In this document: positions 1-34,942 of the stretch, in pieces | Numbering within the stretch: the first letter of the stretch is position 1 | Layout of the letters: each line of letters starts with the position of its first letter | Assembly (NCBI GenBank): GCA_913053665.1 | Contig: CAJXGR010000002.1 | Coordinates: forward strand, 1 to 34,942 | DNA length: 34,942 bases | Origin: an uncultured Spirochaetia bacterium | GTDB taxonomy: Bacteria; Spirochaetota; UBA6919 | Direction: 5' to 3' | Translations under genes and position numbers: made by a program | The notes under the pieces: generated by a model | Databases searched by the model: none | Told to the model about the DNA's origin: nothing | What the model saw: the letters and a program-made list of their open reading frames with translations, nothing else

Positions 1-690
1 ACCTTTGGGTGGAACAACAACTTCAGCCTTTATCCGATAAAGACTCTCCACAAAGCCTTCTGTCCTCTTTTCGCCCACAGATATTTGGCCATGAACCCGT
101 ATGGGTACGTCTGGAAAGTAACCACAAGGTTTATCCATGACAACGACCACCAATTGATTGATTTTAGGGGCTACTCCAAAACAGCAAGCCTGCTGATCCC
201 TGAGTAGGAAAAAGGCCTTGACCGTATTTTTCTCCGGATCCAGATCAATAGGGATCATAAAGCCCTCAAGGGTGACTTTTTTATTATCCAGACGCGTTAT
301 TTTCCTTGGGATCTTTTTGCCTTCCTTGTAAGGAAACCCGGCTAACAGACTAAATGAAATTGTTTGATACTTCTTGTATTTATTGGCTGTCTTCGGGAAT
401 ATATTGGCAGAGTAGGTTCCAAAAGATTTTGCTTTCGGCTGGGGCTTCCAGGCCGTCTTAGCATTATAGGCGGCCATGTCTTCCTGCTGATCCTTATAGA
501 GAGCCTGAGGGTCATCAGATGATGCGTCTTCTGGAGGGTTTCCCAAGCCTTCATTGACCACCTGTGACGGCTCATTGGATGGCTTGACCTTGGCAACGAC
601 CCAGGATGTTGTAAAATAGCCGACTACAATTAATAATACTCCGGCGAGTATTAAAGTGACTTTACTCACTTTTCCGTCTTGATTTTCCAT
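1..690 (-). CDS. DUF3299-like periplasmic/membrane-anchored protein (C-terminus runs off the window edge)
   Basis: The minus-strand frame is open from the ATG at 688-690 (AAGGA about 7 nt upstream) to position 1, exactly 230 codons. It is absent from the ORF track because it has no in-window stop. It has an N-terminal hydrophobic anchor (VTLILAGVLLIVVGYF). The C-terminal part (LDNKKVTLEGFMIPIDLD...FFLLRDQQACCFGVAPKINQLVVV) resembles the DUF3299 pattern. Confidence 0.6.
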   Translation of the reverse strand, partial: MENQDGKVSKVTLILAGVLLIVVGYFTTSWVVAKVKPSNEPSQVVNEGLGNPPEDASSDDPQALYKDQQEDMAAYNAKTAWKPQPKAKSFGTYSANIFPKTANKYKKYQTISFSLLAGFPYKEGKKIPRKITRLDNKKVTLEGFMIPIDLDPEKNTVKAFFLLRDQQACCFGVAPKINQLVVVVMDKPCGYFPDVPIRVHGQISVGEKRTEGFVESLYRIKAEVVVPPKG

Positions 691-774
691 GACTTATTCC
701 TTAAACTTCATATTCTTAAAAACTTCATTGTTTTAATTTGCCAATTTACGTGACAATTCTTGAAACCCATTGAT

Positions 775-789
775 TGTTAGATTATAACA
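775..789 (-). promoter_or_regulatory. Zur/Fur-family-like operator overlapping a TATAAT -10 element, upstream of the DUF3299-like gene
   Basis: The minus strand reads GTGTTATAATCTAACA. The arms TGTTA and TAACA are inverted repeats. The core GTTATA-A-TCTAAC is one mismatch from the proteobacterial Zur core GTTATA-N-TATAAC. A perfect TATAAT lies inside it. The site is 85-99 nt upstream of the ATG at 690. Confidence 0.35.
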
Positions 790-824
790 CTTCATCGTAT
801 GTTTTCATCGAACTAAAAAGTATT

Positions 825-1382
825 TTACTCTTCCTCTTCCAGAGGGTATTTAAAGCGAGTCGAGTTAAACTCTTTTCCTTTGATGACTATCCTGGGAATG
901 ATCCCATCAAACTCTTTGACCCCCTTAAGTTCATCAATCTGTGTTTCAAACTGAGAGGTATCTCCAAGGGTTTCACCGGTTAATTTATTGGCTACGGCCG
1001 ACAATTTGACAGCCTTGTTTTTACCTTTAATCGTTAGATGCATGGAGATCTCTTTATGCTTCAAACGAATGGACTTTTCAGCCTCCCCATCAGTGATCCA
1101 GAGGGTCAACTTGCCGCTTTTCCCATCCAATCGCATTTCCATGTGGGCAAAATGCTTTCCCAGGGCCGTCATAGAGGCCCCTTCAGCTTTATGGAGCGAG
1201 ACATGGTGATGACCATCTTTATGATGATCATCATGGCCGTCTTCATGGTGTCCATGCTCATCACCGTGGTCATGGGCGTTGTATTTGTTTTTTTCACAGC
1301 TAGATAAATAAAGAACTGTCACTAATCCCAGTGCTAAAGGGAAGATCAATCGAATGCTTTTCATTACTTGGATCATCATCAT
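825..1382 (-). CDS. Histidine-rich lipoprotein, putative periplasmic metal (Zn/Ni)-binding protein
   Basis: Signal peptide with lipobox LSSC, followed by HDHGDEHGHHEDGHDDHHKDGHHH. AGGAG lies immediately upstream of three tandem ATGs, and the third (1376) has the best spacing. The gene sits between the FtsX permease and the DUF3299-like gene. Confidence 0.7.
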   Translation of the reverse strand: MMMIQVMKSIRLIFPLALGLVTVLYLSSCEKNKYNAHDHGDEHGHHEDGHDDHHKDGHHHVSLHKAEGASMTALGKHFAHMEMRLDGKSGKLTLWITDGEAEKSIRLKHKEISMHLTIKGKNKAVKLSAVANKLTGETLGDTSQFETQIDELKGVKEFDGIIPRIVIKGKEFNSTRFKYPLEEEE

Positions 1383-1392
1383 CTCCTGAATG

Positions 1393-2661
1393 TTAAGTTG
1401 TAGGTGATAAATGGCTGGCTACATCAGTAGAATAGGCTTTTACAGCAGGTATCACCCCGGCAATTGCCCCAATCAGCATACTCCCTATAGGTGTCAGGAT
1501 CAGAGAGAGATGGTAGGTGAAATCCATAACAACTCCTGTCTCTGAGCGGATCAAAAGAGCGGCAACACTGAAAATACCAATGTAGACCAGGAATCCAAAG
1601 AGAGCGCCTATCCCGGCAATGCTGGCCGATTCTAATATTATGGCTGAAAAAACGGTGGACTTTCTGGCTCCTAAAGCCCGGAATATGGCAAAATTACGCT
1701 TTCTTTCATTGATAGAATTGTAGATAGACGCTACAATGGACGCCGCGGCCACAAGGATCACGAGATAAGCTATATACTTCAATATCTTTATGATCCAGCC
1801 CATCTTCCCCATGAAGCTGGATATAGTTCTTACTATAGGAGCGAAAGTCGCCACTTTCCCCCCATTGATTTGGCGGTCCAAGTTCAAGAGCCATATCTTT
1901 GACTTGAGTTTGAGCATAACGGCACTGACTTCCTTGTACTCATCGGGGATTTCCTTGCCCTCCTCGGCGGCATAGGGCTTGCTTCCCTTTTTCCCCCGCA
2001 AGACATGGCCTCCCATCCTGTAGAAGGACTCAATAGGTATCCAGATCACTCTATCAGAAGGAGTATTACTTGGTTTAAGGACTCCAACTATTTCATAGAC
2101 TTCCTGGTGCTGACTATTTTTATTAAAAGCGAGACCATGAAAAGGGCTAATCCTGGATCCCACTTTGAGACCCGTTTTTTGGGCCACAAAACTCCCTACA
2201 ACAGCCTCACGAACGTCTGCTTTAAATCGCCGACCTGCTTTTAGTTTAAGACTTATAAATATATCTTTTGTTGTTCCAACCAGACGATAGCCAAAATAAT
2301 TATCCCCAACAGCGTAAGGAACTGCCAACTTGATTCTTTTATCCTTCTTGATAGCCTGATATAGGGACCAGGGGATATTCCCGGGAGACGTCTCCAGATG
2401 AAAGACTGAGTTCAGAACAAGCTGCAATTGGCTTCCTTTGGCACCCAGGACGGCGTCAAAGTCCACCGACCCTCCTCTGAAGGCTGTTTTCGCTTGCTCG
2501 TTAATGACAAACACGGACATCACCAATCCGCAGGCTAAGGCAATGGATATGGCAGTAATAATCGTTGAGACGACGTGCTGACGAAGGCTTTTACAGACTA
2601 TCGTGAAAAGTCCCAGGATACCGCTAATAATCATAATATTTCTCCCTGTCTCATGCGGCAA
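1393..2661 (-). CDS. ABC transporter permease, FtsX/MacB-type (4 TM plus a large periplasmic domain)
   Basis: TM1 is followed by a roughly 230-aa extracytoplasmic region and three C-terminal TM helices (FAIFRALGARKSTVFSAIILESASI...). The start overlaps the ATPase stop. An alternative start at 2634 (MIISGILG) is possible. Confidence 0.85.
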   Translation of the reverse strand: MPHETGRNIMIISGILGLFTIVCKSLRQHVVSTIITAISIALACGLVMSVFVINEQAKTAFRGGSVDFDAVLGAKGSQLQLVLNSVFHLETSPGNIPWSLYQAIKKDKRIKLAVPYAVGDNYFGYRLVGTTKDIFISLKLKAGRRFKADVREAVVGSFVAQKTGLKVGSRISPFHGLAFNKNSQHQEVYEIVGVLKPSNTPSDRVIWIPIESFYRMGGHVLRGKKGSKPYAAEEGKEIPDEYKEVSAVMLKLKSKIWLLNLDRQINGGKVATFAPIVRTISSFMGKMGWIIKILKYIAYLVILVAAASIVASIYNSINERKRNFAIFRALGARKSTVFSAIILESASIAGIGALFGFLVYIGIFSVAALLIRSETGVVMDFTYHLSLILTPIGSMLIGAIAGVIPAVKAYSTDVASHLSPTT

Positions 2662-3337
2662 CCTGATTGATTTTACTGAGTTCTTTCACATTCTTGAACT
2701 GAGCCAATATATCCCGGTCATGACTCACCAGAATTAAGGCTGAATTGGCTTCCTGACAGATTTCTCTAATCAAGGCGAGAGACTCTTTAGCGCGACGGAA
2801 ATCCAGATTACCGGTGGGTTCATCGGCCAACACGAGTTTAGGGGCTTTGGCCAAGGCCCTGGCCACGGCGACTCGCTGCTGTTGCCCTACAGAAAGTTGA
2901 TTGGGTTTATAATTCATTCGATCCTTTAGACCCACACGGTCAAGGAGCTTTTTGGCCTTTGAACTATCGTATTGGTGACTGAATCTGAGTCCCATGACAA
3001 CATTCTCAAGGGCTGTGTAGCCCTGCAGAAGGTTAAAAGTCTGAAATATATAACCCACGTGATCCGCTCTGATCTGATCTCTCCTGGACTCGCTGCAATC
3101 CGTTAAATCACTGCCTGATAGCTTGATCGTACCTGTGTCACCTTTAAGAATCCCTGCAATAAGGTTCAGGAAAGTGGTTTTACCCGATCCGCTGGCTCCA
3201 TGTAAGGCTAACTGCTCCCCTTTGTTTAGCGTAAAAGAGGGTATATCAATAATATCCAGGATCTCACCATCGGGGGATTTATAGGCCTTTTTGAGGTTTG
3301 TGATTTCCAATAATGTCATTATATTCCTTATATCCAT
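2651..3337 (-). CDS. ABC transporter ATP-binding protein (LolD/MacB-like)
   Basis: Walker A GASGSGKTT, signature LSVGQQQRVAVARAL, Walker B LVLADEPTGNLD, H-loop VSHD. The likely start is the ATG at 3319 (MTLLEI...), which has an AAGGA RBS. Confidence 0.9.
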   Translation of the reverse strand: MDIRNIMTLLEITNLKKAYKSPDGEILDIIDIPSFTLNKGEQLALHGASGSGKTTFLNLIAGILKGDTGTIKLSGSDLTDCSESRRDQIRADHVGYIFQTFNLLQGYTALENVVMGLRFSHQYDSSKAKKLLDRVGLKDRMNYKPNQLSVGQQQRVAVARALAKAPKLVLADEPTGNLDFRRAKESLALIREICQEANSALILVSHDRDILAQFKNVKELSKINQVAA

Positions 3338-3523
3338 GTTCTAAAATAAGAATTGCTAATCTAACCTGGCGAAAAATAATATGGAAGCCATCAAAAGTCA
3401 AGTTGAGAATAGCCCTGGGAGCTTCCAACGGTCGTACAAGCCATTATTTTTTATTTAATGACCAAAATAAACTTCATTTTACTATATTATTATAAGACCT
3501 ACCAAGAACATAAGGACAATAGA

Positions 3524-4312
3524 ATGAAGTATAAAATATCTCTACTGATAATACTTGTCTCACTCATGGGATCAGCTCACGCCAAGAAAAAAATACTCGA
3601 TACAAAAAAGTTAAAAAGGGCGAAAATCTACAGAAGCCTGAAAGTTGCCCTCCAAAGGCCTCGTAAGGTTTACAAGCTTTATTTATATGGTCAGGACTTG
3701 AAAAGCCTATCTCCCGAGATCAAGAACCTCAAACGATTACAGATGCTTGACTTAACAGAAAACCGTCTCACAACACTCCCCAAGGAAGTAGCTAAACTCA
3801 AACGATTGCAGTGGTTAAACTTAACTGAAAATAAACTCACCGTTTTACCCAAACAGATCGGCAAACTCAAGAGATTAGAGTGGCTTGGCTTGTCAGAAAA
3901 CCGATTGACCACAGTACCCAAAGGAATCGGTAAACTCAAGAAATTAGAGAGTCTTAATCTCTCAGAAAATCGTATCACCCATCTCCCAAAAAAGATTGGG
4001 AAGCTTAAGAAGCTACTATGGCTTTCTTTATGGGATAATCAACTCACCCGTTTGCCCAAGAAGATTGGGAAGCTTAAAGGCCTAAACTGGCTGCATTTAG
4101 ATAAAAACGAGCTCACTAGAATCCCCAAAACGATAGGGAATCTTAAGAACTTAAAGCACCTTGGACTCTCTGAAAATCGGCTCACCAAGCTCCCCAAGGA
4201 GATCGGAAATCTTCAAAGCTTAAAGACCCTTAATTTATGGGGCAATAATTTCAGTGAAAAGGAAATGAAAAAGATCAGAAAGCTTTTGCCAAAGTGTGAT
4301 ATTAATTTTTAA
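3524..4312 (+). CDS. Secreted leucine-rich repeat (LRR) protein
   Basis: Start at the ATG at 3524 (AAGGA upstream). Signal peptide MKYKISLLIILVSLMGSAHA. About nine 23-residue repeats of the form LxxLPKxIGKLKxLxxLxLxxNxLT. Confidence 0.85.
   Translation: MKYKISLLIILVSLMGSAHAKKKILDTKKLKRAKIYRSLKVALQRPRKVYKLYLYGQDLKSLSPEIKNLKRLQMLDLTENRLTTLPKEVAKLKRLQWLNLTENKLTVLPKQIGKLKRLEWLGLSENRLTTVPKGIGKLKKLESLNLSENRITHLPKKIGKLKKLLWLSLWDNQLTRLPKKIGKLKGLNWLHLDKNELTRIPKTIGNLKNLKHLGLSENRLTKLPKEIGNLQSLKTLNLWGNNFSEKEMKKIRKLLPKCDINF
3674..4255 (+). repeat. 69-nt coding periodicity (LRR units) inside the LRR gene
   Basis: The string aaactcaa(g/a)(a/c)gattaga...ctc/tta...gaaaa(c/t)cg recurs every 69 nt, matching the 23-aa LRR units. 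Confidence 0.8.
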
Positions 4313-4351
4313 GTAAAAAGCGTTTGTTACAGACATTTCAGGATAACAATT

Positions 4352-4630
4352 ATGGACAAGACTGATATTTTGAACTTTTTAGCACAACACAAAATAGAAC
4401 TGAAGAACAAATACCATGTTTCAAAAGTCGGATTATTCGGCTCCTACGCAAAAGGAACTCAAAAGAGGAATAGTGACATTGATATCATTATAAACGGCGA
4501 AAAAATCAATGATGAAGAGCTTAAGTTATATCTGGAAAAGGGATTAAACAGAAAAGTTGATATTGTAAAAAAATCAAGTCTCTACCATTTTATGAAATAC
4601 ATAATCGATAAAGAGGCAATGTATGTCTGA
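4352..4630 (+). CDS. Nucleotidyltransferase-domain protein (MNT-type antitoxin of HEPN/MNT modules)
   Basis: GLFGSYAKGTQKRNSDIDI matches the GSxxxGxxxxxSDxD minimal nucleotidyltransferase motif. Size is 92 aa. Confidence 0.8.
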   Translation: MDKTDILNFLAQHKIELKNKYHVSKVGLFGSYAKGTQKRNSDIDIIINGEKINDEELKLYLEKGLNRKVDIVKKSSLYHFMKYIIDKEAMYV

Positions 4631-4709
4631 TAGGGACATCGGCTATCTTTTTGCCATCCTCAAGATGTGTGATGATATTAAATGTGATCCGATTGAAACG
4701 TCTATTTGA
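4623..4709 (+). pseudogene. Truncated HEPN (DUF86-like) toxin remnant, 28 codons
   Basis: ATGTCTGA start/stop overlap with the MNT gene. MSDRDIGYLFAILKMCDDI resembles the DUF86 N-terminus (RD..YL.DIL.....I). A stop follows after 28 codons, well before where an Rx4H motif would lie. Confidence 0.4.
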
Positions 4710-4803
4710 CCTAATGCTATTAAAGAAAGGTTTGTCAAAAAAACTCTTTGCTTTCTTTCAGACAATTACTTAGCTTATTACAACAAATGGAGGTGAAATC
4801 TTC

Positions 4804-5154
4804 ATGCAGAAATTAGAACTCAAAGTATTCAATCATAAAATCAAACTACCCAACGATTTAGAGATCATGGATGGCGAAAAGGTCATTGTCTGGATTGCTG
4901 AAAGCGAAGATGACTTTTCCGAGGAGCTGAAGGCCTGGGAATCCTTAGGATTTGAGAACCTGTCTGAGACCTTACCTCTCCCTTTCAATTCATCCCAGAA
5001 AAGTGAATTGATTTTAATGGATAGAATGATTACCTTAAAGATTCATTTTTACCCTTTTAGACGTCAAAAATGGGTACGTCAGGTGACTCAAGGGGGAGTA
5101 TCTTACAAGTTAACATCTCCAAAAGTAAATGATCCTGACAAGGCTGAATTCTGA
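4804..5154 (+). CDS. Hypothetical protein with an antitoxin-like (DUF104/AbrB-like) N-terminus
   Basis: Strong GGAGGTG RBS. KVFNHKIKLPNDLEIMDGEKVIVWI resembles small beta-strand antitoxin domains. The C-terminal half is unrecognised. Confidence 0.45.
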   Translation: MQKLELKVFNHKIKLPNDLEIMDGEKVIVWIAESEDDFSEELKAWESLGFENLSETLPLPFNSSQKSELILMDRMITLKIHFYPFRRQKWVRQVTQGGVSYKLTSPKVNDPDKAEF

Positions 5155-5186
5155 ATATCAAGTATTAATAATAGACTGAGAGAGAA

Positions 5187-6251
5187 ATGAAGATATTAAT
5201 CACTGGTGGAGCCGGCTTTGTGGGGGCTTATCTTTGCAGGCTCTATAAAAGTAAATATCCCAATGGAAAGGTCGTGGCCTTCGATAACCTCCACCGAAGA
5301 GGGTCTGAGCTGAACATCCAAGAGTTTAGTAGGCTTGGCATTGACTTTGTTCATGGCGATATCCGTATCTATGAGGATCTATCTGTCCTGGAAGATCACT
5401 TTGATCTCTTTATCGAGGCTTCTGCTGAACCATCCGTATTAATGGGGTTAAACAAGCCCAATTTATACGCCCTACAAACCAATTTACAGGGTACCGTCAA
5501 CTGTTTGAACTTTGCCCTTCACCATGCGGACTGTTTTAACTTTTTATCCACCTCCCGTGTCTACTCCATTGATCCCCTAAAAAAAATCCCCCTAAAAGAG
5601 GGTGACACAAGGTTTTATATTGATGAATCTGGAGGATCGCTCTCTGGCTTATCTGAAAAGGGAATCAATGAAGACTTCCCCGTGAATACAGCCCGATCCA
5701 TTTATGGGGCCACCAAATTAGCCTCTGAGCTTCTTATTCAAGAATATGTCGATACTTATAACCTTAAAGCCATCATCAATCGCTGTGGGGTTTTATGCGG
5801 TGCGGGGCAGTTTGGCAAGGTGGAACAGGGTGTTTTCACTCTCTGGGTGGCTCGTCATTATCTTGAAAAGCCCTTAAAATACACAGGTTTCGGCGGTAAA
5901 GGCAAACAAGTGAGAGACTTACTCCACCCAAAAGACCTGTTTGAAGCCATCGAAATCCAGAGAGACCAGGTGAATCGCTGTTCTGGAGAGATTTACAATA
6001 TCGGGGGTGGGACAGATATCTCAGTGAGCCTGTTGGAATTAACGAAGCTATGTCAGGAAATAACAGGCAATAGCATTGAAATACAAGAAATCCCTGAAAC
6101 CACGGCAGTCGATATCCCCCTATACATCACCGATTACGGGAAAGCCCATCAAGGCTTTGGCTGGAAGCCTAATTTGGGCGTTCAAGATATAGTCTCCGAC
6201 ATTTATGAGTGGCTGACAAAGAACCATAGGACATTACAACAGATATTTTAG
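5187..6251 (+). CDS. NAD-dependent epimerase/dehydratase (extended SDR, CDP-paratose 2-epimerase-like)
   Basis: GGAGFVG Rossmann motif, STSRVY, YGATK catalytic Yxxx[16 protein letters not shown]. Confidence 0.85.
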
Positions 6252-6259
6252 AGGTCATT

Positions 6260-7327
6260 ATGAGTATTGCTATTATCACAGGGTCCGCAGGACTTATTGG
6301 AAGCGAATCCGTCCAGTACTTTCATGAGAAAGGCTTTGAGGTATGGGGTATTGACAACAATATGAGGAAGTATTTCTTTGGAGAAGACGGTTCCACGGAC
6401 TGGAAAAAGAAAGAACTCTCTCAACTTAAGAATTACAAACATTTTAGTATAGACATACGCGACACTGACGAGGTGAATCGCTTATTCAAAAAGGCAAAAA
6501 GCAATGTCAAACTTGTGATCCACTGTGCCGCACAACCCAGTCATGATTGGGCCGCTAAAGAACCCATCACGGATTTCACGATCAATGCCAACGGAACTTT
6601 GAACCTCTTGGAAGGGATGAGACAGGAATCTCCCGAATCAGTATTTATATTCACCAGTACCAATAAGGTATACGGGGATCTCCCCAATAGCCTGCCTCTC
6701 ATTGAGAAGGAGAGTCGTTGGGAGCTTGATCCCTCTCATCCCTTTGCAGAGCATGGAATTGACGAGACCATGTCCATCGACAACTCGAAGCATAGTGTAT
6801 TTGGAGCGTCCAAAGTGGCGGCTGATATCATGGTTCAGGAGTATGGTAAATACTTTAACCTCAAAACAGCCGTCTTCCGGGGAGGATGTCTAACCGGCCC
6901 AGCTCATAGTGGAGCAGAGCTTCACGGGTTTTTAGCCTATGTTGCAAAATGTGGAGTTTCAGGGCGAAAGTACACAATCTTTGGCTACAAGGGGAAGCAG
7001 GTGAGAGACAACATACACGCCCATGATCTAGTCGAGGCTTTCTGGCATTTTTATGAGAACCCACGTATGGGAGAGGCCTACAACATGGGTGGCTCCAGAC
7101 ACAGCAACTGTTCTGTCCTGGAGGCCATCCAGATGGTTCAAGACCTGACGGGTAAAGAGTATCACTACGAACTCTCTGATAAATCACGGATTGGAGACCA
7201 TATTTGGTGGATCAGTGATATTCGAAAGTTCAAAAGTCATTATCCAGATTGGTCTTATCGCTATGATATGCAGAGAATTATCGATGAGATTGTTGAGGCC
7301 ACAAAGGATAGAGTGAAAAGTCCATGA
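6260..7327 (+). CDS. NAD-dependent epimerase/dehydratase (extended SDR, CDP-paratose 2-epimerase-like)
   Basis: [41 protein letters not shown]. This is a paralogous family to the preceding gene. Confidence 0.85.
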
Positions 7328-8064
7328 AATTATCCTGTATCCTGCCGGCCCACAATGAAGAGGGTTGTATCGAATCAACTGTGAGACAGCTATCCAATGT
7401 TTTAAAGGAAGCTCAAATCGACCACGAGATCCGGGTGATCAATGACAATTCGACGGACCAGACGGGAATCCTGTTAAAAGAACTCTCTAGGGAAATTAAA
7501 GAGTTAGTCGTGATAGATAATGATCCCCCCAATGGCTTTGGATTTGCCGTCCGTAAGGGCCTGGAAAGCTTTGTGGGAGATGTGGTTTGCATAAATATGG
7601 CGGATGCCTCGGACAGCCCGGAGGATGTGGTCGCTTTTTATAATGAAATCAAGGTCAGCCAAAAGGATTGTGTCTTTGGAACCAGGTGGTCCAAGGGTGG
7701 AAAGGTGATTGACTATCCTTTTATCAAAAAACATGTGAATCGTTTAGCCAATCATTTCATCCGATTGCTGTTCAGAATTAAGTATAACGACATTACCAAT
7801 GCATTCAAGATGTATCGTGCCCATGTGATCCCTGGACTACAACCATTTCTAAGCCCTCATTTTAACCTGACGGTTGAACTACCCCTTAAAGCCATTGTGA
7901 GGGGCTACACCTATTCTGTTCTACCCAACTCCTGGACCAATAGAACATCGGGAGAGTCCAAACTGAAGATCAAGGAAATGGGTAGCCGATATTTATTTAT
8001 CGTCTTTTATTGCCTCATAGAGAAGTGGTTTTCTATGGGGGATTATAAAAAAAGCAGCCGTTAA
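7324..8064 (+). CDS. Family 2 glycosyltransferase (polyprenyl-phosphate sugar synthase-like, ArnC/DPM1-like)
   Basis: ATGA overlap with the upstream [14 protein letters not shown]...[10 protein letters not shown]...MADASD motifs and a single C-terminal hydrophobic helix. Confidence 0.85.
8014..8054 (+). repeat. Left copy of the duplicated GT2 3' end (41 nt)
   Basis: ctcatagagaagtggttttctatgggggattataaaaaaag matches 9002-9042 at 38 of 41 positions. Confidence 0.9.
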
Positions 8065-8119
8065 AATAGCCTTCCGTACAGATTAAGAATTACTTTTTAG
8101 TAGACTATATATAATTGAT

Positions 8120-8506
8120 TTATGCATTCATTAAGCTAGGTTCTAACTGATGGATTTGTTTTAGACAATCATCGATGGCTTGTTTTAGGGTTTCTTTATC
8201 AGTCAAATAATTAATATCCTCTAATTCCATTCCCTGGACAACGATATCTCTTAATTTTGTGTTTAATGCATGTTTGTCACAAAGTTCAAGGGTGCTCATA
8301 TTGAATATAAGTTGTTCAGCCTCTTGGATAGTCCTTTTTTTCTCCTTGATTTCGACCAGGATTGTTTCTGTCATTGTCGCTATAATCCTTTCCATTTCCT
8401 TTTTGTTGAGGAGAGAGAGAAACTGGCTTATGGGATACTTATCTTTTAATTTCAACATTAAAAACTTTTCCTGATCCATGTTCAAAGTAGTGGATTTCGG
8501 TTCCAT
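8120..8506 (-). CDS. Hypothetical protein (cassette gene 2; immunity/antitoxin-like is speculative)
   Basis: The ORF is open to a TTG at 8515. ATG candidates lie at 8506, 8479 and 8458, and only 8458 has an AGGAAA-type RBS. The protein is predicted helical and acidic. No family was recognised. Confidence 0.5.
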   Translation of the reverse strand: MEPKSTTLNMDQEKFLMLKLKDKYPISQFLSLLNKKEMERIIATMTETILVEIKEKKRTIQEAEQLIFNMSTLELCDKHALNTKLRDIVVQGMELEDINYLTDKETLKQAIDDCLKQIHQLEPSLMNA

Positions 8507-8792
8507 CCACTCCAAACCGGTAAATCTTGTTCCATTTTCCAGGGAGCTTTTTCCTAAGTTCTTTTAGCAAAGTTTTATTCTTCACATTTTCCTTAACGTA
8601 CTTTCCCTTACAAGGCTCCCAGCCCTCAGGAACTTTTCCTGATTCTTGGATCGAGTTAAATATTTCTTGAATATTGTTCATTTTAAAGATACCTTTTATG
8701 ATTTTTAAAATCAAGAAAAATATAACGTAAATAAAACTTAAAGACGTTTTTAGACTGTCCTTTTTTTTGCTTAAAGTTTTAATTAAAATCAT
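8439..8792 (-). CDS. Hypothetical small protein (cassette gene 1)
   Basis: An ATG at 8792 gives a hydrophobic N-terminal segment. An ATG at 8681 gives an 80-aa soluble form (MNNIQEIF...GVDGTEIHYFEHGSGKVFNVEIKR). No family was recognised. Confidence 0.45.
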   Translation of the reverse strand: MILIKTLSKKKDSLKTSLSFIYVIFFLILKIIKGIFKMNNIQEIFNSIQESGKVPEGWEPCKGKYVKENVKNKTLLKELRKKLPGKWNKIYRFGVDGTEIHYFEHGSGKVFNVEIKR

Positions 8793-8974
8793 CCGTTAAA
8801 GCTAACGGCTTTTATATACTTTCTATTTATTCTATCACAAGCTGAAGCTTTTTTTTAGTTATTTTTGCCTTGATTTCTTGAAAGTGCGCCTGAGTGAGAA
8901 AATTAGCACATCAATATACCCTCTATTTCCTGAACAAAACAGGTTTATCAATGGAAAATTAGCATCTTATAATG

Positions 8975-9058
8975 TATTTTTATGCATATTTATTGTACAG
9001 TCTCATCGAGAAATGGTTTTCTATGGGAGATTATAAAAAAAGAGGTTCTCACACATGA
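8975..9058 (+). pseudogene. Orphan remnant of a GT2 gene 3' end (...[23 protein letters not shown])
   Basis: In-frame translation mirrors the end of the intact GT2 ([19 protein letters not shown]). Its TGA at 9056-9058 overlaps an ATG (ATGA). Confidence 0.7.
9002..9042 (+). repeat. Right copy of the duplicated GT2 3' end (41 nt)
   Basis: ctcatcgagaaatggttttctatgggagattataaaaaaag. The three differences from 8014-8054 are all synonymous third-codon positions. Confidence 0.9.
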
Positions 9059-9089
9059 CAAGGCTTTTAAAGGTTCCAGGGGGCACTGA

Positions 9090-10616
9090 ATGAGTCACAA
9101 AAAGCTCTCTATTGTCTTTTATGCGTTCTCACTATTCTTTGTCATCCTACATCTGATCTATATCAATAGTTCTTGGGTCAATGCTGAACATTCTTTTGTA
9201 TCAGCGGCCAAGGCTCTCATCAATCCTGACTACACTCTAGGACTTGAGCAATACTGGAAAAACCAGGCCAATCCTCTGGGTCATCCCTTTGTGATGGCTA
9301 TATTTGCGTCTGTTTTTGGGATTTCTTCCTTTGCTTTTCGTTTACCCTCTCTGGTAGGTGCTCTCATCATCTTTTGGGTTGCTTATCATTTTTATTTAAA
9401 GAACCTTCTAAATAAAATCCATTGGACATATTTTATGGTATGGCTTTTCGTAACAGCTTTCAACCCAATGATCTGGGTATACAGTCATTCCGCAACCAAT
9501 GACATTTTGCCCGTTGGCCTAGTGGTCTTATCCTTTTACTTATGCTTTAAAGCCAGAAATAACTGGTACATCCACCTGATAGCCGGATTGATTTTTAGTA
9601 TAAGTTGTGTTATCAAATGGAATAGTATGCTTTTAGGCCTCGGATTTATCTACCTGTTGTTTTTCAATGACGAGGGCCGATTTGTTTGGAATCGGACAAA
9701 ACTTTATTACTCAGTAAGTTATACGCTTTTGCCATTAGCTCTTTTGGGGGTTTACTTTGCTTACATCTATACGAACTTCGGCATATTCATACTTCCTGAG
9801 AAATATAAAACAGTACACAGCTTTCATTTAAAAGGAGTCCTTTTAAACTTGTCCAACTATATCAGCTTTCTTGGCGTGATGCTTGGTTTCCTTGTAGTGA
9901 TTCCCGTTATATCCTATCTGAAAAAGGCTTCATCGAATAAAAAGATTTATTATACATTTACTATCACTGTTTTACTACTAGGCCTATTCTCATGGAATGT
10001 TTTCTACCACTTCAAGACCGGAGAGATGGACTTTGGCAGGTACTTTGACAGCCTCTTGGGGAAAGAAGGTATCGCTTTCATCAGGGTCACAGGGTTTATT
10101 CTATCTATTTATATTATTATATCCTTAGTGATAGAGGCTTATAAAAAGAAAAGTCGTCTGGCCTTCTTTATTTTAGTGACTGTAATACCCTTCATCATCA
10201 TTTCGTCTTTCACAAGACCTGCTCAGCGCTACCTATTATTCGTTTATCCCTTCGTTTCTTTTTATGTGATCCTCATATTAGGAAACCGCTTGCCCCGATT
10301 AACTAAATGGCTGGGTTGGTCAACAGCTTTTGTGTTCAGCGTATTAAGCTTTGTGAGTAGCTATTATCTGATTGAAACAGGATCAGCTGAGGAGCGGATG
10401 GCTCAATGGGCTTCCTCCAAGGGACTCATCAGTGAGACCAAGCAGGATTTTGGGGTGGGACATGCCGGACAGTACTTTTATAGAAACTTAAGGAGCCCAA
10501 AAAAGTATTTGATCTCAATAAGAGAACAGCCTCCAAAAGACTATCTACACAAAGAAGACGTCTATCTATTCGGTAAAAAGATAAGGTCCTACTATATATT
10601 TACTCTCCCTCGATAG
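9090..10616 (+). CDS. Polytopic membrane protein, GT-C fold glycosyltransferase-like (ArnT/PMT family 39/83-like)
   Basis: About 12-13 hydrophobic segments over 508 aa. A first loop after TM1 is followed by an NPLGHPF segment (compare the PPL motif of ArnT/PMT enzymes). Its genomic position directly after a GT2 is the ArnC/ArnT arrangement. Confidence 0.55.
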   Translation: MSHKKLSIVFYAFSLFFVILHLIYINSSWVNAEHSFVSAAKALINPDYTLGLEQYWKNQANPLGHPFVMAIFASVFGISSFAFRLPSLVGALIIFWVAYHFYLKNLLNKIHWTYFMVWLFVTAFNPMIWVYSHSATNDILPVGLVVLSFYLCFKARNNWYIHLIAGLIFSISCVIKWNSMLLGLGFIYLLFFNDEGRFVWNRTKLYYSVSYTLLPLALLGVYFAYIYTNFGIFILPEKYKTVHSFHLKGVLLNLSNYISFLGVMLGFLVVIPVISYLKKASSNKKIYYTFTITVLLLGLFSWNVFYHFKTGEMDFGRYFDSLLGKEGIAFIRVTGFILSIYIIISLVIEAYKKKSRLAFFILVTVIPFIIISSFTRPAQRYLLFVYPFVSFYVILILGNRLPRLTKWLGWSTAFVFSVLSFVSSYYLIETGSAEERMAQWASSKGLISETKQDFGVGHAGQYFYRNLRSPKKYLISIREQPPKDYLHKEDVYLFGKKIRSYYIFTLPR

Positions 10617-10652
10617 CTTTCCGTTGCTTGAGTCAGGGAATTAATCCTGAGT

Positions 10653-11984
10653 TTATTTAAATAGGCTGAGTCGATGTTTTTTTAAGATATCAAGCTTTTT
10701 ATAAAGATAATCATTGTCTGGATAAACATCATGGGCCCATCGATCACATTTTCGATAATCATTTGGATGACTTAGGATACAATCATGATAGGATCGCCTA
10801 TTATCCATAAGTTTCTTCCCACCATACACTAAGCCGCCACTTAACCCACTGTAATATCCTGTCATACCAATGACATAGGCAAATAGACCCAACAGGCTGA
10901 AAACTGTAACAAGATGCTTCTTGAATGGGACTCGATGCTTCTCCCATGCAGAGATTATATATAGCCAAATGCCAATATTCAATATGAGTGAAAATGTAAC
11001 ATACCTTGGAGAGGCCGCCTGATAAATCCCATTTTCCAATCTTCCAACCATGACTACAAGCATGATCAGGGCACCCAGTACAATGAGAGGGTTTTCTCTA
11101 TATAAATATATGATTGACTTTAATTTACTTGTTTTGTAGTTCAAGTAAAAACTATAGCTAAACGATGGGATGAGAAATAAAAGGTAGATTAATACAAAGT
11201 ATGGGTTTCTGGTTTGAGCGAAAGCATTTCCTATAAAGCCGCCACAATAGGCGATAGCCTCAAAAGGATTTTTGACAAAGAGAAAGGGATCTAAACCTTG
11301 ATTCCCCATCTTATAATTATATAAATAAGCAACGGTTATAATGATTGATGTGCCAAGTAGGAGATAAAACTTCTTATTGATTTTTTCTTTAAACAATAAT
11401 GACAATAGGAAATAGCCTGTTAGATAAAATCCAATAACCAGGCCCTGTGCGTGAATGAAAGCGGTTATTGTGATAATGACAATGAGTTTGAGCCAATGTT
11501 TATCATGACTTAGAAACTTCCTGAAGTATAAGTCAAAAAGTATCAGAAGAATAACCGTAGAGGACCAGGACATTTGAAAGCTGATTAGAATAGTGTCCCA
11601 ATGAGCGAGACTGAGGAATAGACAGGAAACTCCCAGGAAAAGGAGGACTAGCCAGACAAACGATTTCTTGGCGTATTTCTTTTTGAGTTCCAATAACACT
11701 ATAAACACACTGACAATGAGGAAAAATCCTGGTATGAAGCTTGATAGATAGAAATCCCAATGTGTTAGTCTGGCCCAAACATATACAAACAGCTTTTGCC
11801 AGATAACCCGATGTTCATTATGTTGCTGCCAAAGATAATCCCAACTTAATGACTGGATCCCTGCTGCCAGGTCTGTAAATTGCCACATGTCTGCGTGGGG
11901 AAGATCGAGGGCATTCTGAATAATAAAATAGACTAAATAGATCGTCAAAGCAGACGGTATGCCCCACAAAATGACTTTCTTCAT
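10653..11984 (-). CDS. Polytopic membrane protein (GT-C-like glycosyltransferase or polymerase-like; unassigned)
   Basis: Start chosen at the ATG at 11984, which has a GGGAGGGG RBS (MKKVILWG...). More than 10 hydrophobic segments and a soluble C-terminal tail. Convergent with the preceding gene. Confidence 0.55.
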   Translation of the reverse strand: MKKVILWGIPSALTIYLVYFIIQNALDLPHADMWQFTDLAAGIQSLSWDYLWQQHNEHRVIWQKLFVYVWARLTHWDFYLSSFIPGFFLIVSVFIVLLELKKKYAKKSFVWLVLLFLGVSCLFLSLAHWDTILISFQMSWSSTVILLILFDLYFRKFLSHDKHWLKLIVIITITAFIHAQGLVIGFYLTGYFLLSLLFKEKINKKFYLLLGTSIIITVAYLYNYKMGNQGLDPFLFVKNPFEAIAYCGGFIGNAFAQTRNPYFVLIYLLFLIPSFSYSFYLNYKTSKLKSIIYLYRENPLIVLGALIMLVVMVGRLENGIYQAASPRYVTFSLILNIGIWLYIISAWEKHRVPFKKHLVTVFSLLGLFAYVIGMTGYYSGLSGGLVYGGKKLMDNRRSYHDCILSHPNDYRKCDRWAHDVYPDNDYLYKKLDILKKHRLSLFK

Positions 11985-12081
11985 TATCCCCTCCCTAATA
12001 GTGAGCCCATTCATTTAATAGATAAATAATTTGTCAGCGGTGTATAGGCCATTGAAAATGGTCCCAACAATCTTTTTATTG

Positions 12082-12624
12082 TTATCCTGAAAGGAACACC
12101 TCGTCCAATAAACGCTCTAGGACTGTTTCATTCAGCTTTTTTATCTCACGTCCCATGATGATATTATCGTCTTCCCTGATATAGCCCCATGTGAGGGCCT
12201 TGTCGTCATCCTGATCATGGATTAGAAAGAAATGAGGCTCTTTCATATAGACAATTCTCTTTTCTATAATGGAGTTAAAGGAGTAAACCTTTCGATAAGC
12301 CCTGATGGATACACGCCCCAGGACACCTATGAAATGAATGCCTTCGGGGAGTAATTTCAGTTCACTCTCATTGTCTGACAGAACCAAGGATTCCACCTTC
12401 ATCTTCTCTTCAATGATAGAGTCTCTGGGGTCTTTAGAGATCATGATCTTGTGATACTTACTCTGGATCATTGTCCCGTCAACGATAGCGGTTAATTGTC
12501 TGTAGAGATCACCTAAAGAGTCTTTATATCGCTCCATTAGTATTTCTGGAGGGATCAAAGGCTTTTTTTTCTCTTGGTCACTAACCTTATTTTTAAACGC
12601 CCTATACTTTTGCGACCAGTTCAT
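12082..12624 (-). CDS. Hypothetical cytoplasmic protein (180 aa)
   Basis: Good coding potential. It starts 3 nt after the upstream stop and is the last gene of the folD operon. No family was recognised. Confidence 0.6.
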   Translation of the reverse strand: MNWSQKYRAFKNKVSDQEKKKPLIPPEILMERYKDSLGDLYRQLTAIVDGTMIQSKYHKIMISKDPRDSIIEEKMKVESLVLSDNESELKLLPEGIHFIGVLGRVSIRAYRKVYSFNSIIEKRIVYMKEPHFFLIHDQDDDKALTWGYIREDDNIIMGREIKKLNETVLERLLDEVFLSG

Positions 12625-12626
12625 TA

Positions 12627-13001
12627 TTACTTGATTACCTCTTGACCGAATAGTTTGGCTTCTAAAGCACGCTGCCTCATTTGATGGTCTTCCATAATGG
12701 CGTCCAGCTCATTATAAATCTCTGTGACTGCTTCAATCATCTCTCCCTCATCTTTGCCGACAGCGTTCTGAAGACATCGTTTTATCTTGTTCTTTTGAGT
12801 ATTCAACTTGCCAGAACTTTCTTGAACAAGGTTTCCATAGTCTCGAATATCAAATAAAGGAAGAATCATCTTTCTGAAGCGAACATTATTGATAAACCAC
12901 CTCTTTACGGACTTGGAGGCAAGGAATATAACAATGAATGTTCCCAACATACCAGCTAACAGACTAAAGATAATCTGATACTCCACTAAAATACCTATCA
13001 T
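12627..13001 (-). CDS. Hypothetical membrane-anchored coiled-coil protein (124 aa)
   Basis: ATGA overlap with the folD stop. N-terminal TM (IIFSLLAGMLGTFIVIFLA) followed by a helical, charged C-terminus. Confidence 0.6.
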   Translation of the reverse strand: MIGILVEYQIIFSLLAGMLGTFIVIFLASKSVKRWFINNVRFRKMILPLFDIRDYGNLVQESSGKLNTQKNKIKRCLQNAVGKDEGEMIEAVTEIYNELDAIMEDHQMRQRALEAKLFGQEVIK

Positions 13002-13849
13002 AAAGAATACTCCATCGAAACCTGCTGTCTAAAGGCTTCTATACAGTTCTCAAGTAGCATAATATTCGTGAGGCTTCCTACCCCACCGGGTACAGGCGTG
13101 ATCATGGATGCTTTTTCCTTAACAGACTCAAAATCAACATCCCCCGTCAGTCCATCATCTGTATAGTTCGTCCCCACATCAATAATAACAGCATCGTCTT
13201 TAACCCACTCAGTCTTCACATAATGTGCCTTCCCTATGGCCGCGACTATGACATCCGATGACAATAACTCTTTCTCTAAATCCTTTGTTTTAGAATGACA
13301 TAGAGTTACCGTCCCATTCCTCTCTGTGAGTAAAATACTCAAAGGTTTCCCCACAATGTTGCTTCTACCCAACATACAGACCTTTAAACCCGTCAAGTCT
13401 ATTTGATACTCATCGATGATAGTCATCACTGCCAGTGGAGTGCAGGGAATATGGGTTTTCTGCTTTAGAATGAGACGTCCTAGACTGACAGCTGTCACCC
13501 CTTCAATGTCCTTTTCAGGGGCTATCAATTCAATCACCCCATGCAGCTCCTTTGGAAGAGGCTGGTTAATAAGAATCCCATGAACACCAGCTTCTTTGTT
13601 AAGCTTTATAATCAGTTCAGAAGCCTCTATCAGGGATTTATTAGTGTAAGCATAAGATTCATACTGGATTCCCACTTTCTTGCAGGCTTTTTCGATACTT
13701 TTATTATACCACTCGCTGGCTGAATCTTCTCCCAGATTAACAGTCACCAACTTGGGAGTTGTATTCGTTGTTTCAATAAGACTTTCAACAATGAACTTTA
13801 GCTCGTCGCTGAGTCGTTTGGCAATAGGCTTGCCTTCTAAAAGTGTCAT
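12998..13849 (-). CDS. folD: Bifunctional methylenetetrahydrofolate dehydrogenase / methenyltetrahydrofolate cyclohydrolase
   Basis: LLEGKPIAKRL N-terminus, PCTPLAVM, GRSNIVGKP, TPVPGGVGSLT. Typical length of 283 aa. Confidence 0.9.
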   Translation of the reverse strand: MTLLEGKPIAKRLSDELKFIVESLIETTNTTPKLVTVNLGEDSASEWYNKSIEKACKKVGIQYESYAYTNKSLIEASELIIKLNKEAGVHGILINQPLPKELHGVIELIAPEKDIEGVTAVSLGRLILKQKTHIPCTPLAVMTIIDEYQIDLTGLKVCMLGRSNIVGKPLSILLTERNGTVTLCHSKTKDLEKELLSSDVIVAAIGKAHYVKTEWVKDDAVIIDVGTNYTDDGLTGDVDFESVKEKASMITPVPGGVGSLTNIMLLENCIEAFRQQVSMEYSL

Positions 13850-14466
13850 GGGTGGCTCACTTGTATGGATAGGTCTATCACCTTAAAGGATTCTTCTTTC
13901 AGTTTGTAGGCCTTGATGAAGAGTTCTTTCATTTGTGTTTCAATGTCTTGAGTGACTTCATGATTGTCTAAAGGCTTTAAGTTTATTCTCACATTGACCG
14001 CAGCAGCTTCCATAGTGCTGATCGACAGAATGACAGCAATAGCGGCGTCGCTGATCAGGTTCTTATTGCCGATTTCCCCGATCTGCTTGGCCAATTGGAG
14101 GATCTGATAGCCTTCATCCATCATAGACAAGGAGAAGTAAGCCGATTTTTTAAGGGCTTTTTTGAGGCGTTCTTCTCGTTGGCTGGCTTTTAGTTTATAA
14201 GTATCCATTATTTCTTGAAATATAATAACATCTTCTTCCATTTTGCCTAAGAGAGACTCCTTAAGGATTGATGCTTTCTCAATCATCGTCTCTACCTGAT
14301 TTTGGACATCCAGATACTTCTTTTTCCCCAATGTCAACCGACCCACCATTAACACAAGGCTAACGGCCTGAACGCCTGTGAGAGCCGCTACACTCCCTCC
14401 GCCGGGGGAGGATTTTTCTGAGGCAAGATCTGTAAAGAATGTGTGAAAAGGGCTATTTAAATACAT
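13846..14466 (-). CDS. Cyclodeaminase/cyclohydrolase family protein (FTCD C-terminal domain, FchA-like)
   Basis: SSPGGGSVAALTGVQAVSLVLMVGRLTLGKKKY matches the FTCD_C signature. The likely start is the ATG at 14466. The ORF-track N-terminal extension runs through a T-rich tract. ATGA overlap with folD. Confidence 0.75.
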   Translation of the reverse strand: MYLNSPFHTFFTDLASEKSSPGGGSVAALTGVQAVSLVLMVGRLTLGKKKYLDVQNQVETMIEKASILKESLLGKMEEDVIIFQEIMDTYKLKASQREERLKKALKKSAYFSLSMMDEGYQILQLAKQIGEIGNKNLISDAAIAVILSISTMEAAAVNVRINLKPLDNHEVTQDIETQMKELFIKAYKLKEESFKVIDLSIQVSHP

Positions 14467-14595
14467 GGATCCTCGTGTTTTCAGGCAAATAATACTGTTT
14501 TTTTTTATTTTTGTCAAAAATAGCTTTCAAAAAAGTGCTCCCTGCAGTACTATTTAACTTTGGATGAATAAAACTGAAAGATAGGGATAAGCCTG

Positions 14596-15246
14596 ATGAG
14601 ACATATTCTAGGCCCCAGATTATGGGATTTATACTCTCTCAGTTACGATTGTTTGGTGACCTATGTTCTTAAAAACGTTCGGAAAACCTATGTCAAGGAA
14701 CTACTTGAATTAACTGCTGCTGACAAAGAAATTGAGAACATCCTCATTGTAGGAGTTGGGACAGGACAGGAACTAAGCCTAATCGACACGTCTATTCCAG
14801 TTACAGGCATTGATTATAGCAAAGGGATGTTGGCCAGGACAAAGAAGTGGATTCAGGAAGGGCAAAAGGTAGACTTACACAGGATGGACGCTCACCGTCT
14901 GGACTTCCCTGATCAGAGCTTCCATAGGGTCTTGATGCCCCTCATAGTTGCAGTCTCACAAAACCCCTTAAAGGTATTGAAAGAAGGGGAACGGGTTCTC
15001 AAACCGGGAGGACGTCTTGTCATCTTTGACAAGTTCCTTCATAAGGATCAGAAACCTACATGGGGACGTAAAATCCTCAACTTCTTCTTTCAGATGGTTG
15101 CTACAGACATCAATATCAACTTTCACCAATGGCTTCCAGGACTTGAGAGCCGATTGGTAAAGGAAATCCCCTCCATCTTTTCAGGCATGTTTAAAATCTT
15201 TGTATTAGAGAAAAAGACGGATAGAGATAACCATAGCAGCAAATAA
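14596..15246 (+). CDS. Class I SAM-dependent methyltransferase
   Basis: Motif I ILIVGVGTGQEL, GIDYS, post-motif LKPGGRLVIFD. Confidence 0.8.
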   Translation: MRHILGPRLWDLYSLSYDCLVTYVLKNVRKTYVKELLELTAADKEIENILIVGVGTGQELSLIDTSIPVTGIDYSKGMLARTKKWIQEGQKVDLHRMDAHRLDFPDQSFHRVLMPLIVAVSQNPLKVLKEGERVLKPGGRLVIFDKFLHKDQKPTWGRKILNFFFQMVATDININFHQWLPGLESRLVKEIPSIFSGMFKIFVLEKKTDRDNHSSK

Positions 15247-15344
15247 AAGGGATTGATTTAGTCTTCAATCTGGAGGGCAGTAAATACTCCTAGAAACGAT
15301 TATCTCATATTTTATTGGTATTTTCTCCTTTGGGTTAAAAAAAA

Positions 15345-15851
15345 CTAGTAGCACCCCTCGTAGACCTCATATTTCCCTGAATTACCGGCCATATGAAGTA
15401 TCTTTTTAATCTTTTTTGAGTTAGCCAAATCTATAGGTGTTTTCCCGTCATTATTCCTGGAGTGGGGATCTGAGCCATGTTTTAATAGGAGTTTTACAAC
15501 TTTTATATATCCTTGTTTGGCTGGCCAATGCAATGGGGTCATACCCTTAAAGTTTTTGGCGTTCACATTGGCTCCATGGTCAATCAGGACCTTGCAAACT
15601 TCCAGATGATTGTAGGCGGCAGCGAAGTGTAGGGCTGTCATTTTACTACTATTTTTGGAATTGACATCCGCTCCCTTTGCCAATAGACTTTTCACTTCTT
15701 GCAATTTGTTCTTTGAGGCGGCATTACGCAGGGATTTGTTTATTTGAGGATTCCCCTTGGTATGGTCTGAGCATTGTACAGCTAAAATGCTGAGAGAAAT
15801 ACATACAGTAATCCACTGTATAAGCCTGCGTTTTTTATAGCGATGAATCAT
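15345..15851 (-). CDS. Ankyrin-repeat protein with N-terminal signal/anchor sequence
   Basis: Start at the ATG at 15851 (MIHRYKKRRLIQWITVCISLSILAV...). Three to four ANK units (TALHFAAAYNHLEVCKVLIDHGANVNAKN, MTPLHWPAKQGYIKVVKLLLKHGSDP). Confidence 0.8.
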   Translation of the reverse strand: MIHRYKKRRLIQWITVCISLSILAVQCSDHTKGNPQINKSLRNAASKNKLQEVKSLLAKGADVNSKNSSKMTALHFAAAYNHLEVCKVLIDHGANVNAKNFKGMTPLHWPAKQGYIKVVKLLLKHGSDPHSRNNDGKTPIDLANSKKIKKILHMAGNSGKYEVYEGCY

Positions 15852-15945
15852 CTTTCTTTGTCTCCTTTTGTATTGAAAGTTAATGGATTCAAGTAAATTA
15901 CGGTGATGTCCTACTAAACTTTTGTTTTGGTTTGTCACTACCAAT

Positions 15946-15987
15946 AAATATACTTATAATTCTTTTCTATCCCAAATTCTTTTTAGG
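15946..15987 (-). repeat. Copy 1 of a perfect 42-bp direct repeat with a promoter-like motif (upstream of the ankyrin gene)
   Basis: aaatatacttataattcttttctatcccaaattctttttagg. The minus strand reads TTGGGA-N17-TATATT. Confidence 0.9.
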
Positions 15988-16005
15988 CAATCATTAAACA
16001 AGACC

Positions 16006-16551
16006 TTAAATCAACTCAGAATAACGGACTGAAAGGTTTGGGAAAACTCTGGATTTCAACGGATCATCAGTCTTAACCAGGTTGTAAGAAACAAACTTTG
16101 ATTTTTCCAGGACAAAAACTTCTATACTCTTTTTCCGTGGGTCCACAAGCCAGTATTCCCTCACACCGAACTTCTCATAGGCTTTAAACTTGAGCCCTCG
16201 ATCCTTCTTTTCGGTTGACTTGGAAAGGATTTCAACAACCAGGTCGGGGGAACCAAATATCCCACGGTCCTGAATGATCTGTTTATTTTCCTTGGAGATA
16301 AAGACAATATCCGGTTGGAAGGTGTTATTTTCATCAAATATTACATCAATAGGAGAAGAAATCATCTGTCCAAGATTATTTTCTTTTAGAAAAACCCATA
16401 GCATACTAGACAGGTTTCCTATAATGATTTGATGTTCAGAACTAGGGGAAGACATTTCAATCAATTCTCCTTCGAGGACTTCGTAGCGTTTCTCATCATT
16501 TAGTCTGTAATATTCTTCATAAGTCCATTTCTTTTGTTTTGTTACAGCCAT
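16006..16551 (-). CDS. Uma2 family endonuclease (DUF820, PD-(D/E)xK-like)
   Basis: WTYEEYYRL...RYEVLEGELIEMSSPSSEHQ...PDIVFISKEN...PDLVVEILSKST...KFKAYEKFGVREYWLVDP is the characteristic Uma2 pattern. ATG at 16551 (GTG at 16560 in the ORF track). Confidence 0.85.
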   Translation of the reverse strand: MAVTKQKKWTYEEYYRLNDEKRYEVLEGELIEMSSPSSEHQIIIGNLSSMLWVFLKENNLGQMISSPIDVIFDENNTFQPDIVFISKENKQIIQDRGIFGSPDLVVEILSKSTEKKDRGLKFKAYEKFGVREYWLVDPRKKSIEVFVLEKSKFVSYNLVKTDDPLKSRVFPNLSVRYSELI

Positions 16552-16580
16552 AACGGTCACCGTCCCATGATCTATAAAGC

Positions 16581-16622
16581 AAATATACTTATAATTCTTT
16601 TCTATCCCAAATTCTTTTTAGG
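16581..16622 (-). repeat. Copy 2 of the perfect 42-bp direct repeat (upstream of the Uma2 gene)
   Basis: Identical to 15946-15987. The flanking bases differ on both sides. Confidence 0.9.
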
Positions 16623-16673
16623 GATAAACGATTTACTTCTTCCAAATTAGACGAACACCTTGTAACGGGATAT

Positions 16674-17876
16674 TTAACGAGATCTCTGATCCCGTGATTT
16701 CCTATGCCGCTGAATGGATTGAGCCACACTCAAGGCGGCTCCTACAGCGATAATAATGTTAATACCTCCCATCAAATAAGCAATGTTATACCGAATAGAT
16801 GCCCATTTCATAAGAAGATCAGGATATATCGCAGTGATTGCCAGAAGAATGGAGGCTGGAAGGGAAATCCGACCTAACACATTAGTAAGATAAACTCTTA
16901 TTGCCTCTCCAGACTTTATTCCAGGTATCATTCTCCCCTCTTTATCCAATAGATCAATGATAGCACGGGGATTATAATAGATAGTTTTATAGGTAAAATT
17001 GCTGATCAAAGTCATTAAAATTGTAAATACTATGAAATAAAAGATAGCCCCAGGGGATAACGCTCTAGCAATACCGATCAGGATGGGATTGTTAAGATTA
17101 AAGATATTGATAAGTTCTGATGGAATAAGAATAAACCAGGAAGCCAGAGAAATGATCAGTATGTCACTGATGGGATGGACTTTGAACGTGATCTTAGACT
17201 GTCCATCACTTTCTCCTACTGGAACATACCTGGCAGAGAGTTGTCTTCCAACTACTAGGCTGACTAGTAGGATAAATGCTAAAAGAATGATAATAGATTT
17301 TAATCGGCTCATATTACCATCATTCAACAGTTCTTTAAATTGAAGGAGTTCACCAGCGAATCCAGCAAAAAGCATAAGTAAAAAACCATTGCCCAAACCC
17401 CTTTTCGTGATCTGATCAGCCAGCCACACCAAAAACAGAGTCCCCGAAGTCATGATTAATATAAAAGTCAGGGTGAATAATATGTTTAAATCGTCTGGGT
17501 GAAAACCGTGTAAAGAACCCATTGGATCATTGATCATATAATTTCTAAAGAGTATCAACGATCCAATAGACTGAATGACACAAATGATAATCGTTCCATA
17601 TCGAAGATAACGATCCATACTGAGATCGTTAAGAACAGAACGTTTGCGTAAGGATGGAATCAGCATTTTTAAGAACCAGAGAACAGCATAAGCACTAATA
17701 TATGGCCAAATACCTAATGAGAAGAGGGAAAACCTGTCAATAAATGATTCAAATACCCCCCATTGGTCAGTATACATTAATATTGCCGGATCAATGCCGG
17801 GTAAAGGAATCCAGATGCCTATACGATAAATAACTAATGCAAACAAAGTAAAAAGAATACGTTTCGCCAGATCCAT
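16674..17876 (-). CDS. Divergent SecY-family protein-conducting channel paralog (400 aa, 10 TM)
   Basis: AAGGAG RBS. SecY-like blocks run along the entire length: KRILFTLFALVIYRIGIWIPLPGID, FSLGIWPYISA, RYGTIIICVIQSIG, LVWLADQITKRGLGNGFLLMLFAG, YNPRAIIDLLDKEGRMIPGIKSGEAIRVYL. Ten hydrophobic segments. There are no flanking rplO, adk, map or infA genes. Confidence 0.8.
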   Translation of the reverse strand: MDLAKRILFTLFALVIYRIGIWIPLPGIDPAILMYTDQWGVFESFIDRFSLFSLGIWPYISAYAVLWFLKMLIPSLRKRSVLNDLSMDRYLRYGTIIICVIQSIGSLILFRNYMINDPMGSLHGFHPDDLNILFTLTFILIMTSGTLFLVWLADQITKRGLGNGFLLMLFAGFAGELLQFKELLNDGNMSRLKSIIILLAFILLVSLVVGRQLSARYVPVGESDGQSKITFKVHPISDILIISLASWFILIPSELINIFNLNNPILIGIARALSPGAIFYFIVFTILMTLISNFTYKTIYYNPRAIIDLLDKEGRMIPGIKSGEAIRVYLTNVLGRISLPASILLAITAIYPDLLMKWASIRYNIAYLMGGINIIIAVGAALSVAQSIQRHRKSRDQRSR

Positions 17877-17886
17877 TCTACACTCC

Positions 17887-18870
17887 TTACAACCACTTCT
17901 CCCGCTGATACCACTCTAAAGTCTCCCGAAAACCCTCTAACAAGTTGTAACGGGGTATCCAGTCTAGTTCTTCACAAATACGGCTTGAGTCACACAGCCA
18001 GGCGTCCTGGAGCATTTCCTTGACCTTCTGTGAGTTGAGGAGAGCCGGCTTCTTAGTGAGCCTGGAGACCCTGTCATTGATCCAGCCTAAGGTTTTAGGG
18101 ATCACAATGGGTAGCTTGACGGTGAGAGCCTTTTTCTGATAAACCTCACTGGCTGTTTGGGTAATGTCAGGCCAGCCATAGATATGGCCGTCCGTGACAA
18201 AATACGTCCTGCCGGATGGAGGCTTTTTTTCGATCACCCTAATGATACTCTCCACAAAGTCATGGACATGGATCATGTTGACTTTCATCGTTCCACTCCC
18301 GATGAGAAGACTCAAGTGATACTTCAACAGTTTAAAGAGCGGGTAGAACTCATGATCCCGTGGGCCGTAAATAGAACAGGGTCTTAAGAGGGTGACGGGA
18401 AAGTCATCCTGATATTGAAGGACTTCTTTTTCAGCTTCCAGTTTGGTGATGCCGTAATCCGTGATGGGGTGACAGGGGGAATCTTCAGTGAGAGGGATAA
18501 AGTCATGGGAAGAACCGACCGCGGCTTGACTAGAAACAAAGATAAAGCGATTGAGTGAACTGTTTCCCTTTGCCTCTCGCAATAAAGAGGAGGTCGGGAG
18601 GACGTTCCCTTTGTGGTAGTCATGATAGTTTAAGGCTTTAGTGACACCGGCACAGTGGACAAGGACATCCACCCCCTGAACCAGCTTACTCACGCTGTAG
18701 GAGTCTTCCCAGTCCACTAATCGGGTCTCAATAGCAGATGAGTCCAGCCACTTGGAAGAACTCTGTCGACGCAGGCTAACGATCACCTCATAGCCTTTCT
18801 GGATAAGCCTTTCAACGAGGTGGCTTCCTACAAAGCCTGTGGCTCCGGTCACTAATACCTTTGGCTTCAT
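17887..18870 (-). CDS. NAD(P)-dependent epimerase/dehydratase family SDR
   Basis: VTGATGFVGSHL, SSQAAVG, YGITKLEAE (YxxxK). 327 aa. Confidence 0.85.
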   Translation of the reverse strand: MKPKVLVTGATGFVGSHLVERLIQKGYEVIVSLRRQSSSKWLDSSAIETRLVDWEDSYSVSKLVQGVDVLVHCAGVTKALNYHDYHKGNVLPTSSLLREAKGNSSLNRFIFVSSQAAVGSSHDFIPLTEDSPCHPITDYGITKLEAEKEVLQYQDDFPVTLLRPCSIYGPRDHEFYPLFKLLKYHLSLLIGSGTMKVNMIHVHDFVESIIRVIEKKPPSGRTYFVTDGHIYGWPDITQTASEVYQKKALTVKLPIVIPKTLGWINDRVSRLTKKPALLNSQKVKEMLQDAWLCDSSRICEELDWIPRYNLLEGFRETLEWYQREKWL

Positions 18871-18886
18871 AGGATTGCTATAAACT

Positions 18887-20215
18887 TTAGAAGCTCAATA
18901 ACTTATGAGCCTGTAGCAATGAGGGCTTGATGTCCACTCCAAAGGGACACACATGTCTGCAAGGCTCAGAGCAGGTTGCACAATAGACAGCCTGATTTTT
19001 CTTTTCCAGAAGGACTTTATAGGAAAGTATGGCTTTCTTTTCCATACCAAAGTTCTCATACTGAGCGCGATAACGTAAAATATCAGGAATCGCTACATTG
19101 AAGATGCAGACAGGGAGGCACACGTCACAAGCTCGGCAGTAGGAGTGTCCCCATTGTTCTGACACGGCTTTCTGATAGGAGCTTAAAACACTGGTATTGC
19201 CTGAACCACCCTTTGCGGCTCCCGCATATCGTTCCAATTCGCTGAAGTTCCGTATAGGGGCTCTCACACTACTAATCTTATCGTTTTCAAGGATCCAGCT
19301 GATGGACGCTTCCCGAAAGCCTTTATCCAAATCTCGTTTGGTTACGTCAAATCCCCCGGCAAAGGGTTCCGAAGCAATGATCCCAATGTTTTTTTCTTTC
19401 GCTTTATCAAACAAATCGGAGTATTGAAAGAATCGGGACTCATAGCGATCGTTCTGTCTGACGTAGTTGTAGTATAGCATGAGGACGTCAAACTTGCCCC
19501 CGTCAATGGCTTTCTTCACCACTTCCTTCATGTCCCCGTTATAACTGGTCAGGCCAAGATGTTTCACCATTCCCTTTTCTTTAGCCTTCTCAAAGGCTGA
19601 GTGGAGCATAGGGTTTGTGACCCGATGGATTCCTCCCACCCCGTGTATGTAGAGAATATCCACATAATCCGTCTGAAGTCGTTTGAGACTCTTCTCGATG
19701 GAGGCCAGCATCTTCTCTTCCGTCCCTCCATAGGTCGGATCTTCGTCCTCAATGGGTAACTTGGTGGATATGATGAGGTTTTCCCGAGAACTTTTGTTCT
19801 TTTTCAGGTACTCACCAATCAGTTCTTCACTTTGACCCGCATAATACTTGGGTGCTGTATCGATACAGTTGATACCCATGTCAATCGCGGCCTCAAGGAC
19901 TTTCTTGTCGGTGATCAGGTGAGCACCAAAGGTCAGGGCAGATATTTCACCCACCTTCCCCAATTTTCTGGGGGCCAAGCCTGCTGATGAGCTTTCATCA
20001 TTACTCGAATCGTCGTCGTCATCACCCTCATCATCATCATCGTCACCTTCGTCATCCTGGGCTCTTAGGGTATTAGCCGCTATAAAGGGCAGGATGCCGC
20101 CAATCGTTGCGAGGGACGCTTTCTTGATAAAGTCCCTTCGGGGCAGTTCTTTTTTAGTTAATTCCTCTTCCAAATTGCTTTTTTTATCTTCGTTTTGTAC
20201 TTTTCCCTCTTCCAT
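18887..20215 (-). CDS. Tat-signal aldo/keto reductase with a C-terminal Cys-rich 4Fe-4S-type domain
   Basis: AGGAGG RBS. Twin-arginine motif PRRDFIKKASLATIGG, a poly-acidic linker, an AKR core (CIDTAPKYYAGQSEELIGEYL, YVDILYIHG), and C-terminal CRACDVCLPVC ... CATCSEPCRHVCP. Confidence 0.8.
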   Translation of the reverse strand: MEEGKVQNEDKKSNLEEELTKKELPRRDFIKKASLATIGGILPFIAANTLRAQDDEGDDDDDEGDDDDDSSNDESSSAGLAPRKLGKVGEISALTFGAHLITDKKVLEAAIDMGINCIDTAPKYYAGQSEELIGEYLKKNKSSRENLIISTKLPIEDEDPTYGGTEEKMLASIEKSLKRLQTDYVDILYIHGVGGIHRVTNPMLHSAFEKAKEKGMVKHLGLTSYNGDMKEVVKKAIDGGKFDVLMLYYNYVRQNDRYESRFFQYSDLFDKAKEKNIGIIASEPFAGGFDVTKRDLDKGFREASISWILENDKISSVRAPIRNFSELERYAGAAKGGSGNTSVLSSYQKAVSEQWGHSYCRACDVCLPVCIFNVAIPDILRYRAQYENFGMEKKAILSYKVLLEKKNQAVYCATCSEPCRHVCPFGVDIKPSLLQAHKLLSF

Positions 20216-20284
20216 TATGGGAATCCTCCTGTTTTATCATCATGATAGGGGTTTTAAAAAATAAGTTCACCTTCCATCTTCACT

Positions 20285-22021
20285 CTAATAATGAATATAA
20301 AATGGCATCAAAGTGGCCACTCTTTCCTTTGAAAAGATCCTCTGAATGTACTTCAGGTAAATAATGAGTGGTTTCGCAAAGATTTGCATGCTTTCAATTT
20401 CTCTCTCTAGCTGTTGTTTCATAAAGAGATTAGAACTTAATAATTCCATAAAGCTCTTCTGTTCAGGATAGGTGACAATCTCCAGCTTATTATTAAAGTC
20501 TCGTACTTTTTTACGTGCCAAGCGGATAGCAAAGTCGATCCCACCTAATTGATCCACCAGACCAACCTTCAGGGCTTGAGTGCCGGTGTAGATCTTGCCC
20601 TGGGCGTGGACGTTCATTTTCTTGATCGTCATCTTTCGCCCTTGAGCGGCTTTTCGGACAAAAGTTTTATAGGTTTCAAGCATTTGCTTGGCGATCAATT
20701 TGTTTTCTTCAGGCGTAAAATTGCGATAATCCGTGAATAGGTCGGCGTATTTGCCTCTTTTGAAGATTTCTTTATTGAGCCCAACCTTGTTATAGAGGCC
20801 CTTTAAGTTGAACTTCCCTCCAACAACACCAATGGAGCCTGTGATAGTGGTCGAATTAGCAATAATAGTGGGACAAGCCATAGCAATATAATACCCTCCC
20901 GAGGCCGCCACATCCGAAAGACTGGCAATCACAGGTTTAGCCTGACTCAATAGACGCACCTCTCGCCAAAGTATGTCTGAAGCAAGGGCAGATCCTCCAG
21001 GGCTATTAATCCTTATGACAACAGCCTTTACCTTGGGATCTTTTCTCACCTGCCTTAAGATAGCTGTAAAGTCATCGCTTCCAATGGCATTGCTCCCACC
21101 GAAAAGGCTTCTTTTGCTTTTCCCTGATATAATCGTCCCTTCCATATAGATAATAGCAATCTTGGGGGCGTTACTCTTTTTAGGAGGCTTCTTGTAGAGC
21201 ATCATGAGGAGTTCCATACTACTGGGTTTTCTGGCTCGACCGGATCTCTTGTTGTTTTGGTAACTGGCAAGAACCCCTCCATTTTTTTGGACTATCTCCT
21301 CAAACTTGTCCTCATAGAGGAATCCGTCTATCAATTTGGCTTTCTTAGCCTCTGCAGCACTGAAAAAACCACGATCCACAAGTTTTAAGACCCTCCCTTT
21401 AGAGATTTTCCTACCCTCAGCAATAATACTCACAAACTCATCAAATAACCCATCTAATAGGAAGTTAATGGACTCCTTCTGGTATTTGGAGGCCCTGGAA
21501 CGAGTGTATATTTCACTGGCTGATTTATAATTACCCATTTGGTGGAAGTTGGGAGAGACTCCCAGCATATTAAAGGTATTTTTGAGAAAGACAAGCTCCA
21601 AGGCAATTCCACTTAGATCCACTCCCCCTTGAGGGGATACATAAAGGCGATTGGCAACAGAGGCTAATAGATAGTCTGTTTTGGAGAAGGTTTCGCTAAA
21701 GGCGTATATAGTTTTACCTTGATTCTTAAAGGCCTTCAAAGCCTCCCTTAGCTCTTGAAGCTTAGCCAGACCCAGTCGAGGGGATTTAATTTTAAGGACA
21801 ATACCTTTGACCGACGCGTCTCTTTTGGCTCTGTTGATAATGGTTAAGAGGGCCCTTAGGCTGTTGTTTTTTGCACCCATAAAGCTAGAGACACGGATGT
21901 CGTCTTGAATGAGGCCTTCAACGGTGATGGGAAGGAACTTCGCATTATTGGCCCTTAAAAAGCTGGACAAAAGGGTTAATGAAAGAATGAAAGACATGAG
22001 GAACAATTTCTTATAGATCAC
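20285..22021 (-). CDS. sppA: Signal peptide peptidase SppA, 67K two-domain type (S49)
   Basis: Signal/anchor peptide and two S49 halves, with INSPGGSALASD and DVAASGGYYIAMA motifs in the second half. 578 aa. GTG start with an AGGA RBS. Confidence 0.85.
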   Translation of the reverse strand: MIYKKLFLMSFILSLTLLSSFLRANNAKFLPITVEGLIQDDIRVSSFMGAKNNSLRALLTIINRAKRDASVKGIVLKIKSPRLGLAKLQELREALKAFKNQGKTIYAFSETFSKTDYLLASVANRLYVSPQGGVDLSGIALELVFLKNTFNMLGVSPNFHQMGNYKSASEIYTRSRASKYQKESINFLLDGLFDEFVSIIAEGRKISKGRVLKLVDRGFFSAAEAKKAKLIDGFLYEDKFEEIVQKNGGVLASYQNNKRSGRARKPSSMELLMMLYKKPPKKSNAPKIAIIYMEGTIISGKSKRSLFGGSNAIGSDDFTAILRQVRKDPKVKAVVIRINSPGGSALASDILWREVRLLSQAKPVIASLSDVAASGGYYIAMACPTIIANSTTITGSIGVVGGKFNLKGLYNKVGLNKEIFKRGKYADLFTDYRNFTPEENKLIAKQMLETYKTFVRKAAQGRKMTIKKMNVHAQGKIYTGTQALKVGLVDQLGGIDFAIRLARKKVRDFNNKLEIVTYPEQKSFMELLSSNLFMKQQLEREIESMQIFAKPLIIYLKYIQRIFSKERVATLMPFYIHY

Positions 22022-22250
22022 TGAGCCATCCTATACGTAGACTTTCAAGAAGATGTAAATTACCAGCATTAAGAATGTATTATGAAAGGTAAAGAATGTC
22101 AAGCACATATCCTTGATTTTAAGTTAAAATAGACAGAAATCCACCCAAGGTCAAGTGAAAATAACGAAAAAAATAAATGAACGTTTCACCCCAAATGATT
22201 CTAACCCAGTAATATTGGAATGAACATAAATGCCCACTGATTCAAAGACC

Positions 22251-22520
22251 TCAAAAATAGGCAACAGAACAGGGATTCCGTGTTAAAAGCCAAGCTCTTT
22301 GCTCATAATTGCGTTGTTTTTTAAGCCAATTTGCATGAAACTCTGTTTGATTATTCAAAACATCAATACTATAAATACCTGTAGACTCAATACAGAAGTG
22401 GACTTCACTAATATTATATTTCCTGGCCTGTCTATTCGTCCATTTTTCAAGGGCTAAAAAACTCTTAACGATGATTAAGGTTGACAGGATCCGTGGGTTT
22501 TTATTATACTTATGTATCAT
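22251..22520 (-). pseudogene. Possible relic of an IS110-family transposase N-terminal domain
   Basis: FLALEKWTNRQARKYNISEVHFCIESTGIYSIDV resembles the IS110 DEDD-domain stretch (...l..wl......v.v.mEaTG.Y...l). The first GIDVSK-type motif and the entire C-terminal domain are missing. Confidence 0.3.
22481..22510 (+). promoter_or_regulatory. Sigma70-type promoter candidate for aroC
   Basis: TTGACA (22481-22486), an 18-nt spacer, and TATACT (22505-22510). The -10 element ends 36 nt before the aroC ATG. Confidence 0.4.
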
Positions 22521-22546
22521 ACTGAGACAGTTGGATAAAAAGCCCT

Positions 22547-23641
22547 ATGAGCAGTAGTTTTGGCCATCTATTTAAAGTGACAACCTGGGGAGAGTCCCAC
22601 GGGAAGGGTGTTGGGGTGGTTGTGGACGGCTGCCTTCCTAATATTCCCCTTTCAGAAGAAGATATTCAGGTCGAGTTGGATAAACGGAAACCCGGTCAAA
22701 GTAAAGTGACGACCTCCAGAAAAGAAAGCGACACCATTGAAATACAATCAGGGGTCTTTGAAGGACGTACCACAGGCACTCCCATCTCCATGTGGGTCAG
22801 AAACGATGACCAGAAAAGTAAAAGCTATAGTAATATCAAAGACCTCTTTAGACCTGGTCACGCTGATTACTGCTATTTCAAGAAATACGGCATTCGAGAT
22901 CATAGGGGAGGGGGACGGTCTTCCGGACGGGAAACAGTCGCTCGTGTGGCCTCCGGAGCTATTGCTAAAAAGATACTCCAGTTGGAGGGCATCCAGGTTC
23001 ATGCTTTCACAAAGTCCATTGGTGATATTCATATCCATCAAATATCTCTTGATGAGGTTTACAATAATCCCGTTCGCTCCCCCGACCCTTCAGTGGCTGA
23101 TGAAATGGAAGAACTTATCCTGCAAGTGCGAAAGGAACAAAGTTCCATAGGGGGCGTGGTGGAGTGTATAGCTTTTAACGTGCCTCCTGGTCTCGGTGAA
23201 CCTACCTTTGATAAGCTGGATGCGGATATTGCAAAGGCTATGATGAGTATTGGTGCTGTCAAAGGGATAGAAATTGGAGACGGCTTTCAGCTTTCCCGGA
23301 TGAGAGGAGAAGAAGCCAATGATGCCTTTATCAACCGTGATGGGAAAATCCTCACAGAGACCAACCATTGCGGGGGAATCCTTGGGGGTATATCCACCGG
23401 GATGCCCATCATCGTGCGGGTGGCTGTGAAACCCACGTCTTCCCTGGCTCGAGAACAGCAAACAGTCAATACAAAGGGAGAATCGGCGGTTATATCCACC
23501 AAAGGAAGGCATGATCCCTGTATCGTCCCTCGTATTGTCCCTGTCATAGAGAGTATGATGGCCCTTGTCCTTTGTGACCATCTACTAAGACAGAAGGCTC
23601 TGCTTTCTCAGTCAGCTTCTCAAAGGGATGGGTCAATTTGA
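22547..23641 (+). CDS. aroC: Chorismate synthase
   Basis: FGHLFKVTTWGESHGKGVGVVVDGCLP, RPGHADY, GGGRSSGRETVARVA, GRHDPCIVPR. Confidence 0.95.
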   Translation: MSSSFGHLFKVTTWGESHGKGVGVVVDGCLPNIPLSEEDIQVELDKRKPGQSKVTTSRKESDTIEIQSGVFEGRTTGTPISMWVRNDDQKSKSYSNIKDLFRPGHADYCYFKKYGIRDHRGGGRSSGRETVARVASGAIAKKILQLEGIQVHAFTKSIGDIHIHQISLDEVYNNPVRSPDPSVADEMEELILQVRKEQSSIGGVVECIAFNVPPGLGEPTFDKLDADIAKAMMSIGAVKGIEIGDGFQLSRMRGEEANDAFINRDGKILTETNHCGGILGGISTGMPIIVRVAVKPTSSLAREQQTVNTKGESAVISTKGRHDPCIVPRIVPVIESMMALVLCDHLLRQKALLSQSASQRDGSI

Positions 23642-23848
23642 CGCACACCGACCCCATGATTATGGACTGAAATGGTCTATTTTAACACAAGCCCCTTTTA
23701 GAGCATTCCTCCTGAATGGACGATACAGATATAAATCATTATGGAATTGTTAGTTATAATTATTGTCAAGAAGATCATTAATTGGCATATAATTTGCAGA
23801 ACCTATTCGCAAGACCCAATTGCCATCTCTTTGAATTGGAGGAAAAAG

Positions 23849-24772
23849 ATGACGAAAAGTAAAACAGTTAAAAAGACAAAAAGTCAAACAGTTAAAAAGA
23901 CGAAAAGTCAAAACTGGGAACAGGCGTTGGACGCCAATTCTCTAAAGACCTACATTCAGGAAATTGATAAAATTAGCATTTTAACAAAAGATGAAGAAGA
24001 TAGATTAGCCAAAAGCATGAGTGAAGGGAGTTTAGATGCCCGAAATAATCTCATCGCTGCCAATCTCCGCTTTGTAGTGAGTATCGCCAAGCATTATATA
24101 AATAAAGGCGTCCCCTTCCTCGATCTCATCAACGAAGGAAATATGGGGCTGATTCTGGCCTGCGATAAGTTTGACTATAGAAAAGGCTATCGATTCATTT
24201 CTTACGCCGTATGGTGGATCAGACAGTACATCGCCAAGGCTTTCGCTGAGCAGGTAGGACTGATCCGTCTTCCCATGAACCGGGCTTTACAGCATTTCAA
24301 GATTAAAACTCTCATTAATGAGACGGATTTTGCTCAGCAGGGAGAAACCTTATCCCACTCTGAAATCGCTAATAAGCTGGATATGAAGGAAAACGAAGTG
24401 GACGCGATCATGAGAGCCACCAGAAAGTACGTCTCAATCGATGCCCCCATCAATAATGATAAAAGTGACAAAAAGACCATCTTCCTGGAAGACGTTTTAC
24501 TCGACACTAAAAGCAAACTTCCTGAGGAAGAGATGTTGGATAAACACTTAAAGGATAGTATCAATGATACTTTAAAGACTCTATCCGAGAAAGAGCAGAT
24601 CATTATCAACTATCGATTTGGTCTAAACGGTATGGAAGCCTTGTCTTTGAGCGAAATCGGGAATAAGTTTAACGTGACCAAAGAAAGGATCAGGCAAATT
24701 GAGAAGCGAGCGATCAAAAAGTTAAAGCAGCCTTTTATCAGCCAAAACCTGAAGGCTTTTATGGCGGCTTAA
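23849..24772 (+). CDS. RpoD/RpoS-like sigma-70 family factor (regions 1.2-4) with a Lys-rich repeat N-terminus
   Basis: GGAGG RBS before the ATG at 23849. YIQEIDKISILTKDEE (region 1.2), DLINEGNMGLILACDKFDYRKGYRFISYAVWWIRQ (region 2), LSLSEIGNKFNVTKERIRQIEKRAIKKLK (region 4.2). Confidence 0.85.
   Translation: MTKSKTVKKTKSQTVKKTKSQNWEQALDANSLKTYIQEIDKISILTKDEEDRLAKSMSEGSLDARNNLIAANLRFVVSIAKHYINKGVPFLDLINEGNMGLILACDKFDYRKGYRFISYAVWWIRQYIAKAFAEQVGLIRLPMNRALQHFKIKTLINETDFAQQGETLSHSEIANKLDMKENEVDAIMRATRKYVSIDAPINNDKSDKKTIFLEDVLLDTKSKLPEEEMLDKHLKDSINDTLKTLSEKEQIIINYRFGLNGMEALSLSEIGNKFNVTKERIRQIEKRAIKKLKQPFISQNLKAFMAA
23852..23914 (+). repeat. 24-nt tandem repeat, about 2.6 copies, encoding TKS(K/Q)TVKK
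   Basis: acgaaaagtaaaacagttaaaaag / acaaaaagtcaaacagttaaaaag / acgaaaagtcaaaac. Confidence 0.85.
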
Positions 24773-24780
24773 TCCCTCCC

Positions 24781-24840
24781 TGTAGGGGATGACCCACGTG
24801 TCATCCCTGTAAAAGGGTAAACACGCGGGTTCACCCCTAC
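24781..24840. repeat. REP-like GC-rich element: two inverted GTAG-headed hairpin units
   Basis: Unit A is GTAGGGGATGACCCACGTGTCATCCCT. Unit B, on the opposite strand, is GTAGGGGTGAACCCGCGTGTTTACCCT. Each folds into an 8-bp stem. The element lies between convergent genes, and its terminal CTA supplies the TAG stop of the 24837 minus-strand gene. Confidence 0.55.
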
Positions 24841-27269
24841 TTTACTATAATGGGGAAAGATATTGTTTTCCCATCACCATATTGAATGATCACTGTCCAC
24901 TTACCACCCATGTCAAGATTAACTTTTCCTTTATAAATCCCTACTTCGCTTGTTGGAGTAATCGTTGCACGATCTGTCATTTCCGGCATAGTGGGAGGCA
25001 TTGCAGGCATATAGAAATTGAGTTTAACGTTTTTCCCTCCGTCAAATGGCTTTCCGTTGTTTTTAAAAGTGAGAGCAAACTCGTTTTTCCCTTTTTGGAA
25101 ATAATCGTTATCTTTCGTGCTGTAGACTGAAACAGTGATTAGATCCTGCGAATGTCGATGTATTAAAGTCCCACTGAATGTCCTTGTTTTAATAGCCTCT
25201 TTTGGAGTACTACTCTCTGTAGCAGGCTTTTCCTTTACTCGCATGGGCTCAACAGGCACTGCTTCTTTTTTTGACATCATCATGTCATCAGAAGCGAATA
25301 ACCAGTAGCCCATACCAAAAAACATGCCTCCAGCCAGAGGAGTTATGAAATTACTCACACCCACACCACTTGTTGATACGGATTCACTGGTGACACCCCT
25401 TTTGGTGAGTCGCAGGACGCTTAAGCTTGTTCCCATCTTACCACTGATTTCTTTATAGAGTGGGATCAATGTGTTGAAGTGGAAATTACCGTGAAGCCTT
25501 TCATACTGCCTAGTCCTTAAACTCGCTAAGCCAAGCTCATAGAAGTAACCGAGTTGATTCATTATATAGGAGTTGTCCACCCAGAGGTAAGATAAGACAT
25601 TGTAGGACAGCTTTCTAAGGGCCATTCTATGGTAGAATCGAGGGTATCGGCTGCGGGAGGCTTGAATCACTTTTCTCATATTCTTTTCGCTGAAGCAGAC
25701 CACTAACTGACGGCCAAAGTAGGTCCAGTAAACCGATATGGGGGATTTTCGCAGGTCTCTGAATCGTATAATCACCTTATGGACTGTGTGATTCAAGAGA
25801 GTTAGTCGGGTAAAGGGGGTTATGTGGCTGTCTGGCAGGCGTCTGATAAGAAGTCGCCACTGATCCTCTGCTCTGAATCGTTCTTTGACTGATACACTGA
25901 ACATCACTCTTTTCAGGAGACTTAAGCCAACAGTATCTTCCAAACGCCGAAAGGATGTGATCAGCTCTTCCGTATCGCTTTGTTCACCATTGATGGCAAC
26001 CATAACTTTACCCGAGAAAACTCCCATCAGTTCGTTTAGATCGATCCCTATTTCCCGTTTTACCTTCTTCAAGTCACGTATGTAAGATCGGTATTCTCGC
26101 TTCCCCCCAAGTTTATAGACCTGATCACCGATCCAGCTAAAGATATCAGGGAGTTCCTTAAAGGAAAGGCTCCACACGAGTCGGGTATCCTTGGGAAGCC
26201 ACCTGAAATCCCTTTTAGTGAGTCCTAAAGGTGTGATCTTCTGAAAGATAGACCTATACCTCGGGTCATAGGCCAATTCTATCTTTTCATGGTAGACACC
26301 CTTCTCAAAGGATTCTCCCGTAAGGAAGGACTCAACAGAGAAAAAACGATAGAACTTATCCACTTCAGAAGAGTCACGCGAAGGCCTTTGAAACCAGTCC
26401 GACTTATGGATCAGATTCTTAATGGAGACGTATAAACCGAAATAGGCTCCTTTTCCTAACTTATGGATCACTCTCTTTTTACGAAAGTGATAGTCCAACG
26501 TATCCCTTGCAGACGACGCTATACGATCCTTATATCGTTCAAAAGCTTTCTCACTAAAGGTGATGATATAATACTTTTTCCCATGTCTTTCCATTTTATG
26601 GATAGAAACACTCACCCCAAAACCTAACGGAATGACCCATCCATCACGGGAATCTGTAACATCACGAGAATGTCTGTCGTCACGGGATTCTCTACTGTCC
26701 TCAGAAGATTTTGAACTTTTCCTTGGTATATCCAAGAATGATTTGAAACCTGTGATCAGCTTTTCAATAGTTGGCTCTACGTCAATTGTTGGGTAGTAGG
26801 TGATGAGCAAGTTATCCAGTGCTATTTTATTGTCATCGCTGGTTAGAGCGACTTCAAGCTTTGCCTTTGTGAGAGTATAAATCTCCTGGGCGCTAAGATC
26901 TAAATAGCGTTTGAGAGAAGTTTGTATCTCCTCAAGAGGCCTTTCGTCGGGTAGGAAGGTATTTAGCATTTTAGCTAAAGGTATCTGAGACAGCTTTTTA
27001 CCCAATGGCTGGATCATGTAGTTTTGCGTGGCTATATCCAGACGATTGATAAAGCCGTAAAAATAGGTTTCTTTGGGCAGGCCGCGAACAAGGCTAGGTT
27101 GGAAGTACGACTGATTGAACTGTCTAATCTCCTTTCCCTTAGGGATTAAATCAGCCGGTACAGGCCCCAAAACCCCCTGACCCATGAAAAATAGGGATAA
27201 GAACACGATTTTCATCTTGCCGGGTAGAAGTAGAAGTAACTCAGTAAAACCATAAAATGCCATATCCAT
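24837..27269 (-). CDS. Large secreted/membrane-associated protein of unknown function with a FixH/YtkA-like C-terminal beta-sandwich domain
   Basis: The ATG at 27269 has a GAGGA RBS (alternatives: TTG at 27326, ATG at 27215). N-terminal hydrophobic signal. A Ser/Arg/Asp-rich low-complexity loop (SSKSSEDSRESRDDRHSRDVTDSRD). A predicted TM near residue 660. A C-terminal region (...FALTFKNNGKPFDGGKNVKLNFYMPAMP...GIYKGKVNLDMGGKWTVII) resembling YtkA/FixH domains. Confidence 0.6.
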   Translation of the reverse strand: MDMAFYGFTELLLLLPGKMKIVFLSLFFMGQGVLGPVPADLIPKGKEIRQFNQSYFQPSLVRGLPKETYFYGFINRLDIATQNYMIQPLGKKLSQIPLAKMLNTFLPDERPLEEIQTSLKRYLDLSAQEIYTLTKAKLEVALTSDDNKIALDNLLITYYPTIDVEPTIEKLITGFKSFLDIPRKSSKSSEDSRESRDDRHSRDVTDSRDGWVIPLGFGVSVSIHKMERHGKKYYIITFSEKAFERYKDRIASSARDTLDYHFRKKRVIHKLGKGAYFGLYVSIKNLIHKSDWFQRPSRDSSEVDKFYRFFSVESFLTGESFEKGVYHEKIELAYDPRYRSIFQKITPLGLTKRDFRWLPKDTRLVWSLSFKELPDIFSWIGDQVYKLGGKREYRSYIRDLKKVKREIGIDLNELMGVFSGKVMVAINGEQSDTEELITSFRRLEDTVGLSLLKRVMFSVSVKERFRAEDQWRLLIRRLPDSHITPFTRLTLLNHTVHKVIIRFRDLRKSPISVYWTYFGRQLVVCFSEKNMRKVIQASRSRYPRFYHRMALRKLSYNVLSYLWVDNSYIMNQLGYFYELGLASLRTRQYERLHGNFHFNTLIPLYKEISGKMGTSLSVLRLTKRGVTSESVSTSGVGVSNFITPLAGGMFFGMGYWLFASDDMMMSKKEAVPVEPMRVKEKPATESSTPKEAIKTRTFSGTLIHRHSQDLITVSVYSTKDNDYFQKGKNEFALTFKNNGKPFDGGKNVKLNFYMPAMPPTMPEMTDRATITPTSEVGIYKGKVNLDMGGKWTVIIQYGDGKTISFPIIVK

Positions 27270-27385
27270 ACCATCCTCATTAAGTCTATGATGATTTAAT
27301 TTACTTAAATTAAGTGTATTAGGCAATATATTAAAGATTTTCCTGAAGGTTTCAGTGACTTATGGTAAATTGTTTGATAGGCGGT

Positions 27386-29278
27386 TTAATGAGTGAGCCT
27401 ATTTTTAGCTCTTTGGATAGCTTTGGAGAATTGCTCCACGTTGAATTGGATCCCTTCAGCCACTCCGTCATAGAGGTTCATGGATTGTTTGGTGACCTTC
27501 AGATCATGGTTTTCCTTTTCCATCTCGTTTAAGTCTTTATCACTATTATCACCGATCTCATTGATGATGTTCTGAATGGTGATGCTGATCAGTGCGTTGA
27601 GTGTGCTGTCCGATGTGATCATCTTGTCAATAGTGTCTAACTGTCTATGGATAGCCTGAACCCTTTTTGGGAATGGACTCTTACGCCTTATGGATGTGAA
27701 AACATGATTGTAAAGCTCTTTAGCCAACTGCTTCCCCTTCTTTACCTCCTTATCCAGCCTGTGAAAAGCAGTCAACTGTTTTTCCATTTCCTGAAGGACT
27801 TTTGCCAAGAGGGCTTTATGATCCTCTATTTGGACGTTGGTTTTAGAGATACCTTCTATCTGTTGCCTGTATCCATTTGGGTTACAGAAGTATTGTTGTA
27901 TCACTTCCCTGAAGGGCAAGGCTTCACAGTTCTTAATACAGGCTCCTCCCTCTGTGGCATCAATAATGGTATTATCGACTTTCTTAAACTGACTCTCAAA
28001 CCATGCCTGGAACATCTGAAACTTCCGATCACTCTTGACTAAACCCCCATCATGGGCCTTCACATCGAATAAGCCGAATTTCTTAAGGAAAGATCGGCTT
28101 CGGGTATGATTGTTCTCAAAGCGATTCCATTGGTAGAACCAGTTTTCCTCGAAGTAGGCTCCCTTCATGTGGGTCTGATTCCTGGAATAGGCTAAGTCTA
28201 ATCCTATAAATACAATTGGATCACAACCCAACTTCACGCCCAGGCCATAAGCCGCTGTGGCAACAGACCCCCCAATCTCGATATTGCCTTTTGTCTCTGT
28301 CATACCCTCTAACCACTCCACAAGGTGAAACGAAGAACCGAGCATCAGCTTCCTACCCGTATATTGTCTCACTATCTTTGGCGATATAGACGGTTCACAC
28401 ACTAAAATGGCATCACTCTTCTTTAGATTCTCAAAGTACTTCTTGTTGATGTCCTGGGGGTCTACGGCGATGACAAAGTCAGGGTCAATGTCGTGGGCCT
28501 GGAGGATCTGAAAGCTTGTATCTACCGATATAATAATCCCTTTCCCTTTAATATCCTTTAGTAGATCTATGTTTTTAGCAAGAGAAGGCCCAGCCGCTAC
28601 GACCACACAAGGGATCCCCTTATACTGGTCAAATAGATGGCGAACCCCTTTGTGGGTGATGAAAGGACTTAGGTTTTTGAGTGTATTCTTTGTCCAGAGC
28701 TTCTGAAAACGGTTTAGCGTGGCCACATTAATCTCTTTGGTATTCTGAAAGTAATCCACAGCGGACTTCAGCTTATCATAGTAGTCCGGATGCAATCTAT
28801 GAGAGGGTTGATGGGTTATCAGCTTGATGCTGGTGGTCTGAAAAGGCTTCATCACTTCAATGAGGGCTTGTGGGTTATCAGCAAAGACTGTATGAACTCT
28901 TGGGTTGCTAAACAGCTGAGTGACAGGGCGGTTCTCAAGGAGTGATTTCAATATCTGCCAGTCAAAGTCACACACCACCACTTCACAACGTTTAAATAGG
29001 TTTAAAGCCTCTTCCACCAAATAACCCAAGCCGATCCCCCCAATAATCAACACTTCAGGCTCTTTTTCAATCGCCGCACTTATCAACTTGGCCGCCTCAC
29101 GCTTCGGATGGTACTTGCTATGAAATAATATGGTATCACCATCCTTTTCTACGGACAGGGTTGGGTCTCCCGATTTGCTTATCTCGACTTGATAGGCCGG
29201 ATCCTCCGAGAGGTCTTTTATTTTAATGACCCAATCAGGAAAGTGGCTTTCAAAGAACTGGATATTTTCTTGTATCAT
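27386..29278 (-). CDS. Motility-associated factor (Maf)-like glycosyltransferase, DUF115/MptE-like
   Basis: N-terminus LFHSKYHPKREAAKLI. Central VVVAAGPSL...IIISVDTS...PDFVIAVDPQ block and GGSVATAAYGLGVKLGCDPIVFIGLDLAY, typical of DUF115 proteins. Confidence 0.75.
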   Translation of the reverse strand: MIQENIQFFESHFPDWVIKIKDLSEDPAYQVEISKSGDPTLSVEKDGDTILFHSKYHPKREAAKLISAAIEKEPEVLIIGGIGLGYLVEEALNLFKRCEVVVCDFDWQILKSLLENRPVTQLFSNPRVHTVFADNPQALIEVMKPFQTTSIKLITHQPSHRLHPDYYDKLKSAVDYFQNTKEINVATLNRFQKLWTKNTLKNLSPFITHKGVRHLFDQYKGIPCVVVAAGPSLAKNIDLLKDIKGKGIIISVDTSFQILQAHDIDPDFVIAVDPQDINKKYFENLKKSDAILVCEPSISPKIVRQYTGRKLMLGSSFHLVEWLEGMTETKGNIEIGGSVATAAYGLGVKLGCDPIVFIGLDLAYSRNQTHMKGAYFEENWFYQWNRFENNHTRSRSFLKKFGLFDVKAHDGGLVKSDRKFQMFQAWFESQFKKVDNTIIDATEGGACIKNCEALPFREVIQQYFCNPNGYRQQIEGISKTNVQIEDHKALLAKVLQEMEKQLTAFHRLDKEVKKGKQLAKELYNHVFTSIRRKSPFPKRVQAIHRQLDTIDKMITSDSTLNALISITIQNIINEIGDNSDKDLNEMEKENHDLKVTKQSMNLYDGVAEGIQFNVEQFSKAIQRAKNRLTH

Positions 29279-29349
29279 AATGACTCACACGTTTAAATCC
29301 TTTTCCATCCCTATATCGACAAAATGCCAAGAGGATTTACTCATTCTCC

Positions 29350-29379
29350 TTGACGATCACTGTCTTTATTTCTTATACT
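29350..29379 (+). promoter_or_regulatory. Sigma70-type promoter candidate for the DUF427 gene
   Basis: TTGACG (29350-29355), an 18-nt spacer, and TATACT (29374-29379). Same architecture as the aroC candidate. Confidence 0.4.
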
Positions 29380-29453
29380 TTAAAAGGCCCTAGTCAATGG
29401 GGCCAACCATTAATGGAAAGGTTATTTCAATGGAATAGCCTGTAGGAGTGTGT

Positions 29454-29732
29454 ATGAAAGCTGTTTGGAAAGATGTTACTCTTGCAGAGAGTGACTCAAC
29501 TATTGTTATAGAGGGAAACCACTATTTCCCTCCTGATTCCATCAACAAGGAATACTTTAAGGAGAGTTCGTTTACCACTCACTGCCCCTGGAAAGGAGAA
29601 GCGAGCTACTATAGTATTGAAGTGAACGGAGATACCAATGAAGACGCCGCCTGGTACTATCCCGATCCCAAAAAGGCCGCTGGAAAGATTAAGGACTATT
29701 TTGCCTTCTGGAAAGGTGTTGAGGTTGTTTAA
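29454..29732 (+). CDS. DUF427 domain-containing protein
   Basis: AVWKDVTLAESDSTIVIEGNHYFPPDSI...HCPWKGEASYYSIEV...DAAWYYPDPKKAA is the DUF427 signature. AGGAG lies 5 nt before the ATG at 29454. Confidence 0.85.
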   Translation: MKAVWKDVTLAESDSTIVIEGNHYFPPDSINKEYFKESSFTTHCPWKGEASYYSIEVNGDTNEDAAWYYPDPKKAAGKIKDYFAFWKGVEVV

Positions 29733-29745
29733 TGAATCTGTCGCA

Positions 29746-29800
29746 TTAACAGTGTTTTGTAGGGGCGACCCGCCGGGTCGCCCCTACAAAACACTGTTAA
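29746..29800. terminator. Perfect 26-bp-stem palindrome with a REP-like GTAG core; probable bidirectional terminator
   Basis: ttaacagtgttttGTAGGGGCGACCC-gcc-GGGTCGCCCCTACaaaacactgttaa, centred on 29773, between convergent genes ending at 29732 (+) and 29882 (-). Confidence 0.65.
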
Positions 29801-29881
29801 ATAGTAAGTTAGTTTTTTCACAATTAGGTGAAAAAGACTAATTCGACAATAGACTCATTGAATTATTCCGTAAACTTGATA

Positions 29882-30883
29882 TTACTGCTGGATGAGCTTG
29901 AAATCTTCCGTGTCTAAATACTGTTTGGCTTCACTGAGCGGGAACCATTCCACATTAAAGTTCTCACTTTCTATAGGAGGCAGATCAAGGCCAAGTCGGA
30001 AGGTTATTTCGTAGTGGTAGTGGGTATCCATAAAACGTTTTTGCTCAGAAATAGGGGTTAAAGAGTAAATAAGCTCTTTAGAGTCTTCTGATAAGGATGG
30101 ACACAGTCTGTGAAGCTCCCGGTATAAAGCCTCTTTAGGGGTCTCATTGGATAAGACGTGAGTAGTAAAAAGCCTCCAGTTGGATGTTGGGAAGGGACAT
30201 TTTTCTTTGAGTAATAAGACTTCACTGCGTGAGTTCAACACGATGGCACGGATTACAGTGTGGTGCAATGAGGATGGGCTTTTTCGCATACGGTTATGAA
30301 TCTGACTGATCTCAAATTGAACCACATGATTTAGATCCTGAACACCTAGATCAAGATCTTCATTGTAGATTAAGTGATCAAAATGGTCTTTGTAGAGCAT
30401 TTCCAGATCATAGCGTTCTAAACGTTTGGATAGATCCTTCTCGTTCCATGAGCCTCGGTTTTTGATCCTCTTAACAAGCTCTTCTTTAGAACCAGCACTC
30501 ACAAAGACAGAGACACATTGATTCGGGAAATAATCGATAATATCTATGGCCCCAAGGACTTCTACATCGGTTATCAGGCTCACTCCAGAGTCTAACTTCC
30601 CTTCTACTTTGTCTTTACCAATGCCATAGTAGTTATTTCCATGGACAAACTTCCATTCCACCAACTCATGATCCCGTATTTTCCTCTCAAACTTCTCTCT
30701 ATCAATGAAGTAGTAGGGATTTCCTTCACTTTCCCCTTCCCTCATGGGTCGGGAGGTATAACTTGGGAGAAACTGGATGGCATCTAATTGCTCTAAAACT
30801 TTGGAGATCAAAGTATTTTTACCTGCCCCAGCAGGCCCTATAACGATAAACAGTAATCCCTTCAATCCTTTAGCCTGTCCCAT
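29882..30883 (-). CDS. gmk: Guanylate kinase fused to a C-terminal degenerate Nudix-like domain
   Basis: P-loop GPAGAGKNT, TSRPMREGESEGNPYYFIDREKFE, and NYYGI in the N-terminal roughly 190 aa. The C-terminal roughly 130 aa has a Nudix-fold-like layout (IRAIVLNSRSEVLLLKEK...ETPKEALYRELHRL) but lacks the REUxEE glutamates. Confidence 0.75.
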   Translation of the reverse strand: MGQAKGLKGLLFIVIGPAGAGKNTLISKVLEQLDAIQFLPSYTSRPMREGESEGNPYYFIDREKFERKIRDHELVEWKFVHGNNYYGIGKDKVEGKLDSGVSLITDVEVLGAIDIIDYFPNQCVSVFVSAGSKEELVKRIKNRGSWNEKDLSKRLERYDLEMLYKDHFDHLIYNEDLDLGVQDLNHVVQFEISQIHNRMRKSPSSLHHTVIRAIVLNSRSEVLLLKEKCPFPTSNWRLFTTHVLSNETPKEALYRELHRLCPSLSEDSKELIYSLTPISEQKRFMDTHYHYEITFRLGLDLPPIESENFNVEWFPLSEAKQYLDTEDFKLIQQ

Positions 30884-30891
30884 TTAGATAT

Positions 30892-31098
30892 TTACTTCTT
30901 CCCTTTCGATTTGCTCTTTTTTTTATGCTTCTTAGCTTTTTTCTTTACACTTTTATCAAAATCTTCGTCCATCTTGGACCAGTCATTACCATAATAGCCG
31001 TCGTCGCTGGTAGATACTGATTCATTGGCCCCATAACTGTTTAAACTGATTGCAAAAAGAAAGAATAATAAAATAAACCATCTCATAATAAACCTCAC
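30892..31098 (-). CDS. Small secreted protein with a poly-lysine tail
   Basis: GAGG RBS. Signal peptide MRWFILLFFLFAISLNSYGA, an acidic middle, and a C-terminus KKKAKKHKKKSKSKGKK. Confidence 0.5.
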   Translation of the reverse strand: MRFIMRWFILLFFLFAISLNSYGANESVSTSDDGYYGNDWSKMDEDFDKSVKKKAKKHKKKSKSKGKK

Positions 31099-31158
31099 TT
31101 GATGAGAACTTTTATCTATTATTGGCCACGGAGACGTTGAACTTGAATAATGTTTTTT

Positions 31159-31800
31159 TTATTCACAAAGAGAGTCCCCATAGTCACTTGTTTTAATTCG
31201 ATGACTGGAGCGTAGTTCATTTAGTGTAAAGGCAATCTTTTTTCGGAGTAATTGGAGTTGAGCCTGTTCTTTAGCAAACTTCATCTTTTGAGCGGCAGAT
31301 AGTTTTTTGTATCGATCATCTTCTTTCAGTTGCTTTAAAATGTTTTTAATGGCCTCTTTAGGAGGATTTTTAGCCTTTGGTGCAATGACATCTCGAATGT
31401 AGAGCTTGCTAATCAGGTTGCGTCTAAAGACTTCACTCATGACTTCAACCTTTTCTTTAATATCCCTTTCTTTTAATATTCCTTTATCTCTTGCGTCTTT
31501 AATCACTAAGAGTTCATCTCTGACCTTACCTAGGTGGATACATTTAGCGTTTTTGTCTTTTTTAGCTTTTCTGATAAGGGACGCCTTTACGAAGGGGTTT
31601 CCCATCGCCTGAGTGTCAATGGTTGCGTTAAACTCTTTTTCAAAATCCTCAATGTCTAAAACGGTCTCTTTGTCGATCTTGATGAGCCAACCCCTGGCGG
31701 CATAGACCGTTATACTCAACAAGCCAATATTAAATAACGTGACGATTATGAGTATCCATTTCGTTTTGTTCTGCATGATTCTACCCCATATTTTCTCCAT
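31159..31800 (-). CDS. Membrane-anchored SurA-N-terminal-domain-like protein (no parvulin domain evident)
   Basis: N-terminal TM. WLIKIDKETVLDIEDFEKEF resembles the start of SurA/PpiD chaperone domains. Lys-rich and helical. Paralogous to the next gene. Confidence 0.5.
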   Translation of the reverse strand: MEKIWGRIMQNKTKWILIIVTLFNIGLLSITVYAARGWLIKIDKETVLDIEDFEKEFNATIDTQAMGNPFVKASLIRKAKKDKNAKCIHLGKVRDELLVIKDARDKGILKERDIKEKVEVMSEVFRRNLISKLYIRDVIAPKAKNPPKEAIKNILKQLKEDDRYKKLSAAQKMKFAKEQAQLQLLRKKIAFTLNELRSSHRIKTSDYGDSLCE

Positions 31801-31853
31801 AAGTTATGGATGATTAATTTGTTAAAAGTAATTCTGATTATAAATGATGAATC

Positions 31854-32486
31854 TTAATTATCACTAACGATACTTATACTCTTATTATAGATAAGTACCC
31901 CTTCCAATCGGAGTTTTTCTACATATCGTTTAAGTTTTTTCATGGCTTTTTGGGCACGTAGCTGCTGTTTAATTAACTTTTTAGCTTGCCTAACCGGCAT
32001 ACCTTTGAGACGACTATTCTTGCGTTTGATTTCCTGTCTATAGGCTTTATTCACCTCGCTGGAAGAAACCTTAACCTTTGGATATATATATTTCTCTATA
32101 AACTTTTTAATAATCAATTGACGTTTTAAGTTCTTGCTGATCCCTTTAATTTGTCTATTGATCTTTGACTCATCAAAGAGCTCTTTTTCTTTGGCCTTTT
32201 CAACAATAAGATATTCATCCACAAAGCTTTTTAGATAAAGTCTTTTCCCGTCTTTGCTCTCTAAAACCTTTCTTATTTGCTCTTTTTCCACAGGGGCGGG
32301 TGAGTTGAGTATTCTAAAATAGACCACTGCTTTATAGGCATCGGTAAACTCTTTCAATGATATTTTATTATCATCGACCTGGACAATCCAGGTTCCTCCT
32401 GCAAAAAGGAGGGTCATCACCATCAAGTTTAAGGATAGGAGTGCAACTATGATTATAAATGACCGTTTTTTCATTTCTTCCTCCAC
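31854..32486 (-). CDS. Membrane-anchored SurA-N-terminal-domain-like protein (paralog)
   Basis: N-terminal TM, WIVQVDDNKISLKEFTDAYKAV. Same length class and architecture as 31159-31800. Confidence 0.5.
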   Translation of the reverse strand: MEEEMKKRSFIIIVALLSLNLMVMTLLFAGGTWIVQVDDNKISLKEFTDAYKAVVYFRILNSPAPVEKEQIRKVLESKDGKRLYLKSFVDEYLIVEKAKEKELFDESKINRQIKGISKNLKRQLIIKKFIEKYIYPKVKVSSSEVNKAYRQEIKRKNSRLKGMPVRQAKKLIKQQLRAQKAMKKLKRYVEKLRLEGVLIYNKSISIVSDN

Positions 32487-32712
32487 AATACGCTGTTTTT
32501 CAGTCCCTAGGGGATAACAATATATAACACATTATCAGATAGGTCAAAAGCAATTTATAGATTTTTTTATTGACTTTTCTTAAATGCTTCTTAGTTTTGA
32601 TATTTAAGAGATAGAAAAATAATTGATGGAAAAAAAAGTTTTATTTTGCGAATAGATGAGCTATATTATAAGAACTCTGTAAATGAATGAAAGTAAAGTT
32701 TAAGGATACAAA

Positions 32713-34356
32713 ATGAAAAAGATTCTACTCATCCATCCCAAATCACCAGAAACCTTCTGGCAACTGACTGGAGCTCTTGACATTACCAAGAGAAAAGCAG
32801 TGGTTCCACCTCTTGGGTTGGCAACTCTTGCGGCTATCACTCCTGATCATTATGAAGTCGAGATTATCGACGAAGAAATAGAGGACATAGATTTTGACAC
32901 ACCTTGTGACATTGTTGGGATCACGGGATACACCCTCCATGCCCATAGAATGCATGAAATCGCTAATGAGTTCAGGAAGAGAGGGGTATTAATTGTAGGA
33001 GGAGGACCCTATTGCACGGTTCACAAAGATGAATGCAAGGATCATTTTGATGTATTGGTCTGTGGAGAAGTCGAATTCATCTGGCCCCAGTTTTTATCCG
33101 AGTGGGAAAAAGGAGAACATAAGAACTATTACATAGAGACCGATAAAATATCCTTAGAGGCCACGCCTATCCCAAGATGGGACTTGGTTAAAATGGAGCA
33201 TTACTCTGGGAACATGGTTCAGACCTCACGGGGCTGTCCTTATGATTGTGAGTTTTGTGATGTAGTCGCACTTTTTGGGAGGAAAATGCGCTACAAGTCC
33301 TATGACCGAATCATTGAGGAAATCAGTATTATAGAACAAATGGGCCGAAGGGACCTGTTCCTCGCTGATGACAACTTCATCGGTAACAAACGTTTTGTTA
33401 AAGAACTCCTCCATAGACTCGTTGAGTTCAATAAAACAGTTAAAATACCCGTTCGCTTTATGACCCAGGTGACCCTGAATGTTGCTGAGGATGAAGACCT
33501 TCTGGATCTCTTTCAGGAAGCTAATTTCTATAGCTTCTTTATCGGGATTGAATCTCCTAGCAAAGAGAGTCTCATCGCAACAAACAAGGAACACAACGCT
33601 CGTCTTGATATGGTGGAAGCGATACGAAGGATTCACGCACGGGGTATGTTCATTGTCAGCGGGATGATTGTTGGTTTTGATACTGACGATATGGGTATCT
33701 TTGAAATGCAAAGAAAGTTTTTAAAAGAGACTGGACTTATTATCCCAATGCTAGGGATGCTCACAGCCCCTAAGGGAACCAAGTTATGGGATCGTCTGGA
33801 GAGTGAGGGTCGTCTGATCCCTAACCTGGAAACAGGTGATATGTTTGCTGAAACGAACTTCGTACCAAAACTCATAAAAAAAGAAGACCTGGAAACCAAT
33901 TATCTTCAACTTCTTCAAGATGTGTTTAGACCAGCCCATTTTGCTGAGGCCTTTAAGTCGATGATTGCTCAGGTGGAGGTTCAGAAGATCAAGAAGGATT
34001 CGTCTCTGGCCCGGATGATGGCTCTTTCTAACTTTTACCCTTATGCTCTTAAGGTGACATTCAGATTGATTTCTTACTATCTTTTTTCAGCCGGAAAAGC
34101 CAAACGAAAACTGTTCTTTACTGTGCTTAAGACTGCTGTAAAGAAAAGCATGCTATGTTTTCCCTTGGCCATAGAAGGTTTACTCTATTTTAAAGCCCTA
34201 AACGGCTTTGTGGAAAGCCATAAGATAGATTACTTTGAGCCAAGCCTCATCCAACAGACTCCTAGTGAGACAATTGCTGTGAATACACTGGTTTCAGAGG
34301 AACAGCTAGAAGGACATTTTGCTCAGCAAACGAATGAGAAAGTAGTGAAACATTAA
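32713..34356 (+). CDS. B12-binding-domain radical SAM protein with a DUF4070-like C-terminus
   Basis: N-terminal cobalamin-binding-like domain (ILLIHP...PPLGLATLAAITP...DIVGITG). Radical SAM CxxxCxxC (SRGCPYDCEFCDV). Long helical C-terminal extension. Confidence 0.9.
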   Translation: MKKILLIHPKSPETFWQLTGALDITKRKAVVPPLGLATLAAITPDHYEVEIIDEEIEDIDFDTPCDIVGITGYTLHAHRMHEIANEFRKRGVLIVGGGPYCTVHKDECKDHFDVLVCGEVEFIWPQFLSEWEKGEHKNYYIETDKISLEATPIPRWDLVKMEHYSGNMVQTSRGCPYDCEFCDVVALFGRKMRYKSYDRIIEEISIIEQMGRRDLFLADDNFIGNKRFVKELLHRLVEFNKTVKIPVRFMTQVTLNVAEDEDLLDLFQEANFYSFFIGIESPSKESLIATNKEHNARLDMVEAIRRIHARGMFIVSGMIVGFDTDDMGIFEMQRKFLKETGLIIPMLGMLTAPKGTKLWDRLESEGRLIPNLETGDMFAETNFVPKLIKKEDLETNYLQLLQDVFRPAHFAEAFKSMIAQVEVQKIKKDSSLARMMALSNFYPYALKVTFRLISYYLFSAGKAKRKLFFTVLKTAVKKSMLCFPLAIEGLLYFKALNGFVESHKIDYFEPSLIQQTPSETIAVNTLVSEEQLEGHFAQQTNEKVVKH

Positions 34357-34376
34357 TGTATAGAGCGGGAGATTCT

Positions 34377-34505
34377 TCATAGGGCAGTTTCTTCCTTCAG
34401 AATGACAAGACGCTGACCTGCTTTTTTTAAAATATCTGTTTGGCGACGTACTCTGCTATCCAGGCTAAAAGGAACATTTTCAATTAAAAAAAGTGCTTTT
34501 ACCAT
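34377..34505 (-). pseudogene. 42-codon stub resembling a GT4 glycosyltransferase N-terminus
   Basis: Not in the ORF track (too short). MVKALFLIENVPFSLDSRVRRQTDILKKAGQRLVIL matches the typical GT4 N-terminal pattern (FLIENVPFxLDxRVxRExxxLxxAGxxVxVI), then stops. Confidence 0.3.
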
Positions 34506-34724
34506 TAGTTACTCTCATATTGGTTTCATACTTGTATTTGTCCACCAGCACTATAATATAAAGGCAAGATTGCAATTAGTCTATGCTTAAATATCAATTG
34601 ATATTGCATGGTAAAACATAATTTTACGGTGTTTAAGATTTAGAATAGGATAATCTAAACTATTTAACAATATTTCATTATTTAAGAAGCCTGAAAAATG
34701 TAAATAAATGACTTGAGTGGCAAA

Positions 34725-34942
34725 ATGCAACGACAATTAGCTTTTAACGTATTAATTAAGAAAATCGAAAATACCTCATCAATATGTGCTGTAATTGGTC
34801 TTGGTTACATAGGCACTGAATTGATGCACGCATTGATTACAGCTGGGTTTAAAACTCATGGATATGACAGAAATTCTGATGCCGTTGAAAGATGTAAAGC
34901 AACTCTTAAACATTTACCAACCCTGGAGCCATGGACTGCGGA
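34725..34942 (+). CDS. Nucleotide-sugar (UDP-glucose/GDP-mannose family) dehydrogenase, N-terminal fragment (continues beyond the window)
   Basis: ICAVIGLGYIGTELMHALITAGFKTHGYDRNSDAV is the NAD-binding N-terminus typical of this family. The frame is open to the window end. Confidence 0.6.
   Translation, partial: MQRQLAFNVLIKKIENTSSICAVIGLGYIGTELMHALITAGFKTHGYDRNSDAVERCKATLKHLPTLEPWTA

Follow-up and report, generated by a model that had tools for sequence, protein, structure and literature searches.

A second, divergent SecY with altered docking loops in an uncultured Spirochaetota lineage

Introduction

SecY is the universal, essential protein-conducting channel and is normally encoded by a single-copy gene. 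To our knowledge, the second SecY copies that have been studied in bacteria are those of the Gram-positive SecA2/SecY2 system only. SecY2 of this accessory Sec (aSec) system (models TIGR02920 and NF009082) has SecA2, Asp1-5 and Gtf proteins as its partners, to whose genes it is genetically linked, and a serine-rich adhesin as substrate. In staphylococcal SecY2, C4 is short and uncharged, R357 is replaced by Q, K or Y, and C2 and C6 are shortened. In our literature searches, no paper dealt with SecY paralogs from spirochaetes or from any other diderm, and a preprint on SecA2/SecY2 systems did not mention spirochaetes. In housekeeping SecY, residues R255, R256 and R357 are universal binding sites for the ribosome, FtsY and SecA (PMC3575545).

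Here we describe SecY′, a divergent second SecY encoded in a 34,942-nt stretch of DNA (hereafter the window) from an uncultured Spirochaetia bacterium. The protein appears to be a recent, independently derived second SecY in a diderm. Because we can still recognise its parent gene, the individual steps by which it diverged can be read directly: the C4 tip and R357 were lost, the plug region was trimmed, and both termini were truncated. The same steps are seen in SecY2 and in a group of alphaproteobacterial proteins, which suggests that there is a repeatable way of uncoupling a translocon from ribosomes and SecA.

Identity of the Gene

The first-pass annotation of this DNA had described a 400-aa ORF that was preceded by a strong AAGGAG ribosome-binding site (RBS) and was colinear with SecY. 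The coordinates of ORF and RBS bear this out (Table 1). Extension of the ORF upstream is impossible, and the RBS is kept at all four known loci (the window, L001, L003 and L006). Its overlap with the stop codon of the epimerase gene implies translational coupling of SecY′ to that gene. The colinearity is confirmed by matches along the full length of two models: the Pfam SecY family (PF00344) gave 165.6 bits against a cutoff of 32.2, with residues 50-383 covering model positions 1-304 of 306, and TIGR00967 was matched over positions 2-410 of 414 with 183.3 bits, under its equivalog cutoff of 253.6. SecY chains in the PDB matched with E values of 1e-48 to 1e-30.

An AlphaFold2 model of SecY′ (pLDDT 85.6, pTM 0.83) shows a confident, complete SecY fold. 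In Foldseek searches all top matches were SecY or Sec61, and the TM-score against G. thermodenitrificans SecY was 0.82-0.85. Scoring with PF00344 and TIGR00967 and a structure prediction had been proposed as checks in the annotation, and both show a SecY-like protein. With its profile matches and ten-TM pseudo-symmetric fold, SecY′ clearly belongs to the SecY/Sec61-alpha superfamily. It resembles housekeeping SecY (TIGR00967, E. coli SecY, and P0005 and P0121 of the host lineage) in fold and in the order of its ten TM segments, and has the TM2b, TM5 and TM10 motifs (GIxPYISA, GxGNG and GG) in common with it. The model fits SecA-bound open SecY structures (target-normalised TM-score 0.80-0.84) better than resting ones (0.69-0.70). 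A model of the host-lineage SecY, used as a control, followed the same trend more weakly (0.86-0.88 for open vs. 0.83-0.84 for resting structures), and the better fit of the SecY′ model to the open state may be taken as a weak hint about its state.

Table 1. Position of SecY′, its divergent segments and its neighbours in the window.
Feature	Position	Strand	Remarks
Uma2-family nuclease gene	16006..16560	-	Downstream, outside the channel; PADLOC candidate PDC-S03
20-nt repeat, copy 1	16654..16673	.	Directly 3′ of the SecY′ stop
SecY′ (secY paralog)	16674..17876	-	Intact ORF, 400 aa, ATG start
C5 loop GIKSG	16908..16922	-	Residues 319-323; GIRPG in housekeeping SecY; from alignments
C4 (TM6-TM7) hairpin	17184..17228	-	Residues 217-231; tip GESDGQ; from alignment and model
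P1 loop and plug (TM2a) region	17733..17777	-	Residues 34-48; shortened; from alignments and AlphaFold
SecY′ RBS	17883-17888	-	AAGGAG, 6 nt 5′ of the ATG; overlaps the epimerase TAA (17887-17889)
NAD-dependent epimerase/dehydratase (SDR)	17887..18870	-	Immediately upstream of SecY′
20-nt repeat, copy 2	17939..17958	.	Inside the epimerase 3′ end, codons IPRYNLL
Aldo-keto reductase (AKR)	18887..20215	-	Twin-arginine-like N-terminus RRDFIKK; weak C-terminal Fe-S motif
SppA signal-peptide peptidase (S49)	20285..22021	-	First gene of the putative operon

Divergence From Housekeeping SecY

SecY′ keeps the ten-helix SecY channel core and the lateral-gate helices. It lacks R255 and R256 in C4, R357 in C5, the N-terminal helix and the C-terminal tail, and approximately half of its plug region has been lost. 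These differences were checked against E. coli SecY from NC_000913, whose numbering is used for conserved residues. SecY′ had been reported to be about 40 aa shorter than housekeeping SecY, with a shortened segment before TM2, a short non-basic TM6-TM7 loop and GIKSG in place of GIRPG in C5. Each of these differences holds on alignment: SecY′ falls short of E. coli SecY by 43 aa and of the host-lineage SecY by 60 aa, the segment before TM2 is reduced by 10-16 aa, C4 is 10 aa shorter, and the C5 replacement is found in the alignment to the E. coli protein.

In C4, the equivalents of K250, R251, R255 and R256 are deleted, and the net charge lies between 0 and +2 according to how the loop is delimited; in housekeeping SecY it is +5 to +8. 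Here the model has a short hairpin, with strands at residues 215-221 and 226-232 of SecY′. In C5, the equivalent of R357 is K in the window; the orthologs have N, S or A instead. In a set of 59 housekeeping SecYs, this arginine belongs to the columns with at least 90% conservation, while the position is unconstrained in the paralogs. In the plug region, residues corresponding to approximately 57-66 of E. coli SecY are deleted, and FESF stands instead of GGAL. AlphaFold confidence is low at SecY′ residues 39-43, and a lone 4-residue helix (45-48) occupies the place where the host-lineage model has helices 59-66 and 70-73. At the termini, 11-16 aa are missing from the N-terminus and approximately 11 aa from the C-terminus.

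Changes also extend into the channel. Of 86 near-invariant SecY columns, 40 are kept in all four paralogs and 46 are changed or variable; 20 altered positions are fixed identically in all four. The pore-ring equivalents in the paralogs are I/V, I, F/V, L, S/T and I/V, five of the six being hydrophobic and one polar. I278 is replaced by Ser or Thr, P276 by Ile, and M83 by Trp; TM7 is without its conserved proline.

Origin of the Second Copy

The coexistence of SecY′ with a housekeeping SecY is seen in two sibling metagenome-assembled genomes (MAGs). GCA_054033435.1 carries an ortholog (P0003, 66% identical) with the same neighbours as in the window, together with a canonical 460-aa SecY between L15 and infA; GCA_054033495.1 carries an ortholog (P0002, 73% identical) and a canonical 458-aa SecY, also in the ribosomal spc operon. 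The first-pass annotation had taken SecY′ for a paralog and not for the only secY of its genome, and in both of the checkable sibling MAGs it is not the only one. It had also suggested looking for homologs in related genomes with the same neighbours, and P0003 is such a case. From these siblings, we infer paralogy in the window's own genome. SecY′ itself falls below the TIGR00967 equivalog cutoff, lies outside the spc operon, and has lost the docking residues, all unlike a housekeeping SecY. Both MAGs carry the two genes on contigs of 13-67 kb, with a G+C content of 40-42% on all of them. All four clade members come from metagenome-assembled or uncultured genomes, and the co-occurrence of the copies depends on binning; the matching G+C and the phylogeny are consistent with one organism carrying both copies.

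The family is narrow. A profile of the clade, searched exhaustively against 1.84 billion representatives, returned one cluster with the four known members, i.e., four sequences among approximately 15 billion proteins. The profile gave 757 bits for the clade's own representative, 326 for the cluster of the host-lineage housekeeping SecY, and at most 213 for everything else. In BLASTP, the paralogs scored 247-275 bits against host-lineage SecYs, 179-230 bits against other SecYs from Spirochaetota-dominated hit lists, and 128 against E. coli SecY. A neighbour-joining tree calculated without SecY2 groups the paralogs with the host-lineage SecY at 83% bootstrap, and a 6-aa insertion after TM3 is common to both, while their identity is only 37-42%. 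Clade-specific peptide patterns found no clade member in the GTDB species-representative genomes, where they returned only ordinary SecY, staphylococcal SecY2 and alphaproteobacterial short SecYs; likewise, the JGI metagenome contigs that were scanned held no clade member, just ordinary SecYs (26-34% identical). Since the closest relative by a wide margin is the housekeeping SecY of the host lineage (P0005, P0121), the sequence comparisons point to a lineage-specific duplicate of the host's housekeeping secY, its direct evolutionary parent, and not to an imported SecY2. The gene does not sit on a foreign island either, as the window shows no anomaly in G+C or skew and SecY′ has a G+C content like that of its flanks.

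Two other accounts of this origin were weighed. It is extremely unlikely that SecY′ is a relocated sole housekeeping secY, or that the second copy is a binning artefact. The two-copy evidence does come from MAGs and not from the window's own genome. However, two independent MAGs hold both genes on long contigs with matching G+C, the paralog's closest relative is exactly the canonical SecY of that lineage, and a sole SecY without R255, R256 and R357 and under the equivalog cutoff would be unprecedented. Horizontal acquisition of a member of the Gram-positive accessory Sec system is scarcely credible as well. The changes in the two proteins are similar (a short uncharged C4, a replaced R357, short tails), and a neighbour-joining tree that includes staphylococcal SecY2 joins the two long branches at 53% bootstrap; this was read as long-branch attraction, because the host lineage leads by more than 100 bits in the profile and BLAST comparisons. 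The SecY2 models scored only 77.6 bits (cutoff 249.6) and 85.8 bits (cutoff 353) against SecY′, below the 183 bits of the SecY model, the host-lineage SecY is by far the closest relative, and the G+C of the gene equals that of its flanks. Partners of the SecY2 system had been reported absent, and indeed the window ORFs of at least 100 aa include no SecA, Asp or Gtf homolog, and no SecA2, Asp or glycosyltransferase genes were found in the flanks of L001 and L003.

In-lineage duplication, then, leaves SecY2 as a parallel case. As in the Gram-positive system, a second divergent SecY coexists with a housekeeping copy, and the changes in SecY′ are of the same class as those of staphylococcal SecY2. 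Unlike SecY2, SecY′ is independently derived from a spirochaete SecY, it scores under the cutoffs of both SecY2 HMMs, and its host is a diderm. The latter had been proposed from the window, and it agrees with the Spirochaetota names that relatives carry and with the FtsX/MacB-type permease, ABC ATPase and SurA-N-like protein that the window encodes. With these shared changes, SecY2 offers the best functional comparison for a specialised channel.

Genomic Context

The genes rplO, adk, map and infA had been noted as absent around SecY′, and its neighbours are in fact SppA, an aldo-keto reductase, an epimerase and a Uma2 nuclease (Table 1). Promoter-like sites lie upstream of SppA at approximately 22074-22154, and no terminator-like site was found on the minus strand between SppA and SecY′. 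Rfam and tRNA scans of the window found no RNA genes. Epimerase and SecY′ form an intact pair in the window, L001 and L006; in L003, an IS-like fragment has truncated the epimerase, and SecY′ is intact. The AKR gene is conserved in L001 and in L112, a relative in which the site is empty. A Uma2 gene is found 3′ of SecY′ at every locus with known downstream sequence; that of the window is flanked on both sides by an exact 42-nt repeat.

Distant relatives show how secY′ came to its position. In L112 and in L110/L111, the SppA-(AKR)-epimerase genes are followed by opposite-strand genes, and there is no SecY′. As these relatives have the sppA-(AKR)-epimerase operon without secY′, the gene was inserted at the 3′ end of a pre-existing operon. 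The two copies of a 20-nt repeat, one directly 3′ of the SecY′ stop and one inside the epimerase 3′ end, are 17/20 identical, a score reached in 0 of 500 shuffles, and are probably a trace of how secY′ came to lie behind the epimerase. The association with the operon is thus not ancient, and the neighbours tell little about substrates; the operon was rejected as a substrate clue for the same reason. The AKR is an unlikely substrate of SecY′ on account of its twin-arginine (Tat-type) signal. A defence-system reading was also set aside, as SecY′ has no PADLOC match and just the neighbouring Uma2, ankyrin and methyltransferase genes do. Genes for a dedicated partner (SecA2, Asp-like or SecE/G-like) are absent from the vicinity of SecY′.

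Selection and Possible Function

Among the four SecY′ orthologs, all intact at 391-402 aa, dN/dS is 0.22-0.29 at a dS of 0.6-0.95. In the same genome pair, the housekeeping SecYs are 87% identical with a dN of 0.093 and a dN/dS of 0.095, and the paralogs are 68.5% identical with a dN of 0.195 and a dN/dS of 0.29. The dN of SecY′ is approximately 5-9 times that of neighbouring genes and twice that of housekeeping SecY. SecY′ is therefore under purifying selection yet evolves faster than the housekeeping copy, and a dN/dS three times the housekeeping value could reflect relaxed constraint.

With moderate confidence, we think it probable that SecY′ is a retained in-lineage duplicate acting as an accessory channel without canonical docking of the ribosome, FtsY or SecA. 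Such a protein would form a membrane channel, its probable partners being the SecE and SecG that the cell ordinarily uses, and ribosomes, FtsY and SecA would not engage it through their canonical contacts. Lacking this engagement, it would act after translation, on substrates that are limited in range or specific to certain conditions, and would be a functional analogue of Gram-positive SecY2 that was reached independently. A working channel of this kind would be a natural minimal test case for the contributions of docking loops and plug and for alternative powering or gating. However, given the polar residue at the I278 site, the lost TM7 proline and the retention of just 40 of the 86 conserved columns, SecY′ may no longer translocate polypeptides at all, in which case a non-translocating derivative would represent a new use of the SecY fold.

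These doubts lead to two further explanations. One is that SecY′, as a duplicate without function, is turning into a pseudogene, which we hold to be very unlikely. Its dN/dS is above that of the parent gene, residues essential to normal SecY function are gone, and the lineage is very narrow, but four orthologs have stayed intact over the observed dS with dN/dS far under 1, the RBS is conserved, and the SecY′ of L003 survived a rearrangement that destroyed the epimerase upstream. The changes fixed identically in all four sequences also argue for new constraint and not drift. Somewhat less improbable, though still unlikely, is a SecY-shaped membrane protein in a non-export role; it might titrate SecE/SecG, modulate the main translocon or SppA, or act as a decoy where toxins or phage factors exploit SecY. 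SecY is known to serve in the import of CDI toxins (PMC7858069). This reading accommodates the absence of the three universal docking arginines and the 46 altered or variable columns, and the high dN fits an arms race or a new set of constraints. SecY′ also adjoins the Uma2 cassette, which is variable in copy number and matches a phage-defence candidate. Conversely, SecY′ retains the channel core, the lateral-gate helices and hydrophobic residues at five of the six pore-ring positions, the model is a confident and complete SecY fold, SecY′ itself lacks a PADLOC match, and no positive link ties it to toxins or phage.

Related Short SecYs in Other Bacteria

The first-pass annotation had held that second SecY copies are established only in Gram-positive bacteria, a claim that is contradicted by a separate group of short SecYs on alphaproteobacterial MAG contigs, on which our literature searches found no publication. 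It is conceivable, though in our view rather doubtful, that SecY paralogs without docking arginines have arisen several times and independently (as SecY2 in Firmicutes, as lipB-linked short SecYs in Alphaproteobacteria, and in this Spirochaetota lineage) and make up a general and unrecognised class of accessory channels. If so, the diderm members would work without a dedicated SecA2; they might rely on an unknown partner, conduct passively or in reverse, or have a regulatory or protective role towards the main translocon. SecY′ would then be the youngest member, with its parent gene still identifiable.

The alphaproteobacterial proteins, from MAGs and soil metagenomes (L014, L015, P0313 and relatives), are 400-420 aa long and encoded outside the spc operon. 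Like SecY′, they are truncated at the N-terminus and the C-terminal tail and have R357 replaced (by Ala or Glu), and some also have a shortened C4. A further likeness to SecY′ is VWLADQIT in place of MWLGEQIT. They are 25-31% identical to SecY′ and 38-43% identical to proteobacterial SecY, and this closeness to the latter indicates an origin separate from that of SecY′. Unlike SecY′, most of them keep a fuller length of the plug region, and they often adjoin lipB.

A Complete SecY Fold Without the Docking Sites

The first-pass annotation had proposed a 400-residue SecY-like ORF with a strong ribosome binding site, read as a divergent SecY paralog outside the ribosomal spc context; our results bear out the ORF as well as its reading as a paralog. 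The gene (SecY′ hereafter) is real, and it cannot be extended upstream, since each ORF was begun at the first start codon past a stop. The overlap of its AAGGAG site with the stop codon of the preceding gene is kept in all four known SecY′ loci. Similarity to SecY extends over the full length, as had been judged by eye: SecY′ scores 165.6 bits against Pfam SecY (cutoff 32.2), aligns to positions 2-410 of 414 in the bacterial SecY model TIGR00967, and matches 16 different SecY sequences in the PDB (E-values of 1e-48 to 1e-30). An AlphaFold2 model based on 63 aligned sequences has high confidence (pLDDT 85.6, pTM 0.83), and Foldseek places only bacterial SecY structures at the top of its match list (TM-scores up to 0.85). 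The TIGR00967 score (183.3 bits) lies under the equivalog cutoff of 253.6, and two accessory SecY2 models give only 78-86 bits (cutoffs 250 and 353); by sequence score, SecY′ therefore belongs to the SecY family but fits neither the typical housekeeping type nor the Gram-positive SecY2 type.

Coordinates of the features discussed
Feature	Location	Strand	Details
SecY′ ORF	16674-17876	-	400 aa, ATG start, no upstream extension possible
AAGGAG site of SecY′	17883-17888	-	6 nt ahead of ATG; overlaps TAA stop of upstream gene
20-nt repeat flanking SecY′	16654-16673 and 17939-17958		17/20 identical; directly after SecY′ stop, and at epimerase 3′ end (codons IPRYNLL)
42-nt direct repeat	15946-15987 and 16581-16622		exact; brackets Uma2 nuclease gene
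Aldo-keto reductase	18887-20215	-
Ankyrin-repeat protein	15345-15944	-
Leucine-rich-repeat protein	3458-4312	+
ORF, 453 aa	10653-12014	-
ORF, 180 aa	12082-12624	-
ORF, 124 aa	12627-13001	-
Truncated epimerase locus	L003:1-740		MAG GCA_054033495.1
Short SecY	L014:632-1849		alphaproteobacterial MAG contig
Short SecY	L015:7081-8319		alphaproteobacterial MAG contig
Short SecY P0313	L113:1307-2509		soil metagenome contigs

All of the differences from housekeeping SecY listed by the first-pass annotation, among them the shortened segment before the plug and the loss of the basic TM6-TM7 loop, hold against E. coli SecY from NC_000913. In E. coli numbering, SecY′ retains TM1-TM10 in order, along with the motifs GIxPYISA, GxGNG, and GG, and pore-ring positions 82, 86, 187, 191, and 408 are still hydrophobic in the paralogs (I/V, I, F/V, L, and I/V, respectively). 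The first 11-16 residues of the N-terminus are missing, loop C2 has lost three residues, and the C-terminal tail about 11. TM7 of the paralogs has Ser or Thr at the pore-ring position I278, Ile at P276, and Trp or Leu at S282. Because about ten residues equivalent to 57-66 are deleted and FESF stands in place of GGAL, the plug helix is predicted to be at most a remnant; the plug region of the model holds a low-confidence 4-residue helix, compared with two helices in a control model of the host SecY. Target-normalised TM-scores of the SecY′ model are 0.80-0.84 to open, SecA-bound SecY and 0.69-0.70 to resting SecY. This better fit to the open state is only a hint, as the host SecY control shows the same preference to a lesser degree (0.86-0.88 and 0.83-0.84).

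Residues R255, R256, and R357 are universal binding sites for the ribosome, FtsY, and SecA, and their charge reversal abolishes ribosome binding (PMC3575545). In SecY′, the C4 hairpin has lost its tip (K250, R251, R255, R256), and the net charge of the loop comes to between 0 and +2, according to where its boundaries are drawn, whereas housekeeping SecY has +5 to +8 there. At R357 the paralogs have K, N, S, or A, and at P358 Ser. The equivalents of all three docking arginines are missing or unconstrained. SecY′ is a membrane protein of the SecY fold, without the canonical docking determinants and with a diminished plug region.

Paralogy, Origin, and Selection

A word-indexed search of 5.8 billion proteins returned only three close relatives, P0002 (73%), P0003 (66%), and P0004 (63%), all of 391-402 aa; the next match, P0005, was 37% identical. 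No further clade members appeared in a scan of GTDB-representative genomes or in a JGI metagenome scan, and SecY′ is known so far from four sequences of one narrow uncultured lineage. The named relatives come from "Spirochaetota bacterium" MAGs, and we read the flanking leucine-rich-repeat proteins, PilZ, DUF1577, and Bat proteins as pointing to a Leptospira-like group.

If SecY′ were the sole secY of its genome, it would be a relocated housekeeping gene. Two sibling MAGs speak against this. In GCA_054033435.1, P0003 recurs with the window's neighbors (SppA, aldo-keto reductase, epimerase, SecY′, Uma2), and P0005 is a 460-aa SecY between L15 and infA in a complete S10-spc-alpha ribosomal cluster; GCA_054033495.1 carries P0002 plus a 458-aa spc-operon SecY, P0121. 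Each sibling genome therefore has two copies, from which two are inferred for the window's genome, and G+C is 40-42% on all contigs carrying either copy in these MAGs. A sole copy, or a two-copy picture produced by binning, is accordingly very improbable. We regard import of a Gram-positive SecY2 as just as far-fetched. When staphylococcal SecY2 was added to a neighbor-joining tree, its long branch and that of the paralogs did join in 53% of bootstraps; we reject this grouping as mutual attraction of long branches, because host-lineage SecY outscores its competitors by a wide gap. A profile built from the four paralogs was searched with HMMER against the full set of 1.84 billion representatives, which stand for about 15 billion proteins; it scored 757 bits against the clade's own representative, 326 against P0125, which represents the host-lineage housekeeping SecY cluster (72% identical to P0005), and at most 213 against every other representative. 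BLASTP of the paralogs gave the same ranking: 247-275 bits to nine host-lineage SecYs, 179-230 to other SecYs from Spirochaetota-dominated hit lists, and 128 to E. coli SecY. The neighbor-joining tree groups the paralogs with host-lineage SecY (83% bootstrap), and both carry an insertion of 6 aa after TM3, absent in E. coli, P0010, and P0014. SecY′ is a recent in-lineage duplicate of the host-lineage secY.

Decay of the duplicate, for which its rate might be cited, is disfavored and rather improbable. SecY′ evolves quickly: between the window and the matching locus in GCA_054033435.1, dN is 0.207, against 0.024-0.043 for three neighboring genes, and between the two sibling MAGs the paralog shows 68.5% identity, dN 0.195, and dN/dS 0.29, compared to 87%, 0.093, and 0.095 for housekeeping SecY. 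It is nevertheless under purifying selection, with all four orthologs intact and pairwise dN/dS of 0.22-0.29 (dS 0.59-0.95). Of 86 alignment columns with at least 90% conservation across 59 housekeeping SecYs, the four paralogs keep 40, are fixed to a different state at 20, and vary at 26; the 20 changes, being fixed in all four, argue for new constraint rather than decay. As for function, the favored reading is that SecY′ serves as an accessory channel; the simplest partners would be the SecE and SecG of the cell. Canonical engagement by ribosomes, FtsY, and SecA would not be expected, so that, by analogy with SecY2, SecY′ would probably serve a restricted or condition-specific post-translational task. 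The main rival, in which SecY′ has given up translocation and works as a modulator or decoy, is unlikely, though less so than decay.

Arrival at the sppA Operon

SecY′ is coupled to the sppA operon, but this association is secondary, since distant relatives have the operon without SecY′ and the 20-nt repeat flanking the gene reads as an insertion footprint. One relative (L112), whose sample also yields a housekeeping SecY 76% identical to P0005, has SppA, aldo-keto reductase, and epimerase followed by opposite-strand genes; two others (L110 and L111) have SppA and epimerase followed by an opposite-strand ParA-like gene. The epimerase C-terminus (...WYQxEKWL) is ancestral. The alignment score of the 20-nt repeat was reached by none of 500 shuffles, and the repeat was probably left behind when the gene was duplicated or inserted. 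No minus-strand terminator-like site was found between sppA and SecY′, and the operon may supply its promoter; the association says little about function. At the GCA_054033495.1 locus, an IS-like fragment with a transposase-like ORF, at the end of the contig, has truncated the epimerase to its last ~145 aa but left SecY′ and its ribosome binding site intact.

Other Second SecYs

SecY′ is a new, independently derived SecY of the probable accessory kind. The staphylococcal SecY2 sequences surfaced by our genome scan show the same class of change: C4 is four residues shorter with a net charge of 0-1, C2 and C6 are shorter, and R357, also lost in SecY′, is replaced by Q, K, or Y. The genome scan and representative search also surfaced a separate group of 400-420-aa SecYs outside the spc operon, comprising two on alphaproteobacterial MAG contigs (L014 and L015) together with P0313, P0324, P0334, P0347, and P0268. 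P0313 lies directly downstream of lipB on three contigs, with a similar upstream gene at L014. These short SecYs have truncated N- and C-termini, A or E at R357, and, like the window protein, VWLADQIT in place of MWLGEQIT. They share only 25-31% identity with the window protein and 38-43% with E. coli SecY, so the group looks like an independent family that has apparently not been described before; its paralog status is suggested by length and context. With changes in SecY′, SecY2, and the short SecYs, loss of docking arginines in a second SecY seems to have occurred at least three independent times; no publication on diderm SecY paralogs was found in the literature searched. SecY′ is of moderate interest alone, and of more as the youngest case of this convergence, since the gene from which it arose can still be recognized.

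Neighboring Genes

The 42-nt repeat contains a promoter-like TTGGGA-17-TATATT, and the same leader precedes the ankyrin gene. Uma2, which matches the PADLOC phage-defense candidate PDC-S03 (E 3e-46), is present in three tandem copies in GCA_054033435.1 and in one copy each in the window and GCA_054033495.1; this difference and the bracketing repeat suggest that the cassette expands and contracts by recombination. The ankyrin-repeat protein has an N-terminal hydrophobic, possibly lipoprotein, signal and matches PADLOC candidate PDC-M72A (E 2e-26). Eukaryote-like repeat proteins of the ankyrin and leucine-rich types are common in Leptospira-like bacteria. Three consecutive ORFs between a PMT_2-type glycosyltransferase gene and folD had no Pfam or PADLOC match. 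In the aldo-keto reductase, the N-terminus is of the twin-arginine type (PRRDFIKKASLATIGG), an acidic stretch of low complexity (DDEGDDDDDEGDDDDD) is present, and the C-terminus is rich in Cys and weakly matches a 4Fe-4S dicluster; for an aldo-keto reductase that is apparently exported, this architecture is unusual.

Follow-up and report, generated by a model that had tools for sequence, protein, structure and literature searches.

Second SecY channels are textbook matter only for some Gram-positive bacteria, which have the SecA2/SecY2 system, and for plastids; an extra SecY outside the Gram-positive bacteria is unusual. Plastid SCY2 is, like the protein described here, a divergent duplicate second SecY, and it belongs to a membrane system of diderm origin; unlike ours it is eukaryotic, nuclear-encoded and paired with a dedicated SECA2. 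As regards sppA, this gene is co-transcribed in Bacillus subtilis with a downstream membrane-protein gene, yteJ, an arrangement resembling the one below except that YteJ, a small RDD-family protein, regulates SppA and is not a SecY. No similar SecY paralog in a diderm was found in the literature searched.

In the window (the whole stretch of 34,942 nucleotides that was analysed, from an uncultured Spirochaetia bacterium) there is a block of four minus-strand genes, sppA, AKR, SDR and a SecY-like gene, with intergenic gaps of 69, 16 and 10 nt. The block and its surroundings comprise the following features:

22022..22185, minus strand: conserved region upstream of sppA, with two sigma-70-like promoter matches (promoter scan)
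20285..22021, minus strand: sppA, 67K-type signal peptide peptidase, 578 aa
18887..20215, minus strand: AKR, aldo/keto reductase with a Tat signal, 442 aa
17887..18870, minus strand: SDR, extended SDR, 327 aa
16674..17876, minus strand: SecY paralog ("SecY2-like", called SecY2 below), 400 aa, PF00344
16581..16622, no strand: 42-bp direct repeat, upstream copy, perfect; brackets the Uma2 cassette
16006..16560, minus strand: Uma2 gene, PF05685 (132 bits), PD-(D/E)XK nuclease-like
15946..15987, no strand: 42-bp direct repeat, downstream copy; the block in common with the sister locus L001 ends here
15345..15944: gene of an ankyrin protein, downstream of the SecY paralog

A consensus scan for minus-strand terminator-like hairpins gave none inside the four-gene block. 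The initial annotation had already described this layout, with Uma2 and ankyrin genes next downstream, and had read the four genes as a 67K-type SppA, a Tat-exported AKR with Cys clusters, an SDR and a SecY-like protein; the gaps, the positions and the domain calls all hold. The two promoter matches upstream of sppA are TTGACC-17-TATTTT (22154-22126) and TTGACA-17-TACATT (22102-22074). The region is about 96% identical to that of L001 over about 160 nt, which exceeds the identity of the coding DNA, and it is likely the promoter of the operon. The ATG of the SecY-like gene is preceded by a GGAG Shine-Dalgarno sequence 6 nt upstream and, from the spacing of the genes, we infer that this gene is probably co-transcribed with those before it.

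The first gene product matches SppA_67K (TIGR00705) with 365.2 bits, above the cutoff of 311.45. It has an N-terminal membrane anchor and two PF01343 stretches (two S49 domains), and when aligned to E. coli SppA (3bez/3bf0) it keeps the catalytic dyad, Ser in AASGGY and Lys in YKSA. It presumably faces the periplasm, a topology which we take from what is established for E. coli SppA. In the AKR, the barrel matches PF00248 with 137.7 bits, the catalytic D/Y/K/H tetrad aligns to that of IolS, and the twin-arginine motif reads PRRDFIKK, of which RRxF[IL] is kept in nearly all homologues of the family. The protein also contains an acidic linker and a C-terminal domain with CxxCxxCxxxC and CxxCxxxCxxxCP, of the 2x[4Fe-4S] type; the Fer4 matches are weak and below gathering scores, the Cys motifs being read directly in the sequence. 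We predict a Tat-exported, periplasmic Fe-S aldo/keto reductase (COG1453-like), both the export and the cluster binding being predictions. The SDR (PF01370, Epimerase/3Beta_HSD, 136.8 bits; motifs GATGFVG and YGITK) is by these signatures a cytoplasmic extended SDR resembling NAD-dependent epimerases and 3-beta-HSD; its top matches in NCBIfam, HpnA, LegB, OleD and SdmB, are all far under their cutoffs.

These three genes are found together in two more distant relatives (L105 and L106), with the same order and spacing, SppA being 58-60%, AKR 56-66% and SDR 49-52% identical to the proteins of the window. No SecY-like or Uma2 gene is present within 10 kb of the trio in either of them. AKR homologues at 31-34% identity have neither sppA nor SDR as a neighbour. 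Judging from this synteny, sppA-AKR-SDR is an older, family-level conserved operon of an uncultivated Leptospirales-like spirochaete group and, since it is conserved in relatives which have no SecY copy, it is not dependent on an extra translocon. This bears on the idea, put forward in the initial annotation, that the four genes form a dedicated module for export or envelope processing: a special cargo would leave through the extra SecY, its signal peptides would be cleared by SppA, and the cargo or a lipid carrier would be modified by the AKR and SDR. The tight co-directional packing without internal terminator and the fact that both SppA and the Tat-AKR are periplasm-facing would fit such a module, but the trio exists without SecY, and as a Tat substrate the AKR needs no Sec channel.

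The SecY-like protein matches PF00344 with 165.6 bits (cutoff 32.2), its residues 50-383 covering profile positions 1-304 of 306, and Phmmer aligns it end to end with SecY chains of the PDB. On the SecY equivalog model TIGR00967 it reaches 183.3 bits, below the cutoff of 253.6, compared with 390.7 and 386.5 bits for two housekeeping SecYs of the same lineage (P0005 and P0241). It is encoded between the SDR and Uma2 genes; the copy of the ribosomal-protein operon is a different gene. This was confirmed indirectly, through the sister MAG GCA_054033435.1, which has an ortholog of the SecY-like gene (L001) and, apart from it, a SecY of 460 aa in its S10-spc-alpha ribosomal operon (L005); in a related organism, likewise, a housekeeping SecY in the ribosomal-protein operon exists beside the ortholog. 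The protein had thus been rightly called a paralog. In a neighbor-joining (NJ) tree the paralog clade is sister to the housekeeping SecY of the same lineage (bootstrap 96/100), and it keeps this place when P0241 is added (199/200). On these trees the paralog is derived from the lineage's own secY; common descent with the SecY2 of Firmicutes was considered and rejected on the same placements.

The distribution of the paralog is extremely narrow. A search of 5.8 billion proteins returned four, which make up a single 50%-identity cluster among 1.84 billion representatives, and none was found in the GTDB species representatives or in the JGI metagenomes. The evidence on its conservation consists of these four closely related MAG sequences. 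In all four genomes the AKR and/or the SDR lies directly upstream of the paralog, with a gap of 10-18 nt between SDR and SecY2. The SDR of one of them, L003, is apparently cut short by an unrelated, weakly IS1-like sequence and SecY2 is intact; that genome therefore either can do without the operon linkage or has already lost it. Between the window and L001 the homology unit is a 6.3-kb block from sppA to Uma2, the flanks differing on both sides. The adjacency and the shared block again speak for a four-gene module; the apparently disrupted SDR of L003 speaks against it. The expected synteny thus exists in part: adjacency is kept within the paralog clade, but L105 and L106 have sppA-AKR-SDR without SecY or Uma2. 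The link between sppA and SecY appears recent and limited to one genus-level clade, and the NJ trees fit either a gain here or a loss in the relatives.

The AF2 model of the paralog is a SecY fold (pLDDT 85.3, pTM 0.84) with low confidence in the plug region alone, and its top Foldseek matches are all SecY, with TM-scores of 0.82-0.85. Among the 92 near-invariant SecY columns (conserved at 90% or more), 41 are lost. The losses comprise the GGA motif and about 10 residues of the plug loop, the basic hairpin tip of C4 (Y248, K250, R251, R255/256), R357 and P358 in the C5 loop, the NxxGVIP motif at the N-terminus of TM7 (N270-GVIP), and T404/S405/D415 with the C-terminal tail; the C2 loop is degenerate, along with plug, C4, C5 and tail. 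At the position of R357 the four members have K, N, S and A, each a different residue. The protein keeps the 10-TM fold, the hydrophobic pore ring I/I/F-V/L/I/I, well conserved TM1/2b/4/5/10, and the motifs GIxPYI, GNG, NP...PGI and GG (TM10). Deprived of the motifs which dock SecA and the ribosome, the paralog is not simply "an extra translocon", as it had been called: the extra SecY is real, but these docking motifs are gone, and the 35-kb window and the flanks of L001, L003 and L108 contain no SecA2, SecE, SecG or Asp gene. Glycosyltransferase genes and a serine-rich-repeat substrate were likewise looked for in the same regions and not found. The variability at R357 and the 41 lost positions could equally reflect decay or specialisation.

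We compared the rates of evolution between the window and L001. The amino acid identity is 95% for SppA, 91% for AKR, 91% for SDR, 84% for Uma2 and 66% for SecY2, and the nucleotide identity is 0.74 in SecY2 against 0.85-0.91 in everything around it. The omega values of SppA, AKR and SDR are 0.057, 0.077 and 0.083, and that of SecY2 is 0.28-0.31 at a comparable dS (about 0.26-0.31 as the broader estimate), its non-synonymous rate (dN) being 5-9 times that of its neighbours. A machine is expected to co-evolve, and this difference argues against SecY2 being the partner of the other three, as does the absence of a conserved SecA2, SecE/G or cargo gene nearby. The ankyrin protein had been offered as a possible cargo, an idea which is not supported, its gene not being syntenic and being absent beside the paralog in L001 and L003. 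Of the module as it was proposed, the real extra SecY, its probable co-transcription and the adjacency to AKR/SDR in 4/4 genomes stand; nothing shows that the four cooperate in export as one module, and we regard this explanation as quite improbable.

The same rates raise the question of whether SecY2 is merely a young, dispensable duplicate drifting to loss, with no specific function, whose residual constraint is the avoidance of a toxic misfolded or leaky membrane protein. The high dN, the 41 missing positions with a normally essential R357 different in every member, the narrow distribution and the place of the gene, which borders a variable region where Uma2 cassettes can be amplified, are all consistent with this. 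However, 4/4 genomes have an intact ORF (391-402 aa) despite a dS of about 0.6-0.8, and omega, 0.23-0.31 overall, does not reach 0.5 in any region. Conservation extends to the start codon, the Shine-Dalgarno sequence and the N-terminus, and it selectively covers the pore ring and the core TMs. The SecY fold is a confident prediction, and a functional Gram-positive SecY2 has similar losses. By these measures SecY2 is under purifying but strongly relaxed selection, and we consider drift to loss rather unlikely.

The Uma2 gene follows SecY2 in all three genomes for which the sequence beyond SecY2 is available. It matches the PADLOC family PDC-S03 at 3e-46 and so represents a candidate phage-defence family of single-gene type. 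Homology between the window and L001 stops at 15985; the upstream copy of the 42-bp repeat holds a promoter-like TTGGGA-17-TATATT, and each Uma2 unit of L001 and L003 is flanked by the same repeat, the gene being tandemly triplicated in L001. SecY2 and Uma2 could accordingly be imagined as one variable defence or competition island, in which SecY2 would act as a membrane effector, or would divert phage or toxins that exploit SecY, as a membrane decoy or a variant target. The PADLOC match, the constant adjacency, the amplified repeat-bounded cassette and a fast evolution typical of conflict genes would suit this, and some CDI toxins are known to enter by way of SecY (PMC7858069). Yet SecY2 itself has no PADLOC match, no region of it has omega above 1 (the periplasmic loops reach at most 0.40), a decoy is useless while the housekeeping SecY remains present, and Uma2 genes are usually stand-alone and multi-copy. 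We consider such an island very unlikely.

The explanation towards which we lean, with moderate confidence, is that the cluster consists of an older trio operon and of a recently added, independently evolved accessory SecY, and is not a purpose-built module. The sppA-AKR-SDR operon would be driven from the conserved region upstream of sppA, and a duplicated housekeeping secY, with a Uma2 cassette behind it, would have joined its 3' end in one genus-level lineage, the duplicate being expressed most likely by read-through, with its own Shine-Dalgarno sequence. We infer that the paralog may pair with the housekeeping SecE/SecG to give an accessory channel, for which we propose an altered gating because the plug is weak. 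Such a channel, serving a narrow clientele, would lack the canonical coupling to SecA or the ribosome. A more elaborate scheme makes it a diderm accessory translocon without SecA2, where a weak-plug SecY has given up docking to SecA and the ribosome for another driving or docking partner and expression from the sppA operon couples the export of special envelope proteins to signal-peptide clearing; this seems to us improbable.

A recent, independent SecY duplicate in a spirochaete-like diderm is a natural experiment, in which a universally essential channel diverges in the presence of a backup copy. Were the channel active, it would show that a dedicated SecA2 is not needed for an accessory translocon to arise. 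What limits the value of the case is that the clade is tiny and uncultivated and is represented by MAGs only, with no substrate in sight.

Finally we compare the paralog with the known systems. It resembles the housekeeping SecY in its 10-TM fold, with a TM-score of 0.82-0.85 to the SecY of SecA-SecY complexes, and differs from it in being about 45-60 aa shorter and in not standing at the end of the spc ribosomal-protein operon. Unlike in the sppA-yteJ pair, two oxidoreductase genes intervene here between sppA and the downstream gene, and relatives lack the link between sppA and SecY. With the SecY2 of Gram-positive bacteria it shares the condition of a second, highly divergent SecY beside a housekeeping copy, but its host is a diderm, and the elements of the accessory Sec system (SecA2-SecY2-Asp1-5-Gtf), namely SecA2, Asp, glycosyltransferase and serine-rich-repeat substrate, are not linked to it. 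Its assignment to the SecY2 families was rejected, as it scores 77.6 bits against 249.6 on TIGR02920 and 85.8 against 353 on NF009082. Accessory SecY2 proteins of Staphylococcus, verified as controls by NCBIfam (350-509 bits on SecY2 models), obtain 118-146 bits on the canonical SecY model, a drop similar to that of the paralog. They keep the GG motif of the plug, which the paralog has lost, and share with it, by convergence, the deletion of the C4 loop and the replacement of R357, T404/S405 and D415. To judge from these common losses, the C4 loop and R357 may be the parts of SecY that are the first to be freed from constraint.

The four minus-strand genes in which the initial annotation had seen a candidate module are borne out in their positions, and profile searches confirmed their identities:

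20285-22021, minus strand: SppA, 578 aa
18887-20215, minus strand: aldo/keto reductase (AKR), 442 aa
17887-18870, minus strand: short-chain dehydrogenase/reductase (SDR), 327 aa
16674-17876, minus strand: SecY-like protein (hereafter SecY2), 400 aa

The intergenic gaps are 69, 16 and 10 nt, and a consensus scan for terminator-like hairpins on the minus strand found none inside the block. A promoter scan located promoter-like sites upstream of sppA. There, the approximately 160 nt at 22022-22185, which hold two sigma-70-like promoter matches, are about 96% identical to L001 (a locus of the MAG GCA_054033435.1 which also carries the SecY paralog), compared to 88-91% for the adjacent coding DNA. 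That this sequence is more conserved than coding DNA supports a promoter at this place. A Shine-Dalgarno sequence, GGAG, lies 6 nt 5' of the SecY-like ATG.

SppA matches TIGR00705 (SppA_67K) at 365 bits, above the cutoff, and its alignment to E. coli SppA shows that the Ser/Lys dyad is retained. For the AKR, PF00248 scores 138 bits and the 4Fe-4S profiles match weakly; its translation shows two Cys motifs, CxxCxxCxxxC and CxxCxxxCxxxCP, and the D/Y/K/H tetrad is retained in the alignment. Its twin-arginine motif is PRRDFIKK, and as RRxF[IL] is kept in nearly all homologues of the AKR-FeS family, we consider Tat export to be a family trait. The predicted location of the AKR is the periplasm, a compartment in which one would not expect NAD(P)H; hence its electrons may come via the Fe-S clusters. 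The Tat signal is joined to the AKR barrel by a low-complexity linker of strongly acidic character (residues ~53-77 of the product of 18887-20215), DDEGDDDDDEGDDDDDSSNDESSS, which is lineage-specific and varies in length among close homologues, whose proteins measure 441-482 aa. The SDR belongs to the extended SDRs of epimerase / 3-beta-HSD type, and its best named matches (HpnA, LegB, OleD, SdmB) all fall far short of the respective cutoffs. PF00344 recognises the SecY-like protein with 166 bits.

The gene for this SecY-like protein is a genuine paralog. In a protein search its clade comprises four proteins of 391-402 aa, 63-100% identical, after which identity drops to 37% with P0005, the 460-aa SecY closing the S10-spc-alpha ribosomal-protein operon; GCA_054033435.1 has both P0005 and an ortholog of the SecY-like gene of the window. 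With 390 and 386 bits, P0005 and P0241, the housekeeping SecY of a related organism, clear the cutoff of the SecY equivalog model (253.6), while the SecY-like protein stays below it at 183 bits. It fails the SecY2 models as well (78-86 bits against cutoffs of 250-353). In a neighbour-joining tree the paralog clade is sister to its own lineage's housekeeping SecY in 96 of 100 bootstraps, and in 199 of 200 once P0241 is added. This placement means that the gene was duplicated within the lineage rather than transferred from the SecY2 of Firmicutes. Horizontal acquisition, hinted at by a low GC of 0.38 and a GC3 of 0.35, was rejected both on this phylogeny and because the GC3 of the housekeeping secY is similar (0.38). 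We place the host among uncultivated, spirochaete-like bacteria: NCBI labels an AKR of 100% identity 'Spirochaetes bacterium', and the nearest canonical SecYs in the protein search belong to Spirochaetota/Leptospirales. As P0005 is only ~50% identical to these, the lineage is a deep one.

No member of the clade beyond these four was found by a word-indexed search, among GTDB species representatives or in JGI metagenomes. An exhaustive profile search of 1.84 billion representative proteins gave no extra members either, the whole clade forming one 50% cluster; the remaining matches were canonical SecYs (at most 34% identity) or Staphylococcus SecY2 proteins, the latter through chance patterns. 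The AKR and/or the SDR lie directly upstream of the paralog in all three other genomes bearing it, with gaps of 10-18 nt, and a Uma2 gene follows it in every genome whose downstream sequence is known. The block common to the window and L001 measures 6.3 kb (window 15985-22264), starting 243 nt ahead of sppA and closing with Uma2, with unrelated flanks on both sides. Homology with L001 ends abruptly beyond 22264; an IS110-like transposase remnant considered at this upstream breakpoint (an 89-aa ORF, 22251-22520) is unsupported, having no Pfam match.

Two loci of more distant relatives, L105 and L106, carry sppA, AKR and SDR in the same order (gaps of 94/5 and 77/9 nt), with identities to the window of 58-60% for SppA, 56-66% for the AKR and 49-52% for the SDR, and neither has a SecY-like or Uma2 gene within 10 kb of the trio. 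This means that the conserved unit is the trio. The trio itself is family-restricted, since neither sppA nor an SDR gene neighbours the AKR homologues of 31-34% identity; a wider AKR-SDR or sppA-AKR pairing in distant lineages, looked for among these homologues, was not found. SecY2 and Uma2 are therefore a lineage-specific addition to the 3' end of the trio. Even there the linkage may already be broken in one genome: at L003 (GCA_054033495.1, 1-330) SecY2 is intact, but the SDR is recognisable only from about residue 192 onwards; the preceding 320 nt encode an unrelated fragment with weak similarity to an IS1 transposase (E 0.069, below the cutoff), and the contig goes no further. An IS insertion may have truncated the SDR, or this may be an assembly artefact.

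The tight four-gene block is thus confirmed as described. Its reading as a module finds only partial support: the AKR and/or SDR accompany the paralog in the relatives that have it, and L105 and L106 keep the trio without a SecY copy. The reading with the best support is a locus of composite origin, in which an older operon (sppA, Tat-AKR, SDR) received later 3' additions. The older operon has no evident shared pathway, nor an assigned function beyond that of its parts. A recent duplicate of the housekeeping secY would have been joined, together with a Uma2 cassette, to its 3' end in one narrow lineage.

We then compared evolutionary rates between the window and L001, omega measuring non-synonymous against synonymous change.

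Amino acid identity and omega, window versus L001 (dS comparable among genes, 0.41-0.67)
SppA: 95%, omega 0.057
AKR: 91%, omega 0.077
SDR: 91%, omega 0.083
Uma2: 84%, omega 0.17
SecY2: 66%, omega 0.28-0.31

As dS is comparable, non-synonymous change builds up in SecY2 at a 5-9 times higher rate. No other feature nearby shares this acceleration: nucleotide identity is 0.74 for SecY2 while all surrounding features are at 0.85-0.91. Over the four genomes, its omega is 0.19 in the N-half TMs and 0.33 in the C-half TMs, 0.40 in periplasmic loops and 0.13, a noisy value, in cytoplasmic ones. Diversifying selection on exposed loops was rejected, as omega exceeds 1 in no region. From these rates, selection on SecY2 is judged to be relaxed yet still purifying. 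The main rival explanation, a dispensable secY duplicate undergoing slow decay, draws on the relaxation; the purifying component, and an ORF intact in all four genomes, count against it.

The alignment of the paralog clade with 117 canonical SecYs, including E. coli SecY (sequence identical to 5abb_A), shows what has been lost: 41 of the 92 columns conserved at 90% or more. In the plug, F67/G69/G70/A71 are gone and some 10 residues are deleted. The C2 loop has likewise lost residues, and the C4 hairpin has a 13-residue deletion and a tip turned from basic to acidic (Y248, K250, R251, R255/256). Further losses affect the start of TM7 (P266, N270, G273-P276), the C5 loop (G351, a column where the canonical consensus is Gly and E. 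coli has Ala; R357, replaced by K/N/S/A across the four members; P358), TM10 (T404/S405/D415/Q419) and the C-terminal tail. The residues of the pore ring (I, I, F/V, L, I, I/V) are still hydrophobic. Conservation among the members of the clade is highest in TM1, TM2b, TM4, TM5 and TM10 (pairwise identity 0.79-0.86) and lowest in the plug, the tail and the P2 and P3 loops. AlphaFold2 gives the SecY2 of the window a confident SecY fold (pLDDT 85.3, pTM 0.84), low confidence being confined to residues 39-55, the plug region. Foldseek TM-scores are 0.82-0.85 with SecA-engaged or open SecY versus 0.69-0.73 with resting SecYEG; this better fit would accord with a weakened plug, a weak hint from a single predicted conformation. 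In SecY, the C4 and C5 loops and R357 are docking points for SecA and the ribosome; the plug closes the channel at rest. With these parts lost, canonical coupling and gating are unlikely in SecY2. With moderate confidence, we infer that SecY2 most likely serves as an accessory SecY whose gating and motor coupling are altered.

No SecA2, SecE, SecG, YidC or Asp gene occurs elsewhere in the window, and linked accessory Sec or glycosylation genes were rejected. The plus-strand cluster 5187-10616 has the look of a locus for lipid or glycan modification, with a GT2 glycosyltransferase, a PMT_2/ArnT-like membrane glycosyltransferase and two NAD-dependent epimerase/dehydratases; it is 6-11 kb off and not syntenic in relatives. 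Uma2 (16006-16560) is flanked by a perfect 42-bp direct repeat (15946-15987 and 16581-16622) carrying a promoter-like TTGGGA-17-TATATT, and the unit of ~740 bp is present in three tandem copies in L001 (11232-13348); it resembles a cassette that can be amplified. In PADLOC, Uma2 matches the phage-defence candidate PDC-S03 (E 3e-46), and SecY2 has no match. The suggestion that the ankyrin protein could be cargo was not upheld, its gene being absent beside the paralog in L001 and L003. This ORF (15345-15944, minus strand) probably starts at an internal ATG (MIHRYKKRRL...), carries a signal-peptide or lipobox-like LSILAVQC, has the second copy of the 42-bp repeat directly upstream, and its repeats generically match PADLOC PDC-M72A. 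Elsewhere, 24837-27326 (minus strand) encodes an 829-aa protein in which nothing but a C-terminal YtkA-like domain can be recognised, and 3458-4312 (plus strand) a 284-aa leucine-rich-repeat protein; L106 also has a leucine-rich-repeat protein close to its trio. Scanning the window for Rfam families and tRNAs gave no matches.

In the literature searched, descriptions of SecY paralogs concern Gram-positive bacteria and plastids alone; we found none for diderms or spirochaetes. The accessory SecY2 proteins of Staphylococcus, verified as bona fide for this comparison, work with a dedicated SecA2. Like the paralog, they have lost the C4 loop, R357, T404/S405 and D415, a convergent loss which shows that such losses are compatible with a working accessory channel.
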